Origin: an uncultured Desulfobulbaceae bacterium
GTDB lineage: Bacteria > Desulfobacterota > Dissulfuribacteria > Dissulfuribacterales > DYLC01
Direction: 5' to 3'
DNA: 64,000 bases
Assembly: GCA_964427245.1 (NCBI GenBank)
Contig: CAYRSX010000038.1
Span: 2,495-66,494, forward strand
Within the stretch, counting starts at the first letter, position 1, and the number at the start of each line of letters is the position of its first letter. Shown here one piece after another: positions 1 to 64,000 of this stretch. Both the position numbers and the translations under genes were made by a program. The notes below the pieces were generated by a model. It did not search any database. It worked only from the letters and a program-made list of their open reading frames with translations, and had not been told where the DNA came from.

Positions 1-1
1 G

Positions 2-724
2 GTACCTGCCTGTGAATATAACCCCTTTGAGGCGGTCAAGACCAATATACTTGGGGCTACGAACGTTATAGACGCTGCTTTGACCAACGAGGTTTCGCGC
101 GTGGTGGCCTTGAGTACGGACAAGGCCGTAAATCCGGTAAATCTCTATGGGGCGACCAAGCTCTGCTCCGACAAGCTTTTTATTCACTCCAATGTGTACA
201 GCGGAGACCGTTCAACTCGGTTTGCCTGCGTGCGTTACGGAAATGTCTTGGGTTCACGAGGAAGCGTCATTCCACTCTTTTTAAAACAGAGGGAAAACGG
301 TGTCGTAACCCTGACGGATGAGAGAATGACTCGCTTCTGGATCACCACGGAGGATGCGGTTAAATTAGTGGAATCCGCCTTGTATCTCATGCAGGGTGGA
401 GAGATATTCGTGCCGCACATTCCAAGCATGCGCATTTTGGACCTGGCGGACACCATTGCCCCGGGTTGTGAAAAGAAAGTCATAGGCATTCGGCCCGGTG
501 AAAAGTTGCATGAGGTCCTGATCAACGAAGATGAGGGCCGCTATACCATTCGATATCAGGGTATCTACATCGTTCAGCCGGACGTTTCTGCCTGGAAAAA
601 GGGCAAGTATGCCGCAGGAGAACCTGTGGAGGCACATTTTGCCTATGCCAGTAATACCAACGACTGGTGGTTGACGCCGGAGGAATTAAAGACCATGCTG
701 ATGCGGCAGGGTGTAACTTTATGA
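2..724 (+). CDS. pseB: UDP-N-acetylglucosamine 4,6-dehydratase (inverting), PseB/FlaA1/CapD type; 5' end lies outside the window
   Basis: The frame is open from nt 2. The translation ...LSTDKAVNPVNLYGATKLCSDKLF...VRYGNVLGSRGSVIPLF... shows the SDR YxxxK region and C-terminal half typical of PseB-like dehydratases. The stop overlaps the next start (ATGA at 721-724). Confidence 0.8.
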   Translation, partial: VPACEYNPFEAVKTNILGATNVIDAALTNEVSRVVALSTDKAVNPVNLYGATKLCSDKLFIHSNVYSGDRSTRFACVRYGNVLGSRGSVIPLFLKQRENGVVTLTDERMTRFWITTEDAVKLVESALYLMQGGEIFVPHIPSMRILDLADTIAPGCEKKVIGIRPGEKLHEVLINEDEGRYTIRYQGIYIVQPDVSAWKKGKYAAGEPVEAHFAYASNTNDWWLTPEELKTMLMRQGVTL

Positions 725-1851
725 TTCCATACGGCAGACAATTCATAGATGCAAGGGATATTCAAGCGGTAAACGAGGTGCTTGAGTCCGACTGGATCAC
801 CACCGGACCCAAGGTCAGTGAGTTTGAGGCTGCTGTGGCTTCTTTTGCACAAATGAGTCATGCTGTGGCAGTGAGCAGTGGAACTGCGGCCCTGCATACC
901 GGAATGCACTGTCTGGGCATAAGTCCGCAAGACGAGGTGATAGTGCCGGCCATGACCTTCGTCGCCACAGCGAATGCCGTGGTCTTTTGTGGCGGAAGGC
1001 CTGTCTTTGCAGATGTGAATGCTGATACCTTGCTCATTGATGTGCCAAGTGTCAAGCGTGCTATCACGCCTCGTACACGGGTCATAGTGGCTGTGGACTA
1101 TGCAGGCCAACCATGCAATTATGAAGAATTGCGTGAAATCGCTCAGACGCACGGCCTGTTTCTGGTGGCCGATGCCTGCCACAGCCTGGGTGCGGTCATA
1201 AATGGCAAGATGGCCGCTTCTCTTGCTGATATAACGGTATTTAGTTTTCATCCTGTTAAGCATATCACTACGGGTGAGGGTGGCATGGTGCTGACGAACC
1301 GAAAGGATTGGGCGCAAAAGGCCAGGAGATTTCGCAACCACGGCATAGAAACGGATTCCAGACAGCGCGAGGAACAGGGCACCTGGGCCTATGACATGCT
1401 GGAACTGGGTTATAATTATCGCATTACGGATATGCAATGCGCCTTGGGCATCAGCCAACTTCGAAAACTGCCCCAGTGGCTGCAAGTCCGGCGAAGGCTT
1501 GCCGCCTGTTACAGCGGGCTGCTTGCTGATATCAAGTGGCTCACCCCGTTAAAACAAAAAGAAAGCGGCCATGCCTGGCACCTGTATGTGATAAAATTGA
1601 AGGAAGCCGGTGTGCGCAGGCCATTATTTTCATTTTTGCGACAAAAAGGTATTGGAGTAAACGTACACTATCTGCCTGTGTATTTGCATTCGTTTTATAG
1701 GGATCGTTTTGGAACAGGGCCGGGGCTCTGTCCTGTGGCCGAGAGTGCCTATGAGCATCTTCTGACGCTGCCACTTCATCAGGGCATGACCGAGGCCGAT
1801 GTGAAGTATGTGGTTCAATGTCTGAAGGAGTTTGAATCGCAAGGTCTTTAG
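721..1851 (+). CDS. pseC: DegT/DnrJ/EryC1 family PLP aminotransferase, PseC-like (UDP-4-amino-4,6-dideoxy sugar transaminase)
   Basis: MIPYGRQFIDARDIQAVNEVLESDWITTGPKV... is a typical PseC N-terminus, and FSFHPVKHITTGEGG is the PLP-lysine region. I chose the ATG at 721 (ATGA overlap with pseB) over the ORF-track start at 667. Confidence 0.75.
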   Translation: MIPYGRQFIDARDIQAVNEVLESDWITTGPKVSEFEAAVASFAQMSHAVAVSSGTAALHTGMHCLGISPQDEVIVPAMTFVATANAVVFCGGRPVFADVNADTLLIDVPSVKRAITPRTRVIVAVDYAGQPCNYEELREIAQTHGLFLVADACHSLGAVINGKMAASLADITVFSFHPVKHITTGEGGMVLTNRKDWAQKARRFRNHGIETDSRQREEQGTWAYDMLELGYNYRITDMQCALGISQLRKLPQWLQVRRRLAACYSGLLADIKWLTPLKQKESGHAWHLYVIKLKEAGVRRPLFSFLRQKGIGVNVHYLPVYLHSFYRDRFGTGPGLCPVAESAYEHLLTLPLHQGMTEADVKYVVQCLKEFESQGL

Positions 1852-2981
1852 AAATTGTATGAGAGGGTACCTGTGCACTCCTCCAGAGTAGTAAGTATTT
1901 CTTCATCCGTCACTACGACTATTTCACAGTCTCCTATGCCTTTGTTTAGAACATAGTGAAGCTCGCCATGCTGGACTTTTTTGTCATGCTTCATGATGGC
2001 CAGCAGTTCTTTTGGAGAGAAGCGAGCGGGAATGGCATATGGCAGACCGAAGCGCTCCAGAAGCCGTATAAAACGTGAGAATTCCTCAAAGCGCATGAGT
2101 TCCCTCTTGAAGGACATGCGTGCCGCCACCACCATACCCATGTTCACTGCCTCTCCATGGGAAATGGTGTAATTGGCCGCTGCCTCTATGGCATGTCCTG
2201 CCGTGTGTCCGAAGTTCAGAATACGGCGCAAGTCTGCCTCTTTTTCGTCCTGTTCCACTATCTCTGCCTTTATGGCACAGGAAATGGCTACAATGGCGGT
2301 GATGACCCCTGCATTCAATGAGAGTATCTCATTCCACTTCTGTTCCAGTATATTAAAGAGCTTGGGGCTGCGAATCATGGCGTATTTGATCACCTCCGCC
2401 AGGCCGTTTTTGAGTTCCTGTTCCGGCAGGGTGGAAAGGGTGTTTACGTCTGTCAAGACCAGTTTGGGCTGGTAGAATGTGCCAAGAAGATTCTTGCCTT
2501 CTGGCAGGTCCACGCCGGTCTTGCCGCCTATTGAGCTGTCCACTTGGGCAAGTAATGTGGTGGGAATCTGTACAAAAGGGATGCCTCGCATATAAATGGA
2601 GGCTAAAAAGCCAGTGATATCCTCTGTTACACCCCCTCCCAGGGCCAGAAGCAAAGTCTTGCGATCAGCTTCGAGCCGAAGGAGCTCTTTGGCTAAGTAT
2701 AAGATAGTGCCCATGTTTTTGCTGGCCTCTCCTGCCGGAAACGAGACCAATTCCGCTTTGATTCCAGTCTCTTCCATTTGGTCCTGCAGATTGGAGCCAT
2801 AGAGGCCTTCCACGTTTGTATCCGTGACGATCACATACCGGCTGGCCTTGTAGCCGTTTAGAAGGCTGGTCGTATAGGAAAGGAGGTCAGGGCCTATATA
2901 GATATCGTAGGCGTGTTCCTTAAGGCTTACATGGACGGTCTGGGTTTCTATTGGGAGGTTTGAAGGCATGTCGTTGTTCAT
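1848..2981 (-). CDS. aroB: 3-dehydroquinate synthase
   Basis: GGGVTEDITGFLASIYMRGIPFVQIPTTLLAQVDSSIGGKTGVDL and ...NFGHTAGHAIE are AroB nucleotide- and metal-binding signatures. Confidence 0.9.
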   Translation of the reverse strand: MNNDMPSNLPIETQTVHVSLKEHAYDIYIGPDLLSYTTSLLNGYKASRYVIVTDTNVEGLYGSNLQDQMEETGIKAELVSFPAGEASKNMGTILYLAKELLRLEADRKTLLLALGGGVTEDITGFLASIYMRGIPFVQIPTTLLAQVDSSIGGKTGVDLPEGKNLLGTFYQPKLVLTDVNTLSTLPEQELKNGLAEVIKYAMIRSPKLFNILEQKWNEILSLNAGVITAIVAISCAIKAEIVEQDEKEADLRRILNFGHTAGHAIEAAANYTISHGEAVNMGMVVAARMSFKRELMRFEEFSRFIRLLERFGLPYAIPARFSPKELLAIMKHDKKVQHGELHYVLNKGIGDCEIVVVTDEEILTTLEECTGTLSYNF

Positions 2982-3025
2982 ATAAAAATCGCCCTTGAGT
3001 GCTTTTTGAATCTATGTGGTATAAG

Positions 3026-3123
3026 TGGCGGAAGCGCATGGGAATCGAACCCACCCACGAAGCTCTTCACCTCGTGCACTGGATTTGAAGTCCAGGAGGG
3101 CCACCAGTGCCCTTTCCGCTTCC
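3026..3123 (-). tRNA. selC: tRNA-Sec (anticodon UCA)
   Basis: The reverse complement reads GGAAGCGGAAAGGGCACTGGTGGCCCTCCTGGACTTCAAATCCAGTGCACGAGGTGAAGAGCTTCGTGGGTGGGTTCGATTCCCATGCGCTTCCGCCA. It has the anticodon loop CTTCAAA (UCA), a long variable arm (CACGAGG/CTTCGTG), a TTCGATT T-loop, encoded CCA and a GGAAG... 5' end like E. coli selC. Length is 98 nt. Confidence 0.9.
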
Positions 3124-3492
3124 AGTGATATAGAAAAATAAAGGGTTTCCATTAGTTTGTCAATTGAAGGCCGCTATGATTCAGATTGATGACAAGGGGA
3201 AACATTGATCTTCTATAAAAAGATGCATTATGAATAATTAATAATCTTATTCATTATTACTTGCAATTAGTAGTTATCGATCTTATTCTTTTTACAAATA
3301 AGGGCTGGGTAACCCCGCTCTTATTATTGTATCTCGTTATTATTTTTGGTTAATTTTTTTCGTGATATTTGAGTGCCTTTCTGGTAGGTATGTTTCATGG
3401 TTGTAATCACTGCTGGCTTGGGAATGTTTTTTGTCTATGTGTGTTCTTCTGTTGCCTTCTGGTGTCAGAGCAAAACGAAAGGAGAAATTTTT

Positions 3493-6400
3493 ATGTTCAA
3501 AAAGGTCCGATTGGCTATGTTGATGACCATGGTTGGTATCTCATTGGTTTCTGTGGAAGCTTCCCGGGCAGAGGCAATGGATAGCTCCAAATTGTTTCAA
3601 GAATTGGTCAGGTATCATCAAAAGATACCGATAGAAGACAAGAAGGCTACGGCAATGGCAGATAGAAATAAAGGATTGCTGCCAGGAGCGGTTTCAACAT
3701 ACCTAACATCTTATAAGACGTCCTCTTCATCGGCACCAAACAGTTCTGCGGCTAAAAACATAACCGGTATTCAAGAACTGTCTGTATATTTGGGGGTTGC
3801 CTCCGATACCCGTGCAATGGAGATATATGCCCATAATATGCCCGTGCCGACGGTTCCACACTATTTTGGACCTTATGCCAACTGGGCATTCAGTCCCATG
3901 CCGCGCGGTCCAATCGCCAATATCGATGTGGTGAGTGGAGGTGACGGGTATTTCAATCCGCGAGTGGTGGTCGCTGATGTCTATGGAACTGGAATGGGTG
4001 CTACCGCTGCTGCAACTGTCTCAAACGGGGTCATCACCGATATCACCATCAACCAAGCTGGTTCTGATTACACAGCGCCCATGATAGTGGTGGAGGATGC
4101 CACAGGGACGGGTGCTATGGCAATGGCATCATTGGATGCCTCGAAATTGACCGGTGGTATTAGAAAATTTGTGGATTCTTTGCCGGGTGTAGGAGCATCC
4201 AACGCCAGTACACTAGATGGACACTATATTCCGCTTGCCATTCCTGATACTACCTCGTATCCAGGCAGCGATTACTATGAAATAGAACTGCGTGAGTATG
4301 AACATAGATTTCATTCCGATTTGCCACCTACCAGGCTTCGTGGTTATGTTCAGGTAAAGGACGGTTTAGATGTAACACCTATCAGTTATTTCGGCCCTAT
4401 AATAGTAGCTATAAAAGACAGGCCGGTACGCGTTAAATTCACGAACAAGCTGCCTGTTGGCGCTGGGGGCAAGCTGTTTCTGCCTGTGGATAAAACGGTG
4501 ATGGGGGCTGGCACAGGGCCATTGGCAGGTATGAATATGGGCAGGGATGACTTGACCTGTGATATGTCTCCTTTCGACTGTTATACTGAAAACAGAACCG
4601 CCATTCATCTTCACGGGAATAACTCGGCATGGATCAGTGACGGTACTCCACATCAATGGGTTACGCCTGCCGGAGAACAGACACCATATAAAAAAGGAGT
4701 AAGCGTTTTCAACGTACCTGATATGCCGGATCCAGGCGATGGCTCGTTGACCTTTTATTACACGAACAAACAGAGCGCCAGATTGCTTTGGTATCATGAT
4801 CACACCTACGGTCTGACCAGGCTCAATGTATATGCAGGGGAGGCGGCGGGTTATGCCGTGTTGGATTACGTAGAATACGATATGATAGCAGGGACCAACA
4901 CTACCGGTGTCAACCCAGGCAATTATAAGGTATTGCCCGATTATGGTATGCCGCTTGTATTGCAGGATAAGACATTTGTGGATGCCAGGACCATTGCCTA
5001 TCAGGATCCTACCTGGCGTTGGGGTACCACACCGTCCATGCCAAGGACGGGTGACTTGTGGTTTCCGCATGTTTATATGCCTGTTCAGAACGCCTATGAT
5101 CCATCCGGCATGAATCCGTTTGGTAGATGGCATTATGCCTTGTGGTTTTGGCCGCCTGCGACAGATCACCTTTCGTATCCACCCATTGCCAACCCCTATT
5201 ATGACCCTGTCAATGCGCCATGGGAACCGCCTTTTATGCCTGACTTGCCCAATCCTTCCATGCCTGGTGAGGCGTTTATGGATACTCCGGTTGTAAATGG
5301 TGTAGCCTATCCATATCTGGAAGTAGAGCCCAGGGCATACCGTTTTAGGCTGTTGAATGCCGCAAACGACAGGTATTTTAATCTTCAGTGGTATGTTGGT
5401 GTGGATAAAAATACTATGCAGGAGTGTGCCGCTACAACAAATTGTACGGAAGTTCGTATGGTGCCTGCAGTGGCAACCAATGGCTTCCCGTCTTCTTGGC
5501 CTGCAGATGGTAGAGATGGTGGCATCCCTGATCCATTTACAATAGGTCCTGATTGGATACAGATCGGTACAGAAGGAGGATTTCTGCCAGCACCTGTAGT
5601 TATTCCCAATCAGCCAGTTACTTGGAATATGGATCCAACTACCTTCAATTTCGGGAATGTGGATCTGCATTCTCTGCTTTTGGCGCCTGCTGAACGTGCT
5701 GATGTGATTGTGGATTTTTCGCAATTCGCAGGCAAAACCTTGATACTTTATAATGACGCACCTACTCCATTTCCTGCCCATGATCCGCATCTGGATTATT
5801 TTACCTATAACCCGGATCATACGGATATAGGTGGCGCTCCGCCTGCAAAGCCTGGTTATGGTCCGAATACCAGGACGATCATGCAAGTTCGTGTTAAGGA
5901 TATTCCATCTGCTGATCCGTATAACATTGAAAAATTGAAGTCCGTTTTTGCAAAAACATTCGGGAAAAGAGGCGTTTTTGAGGCAAGCCAAGAACCTATA
6001 ATTATTCCACAACCTTTTTACAACTCGGCTTATGACGCCAAGTTTCCTCAAAAGATCGTAAGACAGTTCGAACAGAGCGTGAGTTTTACTACGCTTGACG
6101 GTAAGAATGTAACCATACCTGTGTCGTCCAAGGCCATTCAGGACGAGATGGGCGAGACCTTCGATCCCATGTTTGGACGCATGAGCAGTATGCTCGGCTT
6201 GGAGCTGCCACCCAGCACTGTTGCAAAGGGTTTTATCGTCTATCCGTTTGCTTCTCCTCCCGTAGATATCATAAAGGGATCGGTGACCGGCACGCCTATC
6301 GGTAGTACGGAGGATGGCACTCAGATCTGGCGCATCACACACAACGGAGTGGATACGCATGCCGTTCATCTGCATCTGGTAAATTTCCAGCTCATTAACC

Positions 6401-7887
6401 GAGTTGCCTGGGATGGTTCGCTGCTGTTACCGGATGAAAACGAGTTGGGCTGGAAGGAGACCTTGCGCGTAAATCCTCTGGAACATACTATCATAGCTTT
6501 TAAGCCCACTATTCCGGATGTACCTTTTGATATCCCTAATAGTATCCACCCGATAGATCCGGCTAAGCCCATTGGGGCTATGCTCATGGGTCCTCCTGGC
6601 GGATTCCAGACCCCTACGGCCTTACCCATTACTATTTTGAATCACAATGTCAATTTCGGGTGGGAATATGTATGGCACTGTCATATGCTGGATCATGAAG
6701 AGATGGACATGATGCATGTGTTGAGTTTGGCGGCAAAGCCTGCCAAACCCCAATTAGAGGCTGCTATTATAGGTGCATCTCCTGCGATAAGTGTGAGACT
6801 GAATTGGTCTAAATCCCTTGGGGCCGACAATTATGTATTACAAAAGAGCAGCGATCCCGACATGCAGCACAATGTTACCAGTATGCCGCTGGGGAATATC
6901 ACGAGTTACTATGATCACGTGGGCGATATATATCAGCCGATCTATTATCGCGTCTATGCTACTACAGTGGTAGGCGACAAGGATACATCAGGTTTTCCTG
7001 TGACGACAGTACAGTCCGACTATTCCGACATCTTCTCCACTGCCACCAGGACATGGATGCCTCTTGCTGTTATGGCAAAGGCTACGCCGGGTGTAGTGTA
7101 TGAAAATGGCCGTATCCAGATGGTTATCTTGGATTTAGATGGGCAGTCAATTTTGATCAATGGTCTTGGCACTGACAATAGCTTCCTGGACACATGGAAG
7201 GTGGTAACCAATGCTAATTTTGGTCCAGCCTTGGCTTATGACAATCTTAACAATAAGCTTTATGTGGGTATTGTTGACAATTATATCATGAAGCTGGGCA
7301 GACTGGATTCAAGCTTTTTCGGTTTCATGTTGAACTGGCTGCCGGTCAGCATAGGTGGATCAGCCACGCCTGCAATCGTCTATAATTCGACTAACAGTAA
7401 GTTGTATATATCTGTCGTCAGTAACACAGCGATTTGGTGGAATACCTTCGATACGGTCTCCAATAGCAGTGCTAACTGGAGTTATTTGGGTATAACTTCA
7501 CCTTCGGCGCCATCCATGGCATATGACTCGGATCTGAACAATGTGTATATTGCTGTTCGTACGTTCAATAATACCATATCTCTGAGTGCGATAGACGGAG
7601 CGAGCGGTGATTTTAGCGGGTGGTTATCCATCGGGGGTATTTCGTCGGAGGCACCGGCTCTCGCCTATCATGCCAAAGACAAAAAACTTTACGTTGCCAT
7701 TCGTGATATGAACGATGAGATCGCTTTGGGGATTTTCAACATCTCCAGCCTTACTTTTGAAGGATGGAAGCCTTTGGGCGGAATAAAGACATACATGGCA
7801 CCATCCATGGTATGGAATGTCGCAACAGGCAAGGTAGATATATTTATCAAAGACGGTTTGGGCAGAGTCTTGAAGCTCTCTTATTGA
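3493..7887 (+). CDS. very large secreted multicopper oxidase-like protein with extra N- and C-terminal domains (Geobacter OmpB/OmpC-like architecture)
   Basis: SD AAAGGAG precedes the ATG at 3493, followed by signal peptide MFKKVRLAMLMTMVGISLVSVEASRAEA. The four MCO copper motifs are present: HLHG (TAIHLHGNN), WYHDH, HAVHLHLVNF and HCHMLDHEEMDMM. The C-terminus carries a W-initiated six-fold repeat. I rejected the ORF-track start at 3397 in favour of the SD plus signal peptide. Confidence 0.8.
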   Translation: MFKKVRLAMLMTMVGISLVSVEASRAEAMDSSKLFQELVRYHQKIPIEDKKATAMADRNKGLLPGAVSTYLTSYKTSSSSAPNSSAAKNITGIQELSVYLGVASDTRAMEIYAHNMPVPTVPHYFGPYANWAFSPMPRGPIANIDVVSGGDGYFNPRVVVADVYGTGMGATAAATVSNGVITDITINQAGSDYTAPMIVVEDATGTGAMAMASLDASKLTGGIRKFVDSLPGVGASNASTLDGHYIPLAIPDTTSYPGSDYYEIELREYEHRFHSDLPPTRLRGYVQVKDGLDVTPISYFGPIIVAIKDRPVRVKFTNKLPVGAGGKLFLPVDKTVMGAGTGPLAGMNMGRDDLTCDMSPFDCYTENRTAIHLHGNNSAWISDGTPHQWVTPAGEQTPYKKGVSVFNVPDMPDPGDGSLTFYYTNKQSARLLWYHDHTYGLTRLNVYAGEAAGYAVLDYVEYDMIAGTNTTGVNPGNYKVLPDYGMPLVLQDKTFVDARTIAYQDPTWRWGTTPSMPRTGDLWFPHVYMPVQNAYDPSGMNPFGRWHYALWFWPPATDHLSYPPIANPYYDPVNAPWEPPFMPDLPNPSMPGEAFMDTPVVNGVAYPYLEVEPRAYRFRLLNAANDRYFNLQWYVGVDKNTMQECAATTNCTEVRMVPAVATNGFPSSWPADGRDGGIPDPFTIGPDWIQIGTEGGFLPAPVVIPNQPVTWNMDPTTFNFGNVDLHSLLLAPAERADVIVDFSQFAGKTLILYNDAPTPFPAHDPHLDYFTYNPDHTDIGGAPPAKPGYGPNTRTIMQVRVKDIPSADPYNIEKLKSVFAKTFGKRGVFEASQEPIIIPQPFYNSAYDAKFPQKIVRQFEQSVSFTTLDGKNVTIPVSSKAIQDEMGETFDPMFGRMSSMLGLELPPSTVAKGFIVYPFASPPVDIIKGSVTGTPIGSTEDGTQIWRITHNGVDTHAVHLHLVNFQLINRVAWDGSLLLPDENELGWKETLRVNPLEHTIIAFKPTIPDVPFDIPNSIHPIDPAKPIGAMLMGPPGGFQTPTALPITILNHNVNFGWEYVWHCHMLDHEEMDMMHVLSLAAKPAKPQLEAAIIGASPAISVRLNWSKSLGADNYVLQKSSDPDMQHNVTSMPLGNITSYYDHVGDIYQPIYYRVYATTVVGDKDTSGFPVTTVQSDYSDIFSTATRTWMPLAVMAKATPGVVYENGRIQMVILDLDGQSILINGLGTDNSFLDTWKVVTNANFGPALAYDNLNNKLYVGIVDNYIMKLGRLDSSFFGFMLNWLPVSIGGSATPAIVYNSTNSKLYISVVSNTAIWWNTFDTVSNSSANWSYLGITSPSAPSMAYDSDLNNVYIAVRTFNNTISLSAIDGASGDFSGWLSIGGISSEAPALAYHAKDKKLYVAIRDMNDEIALGIFNISSLTFEGWKPLGGIKTYMAPSMVWNVATGKVDIFIKDGLGRVLKLSY

Positions 7888-7902
7888 GTCATTTAAATAT
7901 TA

Positions 7903-7941
7903 CCTGTTCCATCGATGGTGTTTTCTTAACGATGGAACAGG
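7903..7941 (+). terminator. hairpin after the multicopper oxidase gene (possible terminator)
   Basis: Perfect 12-bp stem CCTGTTCCATCG / CGATGGAACAGG with a 15-nt loop, 16 nt past the stop. The downstream tail is only weakly T-rich. Confidence 0.5.
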
Positions 7942-8064
7942 TAGGTTATTTGAGTACCATTTTAAGTTAATGGCATTCGTGTAATTTCCTTGTGTTCTTT
8001 GGAATTGGGCTTATAATTTAAAATCATACATAAGTGTAGTCCAATGAAGGATGGAGTGAGTAAT

Positions 8065-8685
8065 ATGCCGATAGTTGGCGTATCATACACACAACCCGTT
8101 ATAGCCCCGTTACAAAACCCTTCGGCTGAAGATTTCACTCAAAATACTTCGGCACCTTTACCAGTAATAAATGCTGCCTCATTCAATCCGCAGGACAGAT
8201 ACAGCCCCTCACAAGGATTCGGTGCAGGTGGCAAATCCGTCTCGCGCGAGGTTTCAAATGGTTCAAAGAACGAGCTTACTTCCCAGGAAGTTGCTGTACT
8301 CCTGGAGCTCAAAAAGACTGATCAACAGGTCAGGCAGCACGAAGCCGCGCACATAGCTGCTGGCGGAAGCTATGTATCCAAGGCCGCCTCATATTCCTAC
8401 AAGATAGGGCCTGACGGTAACAGATATGCAGTGGCAGGCGAGGTGGGTATAGATGTTTCTCCTGAACGGGACCCGCGTGCTACGGTGCAGAAGATGGCTG
8501 TGGTGCAGCGCGCCGCCTTGGCGCCTGCCGACCCATCTCCGCAAGACAGGGCCGTTGCCGTCAAGGCCGCCATGACATCTGCTCGGGCCCAGAGCCAGGT
8601 TCTGAGACTTCAGTATGAAAAGAACAATGGAATGTTTTCGGTGTGGTCTGCATCACCTGGAATGACCATCGACACATACGCATGA
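8065..8685 (+). CDS. SprA-related family protein (putative HExxH metalloprotease, CJM1_0395-like)
   Basis: ELKKTDQQVRQHEAAHIAAGGSYVSKAASYSYKIGPDGNRYAVAGEVGIDVSPERDPRATVQKMAVVQRAALAPADPSPQDRAVA matches my recollection of the SprA-related (PF12118-type) signature and includes HEAAH. I chose the ATG at 8065 because of the GGAGTGAG SD. Confidence 0.6.
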   Translation: MPIVGVSYTQPVIAPLQNPSAEDFTQNTSAPLPVINAASFNPQDRYSPSQGFGAGGKSVSREVSNGSKNELTSQEVAVLLELKKTDQQVRQHEAAHIAAGGSYVSKAASYSYKIGPDGNRYAVAGEVGIDVSPERDPRATVQKMAVVQRAALAPADPSPQDRAVAVKAAMTSARAQSQVLRLQYEKNNGMFSVWSASPGMTIDTYA

Positions 8686-8695
8686 GCCCCTTGTC

Positions 8696-11275
8696 TTGCA
8701 CCACAGCCTCCTCTTCATAACAGCCATTTTCTTCTTCTGCCTCGGCATTGCAGGAGCCTCTTGTAGTTTAGAGCCTGTTAGCCATGCAATGCAAAATGAT
8801 GCAATTCGGCTGGTCATCGGCTGGTCTTGTGTCTTTTTGGGTGGTTGCGGGCTTTTGGGACAGTTGGTTTCGTTTATTCGGCAAAAAAGGCAGGCAAATG
8901 CAGAGACAAGACCTGTCGGCCTTTCAACATACTTGCTGTCCTGCCTTTTTGCGGCCGTTTTGTTTCTGGGACTAGGCGGTGTGCATGTTTGTTTCTATGA
9001 AAAGAGCTATGCTGACAGGGCGGGGCCCCTTTGGGATATAGCGCAAAAAAAAGAGGAAGTGGTGCTTATAGGACAGGTGATTCGTATGCCTGTTTCCACT
9101 GAAAGAGGTGACACTCGTTTGCGTATAGGCCTGTTGGCAAGGGCCGAACCACAAGGCCTGTCACTCATCAAAGGCGATATCTTGCTTCATGTGAAGAGCC
9201 TGGATTATCGGGATGTGCTGCCGGGTGATGTCTTGCGTTTTGCGGTCAGATTACGGGAACCCAAGGGATTTGCTGTGCCCGGGGCCTTTGATCACAGGCT
9301 CTGGCTGGAGATTCAGGGCATTCATGCAACGGCAATTGTGGTCAGTCCTCTGAAGATGGCTGTGACCGGTCATTTTCACTCTTCTCCTGTGCTGCCTTAT
9401 TGGCGGTATGTGTTGGAGACGAAGCGAATGCGACTTGTTGAGGCGTTGTGCGAGGCATTCCCTTCAAATGACACGCGTAGCCTTGCAGTGGGTTTGCTGC
9501 TGGGCGAGCAGGCAGGCATGGACAAAGATGTCCGGGAGCTTGCTCAAGTGACCGGTATAAGCCATCTGCTGGCAGTTTCGGGCACCAATATGACTCTGGT
9601 TGCCCTTATGGCCGGGTTGCTCGTGTATCGTCTCCTCATTCACTGGCAGTTCATTGCACTGAGATTTTCCGTGCGGCGGATAGCGGCAGGCATGGCTGTG
9701 ATGGCCGTTCTTATATATGCTGGAATGGCGGGTTTTTCTGTTTCCGCCATACGGGCTGTACTTATGACCGTCGCCATCTCGGCCGCTTTTGTCCTGAACC
9801 GGCCTCAAAGCCTTTTGAACGCACTGGCCCTGGCTGGTCTGGTCCTGTTGCTCTTTGAGCCGTTACAGCTTTTCAGTCCCTCATTTCAGCTGTCTTTTGC
9901 GGCTGTCTTCTTTTTGTGCGGTCTGGCTGCGCCTTTTTTACAACGATTTGAAAAAACAACCACCCCGCCCTTCGGGCACCCCTCCACAGGAGGGGACACC
10001 ACTTCCGGCATAAATAGGCCGCCATTGATTACATTGAAATACCGCATCATATCCCTGTTTGTAGCGGGTTTTGTGGCCCTTTTGGCCACTGCTCCCTTTA
10101 TCGCATGGCATTTTCAAAGGTTTTCTTTGCTGGCTCTGCCTGTAAATCTCGTAGCGGTGCCCCTGACTGATCTCCTTTTGTTGCCGGGTCTTATGCTCGG
10201 GGCATTGTCGCTGCCTTTTTCTTCTGCAGTGGCCTTTGGTATCTGGCGAGTCATGGATGTAATTCTCGGTCTGTCTTTGAATGGTTTGCAGTGGATAAGC
10301 GGTTGGGAGTATGCTTCGTTTTGGTGCATCAAGCCATGGATGTGGCAGGTGGTCGTCTCATGTATGGTACTTCTGGCCCTAGTGTTGGCTGTTAGGCATA
10401 GGGGTCGGGAGAAGAGATGGCTTTGCATCTCATTGGTTTTGGCGATGACATGTGTGGGAGGGTTTTGGTATCGGACCTGGACGATATCCAACAGCAGTAC
10501 TCTTCGACTTCATGTTTTAGACGTAGGGCAGGGTTTGGCACAGGTAGTGGAAGGCCCTAGGGGTTTTTTGATGGTCATGGATGCAGGAGGTCTTGGCAAT
10601 ACGGATTTCGATACCGGAGAAAGGCTGGTGGCCCCTTTCATAAGACATCTCGGTTATAATACCATCGATCTCCTGGTGATGAGTCATCCTGAACAGGATC
10701 ACATGGGAGGTATTCCATATCTGCTCAGGCATTTTCGAGTCAAACGGTTTTGGAGCAATGGCGCTTCAGGAGAGGGGGAGACATGGAATCTACTTCAGAC
10801 AGCCCTTACGAAGACGGCCTGTACTGTTGAGACGCCTTCTGATGGCGATGTGTTGAATGTACAGGGTCTTTCCGTTCGGCCCCTCATCCTTCATGGATGC
10901 CACGGTCTGGAGACGCGAAACGCCCGTTCACTGGTGTTGCTATTGGAGTATCGAGGTCGCTCGCTCCTTCTTACAGGTGACATGGATGCCCAACGAGCGG
11001 CCTGTATTCTAAAAGAACTTTCTCATACGGATATCCTGGTAGCGCCTCATCATGGCAGCAAGGGCTCCAATTCCCCCGCGTTCGTTCAGGCGGCCAGTCC
11101 GGGCGTGGTGATATTTTCCGCTGGCAGGGACAATCCCTTTCATCTGCCCAACAAGTCGGTGATTCAGCGCTATATGGAGGTAGGCAGCAGGATTTTGACC
11201 ACAGAACGAAATGGAACCATCACGGTTGAGGTGAGTGCATCAAGTGCATTGAGTATAAGAAATAGCTTGCCGTGA
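8696..11275 (+). CDS. comEC: DNA internalization-related competence protein ComEC/Rec2 (polytopic membrane domain plus C-terminal metallo-beta-lactamase domain)
   Basis: Multiple TM segments. The competence-domain motif LAVSGTNMTLV is present, as is the C-terminal MBL motif LVMSHPEQDHMGG ... APHHGS. The start is TTG at 8696 (ORF track) and is uncertain. Confidence 0.8.
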   Translation: MHHSLLFITAIFFFCLGIAGASCSLEPVSHAMQNDAIRLVIGWSCVFLGGCGLLGQLVSFIRQKRQANAETRPVGLSTYLLSCLFAAVLFLGLGGVHVCFYEKSYADRAGPLWDIAQKKEEVVLIGQVIRMPVSTERGDTRLRIGLLARAEPQGLSLIKGDILLHVKSLDYRDVLPGDVLRFAVRLREPKGFAVPGAFDHRLWLEIQGIHATAIVVSPLKMAVTGHFHSSPVLPYWRYVLETKRMRLVEALCEAFPSNDTRSLAVGLLLGEQAGMDKDVRELAQVTGISHLLAVSGTNMTLVALMAGLLVYRLLIHWQFIALRFSVRRIAAGMAVMAVLIYAGMAGFSVSAIRAVLMTVAISAAFVLNRPQSLLNALALAGLVLLLFEPLQLFSPSFQLSFAAVFFLCGLAAPFLQRFEKTTTPPFGHPSTGGDTTSGINRPPLITLKYRIISLFVAGFVALLATAPFIAWHFQRFSLLALPVNLVAVPLTDLLLLPGLMLGALSLPFSSAVAFGIWRVMDVILGLSLNGLQWISGWEYASFWCIKPWMWQVVVSCMVLLALVLAVRHRGREKRWLCISLVLAMTCVGGFWYRTWTISNSSTLRLHVLDVGQGLAQVVEGPRGFLMVMDAGGLGNTDFDTGERLVAPFIRHLGYNTIDLLVMSHPEQDHMGGIPYLLRHFRVKRFWSNGASGEGETWNLLQTALTKTACTVETPSDGDVLNVQGLSVRPLILHGCHGLETRNARSLVLLLEYRGRSLLLTGDMDAQRAACILKELSHTDILVAPHHGSKGSNSPAFVQAASPGVVIFSAGRDNPFHLPNKSVIQRYMEVGSRILTTERNGTITVEVSASSALSIRNSLP
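9956..10005. repeat. copy of the GC-rich double-hairpin repeat module (M5) embedded in-frame in comEC
   Basis: The reverse complement GAAGTGGTGTCCCCTCCTGTGGAGGGGTGCCCGAAGGGCGGGGTGGTTGT matches 37605..37655 apart from one substitution and a 1-nt indel. Confidence 0.85.
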
Positions 11276-11336
11276 TGTAGTTTCAGCCTTTATTATGAGA
11301 AGGGAAAACAAACCCGTAGGTATCTGAAATAATAGG

Positions 11337-11353
11337 ACAGGCGTCTCGCCTGT
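11337..11353. repeat. repeat module M2 hairpin (ACAGGCG-TCT-CGCCTGT)
   Basis: This palindromic 17-mer lies between comEC and gmhA. The same module recurs at about 21220-21235, 37556-37575 and 45156-45173. Confidence 0.7.
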
Positions 11354-11376
11354 TCTACTGGTATGAAAGGGACAAC

Positions 11377-11958
11377 ATGAAAAAACTGATTCAGACCATA
11401 GACAAGCTATTTGACGAGCATTTGAAGGCTGTTTTAGAGGCTCAGCAATTCACTGCTATTCTGGCCCAATTGGTCGTGATGTTAAGCGACGCCCTGCAGC
11501 AAGGCAATAAGATACTGGTCTTCGGAAACGGAGGAAGCGCGGCTGATGCCCAGCACCTGGCCGCTGAACTGGTTGGGCGTTTTAAACTGGAGCGAAGAGG
11601 ACTGCCGGCCATAGCCTTGACCACAGATACCTCCATTTTGACAGCATTGGCCAATGATTACGGTTTTGAGAGAGTCTTTGCCCGCCAGGTGGAGGCCTTG
11701 GCTCAAAAAGGAGATGTGCTTTTGGGTATCACCACCAGCGGCAATTCTTCAAACGTCATTGAAGCCTTTGAGCAGGGCAGGCGTATGGGCACAGTGCTGA
11801 TAGCCTTCACAGGTGAAACAGGCGGCAGGCTTACCTATCAAAGGGATGTGCTTCTGCTGAGGGCGTCTTCCTCTAACACTCCGCGCATTCAGGAGATACA
11901 CGGCCTGTGGATTCATATTCTGTGCGAGCTGTTGGAGAAAACTCTCTTCGAGAAGTGA
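11377..11958 (+). CDS. gmhA: D-sedoheptulose-7-phosphate isomerase (SIS domain, GmhA/DiaA family)
   Basis: ILVFGNGGSAADAQHLAAELVGRF...LTTDTSILTALANDYGFERVFARQVEAL...GITTSGNSSNV are GmhA signatures. Confidence 0.85.
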   Translation: MKKLIQTIDKLFDEHLKAVLEAQQFTAILAQLVVMLSDALQQGNKILVFGNGGSAADAQHLAAELVGRFKLERRGLPAIALTTDTSILTALANDYGFERVFARQVEALAQKGDVLLGITTSGNSSNVIEAFEQGRRMGTVLIAFTGETGGRLTYQRDVLLLRASSSNTPRIQEIHGLWIHILCELLEKTLFEK

Positions 11959-12209
11959 GTGGCAGCGAACATTTACATGAAAGTTATAAGTTCTGGTTTT
12001 TTATTTTTGTGCCAAGGTGGGCCGTTTTTATAGACATGCTATTTTTTTATGCAATTAAAATAATAAGATACTGCTATTTTATAGCGCTTATGCTCATAAA
12101 AATCCTATTTTATGATATAGATAAAGCAAATTGATGTGTAAGTTGGCATTGACAATTCGAATATTGCTTTTTATAGGATTATCATCAAACTTTTATTAAG
12201 GAGGAGTCT

Positions 12210-13541
12210 ATGAAGTTCAAACAGTTGGGGCTGTTGTGTCTGAGCGGGTGTATGCTCGCAACGGTTGCCTACGGTGCCGCCAAGCCGGAAGCGTCCAAGC
12301 AGACCAAGGCCAAGACAATGGCTGAGCTGGCAGCTAGGTACGATTCCAAATCGTGTGAGGAATGTCATCCTGATGTGTATGAACAGTGGCAGAAGTCGAT
12401 TCACTCCCGTTCCCTTTTGGGTACGGGCCGCACTGCGCCTACTATTCTTACGGCCATCGATATGGGAATCAAAAAATTTCCATATTCTGGTGTAAAAGAG
12501 GATAAGGATCTGGAGGTCAGGCATTTCATGCTTTGTGCCAAGTGTCATTTGCCTCAGATCGACGAGGCGAGTGATGAAGTGGTAAGAGAGATCATAGCCA
12601 CTATTCGTGCCTGGCAAAAAGAGGACAACGACGCCAAAAGAGAAGAATTGGAAAAGAAGATCTCCAGCGTCAACATCGGCTGTATGGTTTGCCATAACAA
12701 GAAGGCCATCATTCATAAGTGGGCGGATGGTTATGCACAGCCTGATACCGTCTATGGCTCCAAGGCAGGCAAGCATGAACACCCCAAATTTGACAAAATG
12801 GCCAAGGCTCCGGCTTTGGGTGAGGCCATTTTCTGCGGCCAGTGTCATGGTTTAGGGCCCAATTTCGAGCTGGATGAACCTTCCCAGTGCGCCACTCTTT
12901 ATGGCAGTTATCTCTTCGCCTATGTGCCCGAGGGCGGCCATGAGAGCTGTCAGGAATGTCACATGAAGAAGTCCGGTCTGGGTCACGACATGGAGGCCTA
13001 TCGCAGTGAGGCCATGAGAAAAATGGCCATCAAGGCCGAGGTGGACGGCAGGACCTTGTTCTGGAGAAAAAACAAGAAAGAAGGCGTGGTGCCCATGGGC
13101 ATCATCAATGTGGAGCTTATGAATAAGGCTGGTCATGTCATTCCGGATGGGTGACCTACTCCAAACAGAGTGGTCCTGGAAGTGACCGCCAAAACCAATG
13201 ATGGAAAAGAGATATACAAGGAGCAGAAGATATATATGCCTTTCCCGGGTCGTTTGGGCCGTGGAGAAGAGATGGGCCGTGGTCCATATGAAAAGAGCGG
13301 CTTGCTGAGAGAAACCAGTCTGCCGCCTCTTCGTCCCGTGAAAGAGACCTTTGAGATTCCATTCCCCTATGTGGACACCACTAAGGACGGTAAGCCTTAT
13401 AGAGAGCTGGTCAAGGACGAGATGACTGTGTCCGTCAAACTCTGGTATGTACCGTTTGGTGAGTTTGATGGCAACGAGGTCCTTTTCTTCGGTGAGGAGA
13501 AGAAATTGGAGCTCAAGGGTGAGTGGGTGTGGCATAATTAG
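12210..13541 (+). CDS. periplasmic pentahaem cytochrome c with an in-frame TGA at 13152-13154, read here as a probable selenocysteine codon
   Basis: SD AAGGAGG, then signal peptide MKFKQLGLLCLSGCMLATVAYGAA. Five CxxCH motifs: CEECH, CAKCH, CMVCH, CGQCH, CQECH. ORFs 12210..13154 and 13170..13541 are in the same frame. The sequence across the TGA aligns with the uninterrupted paralogue at 45395..46735. Confidence 0.65.
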
Positions 13542-13572
13542 CTCTCATATTTTATAGAACTTGAAACACTAA

Positions 13573-13606
13573 GCGGAACAGACCGGCCAGTCTGTTCCGC
13601 TTTTTT
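13573..13606 (+). terminator. rho-independent terminator after the cytochrome gene
   Basis: GCGGAACAGAC-cggcca-GTCTGTTCCGC followed by TTTTTT. Confidence 0.85.
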
Positions 13607-13648
13607 GTCCCAAAAATAGACATGGGATGAGAAATCTATATGTTACTG

Positions 13649-13730
13649 GTCATTGCGAAAACTCAAAGAGTTCGTGGCAATCTCATTACAACATATGAGA
13701 TTGCTTCGCTTTGCTTGCAATAACAATCTT
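13649..13730. repeat. two head-to-head copies of repeat module M6 (GTCATTGCGA...GCAATCTC type)
   Basis: GGTCATTGCGAAAACTCAAAGAGTTCGTGGCAATCTCAT-tacaacat-ATGAGATTGCTTCGCTTTGCTTGCAATAA contains a perfect 10-bp inverted repeat, GCAATCTCAT/ATGAGATTGC. A related GAGATTGCTTCG unit occurs at about 45231. Confidence 0.65.
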
Positions 13731-13929
13731 CTATGTCTATTTTTCGGTTTTGTTTTAATGGTTGTTTTTTTCCGGTGACGTGAGTATGTTAAAAAAATTA
13801 ACAAAACTCCCATAAAAGTGTCCTTTTGTCCGTTCTACGCCTTGGTCAATGGACAAAATTACATTTTTTGGCAGTTTTCTTCGTTGTATTTGGTTGTTGA
13901 TTAAATAGTTGCAGAAAAGGAGCTGGCCC

Positions 13930-14280
13930 ATGAAGCAGAAAGGCATCATATGTGTTGTATGTATAGGTTTTGGCTTGCTTGCCTTGCCGGCCCTTGCGGA
14001 AACAGATGTCAAATGTGAACGCATCGGAAACACCACTGTTTGTTCCAATGGGACCACCTACGAACACAAAGGAGACAAGACCATTCGTTCCGATGGCGTG
14101 GTTTACGAACATATAGGCAATACCACCATCAGCTCCACAGGCAGAGTTTATGAACAAAAAGGAGACGAGGTGAGGGTCTTGGACGGTAAGGTCTATAAAA
14201 AGGTGGGAACGGCTATTATAGGTAGCGATGGAACGGTATGCCAGACTCGAAACGGAGTGGTGGTCTGTGAACGGCCATAG
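13930..14280 (+). CDS. small secreted protein made of 15-residue tandem repeats (hypothetical)
   Basis: SD AAGGAG, ATG at 13930, signal peptide MKQKGIICVVCIGFGLLALPALA. The mature part is about 5 repeats of G-x-x-x-[VI]-x-S-x-G-x-x-Y-E-x-K, bracketed by Cys pairs. Confidence 0.6.
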   Translation: MKQKGIICVVCIGFGLLALPALAETDVKCERIGNTTVCSNGTTYEHKGDKTIRSDGVVYEHIGNTTISSTGRVYEQKGDEVRVLDGKVYKKVGTAIIGSDGTVCQTRNGVVVCERP

Positions 14281-14281
14281 G

Positions 14282-14740
14282 TTAATTAAAGGCCACTTCT
14301 ACGGTGAAATCTCCGTTGGGTGTGCTGAAGGGCATGGCCACACATGGGCCTTTACTGATGTGTTTGATGGTATGTCCTTCGCCTGAGATGACGGTCGGTG
14401 TCCCTGCCTGCAGCACGATGCCTGCAGCTTCGAGCCTTCTTCTGGCATCTCCGCATATCATGTTGGTCAGTTCGCCCACAGCGTCTTTCACTTCATCATT
14501 GAGTTCCGTCACTGGTGTTCCAAAGAGATTGGAGACAATGGCGCAGATGCAAGTGGTTGAAAAGGAGATGGACATAGATCCCTGTGCCTCGCCGGTGATA
14601 CCTATGATGCCCGATGCATCGCCATTGGCGGTTTGGTCTTTTTTTAGAAAGGGTTTGCCCGGTGTAACTTCCACCATGGCCATGGTCTTTAGGACGTTTA
14701 CAGCTGCTTCCAAAAAGGGATTTATAATCTTGGCGTCCAT
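14282..14740 (-). CDS. cheX: chemotaxis protein CheX-like phosphatase
   Basis: MDAKIINPFLEAAVNVLKTMAMVEV...ISFST...MICGDA... is CheX-family-like in length and motifs. Confidence 0.7.
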   Translation of the reverse strand: MDAKIINPFLEAAVNVLKTMAMVEVTPGKPFLKKDQTANGDASGIIGITGEAQGSMSISFSTTCICAIVSNLFGTPVTELNDEVKDAVGELTNMICGDARRRLEAAGIVLQAGTPTVISGEGHTIKHISKGPCVAMPFSTPNGDFTVEVAFN

Positions 14741-14826
14741 CTCACTCTCCTGTTTCGTCGATATTTACAATAGATTTTATTAGATAAACAAAAAAGTAAT
14801 AAAAAACAAGTCTGATTATCGTGACT

Positions 14827-15465
14827 TTATAAAAAATGTGTTACAACATTTTCATATAATCTATCTATCTGTTCCATTGAAAGCCCTGCACCCAGGCCAA
14901 CTTTCCTTGCAAAATCCTGAGTCATGAAATCTGATGGTGCATGACCGTCCGAATTTATGACCAGAGACGCCCCATATTTTACTGCCAGTCCGGCTACATG
15001 GCCATTGGTCAGGGAATGTCCTTTTCTGCCTGATAATTCCAAAAACACCCCTTTTTGTGCTGCTGCCTGCACATCCTCCGGCGTGATCATGCCTGGGTGG
15101 GCCAATATGTCAACTCCAGCCTCTATGGCAGCCCTGTTGGTGCCGGGACATACGGGTTCAACTATGGTTTCTCCGTGGCATACTACGATCTTGGCCCCCA
15201 ATCTTCGGGCTTCCTGCACCAGCCGTGGAATCACGGCGGGCTTTACATGTGTGAGTTCAACGCCTGGCAGCAGTTGGGCTGTGCTGTATTTGTTGATATC
15301 GTCCAGTGTTTTCAAGAGGTTGGTTAATATGTGCTCAAGGTTGGATGCATCAGCATGGTCGGTGATGGCAATGGCCTGATAGCCTATTACCTCCACTCGT
15401 CTGACCAGTTCCGAGGGCAACAGTTCGCCGTCGCTGAATATGCTGTGGCAGTGTAGATCGATCAT
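14827..15465 (-). CDS. PHP domain (histidinol-phosphatase-like) metal-dependent phosphoesterase
   Basis: The N-terminal MIDLHCHSIFSDG motif, an internal ITDHAD and HP... histidines are typical of PHP domains. Confidence 0.75.
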   Translation of the reverse strand: MIDLHCHSIFSDGELLPSELVRRVEVIGYQAIAITDHADASNLEHILTNLLKTLDDINKYSTAQLLPGVELTHVKPAVIPRLVQEARRLGAKIVVCHGETIVEPVCPGTNRAAIEAGVDILAHPGMITPEDVQAAAQKGVFLELSGRKGHSLTNGHVAGLAVKYGASLVINSDGHAPSDFMTQDFARKVGLGAGLSMEQIDRLYENVVTHFL

Positions 15466-15471
15466 ATAGCC

Positions 15472-15957
15472 TCACATCTTGTATTTGAAGTGTTCAGGTC
15501 CCAATTCTTCCAATACCTGATCCCAGTTCTGGGGCTGTGACGAGTGGTCCGAAGTGGTTTCCATTTTTATTTTCTGCATGACCCTGTCGTTTACATAGAT
15601 CGGTGCCTTGGTCTTTAGGGCGATAGCCACTGCATCACTGGGCCTGGCATCGATTTTGGAGACTATCCCACCGTTTTTTGCTGTGATAACGGCATAAAAG
15701 GTATCATTTTTCATTTCAGAGATCTCTACCTCCAGAAGCTCTATCCCCATTTCTTTGATGAAAGTAACTAATAAGTCATGTGTCATGGGCCTTGTAAACT
15801 GAAGCCGTTCCAGTTCTGAGGCTATCGCAGTGGCCTCCATGACACCGATCCAGATAGGCAGAGTGCGAGAACCGTTCAGTTCCTGCAGAAGCAGGATCGG
15901 AGAATTGGAATCAGGATCTAGTGTAATGGACTGTACATATACAGGTATTCGATGCAT
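15472..15957 (-). CDS. bifunctional nuclease family protein (DUF151/BFN)
   Basis: PILLLQELNGSRTLPIWIGVMEATAIASELE...RPMTHDLL...ARPSDAVAIAL is the BFN signature. Confidence 0.8.
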   Translation of the reverse strand: MHRIPVYVQSITLDPDSNSPILLLQELNGSRTLPIWIGVMEATAIASELERLQFTRPMTHDLLVTFIKEMGIELLEVEISEMKNDTFYAVITAKNGGIVSKIDARPSDAVAIALKTKAPIYVNDRVMQKIKMETTSDHSSQPQNWDQVLEELGPEHFKYKM

Positions 15958-16055
15958 TGGATTCTCCTGGTGAAACTGCCAAGTTTTTATTGTTGTAACT
16001 TAGTAGATAACCTCGAAAAAATCAAAAACAATGGTTGGGATTGCGGAGCCTGGCC

Positions 16056-17390
16056 CTACAGGCATCCGGTAAATATTGTCTGCAATTCGCCTCGCAATGA
16101 ATGGCAAAATGCCTCTGTAACCGTTATTGGAACGGTTTGTCCCATTAAATTTCCTATGGCCTTGAAGTTTACCACATGATTGTCTCTGGTTCTACCCGCC
16201 ATTTCCGATGTATCTTTTGAACTGACGCCTTCAACCAACACCTCGACTGTCTTGCCCACCAACCGCTGGTGTCTTTTGTGGCTTATCTCGTGTTGAAGTT
16301 CCACTATTTGTGTCAGCCTTTGAGTTTTGAGCTCAAGGGGAAGTTGTTCTGGCAATTGGGCTGCACGAGTGAATGGTCGTGGTGAATAATTGAAGACAAA
16401 AAGCTGTTCGTATTGCACTTCTTGAAGAAGGGACAGCGTCTCCTCAAAATCTTCTTGAGTTTCCCCAGGAAATCCTACTATCACATCTGTAGTGAGAGAG
16501 ATTTCCGGACAAAGTTCGCGTAATCTGTGAATCTTGGCGAGATATTCTTCTCTCGTGTATCTGCGGTTCATGGCCTTTAGAATGCGCGTGGAACCTGATT
16601 GTACCGGAAGATGCAGGTGCTCGCACAGGCAGGGAATTTTCACAAAACATTCCATGAGTTCCTCGGTCAGGTCTTTGGGATGGCTGGTCATGAATCTCAG
16701 CCGTTCTACTTCGCAATCAGCTACCTCTTGAAGCAATTGTGCAAAATTTTCAGAACCGTTTTTTTTGCCATAGGAATTGACATTTTGCCCCAGGAGAGTG
16801 ATCTCCTTTATGCCATGGTTGACCGCCTCTTTTACCTCGGTAAGGATGTCCTGCATGGGCCGGCTGATCTCACGACCTCTCACATACGGCACCACGCAAT
16901 AGGAACAGAAGTTGTCGCAGCCCTGCATGATGGTGATAAACCGTTGAAAGGGATGCGCATTGGGGAGTTGAGTGGTCAGGATTGGAATACGAAAATCCTG
17001 TGCGAGTTCCGTGTGGCATACCCTGTTGCCTTTTTCAGCCGCCTGGAGCAATGAAGGCAGGCTGTAGAGGGTCTGAGGCCCAAAGACTATGTCCACGTAG
17101 GGTAGTTTTTGCAGAAGCCGTTCCCCCTCTTGCTGTGCTACACAGCCTCCTATGCCGAGAATCAGGTCTTTTTTCCGTTTCTTGAGTTTCCGGAATCTGC
17201 CCGCCATGCTATAGACCTTGTTTTCTGCCTTTTCGCGAATAGAGCAGGTGTTGAGCGGGATCAGGTCTGCGTCTGACCGATTGTCCGTGGGTTCATACGC
17301 AGGATATAGCAATTGAAATATGCGCTGCGTATCATGCTCGTTCATCTGGCAGCCAAAGGTTATGATGTGAATGCGCTTAGATGGTGTCAT
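16056..17390 (-). CDS. miaB: tRNA-2-methylthio-N6-dimethylallyladenosine synthase (radical SAM methylthiotransferase)
   Basis: IITFGCQMNEHDT (UPF0004 domain), radical SAM CDNFCSYCVVP, and a C-terminal TRAM domain. Confidence 0.9.
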   Translation of the reverse strand: MTPSKRIHIITFGCQMNEHDTQRIFQLLYPAYEPTDNRSDADLIPLNTCSIREKAENKVYSMAGRFRKLKKRKKDLILGIGGCVAQQEGERLLQKLPYVDIVFGPQTLYSLPSLLQAAEKGNRVCHTELAQDFRIPILTTQLPNAHPFQRFITIMQGCDNFCSYCVVPYVRGREISRPMQDILTEVKEAVNHGIKEITLLGQNVNSYGKKNGSENFAQLLQEVADCEVERLRFMTSHPKDLTEELMECFVKIPCLCEHLHLPVQSGSTRILKAMNRRYTREEYLAKIHRLRELCPEISLTTDVIVGFPGETQEDFEETLSLLQEVQYEQLFVFNYSPRPFTRAAQLPEQLPLELKTQRLTQIVELQHEISHKRHQRLVGKTVEVLVEGVSSKDTSEMAGRTRDNHVVNFKAIGNLMGQTVPITVTEAFCHSLRGELQTIFTGCL

Positions 17391-17614
17391 ATGTTAGTGA
17401 TAATCTGATAGCCTCCTGTGATTTCGGTTAGTTCCGTTAGAATGTCTTGCAGGTCCTTTTCGCCGCCTGCAACATGGCGTATCTCCACAAGGCCGCAATC
17501 CCTGTTTATGGTGGTCATTATATATAAATTGTCGTAGGCCTCAAGGATAAAGCGTAAAAAATAAACGGCCTGCGGCCGAATCCTGAGCCTCAATATATGG
17601 AGATCGTCGCTCAA
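17387..17614 (-). CDS. DUF4911 domain protein
   Basis: YFLRFILEAYDNLYIMTTINRDCGLVEIR, with an ATGA overlap with miaB. As I recall it, this small gene commonly sits upstream of miaB in deltaproteobacteria. Confidence 0.6.
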   Translation of the reverse strand: MSDDLHILRLRIRPQAVYFLRFILEAYDNLYIMTTINRDCGLVEIRHVAGGEKDLQDILTELTEITGGYQIITNI

Positions 17615-17722
17615 TTGAGAATGCCCTGCCTGTGAAATATATGTTGCTTTTTTTGAAGGTTCATATCATAATTATTTATTATTCAACCTATTTTATAAGA
17701 ATCTTCAATAAAAAGGTAGTCT

Positions 17723-18124
17723 ATGTCTGAACGAAGAATCACTCAAAGATATCCCTTACATCTTCGCGTTTATTTCCCTGAGTACAATCTCTGGGGATAC
17801 ACTCGTGATATCTCACGGGACGGCTGTTGCATTTTTTTATCGAAGTCCCTTGTCGAGGGTATTGTCACCGATTTTTTATTGGAATTGCCTATAATCGGTG
17901 CTATACCCCTTCAATGTTATATTCAACACCAGCAGAATGGTGCGGGCGATATGGGAGTGCAGTTCGTGCATGTCCGATTTTCGCAGGAGCAGGCCGCCTA
18001 TTATGAACTCTATCGTGGTTTTTTTGCCCTGATACCAGCTATGGAGCAGATTCGGCACTATTATCTCGATCTGGTTGAAAAAGGCAAGATAAAATATCAC
18101 GAGATTCCAAAAGAGCCTGCCTGA
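17723..18124 (+). CDS. PilZ domain protein
   Basis: RRITQRYPL...GYTRDISRDGCCIF matches the RxxxR ... D/NxSxxG c-di-GMP-binding motifs of PilZ. Confidence 0.75.
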   Translation: MSERRITQRYPLHLRVYFPEYNLWGYTRDISRDGCCIFLSKSLVEGIVTDFLLELPIIGAIPLQCYIQHQQNGAGDMGVQFVHVRFSQEQAAYYELYRGFFALIPAMEQIRHYYLDLVEKGKIKYHEIPKEPA

Positions 18125-18133
18125 CGCTGGCAT

Positions 18134-19675
18134 TCAGGGTTTCAGCCTTATAACCTCAAACCGATATGTCTCGTGGTCTGCGTGAGCATCGAATGGTTCC
18201 GTATTGCATAGTTTCGTATGGCGCTCTTGAAATGTCCTTTTTTTCTTTGAAGCGAGCATAGCTGGTCCTCGCACAAGAATTACAAACTCCTCTTTCAATT
18301 CATGTCGTTTCACCAGTTTCTGCACATAATCAGGCCAATTTTCAGAAAGTTTCTTTAAATAAAATGGAATCACTCCCCATGAAAACAGCAGGTCTTGACA
18401 GACCTTTTTCGAGTCTGCAAAGGCTATCAGCCATACTGGCAGTCTGAGGCGAGAAATGCGCCTTACAGTTGTGCCGCTTTGAGTGGGTATTACTACCATG
18501 GCCACCTGCAGGTGTGAGACTGCATTTTTAATGCTGGTGGAGATGATGTCTTTTACTACCAGTTTTTGTGTCATCGGCCATGCTGCATGCAGCATATTCA
18601 AATGTGCCGTCGTATCGGCATAAAGATTCCCCTTTTCCGTGGCCGTTGCTATGGCAGTCATCATTCTGACCGTCTCTATTGGATATTCACCTATGGCGGT
18701 TTCCTCTGAAAGCATTACGCAGTCAGCCCCATCCAATATGGCATTTGCCACGTCTGTGGCCTCTGCTCGAGTGGGTCTTTTGTTGTGCAGCATAGATTCC
18801 AGCATCTGTGTGGCTAAAATCACGGGTTTTCCTGCCTCGTTTGCCTTTTTTATGAGTTTTTTCTGCAGAATGGCCATTTCTTCTATGGGTGTTTCCACTC
18901 CCAGGTCGCCTCTTGCTACCATGATGCCGTCCGCTTTATCAAGGATGCGGTCTATGTCGGCCACAGCCTGACTGCGTTCTATCTTGGCGATAACCAAGGG
19001 GTTATAGTCGAGATCTTTTAGGATGTTTTGCAGCTCTTGAATATCTGCAGCATTTTGTACGAAAGACAGACTGACGGCTTCGATTGCATGCTTGGCTGCA
19101 AAGATTATGCCTCTATGGTCTGTATCTGTAATGGCGCTGATATTCAGATCCACGCCTGGTAGATTTACTCCCTTGTGAGACATCACTGGGCCGCCAAGCA
19201 GCACTTGACAGCGGATTAGGGACGAGTGCACCTCTTTTACCACCAATTGCACCATACCATCGTTTATGAAGATGATGTTATTGGGTTTTAATGCCTTTAA
19301 AAGCATAATATCGGCATTTTCTGCTTTGTCTCGCATGGTGGCGTTGATTTGAATCGGCAGAATATTTTCAGCTGATTGCTGTCGTGTACTCAGAAAGATT
19401 TCGTCGTGAGTGTGCAGTAAAAACGGCTCGTTGATGAGTTTGCCCAGGCGTATTTTCGGGCCTGGTAGGTCTAGAAGAATAGCCACGGTTCTTTTTAGTT
19501 CTTGAGCAGTCTTTCGTATATTTTTTACAAGATAGGCATGTTCTTTTAGGGAGCCGTGGGCCAGATTCAACCTGGCGATGGTCATTCCTGCTTGTATCAG
19601 CTGTTTAATGGTGTTAAATGAGTTTGAGGCAGGGCCGATAGTGCATACAATCTTTGTCTTTGCATATTCAAACAT
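18134..19675 (-). CDS. pyk: pyruvate kinase
   Basis: KTKIVCTIGPAS, MTIARLNLAHGS, MVARGDLGVE and ATQMLESM motifs are present, plus a C-terminal extension of about 40 aa. Confidence 0.9.
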   Translation of the reverse strand: MFEYAKTKIVCTIGPASNSFNTIKQLIQAGMTIARLNLAHGSLKEHAYLVKNIRKTAQELKRTVAILLDLPGPKIRLGKLINEPFLLHTHDEIFLSTRQQSAENILPIQINATMRDKAENADIMLLKALKPNNIIFINDGMVQLVVKEVHSSLIRCQVLLGGPVMSHKGVNLPGVDLNISAITDTDHRGIIFAAKHAIEAVSLSFVQNAADIQELQNILKDLDYNPLVIAKIERSQAVADIDRILDKADGIMVARGDLGVETPIEEMAILQKKLIKKANEAGKPVILATQMLESMLHNKRPTRAEATDVANAILDGADCVMLSEETAIGEYPIETVRMMTAIATATEKGNLYADTTAHLNMLHAAWPMTQKLVVKDIISTSIKNAVSHLQVAMVVIPTQSGTTVRRISRLRLPVWLIAFADSKKVCQDLLFSWGVIPFYLKKLSENWPDYVQKLVKRHELKEEFVILVRGPAMLASKKKRTFQERHTKLCNTEPFDAHADHETYRFEVIRLKP

Positions 19676-19782
19676 ATATGACCCTCAATTTAGACTTGAC
19701 CTTGGCCTTTGCTTCCAATAAGTTGAACATGAAATGTAGTTTTATACAACAGTAACTTGCAATCGATTAAAAGGAGAAAGAC

Positions 19783-21057
19783 ATGAGCACTATCTCAGAG
19801 ATCAAGGCCATTGAAATCTTGGACTCCAGAGGCAATCCCACTATCAGAACATACGTAACCCTGGAAGACGGTGCTGTGGGCGTGGCATCTGTGCCATCCG
19901 GCGCATCTACAGGGGAAAACGAGGCTGTAGAGCTGCGTGACGGTGATTTCTCCCGCTATGGCGGTAAGGGCGTGCTGAAGGCTGTTTCCAATGTGGAGGA
20001 TGTCATAGCCCCCAGGCTTTTGGGCATGGATGCCACGCTTCAGCAGGAGATCGACATGATCATGATAGACCTGGACGGCACGCCTAACAAGAACAAGCTG
20101 GGCGCAAATGCCATCCTTTCCGTGTCGATGGCGGTGGCAAGGGCAGCGGCCAACAGTGTGGGCCTTCCCCTCTATGCCTATCTGGGTGGGCCGTGTGCCA
20201 ATCGCATACCGGTACCCATGATGAATGTATTGAACGGCGGAAAACACGCCGACTCCAATGTGGATTTTCAGGAATTCATGATCATGCCCATAGGAGCCTC
20301 GAGTTTCGCAGAGGCCTTGAGGTACTGCTCCGAGACCTTTCATGCTTTAAAATCCATTTTAAAATCCAATGGTTATGCTACAGCAGTAGGAGACGAGGGC
20401 GGCTTTGCCCCTAATCTTACCAGCAATGAAGAGCCCTGTGAACTCATCGTTCAGGCCATAGAAAAGGCTGGTTATGTGCCAGGTGACGATATAGCCATTG
20501 CATTGGATCTTGCGGCCAGTTCCTTTTATAGAGACGGTAAATATGTGCTGGAACGTTCTGGCGGCGGTGAAAAGACATCTGAAGAGATGGTGGAGCTGAT
20601 GTCAGAATGGATTCAGAAATATCCCATTATCTCCATCGAGGATGGTCTGGCTGAAAACGACTGGGAGGGTTTTACTCTGATGACAGAACGGCTCGGAGAC
20701 CAGATACAGGTGGTGGGCGACGATATCTTTGTCACCAATACAGAGTTCGTAAGACGCGGCATAATAGAAGGGGCAGCTAACTCTGTGCTCATAAAGCTTA
20801 ATCAGATCGGAACGGTAAGTGAGACGGTCAATACCATTCGTATGTGCAGAACCGCTGGTTGGGACTTCGTGATCTCTCACCGCTCAGGTGAAACAGAGGA
20901 TGATTTTATCGCTGATTTCACTGTTGCAATGGATGGCTGTCAGATCAAGACCGGTTCTGTGTGCAGAAGCGAACGCATAGCCAAGTACAATCGACTTTTG
21001 GAGATTGAAAACGAATTAGGCGTGGCGGCTGTGTTCCAGTCACCATTTGATCTGTAA
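19783..21057 (+). CDS. eno: enolase (phosphopyruvate hydratase)
   Basis: [17 protein letters not shown]...[17 protein letters not shown]...[12 protein letters not shown]...SHRSGETED. Confidence 0.95.
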
Positions 21058-21146
21058 TCGCCGCAGGGGTGGGCGGACGTATAGCCTGTCCACCTCGAGT
21101 TATGTAGAGATGGGTTCAGAACCCGCTCGGACCATTCCAGCGGCAA

Positions 21147-21339
21147 AAGGATTTCTCGGTCGCTGTGCTTCATTCGAAATGACACTTGTTGTTGTGTGAC
21201 AGGCGAGATGTTTGCGACAGGTGAGACGCCTGTCTTACGGGTAGTGTCTTTGTCATTTTCGAGCGAAGTGGTTGTAATTGCTTACGAACTGGCTGTCATT
21301 TCGAGCGAAGCGAGAAATCTTATAAAAGCGAGGAATCTT
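21147..21339. repeat. mosaic repeat cluster (modules M1inv-M2-M2-M1-M1), colinear with 37486..37746
   Basis: AAGGATTTCTCGGTCGCTGTGCTTCATTCGAAATGACA ... GACAGGTGAGACGCCTGTCTTAC ... TGTCATTTTCGAGCGAAGTGGTTGTAATTGC ... TGTCATTTCGAGCGAAGCGAGAAATCTT. By eye it is near-identical, module for module, to the cluster after pyrC. Confidence 0.85.
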
Positions 21340-21341
21340 TT

Positions 21342-21767
21342 ATGACGATGCAGAACGATTGGCAGCGTTGCGTTGCGTTTCATGGCCATGCCTGTCCTGG
21401 TTTGGCCATAGGCTTTCGAGCGTGTGAGGCACTGAAACAGGTCATGGACCTGCATTTTTCCAAGGATGAGGAACTGGTTTGCATAACGGAAAATGATGCC
21501 TGCGGCGTGGATGCGGTACAGGTATTGACCGGCTGCATCTTTGGTAAGGGTAATCTCATTTATCGGGATGTGGGCAAGATGGCATTTACCTTTTTTGAGC
21601 GACATGCAGGTAAGGGTGTGCGAGTGGTGTTCAAGGGAGTCATGCCCCAGGGCATGGATCGCAATAAATGGCAGGAATATATATTGACAGCGCCGGTTTT
21701 CGAGTTGTTTCAAGTAACTGAGCCCAGATGTGAGTTGCCGCCCAAGGCCCGTATGAGGAAGATGTAG
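21342..21767 (+). CDS. FmdE-family domain protein (short form without the C-terminal zinc ribbon)
   Basis: WQRCVAFHGHACPGLAIGFRACEA is the FmdE-family N-terminal motif. The protein ends at 141 aa with no CxxC pairs. Confidence 0.65.
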   Translation: MTMQNDWQRCVAFHGHACPGLAIGFRACEALKQVMDLHFSKDEELVCITENDACGVDAVQVLTGCIFGKGNLIYRDVGKMAFTFFERHAGKGVRVVFKGVMPQGMDRNKWQEYILTAPVFELFQVTEPRCELPPKARMRKM

Positions 21768-21861
21768 ATGCTATGTTTTTAAAGGCATTAAAACCCGAAA
21801 ACATCGTCTTCATAAACGAAGGCAAGGTTGCATGACGGAAAGTCCTATTGTATCGATTGCT

Positions 21862-22254
21862 TTACGAGGCTTTGCGTCTGACGTGAACACGCTCCACGAT
21901 CTTTCGATAATAGACCTGGTTTGTCTCCAGAGAGACCTTGGTGCGGCGCATTAGATTCATTTTTGTTATGAGCAGATTGAGTTTGTTGATCTGCCGGTAG
22001 CGTTCTTCCTCTGTAGTAAGGTGTTTTATCATGTCCATGGTGGTGTGAATCTCTTTGGCTGTCTCCAGCTCAGGAGGTAAATAACCGGCGTTTTTGAGAA
22101 TCTTGTAGGCCATACGCAGGTCAGGCGGCACAAAGGAATCGTCTTCGTATTCAAGGGGACGTCCCTTTCCCTGTAGATTGTCGAAATCTCCGCGTTCCAT
22201 AGCCTCTTGGATGCGTTTCTCCGCAATGTATTCCAAAAAATTCAAGTTACTCAT
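21862..22254 (-). CDS. DUF1992 (DnaJ-C28-like) domain protein
   Basis: IAEKRIQEAMERGDFDNLQGKGRPL..DD matches the DUF1992 signature. I chose the ATG at 22254 (MSNLNFLEY...) to avoid overlapping the upstream kinase gene. Confidence 0.65.
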   Translation of the reverse strand: MSNLNFLEYIAEKRIQEAMERGDFDNLQGKGRPLEYEDDSFVPPDLRMAYKILKNAGYLPPELETAKEIHTTMDMIKHLTTEEERYRQINKLNLLITKMNLMRRTKVSLETNQVYYRKIVERVHVRRKAS

Positions 22255-22286
22255 AAAATGAATTATGAAGTTTGGTTGTGCTGCTG

Positions 22287-23645
22287 TCAAGGCAGCATGC
22301 TGTCTTTTACTTGTCCTTGCGTTTTTTCCTTCCATCTCACAGGGAATGTGCAGATTACGCAGGTGCCTTTGTTTGGTTCACTTTCAATGGAGATATTTCC
22401 CTGATGTTCTTCCAATATCTCTTTGACCAAAAAAAGTCCGAGTCCTGTGCCCCCTGGTTTGGTGGTGATGGGTGTTGTAAAGAGTTTTTCTTTTATTTCC
22501 GGCGGAATGCCCTGGCCTTTGTCACAGATAATGACAGAAGGCCTTCCATCCTGACGCAGTAGTTTGATTTGAATGGTACTGTGTGCAGGTGATGCCTCCA
22601 GCGCATTTCTGAGAATATGAATAAATGCGGTTTTCAGAACGCGTTTGTTGGCCATGATCCCCAGGGGTTCCTGTGAAATATCTATCGCAAGCTTTATATC
22701 TTTTTTGGCCAGTCCGGGTTGCCATGTATTCACAACCTCTGTGATGATGTTTTTGAGGTTCTCTTTTGTAAAAGAACGAATCTCCTTTGCGGTCAACTCC
22801 TCGAAGTTCTTCACGAAATCAGAGAGTTCCTTCATGGCCTTTTGAATTATTGCAAGTTTTTGACGGGTGTTTTCAGTTAATGTGGAGTCCTTTTCCAGGA
22901 TAGTGGAGATGAGCCCGCCTGTCACCATCACAGGGTTTCGAATACGGTCCGCTATGCGTAGCGCCATCTGTATGGTGGTGTGTTCTCTGGCCATCGCCTC
23001 CATGTCCTGACTCAGTTGTAGAAGTTCTAAATTCATTCGGTCCAGCTGGTGGTTTTGCAGACTGGTCTGCTCCAGCAGCCGCAGCACCTCTGCGTGTTTG
23101 AGGCGTAGATTTTCCAGGTAGGATTCTTCTGTGTTTTTAAAGAGTTCATTTCTGAAGGAAGCCTCTTTTTTTTGTATTTCGTCCCACGACTTTTGAATGC
23201 CCCATTTGACCGCACTGATTTCAATAGGGGTGTCAATTGTGCCGCCGGTTATGCTGACCTCGTCCAGTACCTTTTTAAGGCCATGAATTACAGGTGTTTT
23301 GTTTAAGGCTGCCTTGTCGGCAGGACATGTGTCGCCATTCAGATTGGTTGCATCGCAGGGTCTTTTGCTTTGGAAGAGGAGTTCTATGCCGCTCTGTTCG
23401 AGTATTTCCTTCATATTGTTTTTTGGAGCTTTCTTGCAGCAGAGAATGCTCATCGTGACTGTTCCGGTTCTGGCCATGCGCATCATCCAGCGAGTCATCT
23501 CGGATGCAGATACAGCTACCTGCGTGGTGGCTATACGGTTCAACCCGCAGATATGACATAGGAGTTTGCTCTTCATGCGCACCTTAGGGATATCTTCCTG
23601 TCTTTTAATCACCAGGGTCAGAATATGCAGTCGGTTCATGTCCAT
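22287..23645 (-). CDS. histidine-kinase-like protein with an intact HATPase_c domain but Asp at the H-box position
   Basis: N-box HILRNALEA, G1 DKGQGIP and G2 GGTGLGL are all present. The DHp-like helix reads ALRIADRIRNPVMVTGG, so Asp233 sits where HE.RNP kinases have His. The N-terminal region of about 120 aa is Cys-rich. Confidence 0.7.
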   Translation of the reverse strand: MDMNRLHILTLVIKRQEDIPKVRMKSKLLCHICGLNRIATTQVAVSASEMTRWMMRMARTGTVTMSILCCKKAPKNNMKEILEQSGIELLFQSKRPCDATNLNGDTCPADKAALNKTPVIHGLKKVLDEVSITGGTIDTPIEISAVKWGIQKSWDEIQKKEASFRNELFKNTEESYLENLRLKHAEVLRLLEQTSLQNHQLDRMNLELLQLSQDMEAMAREHTTIQMALRIADRIRNPVMVTGGLISTILEKDSTLTENTRQKLAIIQKAMKELSDFVKNFEELTAKEIRSFTKENLKNIITEVVNTWQPGLAKKDIKLAIDISQEPLGIMANKRVLKTAFIHILRNALEASPAHSTIQIKLLRQDGRPSVIICDKGQGIPPEIKEKLFTTPITTKPGGTGLGLFLVKEILEEHQGNISIESEPNKGTCVICTFPVRWKEKTQGQVKDSMLP

Positions 23646-24790
23646 CTCACCACCACCAGTGAGGAGTCGTCCTGAGGCGTATTTTTGGGCTGAAACAGAA
23701 TCTGTGCCCAGATAGCGGCGGATGTGTGGCTTGACAGATAACCCGTCAGGTCCGGTGAGTGAAGTACGCCGTCTGAGTGCATTACGATGAGCAGGTCTTC
23801 TGCAATGTCATTGACGGAAGCCATTTGAATGATATTCTTGCTTGAGTTTGTGTGAATATTGCCTACAAGCCCTGGCCGAGGGCTGATATTGTGGCCCTTA
23901 CCGGCAGAATAGACTGTGCATACTGCGTTTCTCAGGCCTGCAGCTAATATCTTTTTTTTCCTGTAATCTATGAATAGCACCTGCATGGATGCCCCGTTGG
24001 AACCGAACAATGCCCCATTCAGGGCATTGATGACTCGATCTGGTTCGTGACTTACCGGCAGGTCTTCCAATAACTGCACTGCGTCACGGGCTATTATGGC
24101 AGCGGTTTCTCCATGACCCGTGACGTCTATGAGGGCGATGCGGCAGAAAGAGCCGTCGTCTTGAAGAGATACCGCGTCTCCTGATTGCGTCTGACCCGGA
24201 CATGGCCGGATAATGGCCGAGACATGAAGCGGCTGCCTTTCTTTAGGTTTATTAAATATATCGGCAGGTTGTTCCTCGATTGTGGCGGAGACTATCGTGG
24301 CATAATTTTTATAAGTGAGTGGGCGAGGGCATGGAGAAACGCCGAATTGCATGGAACAGATATGAAACCGGCTCGACAGACGTTTCACTGTTCCAAGGCC
24401 TATTCCCAGGCCTCCAGAGGTGCTGAAACCATCTTCCATGGCTTTTTCTACATTGGGGATGCCGGGTCCTTCATCAAGGCTCGCTATGGTTATGACAGGA
24501 ATGCGGTTCAGGGACATGCCGCTTATGCGTATCAGGCCGTTTTGAGTGGCATGCGCCAGGTGGTTCTGGGCCAGTTCGCTGGCTACGAGGACTGCTTCCT
24601 GTCTGCGGGCGGAGGAGACAAAAAGTTGTTCAGCTGCTATGCCTGCTAGCTGTCTGGCGATGGCCACATCCTTGGGTGTGCTTACAGAAAGTTCAGACCA
24701 TACGAAAGGCAGGCCGTTTTTAATCTGCTGCCCTTCGTGATTTTCAAAGGTGTTAGCTGCACTCATTTTGTCTGTTGTGAAGTTTGTCAT
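23636..24790 (-). CDS. fused RsbW-like ATP-binding domain plus PP2C/SpoIIE phosphatase (RsbX/RsbU-like)
   Basis: N-terminal part: LVASELAQN...DEGPGIP...GGLGIGLG (HATPase_c_2). C-terminal part: SGDAV...IDVTGHGETAA...MHSDGV (PP2C). The ATG at 24790 makes an ATGA overlap with the rsbT-like stop. Confidence 0.75.
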   Translation of the reverse strand: MTNFTTDKMSAANTFENHEGQQIKNGLPFVWSELSVSTPKDVAIARQLAGIAAEQLFVSSARRQEAVLVASELAQNHLAHATQNGLIRISGMSLNRIPVITIASLDEGPGIPNVEKAMEDGFSTSGGLGIGLGTVKRLSSRFHICSMQFGVSPCPRPLTYKNYATIVSATIEEQPADIFNKPKERQPLHVSAIIRPCPGQTQSGDAVSLQDDGSFCRIALIDVTGHGETAAIIARDAVQLLEDLPVSHEPDRVINALNGALFGSNGASMQVLFIDYRKKKILAAGLRNAVCTVYSAGKGHNISPRPGLVGNIHTNSSKNIIQMASVNDIAEDLLIVMHSDGVLHSPDLTGYLSSHTSAAIWAQILFQPKNTPQDDSSLVVVRWT

Positions 24791-25215
24791 GGCGATAGCC
24801 ACTTTATGACCTCGACTCGTGTGCCGTGTGGAAGCAGATTGTTAATTTGCACCTGATCCGAGAGATTGGTGATGCCCGAAAGCCCCAGGCCAAGGCCGTT
24901 GTCTTCAGAAAATCCCGGTTGAACGGCCTTTTTGATGTTGTTTATGTCAGGGCCTGAGTCGGTTGCCACTATCCTGAAACCTATCCGTCCTTCCTGTGTC
25001 AGCACCTCCATACAGATTTCGCCTCTGTCGGCGTGTCTCAGAATGTTTTTGCCCAGTTCGTTTATGATGGTCAGCAGTTCAGTTGCCGGCTGTTTTCGAA
25101 TATGAAGGGCGTTAAAAAGGGTCCGGGCCTTTGTCCTGATCTTGCTGAGGCTGTTTGCAGGAGTGACAGCTGCGCATATGTGCTGGTGTGTTGTGGGCCC
25201 TGAAGTGCTGTTCAT
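24787..25215 (-). CDS. rsbT: RsbT-like serine kinase / anti-sigma regulatory factor
   Basis: ELLTIINELGKNILRHADRGEI...ATDSGPDI...GLGLGLSGI is a small HATPase_c_2 protein lying directly after rsbS. Confidence 0.75.
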   Translation of the reverse strand: MNSTSGPTTHQHICAAVTPANSLSKIRTKARTLFNALHIRKQPATELLTIINELGKNILRHADRGEICMEVLTQEGRIGFRIVATDSGPDINNIKKAVQPGFSEDNGLGLGLSGITNLSDQVQINNLLPHGTRVEVIKWLSP

Positions 25216-25565
25216 CGCAATCTCAAAAGCGCCTGCTCCATATCTAGGGCAAACTCTACATTTTTGAGCTGAATGTTGAAGTCTGTCAGAGTGAGGGCGA
25301 CCGGCACCTGAATGCCTGCCACCACGACTCGTGACCTCAGCATGTGCAAAAAAGAGACGAGCCTTTCGATGTGTTCGGCAAGAAAGGTATCCATGGCCTC
25401 CACTTCGTGCATGTCTATAATCACCGCCTTGGCCTTGGTTTTTGAGACTTGCTTGCCAAGGCGCTGAAGAAGGCGTTCTATGCTCGAATCATCGATTTCT
25501 TCTTGAATAGATACCAGCAGAATGTCTTCGAGGGAGAAGATGGAAAATGGCTCCATGTCGTTCAA
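25212..25565 (-). CDS. rsbS: RsbS-like single STAS domain protein
   Basis: A 117-aa STAS fold (ILLVSIQEEIDDSSIERLLQRL...AVIIDMHEVEAMDTFLAEHI...) that is translationally coupled on both sides. Confidence 0.75.
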   Translation of the reverse strand: MNDMEPFSIFSLEDILLVSIQEEIDDSSIERLLQRLGKQVSKTKAKAVIIDMHEVEAMDTFLAEHIERLVSFLHMLRSRVVVAGIQVPVALTLTDFNIQLKNVEFALDMEQALLRLR

Positions 25566-26437
25566 TCCTGCTGAACACCCTCGTTTTTGATTATATTCAT
25601 GGCCGCCTTTCTTTTCTGTATCTCCAGGAGGGCCAGATAGAGGGCATCGCTCATTCGGCTGCGCACGGTGATGGTTGTCATATTTACGCCAAGATGTGCC
25701 ATGGTCAGGGCGATGTGCGGTGAGATGCCTGTGAGAATGGCCTCGCTTCCCATGAGTCTCGTGGCATCAACGGTCTGTAGAAGCCGGCTGGCAACCTCAG
25801 TATCCACTGTGGGAACGCCGGTGATATCGATGATGACGAACGGGGCACGAGTCTTTTCTATGGTTTCCAGCAGGCGTTCCATGGCCATGCGTGCCCTGTG
25901 ACTGTCCAGGGTCCCTATGAGTGGTAGGGCCAGAACGCCTTCCCAGAGCTCTATGACAGGCGTGGAGAGTTCGAGCACCTCGTTTTGCAGATGGCGGATA
26001 TTTTCTTCCTGTTTGCGCAGGAGCTCTTCCTGTTGTCTTTGAATCAGTTGTTCCTGTTCAAGGCGTTTAGAGATGTCAACGAAGTGTTCCACACACCCAA
26101 CGATGCGGCCTTCGTGGTTTTTGAGGGGTCTGGCTGCATATTCTATGGGGATTTCTTTGCCATTATACTTAAGAACCGTCTGTCCATGGCAAACTTCATC
26201 TGTTTCTGTAGCGAGGAGACAGGCACATTTTTCTGTGCCGCACATGCTTGTATTGAAGATCTCACTACATTTTTGGTCAAAGCACTCTCCAGGCGTTTTG
26301 CCGACTATGGAAGAGGCGCCCTTGTTTATGAGCAGGATGTTGTGTTCCTTATCGGTGACAAAGATGCCGGAAGGCACAGCGTTTATGATCTCGAACAGAA
26401 AGCCTTCATTGTTTTTGTAATCACTGATGGTTTCCAT
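25562..26437 (-). CDS. rsbR: RsbR-like stressosome sensor: Cys-rich PAS domain plus C-terminal STAS domain
   Basis: The C-terminus STPVIELWEGVLALPLIGTLDSHRARMAMERLLETI...FVIIDITGVPTVDTEVA...ILTGISPHIA is RsbR-type STAS. The N-terminal PAS domain has Cys at positions 52, 57, 66, 71, 73 and 83. Confidence 0.8.
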   Translation of the reverse strand: METISDYKNNEGFLFEIINAVPSGIFVTDKEHNILLINKGASSIVGKTPGECFDQKCSEIFNTSMCGTEKCACLLATETDEVCHGQTVLKYNGKEIPIEYAARPLKNHEGRIVGCVEHFVDISKRLEQEQLIQRQQEELLRKQEENIRHLQNEVLELSTPVIELWEGVLALPLIGTLDSHRARMAMERLLETIEKTRAPFVIIDITGVPTVDTEVASRLLQTVDATRLMGSEAILTGISPHIALTMAHLGVNMTTITVRSRMSDALYLALLEIQKRKAAMNIIKNEGVQQD

Positions 26438-26518
26438 GGCAGTCTCTCCTTAAGTCGATATATGGTATGCGGCAGCGTGCCTCCACAATGGGTGTAAAGG
26501 AGGGTAGTACAAAATATA

Positions 26519-27202
26519 TTATGCCGGTATTCCAATGGATAATTTTTGAGCATCCATGTGCAATATCCAGCCTGTTTCCACGGTTTTTACTGAAAGATAT
26601 TTCTTCAGAATGGAGGCCGGATAGACGGTTTCAAAGGCCTGTTGAGTTGAATCTGTTTGTTGTTCTTCCGTAAACGGTGAGCCGTTTTGGCTGAATGTTA
26701 TGGAATATGCCGCAGGATTGTCTGTGATCGCACAATTTATTTCAAAATCGCATGGTGTTTTGTGCCGCAGGCCTTCTATGCTCAAGGCTATGCAGCCTCC
26801 GATGATTCCGCGTGCCGTCGCTTCTTGGGCTATGGTAAAGACCTGTTTCTGAAATAGGTTAATCGTTTTGTTGACTTTGTGTTTGAAAAATAGATCCGCA
26901 TTCCAGAAGGCTAGTTCTTGTTCTATCATGTCATTCAGAACTATCGGCTGGACTTGAGTATTATTTGTGTTGGCATGATTTACCATGCATTGTATTTGTT
27001 TTTCAAGTCTTTTTATGTTCGCTTGCAGATTGTCGATTTGCTGCTGGTTGATTGATTTTATTTTATCTATCAATTCCGTCTGCATGGAAATTATCTGCAA
27101 TGGTCCATTCAGATTATGTACAAGACCCTTGAGCAGCATAGCTGTAAGTTGTGCGGGGAGATTGTTGAAAAGATATAGACATTCCTCATTGGTTAGATTC
27201 AT
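26519..27202 (-). CDS. DHp/H-box-containing kinase-like protein lacking recognisable ATP-binding boxes
   Basis: It has the H-box-like KGLVHNLNGPLQIISMQTELI (His29) followed by a coiled coil. The C-terminal half has no clear N, G1 or G2 box. Confidence 0.55.
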   Translation of the reverse strand: MNLTNEECLYLFNNLPAQLTAMLLKGLVHNLNGPLQIISMQTELIDKIKSINQQQIDNLQANIKRLEKQIQCMVNHANTNNTQVQPIVLNDMIEQELAFWNADLFFKHKVNKTINLFQKQVFTIAQEATARGIIGGCIALSIEGLRHKTPCDFEINCAITDNPAAYSITFSQNGSPFTEEQQTDSTQQAFETVYPASILKKYLSVKTVETGWILHMDAQKLSIGIPA

Positions 27203-27219
27203 AACCGGCCTTTACAAGA

Positions 27220-27858
27220 TTATATTTTAGCAAACAGTTTCTGTTTCATGAGATTGAATTCGTCGAGAGATATCAGACCTTTTTCGTAAAGATTACTCAG
27301 TCGTTCCAAGTGTGTCAGGGAATCGTTTCCGCTTTGTGTCTGTGCATAATAGGCCGACGGTGGTATGTCCGTTGGATAGAGGAAGATGGGCTGGCTGAGC
27401 TGGGCCGATCGTTCTGTCTGTCTCAGGTTGTCCAGCTCTTCAAGCCGCTTTAAGAGCGCTCGGTTTTCTTTGAGCAAAAGGATTCTTTCGCAGGCATTTT
27501 GCACACTGATCTCTACTTCATCCAGCCGAAAGGGTTTGCGGATATAATCGTAGGCCCCCTGATGAATGGCCTCTATGGCGGTGTCGAGAGAGGCATAGCC
27601 TGTCATGATGATGATCATGATTTCTGAATAAAGTTCCTTGGCTTTTTTCATTACCTCTGTGCCGCTTGCACCGGGCATAATAAGATCGGTTATGAGTAGG
27701 TCGTATGAGTGTGCCTGAAGCGCGGATATGGCATCAAGTCCATTATATACGACTGTTATTTGCCTTTCGGGCCTGCTAAGGTCGTTAGCGAGCAGATCCC
27801 CGACAGCTTTTTCATCCTCTGCAACAAGAATGCTGATAGAGGGGCGGTCATCTGTCAT
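27220..27858 (-). CDS. response regulator receiver domain with a C-terminal SHOCT-like tail
   Basis: ILVAEDE...LLITDLIMPG...IIIMTGYAS...DYIRKPF is a REC domain. The C-terminal LERLSNLYEKGLISLDEFNLMKQKL resembles SHOCT. Confidence 0.8.
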   Translation of the reverse strand: MTDDRPSISILVAEDEKAVGDLLANDLSRPERQITVVYNGLDAISALQAHSYDLLITDLIMPGASGTEVMKKAKELYSEIMIIIMTGYASLDTAIEAIHQGAYDYIRKPFRLDEVEISVQNACERILLLKENRALLKRLEELDNLRQTERSAQLSQPIFLYPTDIPPSAYYAQTQSGNDSLTHLERLSNLYEKGLISLDEFNLMKQKLFAKI

Positions 27859-27969
27859 GGAGTGAGCCTATTGAACGGAGATTTCGCGGGAGAACACACA
27901 GGTTCACCCTTACAAATATATGACATTTTTTTTGAAGGATGTAAATGGCTGAAATTTATTTCACGCGCA

Positions 27970-27997
27970 GTAGGGGCGCACGGCCGTGCGCCCCTAC
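27970..27997. repeat. perfect 28-nt palindrome (repeat module M3)
   Basis: GTAGGGGCGCACGGCCGTGCGCCCCTAC is its own reverse complement. A degenerate copy lies at about 31902..31929. Confidence 0.9.
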
Positions 27998-28445
27998 AAA
28001 TCAATTCATCCGTTTGTATTTTTGAGCTTGTTTTTTATGATGAATGGTGGTAAAGGGCTTAAAAAACGCAGCTTTCTTCATTTGCCGTGGAGTGAATCAA
28101 TTGTGTTGCTTGCACAGGGCGACCCCAGGAGTAAATGTTCGCGCTGCCGGTTCATGGATTTATGGCCTTTTCATTTCGAGGTATGAACAAAATTAAATGG
28201 AAGACTATCACAGTTTAAGCTCATTTCGTTTGACTCTCAAATTTCGCGCTGCTACGCAACTGAGGCTGCTGCGCATGTGACGGTTTTGCACGCCCTGATT
28301 TACGTGCCTGTTCACTGGCAGCATTCCGGTTTGCGGAGTGTGGAGGTGAACAGTGCAAGGGCAAAATTCGTTCAAAACAGACCCCCTTTTTAAGGAAAAC
28401 AATGCAGGGCTTGGTCAGACAAGGGCTGGTGCAGAGTCCAGGTTC

Positions 28446-31016
28446 ATGGAATTGTGTCTGGCGCCCCTTTCAGATGTACTATCAAGACTTAACACATCGC
28501 TAAACGGTCTGTCATCGGAAGAAGCCGGCCGCAGATTGGCTGAATACGGGCCAAACGAGCCTGCTGAAACCAAAAGACTGAGCCTTTTGCTGGAACTTCT
28601 TTCAAGATTGAAAAACCCATTGAATCTTCAGCTGGTAGTCATAGCCTTTCTGTCTTTTTTGCTCGGAGAGACGCTGGCCTCGGTTATGGTCCTTTCAATG
28701 ATTTTTCTAAGCATAGGGTTGTCCTTCGTGTTGGACAGGCGTTCCACAAAGGCAGTGGAATCACTTGGTAAGCGTGTTCAGTCCAGGACCGTTGTGCTGA
28801 GGGATGGCGTTGAGACGGAGATGCGCATCTCCGAGGTAGTGCCAGGGGATATTGTGGTGCTCAGCGCCGGCTCCATTATCCCAGCGGATGTGCGATTGAT
28901 TACCGCCAAGGATTTTTTTGTCAGCGAGTCGGCCCTGACAGGCGAGTCCATGCCAGTGGAAAAGACCTTCACGCCTTTGCCCGATGGCCAGAGAAACACG
29001 GCTCTTGCCTTGAATAACGCCTGTTTTCTTGGAACATTTGTGGTCAGTGGAGCGGCCAGGGCATTGGTTATCAACACAGGCAAAGACACGATTTTCGGCT
29101 CCATTGCCCAGAGCCTTACAGGGCACCGCCATGAGACGAGTTTCGATAGGGGAATTAAGTTTCTGACCTGGCTACTGATGCGTCTTATGCTGGTGGTCGT
29201 GTCTTTAGTCTTTTTGATTGTAGGCCTGACCAAAGGAAACTGGCTGGAGGCCCTGCTATTTGGTCTTTCTGTAGCCGTAGGCCTTACGCCTGAGATGCTT
29301 CCCATGATTCTCACGGTGAATCTGGCAAAGGGCGCCCTGAGTATGGCGAAAAAGAAGGTCATCGTCAAGCAGCTTCCAGCCATTCAGAACTTCGGCGCTA
29401 TTGATATTCTATGCACAGACAAGACAGGCACTCTTACGCAGGATAGAGTGGTGCTCGAGAAGCATGTGGATATCATAGGTAACGAGAGTGAAGATGTGCT
29501 GAATTATGCCTATCTCAACAGCTATTACCAGACTGGCCTCAGAAGTCTCATAGATCGCGCCGTGCTCGACTATACGAATCTGGATGTGGAACGCAATTGC
29601 AGGCTGGTGGATGAGTTGCCCTTTGATTTTCAGCGCAAACGGATGTCTGTGGTGGTGGACTATGAAGGCGACCATGTGCTCATCTGTAAGGGTGCAGTGG
29701 AGGAGATATACGGCTGTTGCACACATTATCAGATCGGTGACGAGGTATATCCGCTTATAGACCTGCTCAGGGCCGAACTCTTTGAGGATGTGGAGGAGTT
29801 GAGCAGAAACGGTTTTCGTGTGCTGGGAGTTGCCTATCGGGAGTTTTCCAGAGACAAGACCTCATTTACGGTGGCGGATGAAAGTAATCTGATATTGCTT
29901 GGTTATATGGCATTTTACGACCCGCCCAAAGATTCGGCCATGGACGCCGTTCGTCTGCTCAAAAAAGCAGGGGTCAGTGTGAAGGTTTTGACTGGTGACA
30001 ATGCCCTGGTGACTCAGAAGGTTTGTGTAGATGTGGGTTTGCCGGTGAGCCGCGTGGTGACTGGAAGCGAGCTTGCCTCTCTTTCTGCAGAGGATTTTTC
30101 CAAGGCTGTGCGAGAGGCGCAGGCGTTCGTCAAGCTCAGCCCTTCTCAGAAGGAGCAGATAGTCAAGGAGTTTCGTTCTCATGGCCATGTGGTGGGTTTT
30201 ATGGGAGACGGTATCAATGATGTTCCTGCCCTGAAGGTTGCTGATGTGGGTATATCGGTGGATTCGGCTGTGGATGTGGCCAAGGAGGCCGCAGACATAG
30301 TGTTATTGGAGAAGAGCCTTTTGGTGCTGGAAGAGGGCATTTTGGAGGGCAGGCGGGTTTTTATGAACATCATAAAGTATATTCGAATGGGTGCAAGTTC
30401 CAATTTCGGCAATATGTTCAGTGTGATAGGGGCCAGCTATCTGCTGCCGTTTTTGCCCATGCAGCCCATTCAGATACTGACAAACAACCTGCTCTATGAT
30501 TTTTCTCAGACAGGCATTCCAACGGACAACGTGGACGAGGAGTTCATTGCAAAGCCGCTCAAATGGGACATCGAAGGCATCAAGCGTTTTATCTTTTGCA
30601 TAGGTCCCATCAGTTCCGTATTCGACTATGCCACATTTGCCCTGATGTGGTTTTACTATGGGGCGAAGGTGTTCGTGGATGCAACGGCCACCGCGGTTCA
30701 GAAGGATTATGCTGAGCGTCTCTTTCAGACAGGTTGGTTTGTGGAGTCCCTCATAACTCAGATGCTTATTGTGTATATCATCAGAACCAAACGAATACCT
30801 TTTGTGGAGAGTCGGCCGTCTCTGCCCATGCTTTTGGTCACTGTAATGGTCATGGCTTGTTGCGCCTGGCTGCCTTACTCACCCCTTTCCGTATATCTTG
30901 GCATGGTGCCGCTGCCTGCATCCTATTGGTTCTGGATAGTAGGATTCATGTTGTCCTACGGCGTTATAACCCACTGGGTCAAGCTTTGGTTTTATAAAAA
31001 ATATAGAGGTCATTGA
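28446..31016 (+). CDS. mgtA: magnesium-translocating P-type ATPase
   Basis: DKTGTLT phosphorylation site, TGES, MGDGINDVPAL, and an MgtA-like N-terminus (LNTSLNGLSSEEAGRRLAEYGPNE). I preferred the ATG at 28446 to the GTG at 28353. Confidence 0.9.
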   Translation: MELCLAPLSDVLSRLNTSLNGLSSEEAGRRLAEYGPNEPAETKRLSLLLELLSRLKNPLNLQLVVIAFLSFLLGETLASVMVLSMIFLSIGLSFVLDRRSTKAVESLGKRVQSRTVVLRDGVETEMRISEVVPGDIVVLSAGSIIPADVRLITAKDFFVSESALTGESMPVEKTFTPLPDGQRNTALALNNACFLGTFVVSGAARALVINTGKDTIFGSIAQSLTGHRHETSFDRGIKFLTWLLMRLMLVVVSLVFLIVGLTKGNWLEALLFGLSVAVGLTPEMLPMILTVNLAKGALSMAKKKVIVKQLPAIQNFGAIDILCTDKTGTLTQDRVVLEKHVDIIGNESEDVLNYAYLNSYYQTGLRSLIDRAVLDYTNLDVERNCRLVDELPFDFQRKRMSVVVDYEGDHVLICKGAVEEIYGCCTHYQIGDEVYPLIDLLRAELFEDVEELSRNGFRVLGVAYREFSRDKTSFTVADESNLILLGYMAFYDPPKDSAMDAVRLLKKAGVSVKVLTGDNALVTQKVCVDVGLPVSRVVTGSELASLSAEDFSKAVREAQAFVKLSPSQKEQIVKEFRSHGHVVGFMGDGINDVPALKVADVGISVDSAVDVAKEAADIVLLEKSLLVLEEGILEGRRVFMNIIKYIRMGASSNFGNMFSVIGASYLLPFLPMQPIQILTNNLLYDFSQTGIPTDNVDEEFIAKPLKWDIEGIKRFIFCIGPISSVFDYATFALMWFYYGAKVFVDATATAVQKDYAERLFQTGWFVESLITQMLIVYIIRTKRIPFVESRPSLPMLLVTVMVMACCAWLPYSPLSVYLGMVPLPASYWFWIVGFMLSYGVITHWVKLWFYKKYRGH

Positions 31017-31018
31017 AC

Positions 31019-31825
31019 ATGGATACACTTTTAGATGCCCTGCAGGAAGGAAGGTTGTTTGAGCTTCCGGAGAACGACAAGGCGGACGCTATGCAGTTTC
31101 TCGCTCACATCATTGAGGCATTCCCCGACATACCGCCGGGTATTGATATCGTGTCTGATGTCCTGGCCCGAGAAAAGGCCATCAATTCCTCCATAGGTAA
31201 CGGATGGGCATGCCCCCAGGCAAAGGTGCCTTTTGAAGGGGACCTCATGTGTGTTGTTGGGTGGAGTCCCACCGGTATTGATTACGGGGCCAAGGATGGC
31301 CATCCAGTTTCCCTGATGGTCATGCATCTTGTGCCTATAAATCAGCGGAATCATTATCTTCGTGAAATCTCCATACTGGCCAAGGCCATAGAGGCCAGGC
31401 CTGATGTATCGAGACTGGAGCAGTCGGCGGACCTGAACGATGTCAGAAATTATCTCTTGGACCTGATTTCCGAGACCAAGGGGATAGTCGGGCCTGATTC
31501 CCGGGCCCGTATGATCAAACTTCAGGCTAGAATGATGCCCGAGCCTCAGGGCGTATGGGATGTGGCGGGCCTGACGGTGGAGCCGGTTACCCTTATATTC
31601 GGGCCAGGCATGCAGAAGCCGTTGGTGTTGGGGCATAACGCCGGACTGGTGGAATGGTTGGATAGTAGTGCGGGCGTGTTGGAGCGTATTGAAAGTGATG
31701 GCTTTTATCAGAACGGAAACTGGCGTCTCATGCGTTGGCAGAGCACCGCTTTTCAGGGAGGCCGCGTGCTCTACAAGTGCATCGCCATGGCGACCGGTGG
31801 TTTGCCGGTTCGAAAATCCAAATAA
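31019..31825 (+). CDS. PTS EIIA(Ntr)-like domain protein with Gln in place of the phospho-His, plus an uncharacterised C-terminal half
   Basis: LAREKAINSSIGNGWACPQAKV aligns with E. coli PtsN LTREKMGSTGIGNGIAIPHGKL, so His73 corresponds to Gln. VSLMVMHLVP aligns with DLLFALLVP. The start lies 3 nt after the mgtA stop. Confidence 0.65.
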   Translation: MDTLLDALQEGRLFELPENDKADAMQFLAHIIEAFPDIPPGIDIVSDVLAREKAINSSIGNGWACPQAKVPFEGDLMCVVGWSPTGIDYGAKDGHPVSLMVMHLVPINQRNHYLREISILAKAIEARPDVSRLEQSADLNDVRNYLLDLISETKGIVGPDSRARMIKLQARMMPEPQGVWDVAGLTVEPVTLIFGPGMQKPLVLGHNAGLVEWLDSSAGVLERIESDGFYQNGNWRLMRWQSTAFQGGRVLYKCIAMATGGLPVRKSK

Positions 31826-31832
31826 AAGAGTT

Positions 31833-31929
31833 GTGACAGGTGGCCTCTTTTGTCATTTCGGGCAAACCCTCTGTCATTTCGAGCGTAGCGAGAAATCTTA
31901 AGTAGGGGCGCATAGCCGTGCGTCTCTAC
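31833..31929. repeat. mosaic repeat cluster (M1 variants plus a degenerate M3)
   Basis: TGTCATTTCGGGCAAACCCTCTGTCATTTCGAGCGTAGCGAGAAATCTTAAGTAGGGGCGCATAGCCGTGCGTCTCTAC. The first part is colinear with 37697..37746. Confidence 0.85.
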
Positions 31930-32181
31930 TTCTAATGGCGCCCTGATATGGATTTTTTTGCCCCAAAGCCTTGACAAAGCAAAAAACGGCGTGTTAACAA
32001 GAAGACAATCTGTGCAATATCCTCAGTCCTGACGCTGTGTTCGAACGCAGATATTTCCCGTGCCCGGTTGGGCCTGATTTTATTTTATCGTTCATATAGA
32101 ATTATTAGGTAGCATTGAGAAAATCGCTTTATTGAGTGTAGTAGCGGCAATGTATTCAATTTACGAAAAGGAGTCTCAAAC

Positions 32182-32730
32182 ATGAAAGAAGTACGACTTC
32201 ATGGTCGCGGCGGTCAGGGTGGTGTCACCTCCGCGGAGCTGGTGGCCACGGCAGCCATAGCTGAAGGCCGATATGCCCAGGCGTTTCCAAGCTTTGGGCC
32301 GGAGCGCAGGGGCGCGCCTGTCACTGCCTTTGTGCGAGTCAGTGACACACAGATCCGTACAAGGGAAAAGGTCTATCATCCGGATATAGTCTTGGTTTTG
32401 GATGCGTCCTTGCCTGGCATTGTAAAGGTTTCAGAGGGGTTGAAGGATGGCGGAATAGTCATTCTTAATTCCTCTCTGTGTGAAGACGATATTCGCAAAG
32501 AGTTCGGTCTCACGGCCAAGTTGGCTGTGGTGGATGCCAATACCATAGCCAAAGAGGTGCTTGGTATCCCCATAACCAATACCACCATGCTTGGAGCGCT
32601 TCTAAAGGTAACTGGCATAACCGGTTTGGATGCCATCAGCGACGCCCTTGACAAGCGCTTCGGCAAGCTGGCGGAGAAGAATAAGGCGGCTCTGAGAAGG
32701 GCCTATGAAGAGACTAAAATCTACGGTTGA
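32182..32730 (+). CDS. porG: 2-oxoacid (pyruvate):ferredoxin oxidoreductase gamma subunit
   Basis: VRLHGRGGQGGVTSAELVA..., followed by the gamma-delta-alpha-beta gene order. Confidence 0.85.
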   Translation: MKEVRLHGRGGQGGVTSAELVATAAIAEGRYAQAFPSFGPERRGAPVTAFVRVSDTQIRTREKVYHPDIVLVLDASLPGIVKVSEGLKDGGIVILNSSLCEDDIRKEFGLTAKLAVVDANTIAKEVLGIPITNTTMLGALLKVTGITGLDAISDALDKRFGKLAEKNKAALRRAYEETKIYG

Positions 32731-32761
32731 TAGAATTATAATAGCTTTTAAGGAGAATAAT

Positions 32762-33073
32762 ATGGCAATAAGCGACGCCATTATAGGATGGAAGACACTG
32801 CCTTTCGGCGGCCATGTGCTGGAACCGGGCAGTACGGCCAAATTCAAGACAGGAGACTGGAAATCGCAGCATCCTGTCACAGATAATTCTAAATGTATAA
32901 AGTGTGGCATGTGCTGGATATTTTGTCCTGAGGTGGCCTATCAGCAGACCGAAGAGGGCTTTTATGTGGCAAATCTGGATTATTGTAAGGGATGTGGCAT
33001 CTGCGCCCATGAGTGTCCCAAGAATGCCATCACCATGATTGCAGAGGAGGGTGGAAAATGTCAAAGCGTGTAG
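32762..33073 (+). CDS. porD: 2-oxoacid:ferredoxin oxidoreductase delta subunit (2x[4Fe-4S] ferredoxin)
   Basis: CIKCGMCWIFCP and CKGCGICAHECP. SD AAGGAG precedes the ATG at 32762. Confidence 0.85.
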   Translation: MAISDAIIGWKTLPFGGHVLEPGSTAKFKTGDWKSQHPVTDNSKCIKCGMCWIFCPEVAYQQTEEGFYVANLDYCKGCGICAHECPKNAITMIAEEGGKCQSV

Positions 33074-34236
33074 GAGTAGAGGTTTCCATTGCAATGGCGG
33101 ATACCGTGGCCCTTGCCAGGGCCGAGGTGATTTCAGCATATCCCATCACGCCTCAGACTCACATAGTGGAGCATCTGTCCGAGATTGTTGCCAACGGACA
33201 TCTGGACGCCGAATTCATTCCAGTGGAGTCGGAGCATGCTGCCCTGAGTTGTGCATGCGGCTCTTCCGCCGCCGGCGCCAGGACGTTTACAGCCACCAGT
33301 TCCCAAGGCCTGTCCCTGATGAGCGAGATACTCTATCATCCCGGTCCTATGAGGCTGCCCATCGTCATGGTGGTGGCCAATCGAGCCCTGGCCGCTCCCA
33401 TCAGTATCTGGAATGACCATCAGGACATCATGGTGCAGAGGGATATCGGCTGGATACAGACATTTGCGGAAAACGGTCAGGAGGCGGTTGACCTGTTGCT
33501 TCATGCCTTCAGAGTGGCGGAAGACAAACGTGTCGCGTTGCCTTTTATTGTCAACATAGATGGTTTTACGCTTAGCCATGTTATAGAGCCCATCATCATG
33601 CCTGATCAGGAAGAGGTGGACAGATATATCCCTTCATTCAAGCCGCATTACAAGCTGGATCCAAGAAAGCCCATCAGTATGGGGCCTGTAGGGATTCCGG
33701 AGGTATATACTGAAGAAAAAATGGTCCACAATGAGGTGTTAAAGGCCTCCAAGCGTGTCATTTTGCAGGGCTGGAAGGAATTTGCCGAGCAATTTGGCAG
33801 GCAATACAATCCGGTCGAGGTGTATCGTACAGAGGATGCCGAGACTCTGTTAGTTACGATGGGTAGCATCTCCGAGACTGCCATGACCGCAGTGGATGAA
33901 ATGCGTAATGCGGGCAAAAAGGTCGGTCTGGTGCGTATTCGTCTCTGGCGGCCGTTCCCTGGTCCGGAATTCAGAAAGGCCATAGGTAAGGCCAAAGTTC
34001 TGGCTGTGATCGACAGATGCCTGCCTCCAGGTGCGGTGTGTGGTCCTGTGGGTGCTGAGTTGCGTTCTCTGCTCTATCGTGTGCCGGGTGCTCCGAAGAT
34101 ATTTAGCTTTGTGGCGGGTCTGGGCGGTAGGGATGTGACCGTTGACAGATTCAAGGAGATAGTGGACAAGGCAGAGATGTATGCCAAGAAACGTCCTGTA
34201 GAACTTTATGAAGTGATAGGGGTGCGCGAAAAATGA
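33058..34236 (+). CDS. porA: 2-oxoacid:ferredoxin oxidoreductase alpha subunit
   Basis: MSKRVGVEVSIAMADTVALARAEVISAYPITPQTHIVE... is a typical PorA N-terminus. SD GGAGGG precedes the ATG at 33058. Confidence 0.85.
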   Translation: MSKRVGVEVSIAMADTVALARAEVISAYPITPQTHIVEHLSEIVANGHLDAEFIPVESEHAALSCACGSSAAGARTFTATSSQGLSLMSEILYHPGPMRLPIVMVVANRALAAPISIWNDHQDIMVQRDIGWIQTFAENGQEAVDLLLHAFRVAEDKRVALPFIVNIDGFTLSHVIEPIIMPDQEEVDRYIPSFKPHYKLDPRKPISMGPVGIPEVYTEEKMVHNEVLKASKRVILQGWKEFAEQFGRQYNPVEVYRTEDAETLLVTMGSISETAMTAVDEMRNAGKKVGLVRIRLWRPFPGPEFRKAIGKAKVLAVIDRCLPPGAVCGPVGAELRSLLYRVPGAPKIFSFVAGLGGRDVTVDRFKEIVDKAEMYAKKRPVELYEVIGVREK

Positions 34237-35168
34237 TACCTGAACTCGAAAAATTTGTCGGCTTTTCCGCCAAGAATCTTTCCAAGGATGAACCCCTTGC
34301 CTCTGGTCACAGGGCATGTCAGGGTTGTGGAGAGGTTTTGGCCCTGCGTATGGTCATGAAGGCCCTTGGTAGGGATGTAATTGTATGCAATGCCACCGGT
34401 TGTATGGAGATTGTCACGTCTCCATTCCCACAGACTGCATGGAACGTGCCGTGGATACATATCGCCTTTGAGAATGCCGCATCTGTTGCATCCGGCGTAG
34501 AGGCCGCTCGCAAGGTCCTGGCCCGTAAAGGTAAGATTTCCAAGAAGCATGTGGATATTTTGGCCGTTGGTGGCGATGGCGCCACTGGCGATATAGGTCT
34601 TCAGTGGATATCAGGCGCTATGGAGCGTGGCCATGATTTTCTATATGTCTGTCTGGATAACGAGGCCTATATGAATACAGGTGTTCAGCGCTCTGGTTGT
34701 ACTCCATACGGCGCCATGACCACCACAAGCCCTCCGGGTTCACAGAGCTTTGGCCAGGTAACCTGGAAGAAGAATGTTCCGGCCATTATGGCGGCGCATG
34801 GCATCAAATATGTGGCCACTGCATCGCCTGCCTACTACCTGGATCTCATGAACAAGGTCAAAAAGGCGGCTATGGTCAAGGGGCCAGCCTATGTGCATAT
34901 ATATTCTCCATGTCCAACAGGTTGGGGATCGGCTGGTGAACGTTCCATAGAGATCGCTCGCCTTGTGGTGGAGACCAAGGTATTTCCTCTTTATGAAATA
35001 ATAGACGGCAAATACATCATGAGCCGCAAGATTACCAAGCCCAAGCCGGTTACCGAGTATCTAAAGACACAGCGTCGCTTCAGGCATCTGAAAGAGGAAC
35101 AGATCAACTATATTCAGAGCCGTGTGGATGCAGAGTATGAAAAGCTTCTGAAGTTATCGGAGATGTAA
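34233..35168 (+). CDS. porB: 2-oxoacid:ferredoxin oxidoreductase beta subunit (TPP-binding)
   Basis: GHRACQGCGE, GGDGATGDIG and NEAYMNTGVQ are TPP and FeS motifs. ATGA overlap with porA. Confidence 0.85.
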   Translation: MIPELEKFVGFSAKNLSKDEPLASGHRACQGCGEVLALRMVMKALGRDVIVCNATGCMEIVTSPFPQTAWNVPWIHIAFENAASVASGVEAARKVLARKGKISKKHVDILAVGGDGATGDIGLQWISGAMERGHDFLYVCLDNEAYMNTGVQRSGCTPYGAMTTTSPPGSQSFGQVTWKKNVPAIMAAHGIKYVATASPAYYLDLMNKVKKAAMVKGPAYVHIYSPCPTGWGSAGERSIEIARLVVETKVFPLYEIIDGKYIMSRKITKPKPVTEYLKTQRRFRHLKEEQINYIQSRVDAEYEKLLKLSEM

Positions 35169-35195
35169 AATGTTTTTTTAGCCATGTAATTTTTT

Positions 35196-35227
35196 GCCTC
35201 CTTTTGTAAAAAAGGAGGCTTTTTTTT
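35196..35227 (+). terminator. strong intrinsic terminator after porB; its 3' arm contains the pyrB Shine-Dalgarno
   Basis: GCCTCCTTTT-gtaa-AAAAGGAGGC followed by TTTTTTTT. The pyrB ATG follows at 35231. Confidence 0.8.
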
Positions 35228-35230
35228 GCC

Positions 35231-36160
35231 ATGAATAGATTGAGCGTAAAACATATATTGGGTATTGAGCAGCTCACTATCGATGACATTCGTCTGATCC
35301 TCGATACAGCGGAGGCCTTAAAGGGGATTTTGAACCGTCCTATCAAAAAGGTGCCTCCCTTGCGAGGCGCCACGGTGGTGAATCTCTTTTTTGAACCCAG
35401 TACGCGCACTCGGCTCTCCTTTGAGCTGGCCGCAAAACGTCTGAGTGCAGATACCGTATCCGTGTCCGCTGCTACGAGCAGTGTGCTCAAGGGTGAGACT
35501 CTGTTGGACACTGCCCGCAATGTGGAGGCCATGCGGTCCGATATACTGGTCCTGCGTCATTTCTATTCGGGCGCCCCATATTTTCTGGCCCAACGTCTTA
35601 AGGGCTGCTCTGTAATAAATGCCGGAGACGGTATAAACCAGCATCCCACTCAGGCCCTTTTGGACCTTTTTACTGTAAGGGAGCGGCTGGGGCGAGTAAA
35701 AGGCCTCAAGATAACTATTTTAGGCGATATTATGCACAGCCGTGTGGCCCATTCCGACATTCGACTCTTTCATGCCATGGGAGCACATGTCGTTGTGTCA
35801 GGGCCAGCCAATCTTCTGCCTTTGACTCTCAAAGCACTTGGTGCTGAGGTTACTTACAGTGTGGACGAGGCCCTCGATGGTGCGGATGTGGTGATGCTCC
35901 TGAGGCTTCAGTTGGAGAGACAGGGTGCAGGCTTGATTCCTTCAGGCTGTGAATATGCTAACTTTTTTGGTCTGGTTCATAAAAAATGTCTGAATTTGGC
36001 CCCTAACGCCATAATTATGCATCCAGGTCCCATAAATCGTGGCGTGGAGCTGTCATCGGAATTGGCGGACTCAGCACAATCGGTAATTTTGGATCAGGTG
36101 ACCAATGGTGTGGCGGTTAGAATGGCTATCCTGTCGCTTTTATGGGCTGATAGGAGTTGA
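35231..36160 (+). CDS. pyrB: aspartate carbamoyltransferase catalytic subunit
   Basis: FFEPSTRTRLSFE, HPTQALLD and HPGPINRGVE motifs. Confidence 0.9.
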   Translation: MNRLSVKHILGIEQLTIDDIRLILDTAEALKGILNRPIKKVPPLRGATVVNLFFEPSTRTRLSFELAAKRLSADTVSVSAATSSVLKGETLLDTARNVEAMRSDILVLRHFYSGAPYFLAQRLKGCSVINAGDGINQHPTQALLDLFTVRERLGRVKGLKITILGDIMHSRVAHSDIRLFHAMGAHVVVSGPANLLPLTLKALGAEVTYSVDEALDGADVVMLLRLQLERQGAGLIPSGCEYANFFGLVHKKCLNLAPNAIIMHPGPINRGVELSSELADSAQSVILDQVTNGVAVRMAILSLLWADRS

Positions 36161-36175
36161 ATCTGGAGTATAAAA

Positions 36176-37471
36176 ATGGACTTGCTTCTTGAGAATGCTT
36201 TGCTTTTGGATCCTGCTTCCGGTCTGAATGAGATGGGCGCTGTTTGGGTTCGAAGTGGCCGTATAGAGGGCATATTTTTGGCCAGAGATGGATCACCATT
36301 GCATTTGCCTGTACAGCGCATGGATTTGAAGGGCTGTTGGCTGGTTCCCGGTTTGATAGATATGCATGTTCATTTGAGAGAGCCGGGAGAGGAATACAAG
36401 GAGACCATTGCCACCGGCACAAGGGCTGCGGCAGCAGGTGGTTTTACGGCAGTTGCAAGTATGCCCAATACAAGACCTGTGAATGATGATGTGACCGTCA
36501 CTGCATTTATAAAACATAAGGCGGAGTTGGAGGGCAGCGCTCGTGTATATCCTGTGGCCTGTATTACGAGAGGCCAGCAGGGCAAGGAGTTGACGGAGAT
36601 GGGTTTGTTATTGGAGGCCGGGGCCGTGGCCTTTTCAGATGATGGAAGGCCTGTAACCGACGCCGCCATTATGCGTGCGGCCATGGAGTATGTGCGTGGT
36701 TTTGACGCCCTTATCATCTCTCATGCCGAGGAGTTGAATCTTGTGGGAAATGGTGTCATGAATGAAGGCCTGATTTCGCAGGTCTTGGGGCTTAGGGGTA
36801 TACCTTGTGTGGCCGAGGAGATAGCTGTTTTTCGCGATATAGCCCTTGCAAAATATACCGGAGCGAGGTTGCACATAGCGCATGTTAGCACAAAAGGCGC
36901 TGTGGAGTTGATTCGTAGGGCCAAAAACGAAGGGGTGCGTGTTACAGCGGAAACTGCCCCGCATTATTTTACACTTACCGAGGAGGCTGTACTGGGCTAC
37001 AATACTAATGCAAAGATGAACCCACCTCTTCGAATAGAAGAAGACAGACAGGCTGTTATAGATGGATTGAAAGATGGTACGCTGAATGTAATAGCGACAG
37101 ATCATGCGCCTCATAGTGTATTGGAAAAGGAGATCGAGTTTGACAGGGCGGCCAATGGCATCATTGGATTGGAGACAGCTGTTCCTCTTGCATTGGAATT
37201 GGTGCGGCAGCAGCATCTAACGCCTCTTCAGATGGTTGCAAGCCTTTCATTGAATCCAGCCTGTATCTTGGGTGTGCCTGGAGGAAGGCTGAAAGTGAGT
37301 GAACCTGCCGATCTATGTATCATAGATCCAAATATGCCATTTGAAATCACGCGAGATAATCTGTTTTCCAAAAGTTGGAATACGCCGTTTTTGGGTCAAC
37401 GTCTTATGGGCAGGGTTGTTTTGACTATGAAGTCAGGTCAAGTGATACATAATCTTGTAGGGGCGGAGTAG
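36176..37471 (+). CDS. pyrC: dihydroorotase (multifunctional-complex type)
   Basis: LIDMHVHLREPG, ...IATDHAPH..., about 430 aa, directly after pyrB. Confidence 0.9.
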   Translation: MDLLLENALLLDPASGLNEMGAVWVRSGRIEGIFLARDGSPLHLPVQRMDLKGCWLVPGLIDMHVHLREPGEEYKETIATGTRAAAAGGFTAVASMPNTRPVNDDVTVTAFIKHKAELEGSARVYPVACITRGQQGKELTEMGLLLEAGAVAFSDDGRPVTDAAIMRAAMEYVRGFDALIISHAEELNLVGNGVMNEGLISQVLGLRGIPCVAEEIAVFRDIALAKYTGARLHIAHVSTKGAVELIRRAKNEGVRVTAETAPHYFTLTEEAVLGYNTNAKMNPPLRIEEDRQAVIDGLKDGTLNVIATDHAPHSVLEKEIEFDRAANGIIGLETAVPLALELVRQQHLTPLQMVASLSLNPACILGVPGGRLKVSEPADLCIIDPNMPFEITRDNLFSKSWNTPFLGQRLMGRVVLTMKSGQVIHNLVGAE

Positions 37472-37485
37472 CACTTACTCCTATC

Positions 37486-37746
37486 AAGGATTTCTCAGTC
37501 GCTGTGCTTCATTCGAAATGACACTGGTTGTTGTGTGCTACAGGCGAGACGGTTGTGACAGGCGTCTCGCCTGTCTTACGAGTGGTGCCTTTGTCATTTC
37601 GAGCGAAGTGGTGTCCCCTCCTGTGGGGAGGGTGCCCGAAGGGCGGGGTGGTTGTAATTGCTCACGAACTGGCTGTCATTTCGAGTGAAGCGGTTGTGAT
37701 TTCGAGCAAACCCTCTGTCATCCCGAGCGTAGCGAGGAATCTTAAG
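37486..37746. repeat. largest mosaic repeat cluster (M1inv-M2-M2-M1[M5 nested]-M1-M1-M1)
   Basis: Colinear with 21147..21339 but with an extra 40-nt module (37612..37651) and additional M1 variants (GTGATTTCGAGCAAACCCTC, TGTCATCCCGAGCGTAGCGAGGAATCTTAAGG). Confidence 0.9.
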
Positions 37747-37782
37747 GCGCTACAGATGAATTACGACAGGGTATGAAACACT

Positions 37783-39279
37783 ATGGCAGTTATATTATTA
37801 GTGGATGATGATCGAAGTTTAAGGGAGTTTCTGGAGATCTTTCTTGTGAAAGAGGGGCATATCGTTCTGCCTGCTGCTAATGCCGCCGAGGCCTTGAAGC
37901 TCCTTGACGATCGTTTGGATATACAGGTGGTGATAAGCGATATCCGTATGCCCGACATGAGCGGCATAGAGCTTCTGAAGCGAATAAAGGCTCAAAGGCA
38001 AGAGTTGCCCGTGGTGCTTATAACGGCCTTCGCCTCAATGGATACGGCCATATCCGCTATGCGAGAAGGGGCATGGGATTATCTGGCCAAGCCGTTTCGT
38101 CTGGATGAGGTGCGCCGAGTGCTGCAAAACGTCTTAGGGTCGCATAATATGCCTTTTACATTGGAGCAGGCAGCAGCATCCTCTGTTATTCAGGAGAAAT
38201 TATCTCAGAAGGTGACCGTTAGTAACAGTAACGAACTCCAGTATCCGCACAAGGGTCTTCATATACATCGTATGGATCGCATGGTGTCATGCAGTCCAGT
38301 CATGCTCAAGATATTTCAGCTTGTTCAAAAGATCGCATCGAGCCTATCCAGCGTATTGATAACAGGCGAAAGTGGTACTGGTAAGGAGCTGGTGGCGCGT
38401 GCCATTCACAATCTCGGCAATCGAGCGAAGAATCCTTTTGTAGTGGTGAATTGTGGTGGAATACCGGAAAATTTATTGGAGACAGAGCTTTTCGGCCATG
38501 TAAAAGGGGCTTTCACCGGAGCTGACAGAGAAAAGACCGGCCTGTTCTCTTTGGCTGATAAAGGCACCATCTTTCTGGATGAAATCGGCGAGTTACCCCT
38601 TACTCTTCAGGTCAAGTTGTTGCGAGTGGTGCAGGAGAAGACCTTCATGCCAGTGGGTGGAACTGGCGAGCAGCAAGTCGATGTGCGTATTATAGCTGCG
38701 ACCAATCGAGATATGGAAAAAGAGGTTATTGCCGGTAGATTCCGTGAGGATCTCTTTTACCGTCTGAACGTCATTCACATACACGTTCCGCCTCTTCGGG
38801 AACGGCCTGAGGATATACCGGTTTTGGTTCAGTATTTTCTGGATAAATTTGCAAAAGAGCAGGGGAAGTCCCTACAGGGGATCTCCAGCTTTGCCATGAA
38901 AATACTCCAGGGATATACCTTTCCGGGGAATATTCGAGAACTGGAAAATATAGTTGAAAGAAGTGTAACTTTGGAGACTTCCAGTATTCTTTTGCCGGAA
39001 AGCCTGTCTATTTCCCGCTTCAAAGAGACTGTTGAAGGCACTGCTGAATATTCGTCTAGTTCGAACGAATTAAAACCATTGCATCTTCTTAGTTGTCTTG
39101 AGTCACTGGAGATACCCAATGAGGGTATTGAACTGGATGAATTCCTTGCAAATATCGAAAAGGCTCTGATCTTGAAGGCATTGAGGATTACTAACGGTTC
39201 AAAAATGAATGCCGCTCGATTGCTGCGTATGAATTTTCGCTCCTTTCGTTACCGGTTGGATAAGTACGGCATAGAATAA
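37783..39279 (+). CDS. sigma-54-dependent two-component response regulator (REC, AAA+, Fis-type HTH), NtrC family
   Basis: ILLVDDD...VISDIRMPDMSG (REC), GESGTGKE Walker A, GAFTGA loop, and a C-terminal HTH (NAARLLRMNFRSFRYRLDKYGI). Confidence 0.9.
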   Translation: MAVILLVDDDRSLREFLEIFLVKEGHIVLPAANAAEALKLLDDRLDIQVVISDIRMPDMSGIELLKRIKAQRQELPVVLITAFASMDTAISAMREGAWDYLAKPFRLDEVRRVLQNVLGSHNMPFTLEQAAASSVIQEKLSQKVTVSNSNELQYPHKGLHIHRMDRMVSCSPVMLKIFQLVQKIASSLSSVLITGESGTGKELVARAIHNLGNRAKNPFVVVNCGGIPENLLETELFGHVKGAFTGADREKTGLFSLADKGTIFLDEIGELPLTLQVKLLRVVQEKTFMPVGGTGEQQVDVRIIAATNRDMEKEVIAGRFREDLFYRLNVIHIHVPPLRERPEDIPVLVQYFLDKFAKEQGKSLQGISSFAMKILQGYTFPGNIRELENIVERSVTLETSSILLPESLSISRFKETVEGTAEYSSSSNELKPLHLLSCLESLEIPNEGIELDEFLANIEKALILKALRITNGSKMNAARLLRMNFRSFRYRLDKYGIE

Positions 39280-39282
39280 AAC

Positions 39283-41025
39283 ATGCTTTCTTGGCTGCGC
39301 AGTACCTTTCATGTGAATGGCACCGTGAATGAAAAAGACTCCATCTTTTCCTTTGGGTGGGAACCATTTTCTCCCGAACCCTTAGACTACCGACAGTTTC
39401 AATGGCTCACATGGGGCAGACTTGCCTTAGTGCTTTTATTGTTTACAGCCATCTTTTTGTTTTCCAATTATTTGGGTCCGATCGTTCAGCTGCCTGATGC
39501 TTTGTTGAAGGTGGCCTATCTTTCTTTGGCTGCCCTGGCCGTAACTTATGGCTATATTCAGTGGTATAAAACAGGAAAGCGCTTGAGGCAGTTGTCCCTG
39601 CTGCAGATTACTTTGGACATATTGTTTGCAGCAGCGGTGGTCTATGTAACAGGCATGGCATTGAGCCCCTTTTTGTTTCTTTTCCCTGTCATCGTTTTGG
39701 CTGCCTGTCTGTTGCAGGGCAGACAGGGCGGTCAGTTTGCAGCGGTGTTTTTTACTCTGCTGTACGCACTTATAGTCTGGCTGGACAAGTCCTTTTCTCT
39801 GCGTGACGCCTCCAATCTGATTGTTTTTTTTGTCAATATAGTGGTAGTGAATCTTACTGCCCTGCTGGCTGGTGCTCTGGCGGAGCGGTTAAAGCGTGCG
39901 GAACGCCGTCTCTCTCTCGCAGTAGTGGACCTTAAGCGAGTGCAGGAGATGCAGAGGCATCTGGCCGATAATCTGGCGTCAGGTCTGGTGATGTTGAATA
40001 CGGAGGGGCGAATTCTGACATTGAACCGTAGCGCTGAGACTATGTTGAGTATTAGAGCCTCGGACTATATAGGCAGCACGATCTATGACCTCTGGCCTGA
40101 TATAGGTGTTGATTTTTGTAATTTTATAGCAGAGTTTCAAGAAGGAGATCGAAGACGCAGGGAGATTTTCTACGATGGCTCTGTAGGCAGAATTATTTTA
40201 GGACTTTCAGTATTTAGTATGCAGGATGGAAAGGGAGGTCTTCTTGGTTATGGCATCATCTTTCAGGACCTGACGGAGATAAGGCGTCAGGAGGAGAGGT
40301 TACGTAGAGTGGAGAGACTTGCCTCTCTGGGTGAGATGGCCGCAGGCATGGCCCATGAGATTCGAAATCCCCTGGCTTCCATATCCGGAGTAGTGGAATT
40401 TCTGCAGGAAGGGGGTATGGTCAATGCCGATGGCGGCAGGTTGCTGGAGATACTTCAGAGAGAGATTCAGCGTCTGACCGAGCTTACAGAGTCCTTTTTG
40501 TTGTATGCCAGGCCTGAAAAGGGCGGAGAACAGCCTGTAAACGTGCTGAATGCCGTAAACGAGACCATAGGGCTTTTGAGCAGTCGCAAGCTTGCTAAAT
40601 TGAATGTGCAGGTACAGGTGCCGAGCGATGTGTTTGTACGAGTCAATCCTGCTCAGTTTCGTCAGGTGCTGCTGAATCTGGTTTTAAATGCAGTGCAGGC
40701 CATGAGCCCCAAGATGGAAAGGGGTGAGAAAGGTGAGTTGTTTGTGGGGGTTGAACTCGAGAGTCGCAGGGGCAACAGGCCGGTCGCACCTACTGATAGA
40801 ATCGTCCTTGTTGTGCGGGACAATGGAGCCGGTATGCCGGAGGATGTGATGGCACACATATTTGACCCATTCTTTACCACTCGTGCCGATGGTACCGGCC
40901 TGGGGCTCTCTATTGTGCAAAGGCTGGTGGATGCATGGGGTGGCGAGGTGGAGTGCTCTTCCGAGGTGAACGAGGGCACTGAGTTCAAAATCCTGTTGCC
41001 TGTTTCAGATTTTCCAAAAACCTGA
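39283..41025 (+). CDS. membrane sensor histidine kinase (multi-TM, PAS, HisKA, HATPase_c), partner of the preceding regulator
   Basis: H-box MAHEIRNPLASI, N-box LNLVLNAVQA, G1 DNGAGMP, G2 GTGLGLSIV. The N-terminal hydrophobic segments resemble PilS- or NtrY-type sensors. Confidence 0.85.
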   Translation: MLSWLRSTFHVNGTVNEKDSIFSFGWEPFSPEPLDYRQFQWLTWGRLALVLLLFTAIFLFSNYLGPIVQLPDALLKVAYLSLAALAVTYGYIQWYKTGKRLRQLSLLQITLDILFAAAVVYVTGMALSPFLFLFPVIVLAACLLQGRQGGQFAAVFFTLLYALIVWLDKSFSLRDASNLIVFFVNIVVVNLTALLAGALAERLKRAERRLSLAVVDLKRVQEMQRHLADNLASGLVMLNTEGRILTLNRSAETMLSIRASDYIGSTIYDLWPDIGVDFCNFIAEFQEGDRRRREIFYDGSVGRIILGLSVFSMQDGKGGLLGYGIIFQDLTEIRRQEERLRRVERLASLGEMAAGMAHEIRNPLASISGVVEFLQEGGMVNADGGRLLEILQREIQRLTELTESFLLYARPEKGGEQPVNVLNAVNETIGLLSSRKLAKLNVQVQVPSDVFVRVNPAQFRQVLLNLVLNAVQAMSPKMERGEKGELFVGVELESRRGNRPVAPTDRIVLVVRDNGAGMPEDVMAHIFDPFFTTRADGTGLGLSIVQRLVDAWGGEVECSSEVNEGTEFKILLPVSDFPKT

Positions 41026-41692
41026 CCAAAAGCCGCTCCAAGGCGAGAAAATCCTGTTTTTTTGAAAAAATGGCCGTTTTATTCTGTATATAGGGCCCTT
41101 TTTCGTTTATCGAGGTTGCGTCGTTGGCAATCATGTCCTGGGCGCTGGGCCATGTGGTTTCCAGGTGAAATTGTAGGCCCACAGCCTTGTTGTCTAAAGT
41201 AGCAAATGCCTGATTGCGGCAGGCATCGGAACTGGCAAGGAGTTGCGCAGATGAAGGGACGCCGAAGGTGTCTCCGTGCCAGTGAAATGCGTGGAATGTG
41301 GCTGGGAATCCTTGGAAAAACAGTGAGTTCAAGCCGTCTGGTGTGAGCGTGACAGGAAACCAGCCTATTTCTTTGAATGCGTTTTTTTTGACTGATGCGC
41401 CTAACACATTTGCTAATATCTGTGCTCCCAGACAGATACCCAACACGGTCTTGTCGTTTTTGAGCACTGTCTCTATGAATGCCTTTTCAGTTTTCAGCCA
41501 AGGGAATCTGTCATCTTCATATGCACCCATGGAACCACCCATGACCACAAGCCAGTCAAATGAGTCAGGAGCGGGAAAACTATCGCCACGGTGAATGTGC
41601 GTGAAGCCGGTTGAAGCGCCTTGCAATACGGCCCAATCCAGTATGCCAGCAGGTCCTTCCAGTGGTTCATGTTGAATGAAGTGGATGCGCAT
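40985..41692 (-). CDS. class I glutamine amidotransferase-like protein (GMP synthase GATase-domain family)
   Basis: MRIHFIQHEPLEGPAGI...VLGICLGAQILANVLGA...FHWHGDTF (Cys-His catalytic region). Its 3' end overlaps the convergent kinase gene by 41 nt. Confidence 0.75.
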   Translation of the reverse strand: MRIHFIQHEPLEGPAGILDWAVLQGASTGFTHIHRGDSFPAPDSFDWLVVMGGSMGAYEDDRFPWLKTEKAFIETVLKNDKTVLGICLGAQILANVLGASVKKNAFKEIGWFPVTLTPDGLNSLFFQGFPATFHAFHWHGDTFGVPSSAQLLASSDACRNQAFATLDNKAVGLQFHLETTWPSAQDMIANDATSINEKGPYIQNKTAIFSKKQDFLALERLLVRFLENLKQATGF

Positions 41693-41725
41693 TGTAGGTG
41701 TCTCCTTAAGTAATTCTGATATGGT

Positions 41726-41792
41726 GGGGGCATGTCCCCCGTGGCCGCCTGAAACAGGGCAGGGGCAGGTACGGGCACGGCATGCCGTGCCC
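41726..41792. repeat. GC-rich hairpin/palindrome modules (M4 type)
   Basis: GGGGGCATGTCCCCC and the perfect 20-nt palindrome GGGCACGGCATGCCGTGCCC (41773..41792). They are related to 43037..43064. Confidence 0.8.
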
Positions 41793-41824
41793 CAACAACC
41801 CTGATTTTTAAAGTTTTCACACTA

Positions 41825-42958
41825 TTATTTGAGAATGAGGTTTTTCATGGCCTCACGGGAGGCCAGTTCTCTGCGTTCTTCATATGCCCTGCGAGCGATT
41901 CTTACATCCTCTATAAAGTATTCCAGCTCTCGCATGGTCAGGGCCTGCGGGCCGTCACATAGGGCCATTTCAGGTCTTGGATGGCATTCCACCAGCACCA
42001 TGTTGGCTCCCGCTATGACACCCTGAGCGCAGGCCTGAAACATGTCGAATATGCCGTCGCCGCCCCTGTCCTTTGTGCCCACTGCATGAGTCGGGTCAAC
42101 GCAGACAGGTAGCCTTGTTAGGCGCTTTACAACCGGTACATGAATGAAGTCCACCAGATTGCGGTGTGGGTCGCCCAGACGGGTTTTTACTCCACGAAGA
42201 CATACGATGATCTTGCGGTTTCCTTCGCTGGCAATGTATTCGCAGGCATTTAGGGCTTCTTCCAGCGGCAGACCCATGCCTCTTTTGTAGAGAACGGGGT
42301 ATTCCTGCTGTGCCCCTACTGCTTTTAGCAGTTCGAAGTTCTGTGCATTGCGAGTGCCGATCTGTAGCATAACACCCGTGGGTTTTCCCGCCTTTTCCAG
42401 GGCATTTTGTATCTCTTCTATATGAATCTCCTTTAATACCTCCATGGCTACGACTCGAATGCCGTATTTGCCTGCGAGCTCAAAGAGCCAGGGCAAACAG
42501 GAGGCCCCGTGGCCTTGAAAGTCATAGGGGCTGGTGCGTGGTTTGTATGCGCCCATGCGAGCGGTCTGTATGCCGAGGCGTTGCAGATTCTTGAATACGA
42601 TCTCCACATGCTCTTGCGTATCCACTGCGCACAACCCCAGGAATATGTGAAAGCTGTCCTGATTGAAGACAATACCATTATATTCGAAACCAAGTTGGTC
42701 CAGTTGGCCTCCATGCCTGCCTATCTGCCTGTATTTGCTGGAGACCCGTACTACGCGTTCCACGCCGGGCATGCGCTCAATGTGTTCTCCTGGAATGTCA
42801 TGCGTGGGCCCGATGAGATATATCTCCGTCACCACACGGCTTGTGCCTCGCACACCCGAAACAGATGTTTTCAGGCCAGGGAAAAGGCTGAGGTACTCTA
42901 GCAGATTGGACATTTCCGGGCCGTTGGGGTCTATGTCCGGTTTCATTATGATAATCAT
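41825..42958 (-). CDS. 3-deoxy-7-phosphoheptulonate (DAHP) synthase, type I-beta with an N-terminal regulatory domain
   Basis: The KDO8P/DAHP synthase I-beta core (...RMGAYKPRTSPYDFQGHG..., VCVDPTHAVG) is preceded by a ferredoxin-like domain of about 80 aa, as in Thermotoga-type enzymes. Confidence 0.8.
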   Translation of the reverse strand: MIIIMKPDIDPNGPEMSNLLEYLSLFPGLKTSVSGVRGTSRVVTEIYLIGPTHDIPGEHIERMPGVERVVRVSSKYRQIGRHGGQLDQLGFEYNGIVFNQDSFHIFLGLCAVDTQEHVEIVFKNLQRLGIQTARMGAYKPRTSPYDFQGHGASCLPWLFELAGKYGIRVVAMEVLKEIHIEEIQNALEKAGKPTGVMLQIGTRNAQNFELLKAVGAQQEYPVLYKRGMGLPLEEALNACEYIASEGNRKIIVCLRGVKTRLGDPHRNLVDFIHVPVVKRLTRLPVCVDPTHAVGTKDRGGDGIFDMFQACAQGVIAGANMVLVECHPRPEMALCDGPQALTMRELEYFIEDVRIARRAYEERRELASREAMKNLILK

Positions 42959-43036
42959 ATATTTTCCTTGAATTACGATGGATTATTATTAAACTAAATC
43001 AAAATATGTTAAACGAGCGATGGTGTCAATATGAAA

Positions 43037-43145
43037 TTAAGGACACGGCATGCCGTGTCCTTAACCTGTTATTTCGAGCGAAGCGAGAAATCTTTACAAA
43101 GTAGCACAGTCCTGTCTGTGTTTTTTTTACAGCCTCGAAATGACA
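43037..43145. repeat. mosaic repeat cluster (28-nt perfect palindrome M4, M1, inverted M1 fragment)
   Basis: TTAAGGACACGGCATGCCGTGTCCTTAA (43037..43064, perfect palindrome), then TGTTATTTCGAGCGAAGCGAGAAATCTTT ... CCTCGAAATGACA. Confidence 0.85.
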
Positions 43146-43179
43146 GAAATAAAAAATTAGGAACAGTTCTTATTTTTAT

Positions 43180-43208
43180 CTTGACAAGTCAATAATATCT
43201 TGTTAAGA
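43180..43208 (+). promoter_or_regulatory. candidate sigma-70 promoter for the Fur/PerR-family gene
   Basis: TTGACA (43180-43185), 17-nt spacer, TAAGAA(T) (43203-43208). The AT-rich stretch TCAATAATATCTTGTTAAGAATAATTA overlapping it is Fur/PerR-box-like. Confidence 0.45.
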
Positions 43209-43237
43209 ATAATTACCCTTTTTAATGGAGGTATATT

Positions 43238-43648
43238 TTGGAATCAAATACAGTGAAATTGCGTAATACAGCCCAGCGTTCCCTTATTTTGAGCGTTTTG
43301 AAGGGCATGAAAACTCATCCGACTGCAGATGAGTTGTATGAAAAGGTTCGAAGTGAGATGCCTCGCATAAGCCTTGGAACAGTTTATCGCAATCTCATGA
43401 TGCTCGTTGATCTGGGGATGGTCAGAAAATTGAAGACTGCCGGCAAGCAGATGCGTTTTGACGGTGATCTCTCTCATCATGTTCATATTCGCTGCAGCCA
43501 CTGTGGCCGCGTGGATGATGTTTGGGCCGATCCAATATCCATTCCTGAGCATATGAAGACTATTGATTTTCGAGGATATCAAGTGACAGGATATTCCCTG
43601 GAATATGAAGGAGTGTGTCCTGATTGCGCTAAAAAGAATATAGGTTAA
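43238..43648 (+). CDS. perR: Fur family transcriptional regulator, probably PerR-like
   Basis: TAQRSLILSVL...HPTADELYEKVRSEMPRISLGTVYRNL...HHVHIRCSHCGRVDDV...CPDC shows a winged helix plus two CxxC pairs. TTG start at 43238 with a GGAGG SD. The genomic context is peroxide and oxygen defence genes. Confidence 0.7.
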   Translation: MESNTVKLRNTAQRSLILSVLKGMKTHPTADELYEKVRSEMPRISLGTVYRNLMMLVDLGMVRKLKTAGKQMRFDGDLSHHVHIRCSHCGRVDDVWADPISIPEHMKTIDFRGYQVTGYSLEYEGVCPDCAKKNIG

Positions 43649-43765
43649 CTCATGTTTTTTATTTGACAGCACATTTTGCGCATTTTGTCACTTACATGTA
43701 GTAGAAAGTGTATTGCGTGCTTATAATTTTTGCTATCAATTGCTTAAAAAATCAAAGGAGAATGT

Positions 43766-44341
43766 ATGAAAAAACTAAGGGGAACTCAGACGGAAAGAAA
43801 CATCTTGACTGCCTTTGCGGGTGAGTCACAGGCCCGTAACCGCTATACCTTTTTTGCCAGCCAGGCAAAGAAAGACGGTTATGTGCAGATAGCCGATATC
43901 TTTGAAGAGACGGCTAATCAAGAAAAGGAACATGCCAAGAGGCTTTTTAAGTTGCTCGAGGGAGGCGAGGTGGAGATACGAGCCAGCTTTCCGGCAGGTG
44001 TTATATCCACTACGTATGACAATTTAATAGAGGCCGCCAATGGTGAAAACTATGAGCAGACCATCATGTATCCTGGTTTTGCTAAAATCGCCATTGAAGA
44101 AGGTTTTCAGGAGCTGTCTTGTATCTTCGAGGCCATAGCAGTGGCCGAAAGGCAGCACGAGAAGCGTTATCGTGAGTTGGCCGCAAATATTGTGGCGGAT
44201 CGTGTCTTCAAACGGGACACTGAGGTAGTCTGGCGGTGCCGCAACTGTGGTTATCTACATCAAGGTACGGCAGCGCCGGAAAAGTGTCCTGCATGTGCGC
44301 ACACAAAGGCGCATTTCGAGCTCTTGGCCGAGAACTGGTAA
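43766..44341 (+). CDS. rbr: rubrerythrin
   Basis: Ferritin-like diiron domain ([16 protein letters not shown]...EKEHAKR...ERQHEKR) plus a C-terminal rubredoxin-like WRCRNCGY...CPACAH. Confidence 0.9.
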
Positions 44342-44350
44342 TATTTTTAG

Positions 44351-44368
44351 TACAATTATTTAATTGTA
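44351..44368. promoter_or_regulatory. AT-rich palindrome between rbr and prx (candidate Fur/PerR-family operator)
   Basis: TACAATTA-TT-TAATTGTA has perfect 8-bp arms and lies about 40 nt upstream of the prx start. Confidence 0.35.
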
Positions 44369-44409
44369 ATTGCATGTCATATAAAACTATCAAAAAGGAG
44401 GTAATTCCC

Positions 44410-45048
44410 ATGTGTGAATTCGTTACAAAAGAGGCTCCCAATTTCAAGGCGATTGCTGTGATGCCCGACAACTCTTTTAAGGAGATTAGTCTTTCGGATT
44501 ACAGGGGAAAGTATGTGGTATTGTTTTTCTATCCTTTGGACTTCACCTTTGTGTGCCCCTCGGAGATACTGGCATTTGATAAGGCCGTAGATGAGTTTAA
44601 AAAGAGGGACTGTGAGGTGATAGGTGTGTCGGTGGACTCCCATTTCACACACTTGGCCTGGAAGGATACGCCGGTTGAAAAGGGCGGTATAGGTTGTGTC
44701 AGGTTCCCGTTGGTTGCGGACCTTTCCAAGGCCATTTCTCGGGATTATGGCGTGTTGCTGGAAAGTGGCATAGCTTTGCGCGGTCTGTTCCTCATCGACA
44801 AGGAAGGTATTGTGCGTCATATGCTTGTCAATGACCTGCCTTTGGGAAGAAGTGTGGATGAGGCTATTCGTGTGCTGGATGCCCTTCAGTTTGTGGAGAA
44901 ACACGGCGAGGTCTGTCCTGCTAACTGGAAGCCTGGTGAAGAGGCCATGAAACCCACCAAAGAAGGAGTGGCGGAGTATCTGGCTAAACATGCAAAGACA
45001 GGGGCATCCTGTTGTTCCACTTCCAGTGGTTCCTGCTGCTGTTCCTAA
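44410..45048 (+). CDS. typical 2-Cys peroxiredoxin (AhpC/Tsa family) with a poly-Cys C-terminal tail
   Basis: [15 protein letters not shown] (peroxidatic Cys), GEVCPANW (resolving Cys), tail [24 protein letters not shown] precedes the ATG at 44410. Confidence 0.85.
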
Positions 45049-45054
45049 TAGGCA

Positions 45055-45318
45055 TTATTTTGAGCGCAGCGAGAAATTGGGTGACAGGCGAGGCACTTGT
45101 CCTACTGTTAGAATGATAGAGGGTTTGCTCGGAATGACAACCGCACCACCGGTATGACAGGTGTCTCGCCTGTTATACAATGACAACAAGTGTCATTTCG
45201 AAGGAGCGCAGCGACTGAGAAATCTTGTTTTGAGATTGCTTCGTCTTCGGCTCGCGATGACAGTTGCGGAGCGAGCCCTCTTTACCTGTCATTCCGAGCG
45301 AAGCGAGGAATCTTAACA
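45055..45318. repeat. mosaic repeat cluster (M1, M2, inverted M1 variants, M6 fragment)
   Basis: ...TTTTGAGCGCAGCGAGAAATT..GACAGGCGAGGCACTTGTCC..AGAGGGTTTGCTCGGAATGACA..GACAGGTGTCTCGCCTGT..TGTCATTTCGAAGGAGCGCAGCGACTGAGAAATCTT..GAGATTGCTTCG..TGTCATTCCGAGCGAAGCGAGGAATCTTAA. Confidence 0.85.
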
Positions 45319-45394
45319 GTCTAAATGACAAAACATAAAACCAAAAGCAATGGTTGCCCTTTTTAGGGCCAGAAACTCTACAAGGAGAGAGATT

Positions 45395-46735
45395 ATGAAG
45401 AGACTTTTATCCGTTATAGCTGTGACTGCTGTGATGTCTGCACCATTGGTTGCGGGCGCGGCAGAGATGGGTAAGTTCAAATATGATGACTTTCAAAAAC
45501 CCAGTGAATGCGGTATGTGCCACACCGAGATACATCAGGAGTGGCAGCAGGCTATGATGTCTCAGTCCTTTACACATGAGTGGGACGAGGTGGAGTATTT
45601 CAAGCTCGCTCTGCCTCATGCGCAAAAGCTGGAGAAGGTCTCTGGAGTGAAGGCAGGTTGTATTGCTTGTCACGCGCCGTTGGCCTTTTTGTCCGGAGAC
45701 ATTCCACCCAAGCCAGTAAAGGCCGGCACACGCGCCAATGAGGGGGTATCCTGTGAGATATGCCATAACATCACCGGTTCCACCGAGCAGACTCCGTTCA
45801 ATTTCAGCTTCAACATTCAGCCTGGTGATGTTAAACAAGGGCCTCGCAAAGATGTGAAATCTCCTGGCCATGGCGTGAATTACTCTGAATTCACTCGTAG
45901 CCCGGAGCTCTGCGCCACATGCCACGATGAACAAAGTCCGTATGGCGCCTGGGTAAAGGAGACCTACAGGGAATGGAAGGCAGGGCCTTATGCCAAGGAA
46001 GGCGTGCGCTGTCAGGATTGTCACATGTATCATGCCCCTGGTGTGCCTGGGATGGGAGGTCAGGAACGTGCTGATATGGCGCATCATACCTTTCATGGCA
46101 GCCATTTTCCCAGCAAGCTGGCGGGTGCCATAGACCTGGCCATGTATGCCGAGCAGGAGTCTGTGTCTTCCGGCTCTGATCTGACTGTAAGAGCTGAGCT
46201 TTTTAATGGTAAGGTCGGCCACTATGTGCCGTCTGGTTCCACTGAAGAGCGTATGCTCTGGTTAGAGGTTTGGCTGACCGATGCCAAGGGGAAGAAATAT
46301 GCACTTAAAGTGCAGCCTAAGGGTTTTAAGGGCGAGGAATACACCGTAGCCGATTCAAAGGCCATGGCTTACCAGGATATTGGTGAGATAATGGAGCTGA
46401 CCAATTTCAAAGGGTTGAAGCGTGATGGTAATGTGCCGGATGGTGCTCGTATCTTCAGACGCCCGTTCTTCAACCCCAAAGGCGAGATGACAGTGGCGCA
46501 GTGGTACACGGCCAAAAATGATCTGGTGGACTATCGTGTTGGTCCTCGAGAGACCAAGATCGAGCACTTCAGACTTTCTTTGCCCAAGGAGATGGCCAAG
46601 GGGAAGGCGGTCGTAATTGCAAGACTGCTTTACGGCCAGATCCCAAGCTCGGTGGGTGAGTTCTTCAAGCTCTCCAAGGAGGAATATGCCCCTATTCTGG
46701 TCAATGAAGCCAGAGTGACGGTGGATGTAAAATAG
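45395..46735 (+). CDS. periplasmic pentahaem cytochrome c (uninterrupted paralogue of 12210..13541)
   Basis: SD AAGGAG, signal peptide MKRLLSVIAVTAVMSAPLVAGAA. Five CxxCH motifs: CGMCH, CIACH, CEICH, CATCH, CQDCH. It contains GHYVPSGSTEERMLWLEV and a C-terminal non-haem domain. Confidence 0.8.
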   Translation: MKRLLSVIAVTAVMSAPLVAGAAEMGKFKYDDFQKPSECGMCHTEIHQEWQQAMMSQSFTHEWDEVEYFKLALPHAQKLEKVSGVKAGCIACHAPLAFLSGDIPPKPVKAGTRANEGVSCEICHNITGSTEQTPFNFSFNIQPGDVKQGPRKDVKSPGHGVNYSEFTRSPELCATCHDEQSPYGAWVKETYREWKAGPYAKEGVRCQDCHMYHAPGVPGMGGQERADMAHHTFHGSHFPSKLAGAIDLAMYAEQESVSSGSDLTVRAELFNGKVGHYVPSGSTEERMLWLEVWLTDAKGKKYALKVQPKGFKGEEYTVADSKAMAYQDIGEIMELTNFKGLKRDGNVPDGARIFRRPFFNPKGEMTVAQWYTAKNDLVDYRVGPRETKIEHFRLSLPKEMAKGKAVVIARLLYGQIPSSVGEFFKLSKEEYAPILVNEARVTVDVK

Positions 46736-46841
46736 TTGAACAAAAGGCTCTTTGGTTTATTTAGATTAGGCTGAAGTAAGGGCAATTCTGTGTGATTGCC
46801 CCACTAAAATTAGTAGTTGATACTTGAAAGGAGGTATTACA

Positions 46842-47216
46842 ATGACCGAAAGACTACAGGTTTATAAGTGTGAGATCTGTGGAAACATGGTGGAAATGGT
46901 GCATACAGGTGTGGGCCAGTTGGTATGCTGTGGTCAGCCCATGAAGCTGATGTCCGAAAATACCGTGGATGCATCCAAGGAAAAGCATGTGCCAGTCATC
47001 GAAAAGGTGAATGGTGGTTACAAGGTTAAGGTGGGTTCCGTCCCTCATCCCATGGAGGAAAAGCACTATATCGAGTGGATCGAACTCATAGTCGATGGCA
47101 AGGCATATCGGGAGTTCCTTGCCCCTGGCCAGGCGCCGGAGGCCTTCTTCTGTATTCAGGCCGATAGTGTCACTGCAAGAGAGTATTGCAATTTGCACGG
47201 CCTCTGGAAGGCGTAA
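46842..47216 (+). CDS. dfx: desulfoferrodoxin (class I superoxide reductase)
   Basis: N-terminal desulforedoxin motif [24 protein letters not shown], then an SOR domain (EKHVPVIE...[14 protein letters not shown]...CNLHGLW). Confidence 0.9.
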
Positions 47217-47239
47217 TCGTTAAGAGAATTATTCTTTCA

Positions 47240-47271
47240 GGGACAGGTCGGAATGGAACCGCTCCTGTCCC
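47240..47271 (+). terminator. hairpin after dfx (possible terminator or attenuator)
   Basis: GGGACAGG-16 nt-CCTGTCCC followed by GTTTCT. The U-tract is weak. Confidence 0.4.
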
Positions 47272-47308
47272 GTTTCTAACTGTTCTCTACCTTAAAAAGG
47301 AGCAAAAA

Positions 47309-47836
47309 ATGTTGAACTCAAGACTCGAGGCAGCACTTAATCAGCAGATCAATGCCGAGCTCTATTCGGCATATCTATATTTTTCCATGGCATCATATCT
47401 TGCCTCCATAGACCTGGCTGGATGTGCCCATTACATGCATGCCCAGACACAGGAGGAGCTTTTGCATGCATCCAAAATGTATGAATACGTTAATGAAAGA
47501 GGCGGTAGAGTTATTATGGATGCTATAAAGGCCCCAAAGACTCAGTGGAGCTCGCCCCTCGAGGCATTTGGGGACGCTTACAAACATGAACAACATGTGA
47601 CGAGCCTGATAAACAATCTCATGGAGTTGGCTATTGCTGAGAAAGACCATGCCACACAGATCTTTTTGCAGTGGTTTATATCGGAGCAGGTGGAGGAAGA
47701 GGCCTTTGCCAATGCAGTGGTGCAGCGCATGAATCTGGCCAACAATGCACAGGGCGGGCTTTTTATGATTGACAAGGAACTGGCGGCCCGTCCTCTGACC
47801 TTTGTGCTTGCAGCCAATAAAACCCAAGGAGAATAA
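47309..47836 (+). CDS. ftn: non-haem ferritin
   Basis: LNQQINAELYSAYLYFSMASY...EELLHASKMYEYVNERGG...QHVT...FLQWFISEQVEEE are Ftn ferroxidase-centre motifs. SD AAGGAG precedes the ATG at 47309. Confidence 0.85.
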   Translation: MLNSRLEAALNQQINAELYSAYLYFSMASYLASIDLAGCAHYMHAQTQEELLHASKMYEYVNERGGRVIMDAIKAPKTQWSSPLEAFGDAYKHEQHVTSLINNLMELAIAEKDHATQIFLQWFISEQVEEEAFANAVVQRMNLANNAQGGLFMIDKELAARPLTFVLAANKTQGE

Positions 47837-47839
47837 TGT

Positions 47840-48247
47840 ATGAGCAGACCTGAAGATATGTGGCAGTGCCAGACCATCAATTGCGGTTATATCTATGATC
47901 CGGATCGGGGTGATAGAAAGGGTAAAATTCCTAAAGGAACTAAATTTGAGGACCTGCTCGATGACTGGAAATGTCCAGTCTGTGGTGCGGGTAAGTCTAT
48001 GTTCAGGCCTCTGGCAGGTCCTGGTTCTGTAATGGCACAGGATGTAAAAAAGACCGCTGATGCAGTTTCTGCAGCTAATGTAGATGTAGGATCAAAATAT
48101 AGATGCAATGTATGCGGCTACATTTATGATCCAGCGGTAGGGGATAGTTCACAAGGGATTGCAACTGGTACGTCTTTTGATGCCTTGCCAGACAACTGGA
48201 AGTGCCCTGTGTGTGGGGCCAGCAAAGAGGAATTTGAGGAGATCTGA
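47840..48247 (+). CDS. tandem rubredoxin (a CX4C-type Rd-like domain fused to a canonical CX2C rubredoxin)
   Basis: Domain 1 is [14 protein letters not shown]...[10 protein letters not shown]. Domain 2 is [12 protein letters not shown]...[10 protein letters not shown]. Confidence 0.85.
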
Positions 48248-48248
48248 T

Positions 48249-48599
48249 ATGGCCAAAAAAATGGCTATATTCGCCTTTAGAGGCGATTCAATGTGTTTCG
48301 TCCATGTCCTCTTAAATGCCCTTGACTTGTATGCCAGGGGCATGGGAGGCGATATCGTTGTGGAAGGTGAGGCAACGAAGCTTCTTCCAATCCTTGAAGA
48401 TTCCACTCATTTTTTGCACGGCCTATATAAACAGGTAAAAGAAAAAGGCCTGATTGTTGCTGTTTGTAAGGCATGTTCCAGCAAAATGGGTGTGTTTGAG
48501 CAGATAAAGTCCATGGGACTGCCCTTGAGCGATGAGATGTCGGGGCACCCAAGTATGGGCCGTTTTTTGGAACAAGGCTTTGAGATTATCGTAATGTAA
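48249..48599 (+). CDS. small DsrE/DsrF-like fold protein (tentative)
   Basis: 116 aa, MAKKMAIFAFRGDSMCFVHVLLNALDL...LIVAVCKACS... The DsrE-like resemblance is weak and comes from memory only. Confidence 0.4.
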   Translation: MAKKMAIFAFRGDSMCFVHVLLNALDLYARGMGGDIVVEGEATKLLPILEDSTHFLHGLYKQVKEKGLIVAVCKACSSKMGVFEQIKSMGLPLSDEMSGHPSMGRFLEQGFEIIVM

Positions 48600-48609
48600 A
48601 GGAGAAAAT

Positions 48610-49806
48610 ATGATTACTGAAATCAAAAAGGATATCTATTGGGTGGGTGCCATTGACTGGACCATTCGAGACTTTCACGGCTATTCCACCTATGAGGGCA
48701 CCACATATAACGCATATCTGTTGAAGGACGAAAAGACTGTGCTCTTCGACACGGTCAAGAAGTCCAAGATGAGCGATCTGGTACACCATGTTCGCTCTCT
48801 TACAGACCCTCAGAGAATCGATTACATCGTGGTCAATCATGTGGAGATGGATCATTCTGGTTCCCTTCCTGAGATGATCGACCTCATCAAGCCGGAAAAG
48901 GTTATCTGTTCCACTATGGGGAAAAAGGCCCTTTTGGACCATTTTCATCGAGAAGATTGGCCGTATGAGGTGGTTGCACCAGGCCAGGTGATCAGCGTTG
49001 GCAAGCGCTCCATTCAGTTCATCGAGACGCGCATGCTGCACTGGCCAGACAGCATGTTTTCATATATCCCTGAAGAGAAGCTGCTCATCTCCAGCGATGC
49101 ATTTGGCGAACACTGGGCCACCAGTGAGCGTTTCGATGATGAAGTAGATTTCACCACCCTCATGCGACACAACGCCAAATATTATGCAAACATATTGCTT
49201 TTATATTCTCCTTTGGTGGGGAAACTTATAGAGAATGTCAAAAAGCTCGGGCTTCAAATCGACATGATCGCCCCTGATCATGGCCTCATTAAGCGGAAAT
49301 ACGTAGCCGATATGTTGCAGGCATACGCTGACTGGGCTGCACACAAGGCCAAGAAGAAGGCGGTAGTGGTCTATGACACCATGTGGCACAGCACAGAGAT
49401 GATGGCCAAGGCAGTGGCGGACGGTATCATGCGCGAGGGCGTGAGCGTAAAGCTCATGGATTTGCAGGTCTGCCACAGAAGCGATGTCATGACCGAGGTC
49501 TTGGATGCCAAGGCAGTGGTATTGGGCTGCCCCACGTTGAATAACGGCTTGCTGCCACGCATGGCGGGTTTTCTCATGTATATGCGGGGGCTCAAGCCGA
49601 GCGGCAAGATCGGTGTTGCTTTTGGTTCTTATGGCTGGAGCGGCGAGGCTGTTAAGCTCATGAATCAGGCTATGGAAGAGATGAAATTTGAGGTGGTTCA
49701 TGATGGTATTCGTGTAAAGTATGTGCCTGTTCATGAAAACCTCAAGGAGTGTGTTGAATTAGGCAAAAAAGTAGGGCAGGCTATTAATGCCGCCTTGAAT
49801 GATTGA
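48610..49806 (+). CDS. flavodiiron protein (rubredoxin:oxygen/NO oxidoreductase, FprA/ROO type)
   Basis: Metallo-beta-lactamase-like diiron motif VNHVEMDHSGSLPE plus a C-terminal flavodoxin domain (KKAVVVYDTMWHSTE...GCPTLNNG). Confidence 0.9.
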   Translation: MITEIKKDIYWVGAIDWTIRDFHGYSTYEGTTYNAYLLKDEKTVLFDTVKKSKMSDLVHHVRSLTDPQRIDYIVVNHVEMDHSGSLPEMIDLIKPEKVICSTMGKKALLDHFHREDWPYEVVAPGQVISVGKRSIQFIETRMLHWPDSMFSYIPEEKLLISSDAFGEHWATSERFDDEVDFTTLMRHNAKYYANILLLYSPLVGKLIENVKKLGLQIDMIAPDHGLIKRKYVADMLQAYADWAAHKAKKKAVVVYDTMWHSTEMMAKAVADGIMREGVSVKLMDLQVCHRSDVMTEVLDAKAVVLGCPTLNNGLLPRMAGFLMYMRGLKPSGKIGVAFGSYGWSGEAVKLMNQAMEEMKFEVVHDGIRVKYVPVHENLKECVELGKKVGQAINAALND

Positions 49807-49813
49807 GGTGCCT

Positions 49814-50143
49814 ATGCGTATAAATGTGGATAAAAATGTCGTGGAATTTGTGCCAGAAAATGCCCAGGAGACCGCATCTATGGAGGTTTTGTGGCGTATG
49901 GTATTGGATTGTGCCGGCGGCAACAACAAAAGCTTGTCTCCTATCGGTGAATATGTGCCGCAAAAGGAGAACCTGGCGCGTTTTGTGATCGAGGGCATGT
50001 CCGGTGGGAAGATCGTCTTCTCCGAGGTGGTTTCAGAGGTGGAGTGCACATATCTGTGTACAATTTGTAACAAGTATATCAGCGTCCATGCCGGTCAAGC
50101 CGTTCCTTATTGTTGCGGCCGTCTCATGGAGGCGGTGGATTGA
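49814..50143 (+). CDS. uncharacterised protein with a C-terminal desulforedoxin-like Cys4 motif
   Basis: The C-terminus YLCTICNKYISVHAGQAVPYCCGRLM parallels the Dfx N-terminus [27 protein letters not shown] (CxxC...CC). I do not recognise the N-terminal ~75 aa. SD GAGGTG precedes the ATG at 49814. Confidence 0.6.
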   Translation: MRINVDKNVVEFVPENAQETASMEVLWRMVLDCAGGNNKSLSPIGEYVPQKENLARFVIEGMSGGKIVFSEVVSEVECTYLCTICNKYISVHAGQAVPYCCGRLMEAVD

Positions 50144-50148
50144 TAATT

Positions 50149-50237
50149 AGATTTCTCGCTTTGCTCGAAATGACAGCCATTGCTACATTGAGCCATTTTG
50201 TTGTTATTTCGAGCCTGTGAAACAGGCGAGAAATCTT
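50149..50237. repeat. mosaic repeat cluster (inverted M1, M1/M2 hybrid)
   Basis: AGATTTCTCGCTTTGCTCGAAATGACA ... TGTTATTTCGAGCCTGTGAAACAGGCGAGAAATCTT. Confidence 0.8.
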
Positions 50238-50274
50238 GTTCCATATTCGCTGCCCTCTCTATCCTTCTTGCGAT

Positions 50275-50841
50275 ATGCCATTTTCCCATTATACCGAACA
50301 CAGAAGTATTAAAAAGGCCTTTTTGACGGAGGGTGTCAATGAACTTCTTGCGAGGTTGTCCCATCTGCCTGTCACTATAGCGCTGCATTCCACCCTTTCG
50401 GCAGTCTATTCCATAGATGCCCCTGTGCGTTCAAAGGCCGTTCAAATCTTTGGCATTCTCATGTCTCGGTTGGCCGATCAGTCCATGGAATCAGCCAGAC
50501 AGGTGATGCGCAGGCTTATCTGGAGCTTGAATGACGAATCAGGAGGTATAGGCTGGGGTGCACCTGAGGCCATGGCCGAGGCAATGGCCTTGCACGAAGG
50601 TCTGGCTCAAGAATATGCACACATGCTTCTTTCCTACGTGTGGGAGGAGGGGAATTATCTGGAATATCTGCCTTTGCGTCAAGGGGCATTGAAGGGTATT
50701 GCAAGACTGGCCTGCGCTCGACCTGCCTTGATGAAGTCGCTTGGCGCCGAGGAGAGACTGCATGAATATGTGGCCGATGAGGATAATGAGTCCAGACAGG
50801 CAGCTCTGACTGCTCTGTCCTGTTTGAAGGATGGCCCATGA
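50275..50841 (+). CDS. HEAT-repeat-like protein (resembles the DVU0298 family as I recall it)
   Basis: RLIWSLNDESGGIGWGAPEAMAEAMALHEGLAQEYAHMLLSYVWEEGNYLEYLPLRQGALKGIARLA. The start is uncertain; I chose the ATG at 50275, downstream of the repeat cluster. ATGA overlap with the next gene. Confidence 0.5.
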   Translation: MPFSHYTEHRSIKKAFLTEGVNELLARLSHLPVTIALHSTLSAVYSIDAPVRSKAVQIFGILMSRLADQSMESARQVMRRLIWSLNDESGGIGWGAPEAMAEAMALHEGLAQEYAHMLLSYVWEEGNYLEYLPLRQGALKGIARLACARPALMKSLGAEERLHEYVADEDNESRQAALTALSCLKDGP

Positions 50842-52655
50842 ATTCCATTCTCTTTTTTTCATCAGACATGCTGTGCGCTGCCCTGGCCGCTGCTATAGCC
50901 CACACAAGGGGTTTTTCAGATGTGAAGGTCGTGGCTGGATGTGTGGGAAATCCCGTGTTGAGTCCGGATATCTTGCGCCGTATCAGGCAGCAAGGGCTTC
51001 AGCTTCCACAGGACATTTTAAGTCAGAACGAGGTGGAGGCACGAGTTTTTGATATAGTTATTTATATCGGCAGGACTACTCCATCTCCTCAAATTTCAGG
51101 TAATCCCATAACAGTTCAGTGGGATTTGCCAGGGCAATCTCATGAAATTGGGGATTGTTGTAGCACCATTTTCCCTCTTTTAAAGGAGTTTGTCGCTCAC
51201 TTATTTGATCAAGGTTATTTTGCGGCCCTGCTTCAAGCGCGCAGAAACCTCTTCTTGATTCTGGATAATCTTCGAGAAGGGATAATGGCCCATGACCTGA
51301 ATAGGCGTATTTTTTATTTTAATAAGGCAGCGGAAGAGATAACGGGATATAAAAGAGAGGAGGTCTTGAGTAGGGATTGTCATGAGGTGTTTCCCAATAA
51401 GTTTTGTGGTAAAAATTGCGGGTTTTGTTCTGGTGTGACGACTATCCCCATGGCCCCTTACTCCTATGACATCTCTGCGCAGGGTCGAGATGGTACTCAA
51501 AAGCGTCTTAGCATGTCTGTGGTGCCCATCTTTGCCTTTGATAAGGAAGGCACGAATACAAATAAATCAGTTTTGGGAGTGTTGGCCACCTTTGTGGACA
51601 ATACTCGAGAGTTTGAATTGTCTTCTCGTCTTGGAGAATTGAAACAGTTTTCTGGTATAGTTGGTAATTCTCCTGCAATGCTTGAACTTTACGAAACCAT
51701 TCAGGATGTGGCAAACAGTGATATCCCTGTGTTGATTCAAGGGGAATCCGGCACAGGCAAGGAACTGGTAGCTGCCGCTATTCATAACGAGAGCCACAGA
51801 AGTGAGCGGTTGTTCGTGCCTATAAATTGCGCGGCCTTGCCTGACAGCCTCCTGGAGAGCGAGCTCTTCGGTCATGTAAGAGGTGCATTTACAGGCGCCA
51901 TTCGTGACAAGAAAGGGCGATTCGAGTTGGCTGATGGCGGCACTTTGTTTCTGGACGAGATAGGTGATATCAGCCCTGCCATGCAGGTAAAACTTTTGCG
52001 GGTCTTGCAGGACGGGGTGTTCGAGCGTGTGGGAGGTGAAAAAAGTATGCGCGTCAACGTGCGCATCATCTCTGCGACCAACAAGGACCTGCGAAGAGAG
52101 GTGGAGGCGGGTCGATTTAGAGAGGATCTGTTTTATCGCATCTGTGTCATGCCTATCTGGCTTCCACCCTTGCGGGAACGGACTGCAGATATTCCGCTTT
52201 TGGTGGAACACATGCTCAAACGCATTCAAGAGACCGGCTCTCTACCGTACGAGCCGTTTATCACAAATGAAGTAATGGATATAATTTTGCAGTACCATTG
52301 GCCTGGGAATGTGCGCGAACTCATGAACTGTCTGCAATATGCCGTTGTGCGTGCGCGAGGCAAGAACATCGAGCCGCAGCATCTTCCAAGAGCCGTATTA
52401 TCGGCTGTAGCAAGTCCTTTTTCAATGGATGTGCAGGCGAGGCCCATTTCCGGTCTGGCTGATAAGTCCTTGCAGGAACCATCTGATCAGGGGGATTTTC
52501 TGCTTCTGCGCCCTCGTACCGCCACTTTTACACCTCAAATCATCAGCGATGCCTTGAAAAAGGCTGGCGGCAACAGGACACTGGCTGCTAAGGCCCTTGG
52601 TGTCAGCCGCGCGACTTTTTATCGTCTGTTAAGCAGATATATGGGGCAATCTTAA
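50838..52655 (+). CDS. sigma-54-dependent transcriptional activator: degenerate LMW-PTP/ArsC-like N-domain, 4-Cys PAS, AAA+, HTH
   Basis: GESGTGKE Walker A, GAFTGA, and the C-terminal [19 protein letters not shown]. The PAS domain carries C181-X8-C190-X3-C194-X2-C197. The N-terminal [18 protein letters not shown] resembles a CX5R-less phosphatase fold. Confidence 0.85.
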
Positions 52656-52900
52656 CAGTCTTTTGAAGAATGCCCTTAAGAATACCGAGGCTTGAGAGCA
52701 TGTGGAGTGAGAGCCCCAAAGGGTGAGTTGATTTTCCTTGTTGAAAATAGTCGCACAGGTTATGTGAAGATTTGCTTCAAATAACTTTGTTGAAGAATGT
52801 GCTTTTTGGCACATATTATCTAACATTCTATTATTTAAATTGATTCTTTTTTCACAAGAGTCTGTTTGCTTGTATCGATGAATGACAATTCATTTTTTTC

Positions 52901-52929
52901 TTGACATTCCTGCAATCACCATATTAAAT
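52901..52929 (+). promoter_or_regulatory. candidate sigma-70 promoter of the nuo operon
   Basis: TTGACA (52901-52906), 17-nt spacer, TTAAAT (52924-52929). It is preceded by the inverted repeat ATGAAT-gaca-ATTCAT (52878..52893). Confidence 0.45.
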
Positions 52930-53028
52930 GTCCCATAATTTTGAGAGAGGCCGTATTGCTGCTCATGTTTGTTGTTTGAATCGTTGAGTGCTGTTCCCAC
53001 ATTAAGTCGTCATGAGGAGGGTCTGAAG

Positions 53029-53391
53029 ATGAGTGGGTTCGAATCCATTGTCTTGTACCTTGGGATGTCCATTATCGCCATTCTGGCGATGCTTGGCATA
53101 TCGGCATTGTTGGGGCCGTTTCGTCCCAAGTCCCATAAGGCTACCACATATGAATGCGGCGTGCCCCTTTTTGAGGCTGGAATCAAACGCTATGATGTCA
53201 AATATTATTTGGTGGCCGTTCTCTTTCTGGTTTTCGACCTGGAAACCGTTCTGATTTATCCCATAGCTGTGCAATTCAAGTCCCTGGTTCAGCAGGGTTG
53301 GGGTGTCTTTTTTGAGATTTTTGTATTCGTTGCCGTGCTTTTGGCAGGACTGCTCTATGCACTTAAAAAACGGGCTGTAGAGTGGGACTAA
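53029..53391 (+). CDS. nuoA: NADH-quinone oxidoreductase subunit A
   Basis: SD GAGGAGG, three TM helices, YECGV and LFLVFDLE motifs. Confidence 0.9.
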   Translation: MSGFESIVLYLGMSIIAILAMLGISALLGPFRPKSHKATTYECGVPLFEAGIKRYDVKYYLVAVLFLVFDLETVLIYPIAVQFKSLVQQGWGVFFEIFVFVAVLLAGLLYALKKRAVEWD

Positions 53392-53403
53392 GGGGGTATC
53401 GAG

Positions 53404-53925
53404 ATGGGTCTTAAGGCTTATACTGGTGAGGGTTGGTTGCTGACCAAGATGGAGGAGCTGATCAACTGGGGCAGAAAGCGTTCTCCGTGGCCGCTTCCTT
53501 ATGGCACTGCCTGTTGCGGTATAGAGATGATGTGTGCATTGGCCGCCAGTTACGATATGGCGCGTTTTGGGGCTGAGCGTCCCAGCTTTTCTCCTCGTCA
53601 GGCCGATGTGCTCATAGAGGCAGGTACTATTACCAAAAAGATGGCGCCTATTTTGCGGCGCATATATGACCAGATGGCAGAGCCAAAGTGGGTGATCGCC
53701 ATGGGCGCATGTGCCTGCACGGGCGGTGTATTTCGCACCTATTCCACGCTTCAAGGTATAAACAATGTTATTCCTGTGGATGTATATGTTCCCGGTTGCC
53801 CACCTCGTCCGGAGTCTTTGTTGTATGCCCTTATGAAGGTTATGGAAAAGATAGAAAAAGACCATCCGCTTCGCGCCCTATTTGACCGTGAGATCGGACA
53901 GGTCGATTTGAGGAGTTGTCCATGA
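53404..53925 (+). CDS. nuoB: NADH-quinone oxidoreductase subunit B
   Basis: TACCGIEMM ... GACACTGG ... VPGCPPRPE (N2 cluster ligands). Confidence 0.95.
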   Translation: MGLKAYTGEGWLLTKMEELINWGRKRSPWPLPYGTACCGIEMMCALAASYDMARFGAERPSFSPRQADVLIEAGTITKKMAPILRRIYDQMAEPKWVIAMGACACTGGVFRTYSTLQGINNVIPVDVYVPGCPPRPESLLYALMKVMEKIEKDHPLRALFDREIGQVDLRSCP

Positions 53926-54479
53926 GCCTGAAAGATGAAGTGCAGAACTGTTTGGGGCCATTGGTGGTAGCCGTTTCGGAGTGTCAGGGTGATTTGAGCG
54001 TAGAGATATCCCGTGAGAATGTCAGGGCTGCTTTGTCTAAGTTAAAGGAGGCTCCGAATCTTTCTTTTGATTTTCTCAGTGACCTCTTGGGAGTGGATAA
54101 TTCAGAATTATATAAAAAGGCTGCTGTAAAGCCCGTGAAAAAGGCTGAGACAGAGGCTGCTCCGGCAGAGCCCTCCAAGCCTCAGGAATTTCCTCCCAGA
54201 TTTGAGATCATTTATCTGCTGCTGTCCCTCAAGACCAACAGGCGGTTACAGGTCAAGGTGCGCGTGTCTGAAGAGAATCCTGTTGTGGACAGTGTGGTGT
54301 CCCTCTTCAAGGCCGCTACATGGCCTGAACGCGAGGTGTATGACATGTATGGCATTCGTTTCAACGGCCATCCGGATCTCAGGAGATTGCTCATGTGGGA
54401 GGGTTTTCCTGCATATCCTTTGCGCAAGGATTATCCCTTGGATGGCAGAGGGGAAGAGAGGCATCTGATCTATGATTAA
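53922..54479 (+). CDS. nuoC: NADH-quinone oxidoreductase subunit C (with a Lys/Ala/Pro-rich insertion)
   Basis: WPEREVYDMYGIRFNGHPDLRRLL. ATGA overlap with nuoB at 53922. Confidence 0.9.
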   Translation: MSLKDEVQNCLGPLVVAVSECQGDLSVEISRENVRAALSKLKEAPNLSFDFLSDLLGVDNSELYKKAAVKPVKKAETEAAPAEPSKPQEFPPRFEIIYLLLSLKTNRRLQVKVRVSEENPVVDSVVSLFKAATWPEREVYDMYGIRFNGHPDLRRLLMWEGFPAYPLRKDYPLDGRGEERHLIYD

Positions 54480-55584
54480 TTATGATGATTATGTCAAGAT
54501 AAATATCGGTCCTTCTCATCCGGCAATGCACGGCACACTGCGTGTCGTGGCCTATACGGATGGTGAAACTGTTGTCAGCGCTGATCCCGAAATCGGTTAT
54601 CTGCATCGCGGAGTCGAGAAGTTGGGAGAGCATCTGAGTTACCACCAGTTCATTCCCATAACCGACCGCCTCAATTACTGTTCGGCCATCTGCAACAATG
54701 TCTCCTATGAGATGGCGGTGGAGAAGCTGTTGGGTGTGTCCGTGCCAGAAAAGGCTCAGCTTGTTCGTGTGATTATGATGGAACTGGCGAGAATAGCTGA
54801 CCATCAGGTGTGTGTGGGTATTCTTGGTGTGGACCTGGGTGCATTCACTCCGTTTTTTTATCTGATCATACAGCGTGAAGAGATATATGAGATATTTGAA
54901 CACTATAACGGAGCAAGGCTCACCAACACCTTTGGTAGAATCGGTGGAGTTGAGGCGGATCTGCCCGCGGATTTTGAGCAACGTTGGAAAAAGTTGAAAG
55001 AAGGCATAGCTCGTGCAAACGATGAGACCGATAAGTTGCTTACGCATAACCGTATCTGGATGGATCGCACCATCGGCGTTACGGCATTTTCAGCGGAGGA
55101 TGCCTTGGCATGGGGTTTTACAGGCCCTTGTCTTAGGGCCTGCGGCGTCAAGCGGGACCTGCGCAAGGATGAGCCCTACAGCATGTATGACAGGTTTGAT
55201 TTCGAGGTGCCGGTGGGTACAAACGGTGACGTGTTCGATAGATATATGGTGAGAATGCGTGAGATGGAGCAGTCTGTCAAGATAATCGATCAGGCACTGA
55301 AACTCTATAAAAAGATGCCTGCAGATGCCTCTCTTATGGCAAAGGTGCCCAAGACCATCAAACCTGCACCTGGAGAGGTCTATTCCGCGATAGAGTCTCC
55401 CAACGGCGAACTGGGTTTCTTTATCAAGAGCGATGGGTCTGACAAACCTTATCGTATCAAGATACGGCCGCCGTGTTACATGGTTTATCAGGCATTCCCT
55501 GAAATGGTCAAGGGCGAGATGATAGCGGATCTTATTGCTTGTCTAAGCAGTCTGAATGTCATAGCCGGCGAACTGGATCGATAG
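54472..55584 (+). CDS. nuoD: NADH-quinone oxidoreductase subunit D
   Basis: NIGPSHPAMHGTLR, GYLHRGVEK, and a 49-kDa-subunit-like C-terminus. Confidence 0.95.
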   Translation: MINYDDYVKINIGPSHPAMHGTLRVVAYTDGETVVSADPEIGYLHRGVEKLGEHLSYHQFIPITDRLNYCSAICNNVSYEMAVEKLLGVSVPEKAQLVRVIMMELARIADHQVCVGILGVDLGAFTPFFYLIIQREEIYEIFEHYNGARLTNTFGRIGGVEADLPADFEQRWKKLKEGIARANDETDKLLTHNRIWMDRTIGVTAFSAEDALAWGFTGPCLRACGVKRDLRKDEPYSMYDRFDFEVPVGTNGDVFDRYMVRMREMEQSVKIIDQALKLYKKMPADASLMAKVPKTIKPAPGEVYSAIESPNGELGFFIKSDGSDKPYRIKIRPPCYMVYQAFPEMVKGEMIADLIACLSSLNVIAGELDR

Positions 55585-55599
55585 GAAAGGTATGGGCTT

Positions 55600-56640
55600 A
55601 TGAATGATCTGATCATTGCTATAATAAAGGTTGTTTTTATCTGGGTCTGGGTGTTGCTCATCGCAGTAATCATGACATGGGTGGAGCGTAGAGGTGCCGC
55701 CATGATACAGGACAGACCCGGCCCTAATCGTGCCGGGCCATTTGGATTGTTTCAGCCCCTTGCAGACGGCATCAAGCTCTTTACAAAAGAGGATATCATT
55801 CCTGCAAAGGCAAAAAAAATTCTGTTTGTTCTGGGGCCTATTTTGTTTTCTCTGCCGGCCTTTTCCGCCTATGCCGTAGTGCCTTTCGGTGACAAGATTG
55901 TATTGGGTGGAAAGGAGATAATCCTTCAGGTGGCGGATGTGAGTGTGGGTTTTCTTTACATAGTCGCACTTGGTTCCATGGCTGTTTACGGCATAGTGGT
56001 TGGCGGCTGGGCTTCCAATAATAAGTACTCGATTCTTGGTGGGTTACGTGCCACAGCCCAGCTCATTTCATACGAGGTGCCATGGGGTCTGGCCCTTCTG
56101 GCTATAGTAATGGTTTACAGTACCTTCAGCCTTCGAGAGATATCCTTGGCACAGCAAGGCACTTTTCTTGGAATATTGCCCAATTGGGGTGTTTTCAAAC
56201 AGCCTCTTGGTTTTATTCTCTTTATGGTAGCAGCTTATGCCGAGGCCAATCGCGTGCCTTTTGATTTGCCTGAGGCGGAAAGTGAGATAGTTGCTGGTTA
56301 TCATACAGAGTACGGTTCTATGAGACTTGGTGTCTATCTTTTCGGAGAATATGTAAATCTCTGTACACTTTCGGCGCTTATGGTTACATTTTTCTTTGGG
56401 GCATGGCATCTGCCTTACATCGATATGGCTTCGTTTTTGGGGCCCGTTTCCTATGGAATAGCCTCTTTTCTTGTCTTTTTCCTGAAAGTATCCTTTTTTT
56501 TATGGCTTTTTGTTTGGGTCAGATGGACAGTGCCGCGCTTCAGATACGATCAGGTCATGGGGCTTGGCTGGAAGGCGCTTATTCCGTTGGGATTGTTAAA
56601 TCTCTTTTTTACAGCCCTCGCCATTCAATTGACTGCTTAA
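55600..56640 (+). CDS. nuoH: NADH-quinone oxidoreductase subunit H
   Basis: WVERRGAAMIQDRPGPNRAGPFGLFQPLADGIKLF and EAESEIVAGYHTEY. It starts 15 nt after nuoD, leaving no room for nuoEFG. Confidence 0.95.
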   Translation: MNDLIIAIIKVVFIWVWVLLIAVIMTWVERRGAAMIQDRPGPNRAGPFGLFQPLADGIKLFTKEDIIPAKAKKILFVLGPILFSLPAFSAYAVVPFGDKIVLGGKEIILQVADVSVGFLYIVALGSMAVYGIVVGGWASNNKYSILGGLRATAQLISYEVPWGLALLAIVMVYSTFSLREISLAQQGTFLGILPNWGVFKQPLGFILFMVAAYAEANRVPFDLPEAESEIVAGYHTEYGSMRLGVYLFGEYVNLCTLSALMVTFFFGAWHLPYIDMASFLGPVSYGIASFLVFFLKVSFFLWLFVWVRWTVPRFRYDQVMGLGWKALIPLGLLNLFFTALAIQLTA

Positions 56641-56656
56641 GGTAGGAGCAAACACC

Positions 56657-57334
56657 ATGACAAAGCCAGTTATAGAGAAAAAATATAAGTTCTCGGAACA
56701 GATTTATCTCTGGGAACTCATCAAGGGTATGGGGCTCACATGGAAGCATTTTATCTTCAATGTGAGGGCATCCTTTCGGCCCGAACCTCACACAATTCCA
56801 ACCTGCTGGCAGTACCCGGAGGACAGGCGTCCCATTGCCCCTAACTTCAGGGGCGCTCATATGCTGATGTTGGATGAGGAAGGCAGAGAGAAGTGTGTAG
56901 GTTGTGGTATGTGCGCTAAGATATGTCCTGCCAACTGCATAACGGTAGAGAATGCCAAGGTGCCTGAGGGAGAAGAGGCCAAGTATGCAGGCAAGACCTA
57001 TTCCAAGACCTTTACCATCGATTGGCTGCGCTGCATCTTCTGTGGTTTTTGTGAGGAAATCTGTCCCAAAGGTGCCATGATGCTGGGCCCTGAATATGAA
57101 CTTGCCCGTTATACTCCCGAGGAATGCCTGGCGAATAAATCCATGCTCTTGGCCAATTTTCACAAGGCCAAACAGGAAGGCAAGTTGAGACCGCCCAGAG
57201 AGCCTGTGCCTGTGGTTGGAGCTGCGGCAAAGTCTGCTGAAGAGAAGCCAGCTACGTCATCGGAAAAGAAAGGTGATGTGTCTGCAGCAAGGCCCAAAAT
57301 AGCCGAAAAGGCAAAGCCGAAGGCAGCGGAGTAG
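56657..57334 (+). CDS. nuoI: NADH-quinone oxidoreductase subunit I (with a ~50-aa Lys/Ala/Glu/Pro-rich C-terminal tail)
   Basis: CVGCGMCAKICP and CIFCGFCEEICP (two 4Fe-4S motifs). Confidence 0.9.
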   Translation: MTKPVIEKKYKFSEQIYLWELIKGMGLTWKHFIFNVRASFRPEPHTIPTCWQYPEDRRPIAPNFRGAHMLMLDEEGREKCVGCGMCAKICPANCITVENAKVPEGEEAKYAGKTYSKTFTIDWLRCIFCGFCEEICPKGAMMLGPEYELARYTPEECLANKSMLLANFHKAKQEGKLRPPREPVPVVGAAAKSAEEKPATSSEKKGDVSAARPKIAEKAKPKAAE

Positions 57335-57416
57335 ATGGTTGTGAATCTGGCAAAAATAGCCGGTAGAATAGGCATCTCGCCTGTAGCTATGTGAATCTTT
57401 TAGATGGAGTGAGTCT

Positions 57417-57914
57417 ATGGACATATATTTTTGGTTTTTCGCTCTGGTAGCCGTTGCCTCTGGTATATTTATGGTAACGGCCAAGGATCCATTGCCTGGT
57501 GCGTTAGGTCTGCTGACGACCTTTATCTCATTGGCCTCTTTGTACCTGCACCTAAATGCGCCTCTGGTGGCCATTTTCCAGATTACCATATATACAGGCG
57601 CTATTTTGGTTCTGGTGGTCTTCGTTGTCATGCTCCTCATGACTCCGGATGAGGAATTGAGCGTGCAACAATACAATCTGTCCTATAAATTCATGGGGGC
57701 GATAGCAGGCGTGGCAATGACCGCTCTGTTGCTTGTGGGAGTGAGAGGGATCGCGTGTATTGTGGGTGAAAAGGCCCTGCCCAGTGATTTTGGACAGCCA
57801 GGTCTCATAGGCAAACTGCTTTATTCAGATTTTTTGGTGCATTTCGAGGTCGTATCGGTGCTGTTGCTGGTGGCATTGGTGGGCGCCATCTATATATCGA
57901 AGCGTAATCTATAG
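57417..57914 (+). CDS. nuoJ: NADH-quinone oxidoreductase subunit J
   Basis: Position in the operon, five TM segments, IYTGAILVLVVFVVML motif. Confidence 0.85.
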   Translation: MDIYFWFFALVAVASGIFMVTAKDPLPGALGLLTTFISLASLYLHLNAPLVAIFQITIYTGAILVLVVFVVMLLMTPDEELSVQQYNLSYKFMGAIAGVAMTALLLVGVRGIACIVGEKALPSDFGQPGLIGKLLYSDFLVHFEVVSVLLLVALVGAIYISKRNL

Positions 57915-57926
57915 GGAGGCTGGTCA

Positions 57927-58235
57927 ATGGGAGCCGTCACACTCAATCATTACATACTGCTCGCTTCCGTGCTGTTCGGTATCGGAGCCATCGGATTTGT
58001 GACCAGACGAAACGCCATCATACTTTTTATGTCTGTGGAGTTGATGCTGAACGCAGTCAATCTGATGCTGGTTGCCTTTTCACGTTTCAAAGCGGATATG
58101 GCTGGTCAGGTCATGGTGCTTTTCATATATGCTGTGGCTGCGGCTGAGGTGGCTGTGGGCCTTGCGATCCTGATATCCCTCTTTCGACATATGCGTGGAG
58201 TGGATATCAATCGTTTCAATCTGTTGAAGCATTGA
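57927..58235 (+). CDS. nuoK: NADH-quinone oxidoreductase subunit K
   Basis: 102 aa, three TM segments, [11 protein letters not shown]...[12 protein letters not shown]. Confidence 0.9.
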
Positions 58236-58261
58236 AAAGGGGTTAATTTAGGGGGAGTTGC

Positions 58262-60247
58262 ATGGATAACTTTATCTTCTTGATACCACTTATGCCGCTT
58301 TTGGGTTTTATTCTGAACGGCCTCTTCGGTAAGCGTCTGGGCAAGACCTTTGTTTCGTATGTGGGATGCGCCAGTGTAGGCATAGCCTTTGCTATAGCGG
58401 CGTGGATGGCCCTGGAGCTTTTTCATCGGCCCGCTGAGGCAAGGCACATCAGTCAGGTGCTCTGGACATGGATGGCTGTGGGGGATTTCAATGTAAATCT
58501 GGCCCTGATGATAGATCAGCTCTCCTGTGTCATGATTCTGGTGGTGACAGGAGTAGGGTTTCTGATTCATATCTACAGCATCGGTTACATGCACGAAGAC
58601 GAGTCCTACTGGCGCTATTTCGCCTATCTCAACATGTTCGTATTTTTTATGATCATGCTGGTGCTGGGCGCCAACTATGTGGTGATGTTCGTAGGCTGGG
58701 AAGGTGTGGGGCTGGCGTCGTATCTGCTCATAGGTTTCTGGTATAAAGGCAATGCCAATGCCGATGCAGGCAAAAAGGCGTTTGTCGTCAACCGAATCGG
58801 GGATTTTGGATTTATTCTGGGTATGTTCCTGATGTTCTGGACCTTCGGCTCCCTTTCCTATGATGAGGTCTTTCAGTCAGCTTATAAGCTTTATTCCCTG
58901 GGCGAGATACACATAAACGACCCCATTCTCGTGGCTATATGTATTCTGTTTTTCATAGGTGCTACAGGTAAATCAGCACAGATTCCTCTTTATGTGTGGT
59001 TGCCGGACGCAATGGCTGGTCCTACTCCTGTTTCGGCGCTCATTCATGCAGCTACCATGGTGACGGCTGGTGTGTATATGGTCGCGCGGTCCAACATCCT
59101 CTATACACTTTCTCCTACGGCGCTGTTGGTAGTGGGAACTGTGGCGGCGTTTACGGCCTTGATGGCGGCCACAATGGGTATTTTGCAAAATGACATCAAA
59201 CGCGTGTTGGCCTATTCCACAGTGAGCCAGTTGGGTTACATGTTCATCGGCGTGGGTGTCACCGCTTACTGGGCCGGCATATTCCATCTGATGACTCATG
59301 CCTTCTTCAAAGCCTGTCTGTTCCTGTGTTCCGGTTCCGTCATACATGCCATGGGTGGCGAACAGGATATGCGCAAAATGGGTGGTTTGGCTTCAAAAAT
59401 GCCTATCACCTATGCCACAATGCTCATAGCCACCATAGCCATTGCCGGTATTCCTCCTTTTGCTGGTTTTTTCAGCAAGGATGAGATACTTTGGAAGGCC
59501 TTCACATTTCCTTATTATCCTGTAATGGGCAAGGTGATCTGGTTCATGGGCGCCCTTGGTGCGGGCATCACCGCCTTTTATATGTTCAGGCTCATCTTCA
59601 TGACCTTTCATGGCAAGTTTCGCGGTACTCACGAACAGGAGCATCATCTACACGAATCACCTTTGTCCATGACAGGTCCGCTTATGATATTGGCTTTTCT
59701 TTCTCTCACAGGCGGCTGGCTGGGAATACCTCATCTGATCGGAGAGCAGTTGGGCGGCCATTTCCCCAATATGCTGGAGCATTTTCTGGAGCCTGTTTTT
59801 GCCAATTCCCAGCATGTGCTGGAAACGGTGGCTCCAGCAGCCCATTATGCCCATGCGGCCGAGTGGAGTCTGATGGCCCTGTCTGTGGCCATAGCAGGTT
59901 GTGGCATATTTGGGGCATTTTATGTGTATTCTATGCGTTTTCCGGAGCTGCCCGCCCGTTTGGCCGAGGTATATGCCCTGCACTATCGTGTGGTCTATAA
60001 CAAATATTATGTGGATGAGATCTATCACATACTTGTGGTTATGCCCATCTACTATTTCTCCATATTCCTTTGGAAGGTGGTGGATGCCTTTGCAATAGAC
60101 GGAGTTGGCATCAATGGTCAGGCATGGCTGGTGCAGCGTTTTGCCAGGGCCGGAAGTTTTGTGCATAACGGTTATCTGCAGACCTATGCCGCCTTCATGA
60201 TGGTGGGACTGGTGTGTATTCTGTACTATTTCCTGCAGTTGAGATGA
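58262..60247 (+). CDS. nuoL: NADH-quinone oxidoreductase subunit L
   Basis: Antiporter-like, 661 aa, with WEGVGLASYLLIGFW and LPDAMAGPTPVSALIHAATMVTAGVY. Confidence 0.95.
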   Translation: MDNFIFLIPLMPLLGFILNGLFGKRLGKTFVSYVGCASVGIAFAIAAWMALELFHRPAEARHISQVLWTWMAVGDFNVNLALMIDQLSCVMILVVTGVGFLIHIYSIGYMHEDESYWRYFAYLNMFVFFMIMLVLGANYVVMFVGWEGVGLASYLLIGFWYKGNANADAGKKAFVVNRIGDFGFILGMFLMFWTFGSLSYDEVFQSAYKLYSLGEIHINDPILVAICILFFIGATGKSAQIPLYVWLPDAMAGPTPVSALIHAATMVTAGVYMVARSNILYTLSPTALLVVGTVAAFTALMAATMGILQNDIKRVLAYSTVSQLGYMFIGVGVTAYWAGIFHLMTHAFFKACLFLCSGSVIHAMGGEQDMRKMGGLASKMPITYATMLIATIAIAGIPPFAGFFSKDEILWKAFTFPYYPVMGKVIWFMGALGAGITAFYMFRLIFMTFHGKFRGTHEQEHHLHESPLSMTGPLMILAFLSLTGGWLGIPHLIGEQLGGHFPNMLEHFLEPVFANSQHVLETVAPAAHYAHAAEWSLMALSVAIAGCGIFGAFYVYSMRFPELPARLAEVYALHYRVVYNKYYVDEIYHILVVMPIYYFSIFLWKVVDAFAIDGVGINGQAWLVQRFARAGSFVHNGYLQTYAAFMMVGLVCILYYFLQLR

Positions 60248-60296
60248 GAAGGGTTGATTTACTAACGTATTAAATAAGAACAAAGAGGGCTCGGAC

Positions 60297-61871
60297 ATGA
60301 ATGGATTGCAACTCACATACGTCACCTTTATGCCCCTTTTAGGGGTGATTCCCATCCTTTTTATTTCGCAGAAGGGTGAGGCTGGCAAGGCATTGATCAA
60401 ATGGGTCTCCTTTGTCACATCGTTATTGGTCTTTGCCGCTTCCTTGCGGCTCTATGCAGGGTTTGACCCATCCAATCCCGATTTTCAGTTCGTGGAACTG
60501 GCGTCTTGGATACCTGCCTATGGCATCAGTTATCATATGGGTATGGACGGTCTCGTCTTCTGGCTAGTTATGCTGACCACATTTCTGACGCCCATTACAA
60601 TACTTTCCACATGGAAGGCCATAGAGAAACGGGTCAAGGAGTTTCATGTAGCGATGCTGTTTCTGGAGACGGCAATGCTCGGTACCTTTCTGGCCATTGA
60701 TGTCTTCCTATTTTACATATTTTGGGAGTTGCTTCTCATTCCAATGTACCTCATTATCGGTGTTTGGGGTGGAGAGAGAAGGATATATGCGGCAATAAAA
60801 TTTTTCCTGTTCACTGCCGTGGGTTCTCTGCTGATGCTGGTTTGTATCATCGGACTGGTGTATTTTCACAAGGAGACTACAGGGGTCCTCACATTCAATC
60901 TTCTGGAGCTCTACGATACAAAACTTCCTCATATCTATGAATTGTTGTTTTTTGCAGCCTTTGCCCTAGCTTTTGCCATCAAGGTCCCAATGTTTCCACT
61001 GCACACATGGTTGCCGGATGCACACGTGGAGGCCCCTACTGCAGGTTCCGTGATATTGGCCGGTATTCTTTTGAAGATGGGCACTTATGGTTTTATGCGC
61101 TTTGCAATGCCCCTTTTCCCTGCCGGCTCGGAATATTTTACACCGCTCATTATTACACTTTCAGTGATAGGTATCATATACGGTGCATTGGTGGCCATGG
61201 TTCAGCCTGACATCAAGAAGCTGGTGGCCTATTCCTCTGTGTCTCACCTGGGTTATTGTATGCTTGGTCTCTATGCCCTGACTTCACAGGCTGTAGAGGG
61301 TTCGATTTTGCAGATGATCAATCATGGTATTTCCACCAGCGCCTTGTTCCTTCTGGTGGGTGTGGTATATGAGCGCCGTCATACTCGTCTTATCTCGGAA
61401 TATGGCGGCATCGCCCGTATCATGCCGGTTTATGCCACCATCTTTCTTATAATTACGCTTTCTTCCATAGGTCTGCCCAGCACTAACGGGTTTATCGGCG
61501 AATTCTTGATACTCCTGGGGACATTCAAGGTCTATAAGGCCGCGGCGGTTCTGGCGGCATCAGGCGTGATATTGGGCGCTGTATATATGCTCTGGATGGT
61601 GCAGCGAGTCTTTTATGGCGAGGTGACCAATGTTAAGAATCTCACGCTGAAGGATATGACCTGCCGCGAGGTGCTCTATATGCTGCCCCTTCTGGTGATG
61701 GTCTTCTGGATAGGTCTGCATCCAAACTTCTTTTTGAACAAGATGCATGTATCAGTGAATAAGTTTATAGTCCAGACTAAGGTGGAACGATACAAAGGGC
61801 CTCATTGTCCTGTGCAACATGCCAGTCTGGAATCAAGTCAGGCGGCTCATGGCCAGGTTGCAGGGCAGTGA
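60297..61871 (+). CDS. nuoM: NADH-quinone oxidoreductase subunit M
   Basis: Antiporter-like, with [21 protein letters not shown] and [21 protein letters not shown]. Confidence 0.95.
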
Positions 61872-61909
61872 TGGTGTATGCCAATTTCAAGTGAATAAGG
61901 AGAGAAGAT

Positions 61910-63436
61910 ATGTTCAGCTTAAGTGAGCTCTGGAGAATAACCGGTGGACAGCTCATCCTTTTATTTTTCGCCTTTGTGCTTATGTTTGCCGACCTGTATT
62001 GCTTTCAAAAAAATACACCTGAAAAACGCATGAATAAAATGGGTTGGCTGGCGGTCATCGGTATTCTGGTGGCCCTGGGTCATGTGGTTTACCGCGAATG
62101 GGATTTGACTCAAGTGGTCTTTATGGGTGTGTTTTCCATGGAGAAGTACACGGCCTTTCTGGTGGTGACAACGCTTGTGGCAGGTCTTATTGCAACCCTG
62201 ATCGGTATCGGATATGCACAAAACAATCAGATCGTTCGAACCGAGTATTTTACACTCTCTCTCTTTGGGCTTTATGGAGCGGTGGCAATGCTGCAGTCTA
62301 TTGACCTGCTCATGATGTTCATCGCCCTTGAGATCATGTCTATTGCAGTCTATGTGTTGGCTGGTTTTCTAAAAAAGGACCAGAGGTCTCAGGAAGGGGC
62401 CCTCAAGTACTTCCTGCTCGGCAGCTTCGGTTCCGCATTTTTTCTTTTTGGCGTCGTGCTGTTGTATGGAATTTCTGGAAGTGTCAATCTGTCTCATATA
62501 GCCAAGGTGATCGCTGCAGAGCCTCTGAACAGACCGGAGATACTGGTGGCAATGGCAATGATTATGGCAGGGTTGTTTTTCAAGATGGCTCTGGTGCCTT
62601 TTCATATGTGGACGCCCGATGTGTATGAAGGCAGCCCTTCTGCTATCACTGGTTATATGGCTACGGTAGTGAAGGTGGTGGCATTCGGGGCCTTTGTGAA
62701 GGTGTTTTTTGTGGTCTTTACCCCTCTGCTTGCTGAAAGCGGAGAGCCGATTTTTCAGGGAGTCAGCCGTCTTTCCGCATTGTCGGTCTATTGGAAGCCT
62801 GTTGTGTGGTGGATAGCGCTTCTTACAATGTTTTTCGGTAATCTCATCGCTGTCTCTCAACAGAATGTTAAGCGTATGCTGGCGTATTCTTCTGTTGCCC
62901 ATGCCGGTTATATGGCCCTGGGTATTCTGGCCGATAACGGTGAGGGCCGCATGGCCATCCTTTTCTATCTTCTGGCCTATACATTTATGAATTTTGGCGC
63001 CTTCGGTGTCTTGTATGTCATAGATGGTAAGGAGCGTCATGCCCAGGAGTTGGAAGATTATCGCGGGTTGGCTTATGTCAGGCCTGGTCTGGCGTTTTTG
63101 ATGTCGTTGTTCCTGGTATCCATGGCAGGGTTGCCGCCCACTGTGGGTTTCATTGCTAAATTCTATCTTTTTGCAGCTATAATTAAAGAAGGCTATTTTC
63201 TGCTGGCCACCCTGGGCATTCTGACAAGTGCTATCGGTGCCTATTACTATCTGAGAGTGATTTATATGCTTTATATGAAAGATCCTGTCCGTGAGGTAGT
63301 ACCAGGAAATGTAAATCTTGCTACATATCTGGCCCTTATTATAGCTGCTATCAGCGTATTATATTTGGGGATATTGCCGTCCAATGTGGCAAAAATGGCG
63401 GATGTAGCGCAGCATACGTTGTCGTTTGTCTTCTGA
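61910..63436 (+). CDS. nuoN: NADH-quinone oxidoreductase subunit N
   Basis: Antiporter-like, with LEIMSIAVYVLAGF and PFHMWTPDVYEGSPSAITGYM. Confidence 0.95.
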   Translation: MFSLSELWRITGGQLILLFFAFVLMFADLYCFQKNTPEKRMNKMGWLAVIGILVALGHVVYREWDLTQVVFMGVFSMEKYTAFLVVTTLVAGLIATLIGIGYAQNNQIVRTEYFTLSLFGLYGAVAMLQSIDLLMMFIALEIMSIAVYVLAGFLKKDQRSQEGALKYFLLGSFGSAFFLFGVVLLYGISGSVNLSHIAKVIAAEPLNRPEILVAMAMIMAGLFFKMALVPFHMWTPDVYEGSPSAITGYMATVVKVVAFGAFVKVFFVVFTPLLAESGEPIFQGVSRLSALSVYWKPVVWWIALLTMFFGNLIAVSQQNVKRMLAYSSVAHAGYMALGILADNGEGRMAILFYLLAYTFMNFGAFGVLYVIDGKERHAQELEDYRGLAYVRPGLAFLMSLFLVSMAGLPPTVGFIAKFYLFAAIIKEGYFLLATLGILTSAIGAYYYLRVIYMLYMKDPVREVVPGNVNLATYLALIIAAISVLYLGILPSNVAKMADVAQHTLSFVF

Positions 63437-63458
63437 CAGTTTTGTTTGTTAAGCAGGA

Positions 63459-63486
63459 ATGTCGAGGGAGTTCTCGGCATTTTTTT
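63459..63486 (+). terminator. rho-independent terminator after nuoN
   Basis: ATGTCGAG-ggagtt-CTCGGCAT (8 bp including one G-U pair) followed by TTTTTT. Confidence 0.7.
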
Positions 63487-63600
63487 GTAAAAAAACAGAT
63501 TGTGCAGAAAATTGTTTGAACTGTATGGAGTTATAGGCTATTAATGAAAAATTAAAGATTTATAGAATGGATTCGGTATCTTGAATTTTTGGAGGACGCA

Positions 63601-64000
63601 ATGAGAATAGCAGAAATAGAGGCATTGGAAAAACTCAAGAAGGAAGGGGCTGATGACCTTCCGTCACTTGAAAGGCGCAAGTTTTTACAGATCGGTCTGG
63701 CTGTTACAGGTGTCTTCGCCGGTGGCACCATCCTTTCTTTGACTGCCGCCAAGGAAAGCCTTGCAGCCCTGGACGGTATAGAGCAGAGAAAATTCCCATA
63801 TAAACCCCATTATGCCATGGTCATGAGACAGGACAAGTGTGTGGATTGCCAGCTTTGTATGGATGCCTGTGTAAAGACCAACAATGTGCCGGATTATGGT
63901 TATCGCACTACAATTTTGGAGAGGGAGGTTGAGCTCGCTCCGGACAAAAAATTTCGAGAATTTATACCGGTATTGTGTAATCAGTGTAATAAGCCGCCCT
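63601..64000 (+). CDS. 4Fe-4S dicluster subunit with a Tat-like signal (molybdopterin-oxidoreductase or membrane redox-complex FeS subunit); 3' end outside the window
   Basis: SD GGAGG, then ATG at 63601. My own translation is MRIAEIEALEKLKKEGADDLPSLERRKFLQIGLAVTGVFAGG...MRQDKCVDCQLCMDACVKTNNVP...VLCNQCNKPP. It shows an RRxFL twin-arginine motif and CxxCxxCxxxC / CxxC ferredoxin motifs. It is absent from the ORF track because no stop codon falls within the window. Confidence 0.7.
   Translation, partial: MRIAEIEALEKLKKEGADDLPSLERRKFLQIGLAVTGVFAGGTILSLTAAKESLAALDGIEQRKFPYKPHYAMVMRQDKCVDCQLCMDACVKTNNVPDYGYRTTILEREVELAPDKKFREFIPVLCNQCNKPP

What the first reader, a model, noticed from the sequence alone, without database searches (positions are those of the whole stretch)
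37612..37651. Nested 40-nt insertion distinguishes two otherwise colinear repeat clusters, giving empty-site versus filled-site evidence for mobility
Cluster 21147..21339 reads ...TCGAGCGAAGTGG|TTGTAATTGCTTACGAACTGG..., with the junction at 21271/21272. Cluster 37486..37746 reads ...TCGAGCGAAGTGG-[TGTCCCCTCCTGTGGGGAGGGTGCCCGAAGGGCGGGGTGG]-TTGTAATTGCTCACGAACTGG....

The extra 40 nt can fold into two adjacent hairpins, CCCTCC/GGAGGG and GCCC-gaa-GGGC, and ends in GTGG, the same bases that precede it. This pattern could be a short target-site duplication or a recombination scar.

The comEC copy has the same flanks: GAAGTGG on one side and TTGT on the other. That suggests either a preferred target, GAAGTGG^TTGT, or a slightly longer mobile unit.
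Basis: seen in the sequence. Interest (0 to 1): 0.6.

Follow-up and report, generated by a model that had tools for sequence, protein, structure and literature searches.

The report
Orphan triplex-type DNA repeat, gained or lost
The extra 40 bases are one copy of a small GC-rich foldable DNA repeat of the known but unexplained BoxC / "triplex motif" kind; it occurs almost letter for letter in many bacterial phyla, multiplied only in this genome among its relatives, and has even entered protein-coding genes in frame.

Summary
Window 37612-37651 is 40 nt absent from the otherwise colinear cluster at 21.27 kb (91% identical). The indel is bounded by a 5-nt direct repeat, GTGGT.

The module has 26-28 copies in this 2.0-Mb genome and none in 40 relatives. 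Its 20-nt core occurs exactly in more than 120 contigs from many phyla.

Its layout is CCCCTCC-loop-GGAGGGG-T-GCCC GAA GGGC-GGGGTGG. That is a class II purine-motif intrastrand triplex, as in BoxC/PIT/TM repeats, but the second loop is a 12-nt GNA mini-hairpin.

In other phyla, inverted pairs of the module enclose DUF559 nuclease genes. This genome has no DUF559 gene.

The comEC copy (39 nt, 13 codons, in frame) is missing from all 11 orthologues examined, which is a clean empty site. Two further copies lie in frame in other ORFs.

GTGG is not a general target duplication. Most copies lack it on the left, and the right GTGG is the element's own conserved end. About 18-20 copies spread as cargo inside a larger palindromic repeat.

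Whether the 37.6-kb site gained the unit or the 21.3-kb site lost it cannot be decided from these data.

Verdict: a discrete, recently multiplied repeat module; a new variant of a known kind; its copying mechanism is inferred.

The parts
37612..37651 (+). The 40-nt module ('M5'). In the 6-triad register: Y stem CCCTCC 37616-37621, loop 37622-37626, R stem GGAGGG 37627-37632, second loop 37633-37645 holding the mini-hairpin GCCC-GAA-GGGC (37634-37644), third-strand block GGGTGG 37646-37651.
37607..37654 (+). Longer unit AGTGG-[module]-TTG, shared by the three copies of this subfamily. The GTGGT direct repeats lie at 37608-37612 and 37648-37652.
21265..21275 (+). Site without the module, GAAGTGGTTGT, with a single GTGGT at 21268-21272. 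It is either a never-filled site or the footprint left after precise loss of one unit.
21147..21339 (+). Mosaic repeat cluster without the module. The orthologous intergenic regions in two same-genus genomes lack the cluster.
37486..37746 (+). Mosaic repeat cluster with the module. It is built of modules with 2 to about 105 genomic copies. The orthologous intergenic regions in two same-genus genomes (about 10 and 100 nt long) lack the cluster.
37653..37672 (+). Segment TGTAATTGCTCACGAACTGG, found only in these two clusters. It shows that the two clusters are copies of one ancestral composite.
9960..9998 (-). 39-nt copy of the module in frame inside comEC; read on the + strand it encodes TPPFGHPSTGGDT. 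The 47-nt unit spans 9957-10003.
8696..11275 (+). comEC ORF (859 aa; Competence, DUF4131 and metallo-beta-lactamase domains) that carries the in-frame copy in a hydrophilic stretch between two hydrophobic segments.

Best explanation
The 40 nt is a gene-less ('orphan') copy of a pan-bacterial family of small foldable DNA repeats. They belong to the BoxC / PIT / 'triplex motif' (TM) class.

On one strand the module reads: pyrimidine stem CCCCTCC, a short loop, purine stem GGAGGGG, a 12-nt connector that is itself a C-GAA-G (GNA) mini-hairpin, then GGGGTGG. The last block can lie antiparallel on the purine stem as G.G-C and T.A-T triads.

In other phyla, two inverted copies frame a small DUF559 (Vsr-like) nuclease gene. 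This genome has no such gene.

Here the family entered one lineage and reached 26-28 copies. About 18-20 copies ride inside the centre of a larger palindromic repeat (about 62 nt without cargo) that has itself multiplied. Eight to ten copies stand outside the full composite (two keep only its left arm, one only its right). Three of these lie in frame in ORFs.

Inferred steps:
- The solo copies were written into new sites by the cell's own break repair or template switching, guided by a few bases of similarity to the unit's ends (AGTGG ... GGTTG).
- The same GTGGT direct repeats allow precise loss by replication slippage.

The difference between 37.6 kb and 21.3 kb is therefore one gain or one loss of exactly one unit. 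The direction is unresolved.
For: Copy number and lineage specificity:
- 26 copies against 0 in 40 relatives, including two same-genus genomes.
- Both clusters are absent from the orthologous intergenic regions.

Independent occurrence:
- The module is seen in at least 8 contexts.

Empty site:
- comEC orthologues in 11 genomes lack exactly the 13 codons. The two same-genus genomes read AAAACAACC|GATTCCGGC and AAAGCAACC|GATTTTGAC there.

Pan-bacterial family:
- The exact 20-mer occurs in more than 120 contigs of many phyla.
- The consensus is (A)ATTCCCCTCC-loop-GGAGGGGTGCCCGAAGGGCGGGGTGG(G/T)T.

Triplex layout:
- 7 of 7 triads in six copies, and 6 of 6 in this one.
- The connector hairpin covaries: GCCC/GGGC, GGCC/GGCC, GGTC/GACC, GGCGC/GCGCC.
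- One three-way covariant was found: CTCCTCC/GGAGGAG/GAGGTGG.
- Antiparallel-compatible third strands number 162, against 27 for the parallel control.
- The class is described in Holder 2015, PMC4666352.

DUF559 link:
- Inverted pairs 350-490 nt apart enclose this ORF in six fetched loci; four of the six were scanned and score 95-105 bits for DUF559.
- None in this genome.

Short-homology copying:
- The three subfamily copies share AGTGG and TTG flanks.
- Relatives already have GGTTGT at the comEC site, but TC where this genome has GT.
- In two other ORFs the unit replaces a stretch of similar length rather than simply adding to it.

Hitch-hiking:
- 18-23 copies have identical composite flanks on both sides.
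- 18 of 28 copies have lost the triplex and hairpin potential.
Against: - No triplex was measured here. For the E. coli motif, no stable triplex was seen in double-stranded DNA or in vivo.
- Most copies in this genome (GGAGTGAG variant) cannot form the fold, so the fold is not needed for persistence.
- No presence/absence polymorphism was seen in the five public metagenome runs. The contigs are identical to the window and both filled sites are fixed.
- The two 'replacement' cases lie in fast-evolving linkers, where alignment is unreliable.
- The copying mechanism is inferred from three or four junctions only.
Confidence: 0.65

Rival explanations
1. The module would be a miniature transposable element that inserts at GAAGTGG^TTGT and duplicates GTGG (or GTGGT) as a target-site duplication.
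For: - The three subfamily copies all show GTGGT on both sides and share GAAGTGG/TTGT or AGTGG/TTG flanks.
- The 21-kb site has exactly one GTGGT.
- The exact word GAAGTGGTTGT is rare, with 2 sites in the genome.
Against: - The other roughly 23 copies have no GTGG on the left.
- The right GTGG(TTG) is part of the conserved element in over 100 other genomes, so it is not target-derived.
- The comEC target in relatives is GGAATCGGTTGT.
- The module has no terminal inverted repeats and no associated transposase.
- In two ORFs the unit replaces DNA rather than adding to it.
Confidence: 0.08
2. The units would have been spread by a DUF559 (Vsr-like) nuclease that recognises the folded repeat and cuts there, with repair then copying the unit. 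The nuclease gene was later lost from this genome, leaving orphan copies.
For: - Inverted pairs of this very module enclose the same small ORF in six loci from several phyla; four of the six were scanned and match DUF559.
- A same-genus relative has a DUF559 domain with triplex-type motifs of another sequence beside it.
- Co-resident organisms in the same samples carry the module, so import is plausible.
Against: - This 99.5% complete genome has no DUF559 gene or remnant, yet it has two identical 39-nt copies in ORFs, which suggests recent events.
- There is no biochemical evidence anywhere that DUF559 acts on these repeats, and no paper links them.
- The association could equally reflect the repeats targeting, or being tolerated around, such genes.
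Confidence: 0.2
3. This is the REP/RAYT-type system. The module would be a REP sequence moved as single-stranded DNA by the genome's one Y1 (IS200-like, RAYT-like) transposase, inserting 3' of a GTGG word without duplication.
For: - One Y1_Tnp ORF of 285 aa lies at C21:1500-2357. It scores 38 bits on Pfam Y1_Tnp, and its best NCBIfam match is REP-associated tyrosine transposase.
- An element that ends in GTGG and lies 3' of GTGG would fit the IS200/IS605 style of insertion.
Against: - The gene is not flanked by the module or by the TGTCATT repeats. It has its own 19-bp inverted repeats, GGGGTCAGGTCTTGAAATA.
- There is no module copy on that contig.
- The NCBIfam score of 67 is below the cut-off of 80.
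- Its HUH motif reads H-Y-Y.
- In other phyla the module's partner is DUF559, not a Y1 transposase.
- Most copies lack the left GTGG.
Confidence: 0.05
4. The module would be a functional RNA or regulatory signal (terminator, attenuator, small RNA) selected at each site, rather than selfish or neutral DNA.
For: - It has two stable GC-rich hairpins.
- Many copies are intergenic.
Against: - There is no Rfam match at E <= 1 across 20900-38000.
- Copies lie in both orientations relative to genes and inside three ORFs.
- The commonest variant has lost the first hairpin.
- No U-tract follows the module.
- E. coli PIT elements showed no promoter or terminator activity (Holder 2015).
- Purine-motif triplexes do not form in RNA.
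Confidence: 0.03

Closest known systems
BoxC / PIT (potential intrastrand triplex) elements / TM-ECO triplex motifs of E. coli and other bacteria (Hoyne et al. 2000; Holder et al. 2015, PMC4666352)
   Same: - The order of blocks on one strand is the same: pyrimidine stem, loop, purine stem, loop, then G/T third-strand block with antiparallel G.G-C and T.A-T triads (class II).
- Both are GC-rich, multi-copy and about 35-40 nt long.
- Copy number differs sharply between close relatives.
- Both often occur as inverted pairs and are linked to local indels.
- This genome also holds 12 exact matches, counting both strands, to the published TM-ECO pattern.
   Different: - The stems are 7 nt (CCCCTCC) rather than 9 nt (CCCTCNCCC).
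- The second loop is a 12-nt GNA mini-hairpin rather than 3 nt. That lies outside the loop limits of both published searches (at most 6 and at most 10 nt).
- The sequence is nearly invariant across many phyla, not only Proteobacteria.
- Copies occur in frame inside ORFs, whereas TM-ECO is reported as always intergenic.
Rickettsia palindromic elements (RPE; Ogata et al. 2000, from my own knowledge, not checked here)
   Same: - A short palindromic repeat is inserted in frame into protein-coding genes.
- It adds a short peptide in a tolerant loop.
- It has no stop codon in any frame.
   Different: - RPEs are about 100-150 bp and restricted to Rickettsia.
- They are not triplex-type.
- The module here is 39 nt (13 codons) and pan-bacterial.
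REP / REPIN elements with RAYT transposases, and BIME mosaic clusters
   Same: - These are short intergenic hairpin repeats in mosaic clusters with other modules.
- They show lineage-specific bursts.
- Palindromic doublets multiply as units, as the palindromic TGTCATT...AATGACA element (about 62 nt without cargo) does here.
   Different: - No RAYT association was found for the module.
- In other phyla the partner gene is a PD-(D/E)XK-type DUF559 nuclease.
- REP sequences are species-specific, whereas this one is shared across phyla.
DUF559 cassettes framed by double-hairpin repeats
   Same: The same module, in inverted pairs, frames DUF559 genes in six loci fetched here.
   Different: - In this genome the module is orphan, with no DUF559 gene.
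- It has spread mainly as cargo of another repeat.

Membership tests
Class II purine-motif intrastrand triplex repeats (BoxC/PIT/TM) | Three blocks on one strand in the order pyrimidine stem, purine stem, reverse-Hoogsteen block, with every position forming G.G-C or T/A.A-T triads in antiparallel register | tested here: met
   CCCCTCC / GGAGGGG / GGGGTGG gives 7 of 7 triads in six genomic copies and 6 of 6 in the copy at 37612-37651. Over 80 of the copies from other phyla show the same.
Class II purine-motif intrastrand triplex repeats (BoxC/PIT/TM) | Third block co-varies with the duplex stems, more than an orientation control | tested here: inconclusive
   One clear three-way covariant was found, CTCCTCC/GGAGGAG/GAGGTGG. 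Antiparallel matches number 162 against 27 parallel, or 69 against 19 without the main stem. Many of these counts are shifted registers of the same element, and the loci were fetched with a fixed third block.
Class II purine-motif intrastrand triplex repeats (BoxC/PIT/TM) | Short loops (1-6 nt in ITxF; 0-10 nt in Hoyne et al.) | tested here: not met
   Loop 1 is 3-5 nt, which meets the limit. Loop 2 is 12-13 nt (TGCCCGAAGGGC) and is a mini-hairpin.
TM-ECO / BoxC in the strict sense | Pattern CCCTCNCCC N3-6 GGGNGAGGG N3 GGGNGAGGG | tested here: not met
   The module does not fit the pattern. A different repeat in the same genome does, with 12 strand matches.
Class II purine-motif intrastrand triplex repeats (BoxC/PIT/TM) | Forms a triplex as an isolated single strand (CD, NMR, melting) | not testable with these tools
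   Only Watson-Crick folding could be computed.
MITE with target-site duplication | Terminal inverted repeats, plus a duplication of target bases at every copy | tested here: not met
   The module has no terminal inverted repeats. GTGG(T) lies on the left of only 3 of 28 copies. The right GTGG is internal to the conserved element.
REP/RAYT system | RAYT gene flanked by its own REP sequences, with REP copy number tied to that gene | tested here: not met
   The single Y1 ORF at C21:1500-2357 is flanked by unrelated 19-bp inverted repeats, and no module copy lies on that contig.
DUF559 cassette (repeat pair plus nuclease gene) | Two inverted copies enclosing a DUF559 gene | tested here: not met
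   The feature is met in six loci of other phyla. It is not met in this genome: no DUF559 by profile or tblastn, and genes between inverted copies are ordinary. The copies here can be at most orphan derivatives.
In-frame coding repeats (RPE-like behaviour) | Length a multiple of three, open in all frames, inserted within ORFs with orthologues lacking it | tested here: met
   The copy is 39 nt with no stop codon in any of six frames (read from the sequence). The comEC copy is absent from 11 orthologues. Two more in-frame copies lie in the MTHFR-CdhD linker and the PSP1 tail. Copies in long open frames were also seen in other phyla.

The most novel reading that the evidence does not exclude
The hairpin-looped triplex module would be the non-autonomous end of a pan-bacterial, transposase-free mobile system. 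A DUF559 nuclease would cut the folded repeat, and repair would copy the unit into sites with a few bases of similarity. Such sites would include protein-coding genes, where it lands in frame as a 13-residue Pro/Gly loop. This genome would show the end state: the nuclease lost, with orphan units persisting and multiplying by hitch-hiking in another palindromic repeat.
Probability: 0.22. Interest if true: 0.75.

Novelty: new variant of a known kind. Interest (0 to 1): 0.5.

Why it matters
BoxC/PIT/TM repeats have been known since the 1990s without an agreed origin, partner enzyme or way of spreading. This locus adds four concrete points:
- A variant whose second loop is a GNA mini-hairpin, which the published triplex searches would have missed, and which is nearly identical across many phyla.
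- A clean orthologous empty site, showing that a unit entered a gene in frame.
- A genome where the family expanded without any DUF559 gene. This separates 'how it spreads' from 'what it is usually found next to'.
- Capture of the unit as cargo by another repeat.

Together these make gain, loss and target choice testable with simple reporter constructs.

Tried and rejected
- Rfam at E <= 1 over 20900-38000 found nothing at the module.
- A search for population polymorphism in five public metagenome runs found none. The contigs are identical to the window, no allele lacking the 40 or 39 nt appeared, and contigs simply break at the repeat.
- The MTHFR-CdhD copy gave no clean empty site, because the relatives' linker is variable and of similar length. 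The same holds for the PSP1 tail.
- The Y1 transposase as mobiliser was rejected.
- Genes between inverted copies in this genome were checked as possible cargo or partner. They are ordinary genes.
- Literature searches for the exact 20-mer, and for DUF559 together with triplex, returned no papers.
- I did not determine the organism's name. It was not needed for the argument.

Full report
**The observation**

The two clusters (21147-21322 and 37486-37693) align colinearly at 91% identity, with 151 matches and 15 mismatches. They differ by one block of 40 nt at 37612-37651. Removing any 40 nt that start at 37608-37613 gives the same product.

A segment found nowhere else in the genome, TGTAATTGCTYACGAACTGG, follows the junction in both clusters. 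The clusters are therefore two copies of one ancestral composite.

**How common the module is**

The window lies in a 2.02-Mb genome of 41 contigs, 48% G+C, rated 99.5% complete.

The 3' half of the module, GTGCCCGAAGGGCGGGGTGG, has 28 copies at up to 3 mismatches, or 26 at up to 2. It has none in 40 relatives, including two species of the same genus. The reversed control pattern has 0 copies here and one among the relatives.

The orthologous intergenic regions of both clusters in the same-genus genomes are short and contain no repeats at all. Everything in these clusters is an addition in this lineage.

**Contexts of the copies**

About 18-20 copies sit in one fixed composite: TGTCATTTCGAAGGAGTAATAAATTCCCC...GGGGTGGTGTGAGAAATCTTAAGATTCCTCGCTTCGCTCGGAATGACA. 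This is a variant of an abundant palindromic element of about 62 nt, TGTCATTTCGAAGGAGCGCAGCGACTGAGAAATCTTAAGATTCCTCGCTTCGCTCGGAATGACA. In the variant, the central CGCAGCGAC is replaced by the module plus a few flanking bases.

The TIR word of that element has 148 copies here, 13 in one congener and 0 in the other. Most copies of the module therefore multiplied as cargo.

Sixteen to eighteen of them carry GGAGTGAG instead of GGAGGGG and can no longer form the first hairpin.

The remaining eight to ten copies stand outside the full composite, each in a different context (two keep only its left arm, one only its right).

Three copies form a subfamily with identical extra flanks, AGTGG-[39 or 40 nt]-TTG:
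- the copy of the finding;
- one inside comEC, at window 9960-9998 on the minus strand;
- one at C14:22107-22145.

**Copies inside genes**

The comEC copy is 39 nt, or 13 codons, and is in frame (...EKTTTPPFGHPSTGGDTTSG...). It lies in a hydrophilic stretch between two hydrophobic segments of the Competence domain.

All 11 orthologues examined, two of the same genus and nine of the same order, lack exactly these residues. The two same-genus sites read AAAACAACC|GATTCCGGC and AAAGCAACC|GATTTTGAC.

Note that the relatives have TC where this genome has GT immediately beside the module. The left AGTGG therefore came with the unit rather than from the target. The GGTTGT on the other side already existed in the target.

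The C14 copy lies in frame (VVSPPVEGCPKGG) in the long linker of a MTHFR-CdhD fusion protein. A further copy forms part of the C-terminal tail of a PSP1-domain protein, also in frame. In both, the relatives have a different stretch of similar length, so no clean empty site can be drawn.

The 39-mer has no stop codon in any of its six frames (read from the sequence).

**What the module is**

The phyla and groups include Bacteroidota, Verrucomicrobiota and other PVC groups, Acidobacteriota, Cyanobacteria, Chloroflexota, Nitrospirae, Desulfuromonadales, Firmicutes and Gammaproteobacteria. About one chance match would be expected (my estimate).

The aligned copies give (A)ATTCCCCTCC - variable loop of 3-8 nt - GGAGGGG T GCCC GAA GGGC GGGGTGG (G/T)T.

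Two earlier notes of this scan pointed me to the BoxC/PIT/TM literature. I read Holder et al. 2015, PMC4666352, and tested the layout myself.
- The purine stem 5'-GGAGGGG-3' and the last block, read antiparallel (3'-GGTGGGG-5'), give G.G-C at six positions and T.A-T at the seventh. That is the class II purine motif.
- The connector between them is a mini-hairpin closed on a GNA triloop. It covaries among copies: GCCC/GGGC, GGCC/GGCC, GGTC/GACC, GGCGC/GCGCC.
- One copy changes all three blocks together: CTCCTCC / GGAGGAG / GAGGTGG.
- Antiparallel-compatible third strands outnumber a parallel control 162 to 27. The counts are inflated by shifted registers.

The 12-nt second loop lies outside the limits of both published searches, at most 6 nt and at most 10 nt. 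The stems differ from the TM-ECO pattern. I therefore file the module as a variant of the class, not as BoxC proper.

The same genome also holds 12 strand matches to the strict TM-ECO pattern, again inside the palindromic element.

**Partner gene**

In the loci fetched, inverted pairs of the module 350-490 nt apart enclose a small ORF in six cases. Four of the six were scanned and score 95-105 bits for DUF559. This confirms, on new loci, the association reported by earlier notes of this scan.

This genome has no DUF559 by profile search or tblastn. One congener has a DUF559 domain beside triplex-type motifs of another sequence.

The only Y1 (RAYT-like) transposase ORF, at C21:1500-2357, is not flanked by the module. 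It has its own inverted repeats and an H-Y-Y in place of HUH.

No paper in the library links DUF559 with triplex repeats or holds the 20-mer.

**Mechanism**

Shown:
- The module is a discrete unit.
- It is specific to this lineage.
- It has been written into at least one gene that lacked it.
- Most copies spread inside another repeat.

Inferred:
- Solo copies arise by break repair or template switching from an existing copy, guided by a few bases of similarity to the unit's ends. The three subfamily copies carry the same AGTGG and TTG. The comEC target already had GGTTGT. TTG after GGGGTGG is also common in other phyla.
- The GTGGT repeats, 40 nt apart across a stable fold, are the classical substrate for precise deletion by slippage. 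Holder et al. proposed the same for loss of TM-ECO.

For the 21-kb / 37-kb pair, both directions fit. The 21-kb site holds GTGGTTG, which equals the element's 3' end. That is expected of a footprint and equally of a microhomology target. I put the two directions at roughly even odds.

**Population data**

Five public metagenome runs from a microbial mat and hot springs contain the window at zero differences. They show both filled sites and no allele lacking the unit. Contigs drop rare variants, so this is weak evidence of fixation.

**Verdict**

The specific target-duplication reading is not.

The module is an orphan, hairpin-looped member of the known BoxC/PIT/TM class. It stands out for its near-identity across phyla, its in-frame entry into genes, and its expansion in a genome without the nuclease gene that frames it elsewhere.

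Noticed in passing
window 37489-37523, 37715-37746, 21149-21185; genome-wide: A palindromic element of about 62 nt, TGTCATTTCGAAGGAGCGCAGCGACTGAGAAATCTTAAGATTCCTCGCTTCGCTCGGAATGACA, and its half-units saturate the intergenic DNA. There are 641 TIR-core words genome-wide. The word CTCGCTTCGCTCGGAATGACA has 148 copies here, 13 in one congener and 0 in the other. No mobilising gene was identified.
   Followed up: partly
window 41773-41792 and 43041-43060; about 40 sites genome-wide: A perfect palindrome, GGGCACGGCATGCCGTGCCC, often replaces the centre of the palindromic element, as the module does. This suggests the centre of that element is a general docking place for GC-rich hairpin modules.
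   Followed up: no
G000 C14:24643, C11:60345, C28:3402, C38:102334 and others (outside the window): There are twelve strand matches to the published TM-ECO pattern (CCCTCTCCC N3 GGGAGAGGG N3 GGGTGAGGG). Several are full palindromes, again embedded next to TGTCATT-type units.
   Followed up: partly
G000 C21:1500-2357 (minus strand; locus L025): A single Y1_Tnp / RAYT-like ORF of 285 aa has a C-terminal HTH. Its HUH motif reads N-H-Y-Y-L-L. It is flanked by its own 19-bp inverted repeats, GGGGTCAGGTCTTGAAATA, and is possibly inactive.
   Followed up: partly
G000 C14:20717-23836 (locus L023:718-3837, minus strand): A 1039-aa fusion joins methylenetetrahydrofolate reductase and the CdhD/AcsD delta subunit through a low-complexity linker of about 400 residues. 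The fusion is conserved in the genus and in a complete same-order genome.
   Followed up: no
loci L083, L134, L096 (other phyla): Copies of the same module lie in long open frames that look like type I restriction-modification methylase genes (for example ...WFLSRNRK-TFPSTGGVPEGRGG-FRDRSKEILFIDARNMG...). In-frame entry into genes may be general for this family. This rests on the open-frame criterion only; orthologues were not checked.
   Followed up: partly
viral contigs L161-L167: The exact 20-mer also occurs in 7 stretches on 6 viral contigs, out of 2.9 million viral contigs. That is rare, but a possible route between hosts.
   Followed up: no
sequencing runs X1-X5, laid on window 9950-10005: Other contigs at different depths in the same hot-spring and mat samples carry the module, including a tight inverted pair at depth 196 in X5. 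Co-resident organisms therefore hold the family.
   Followed up: no
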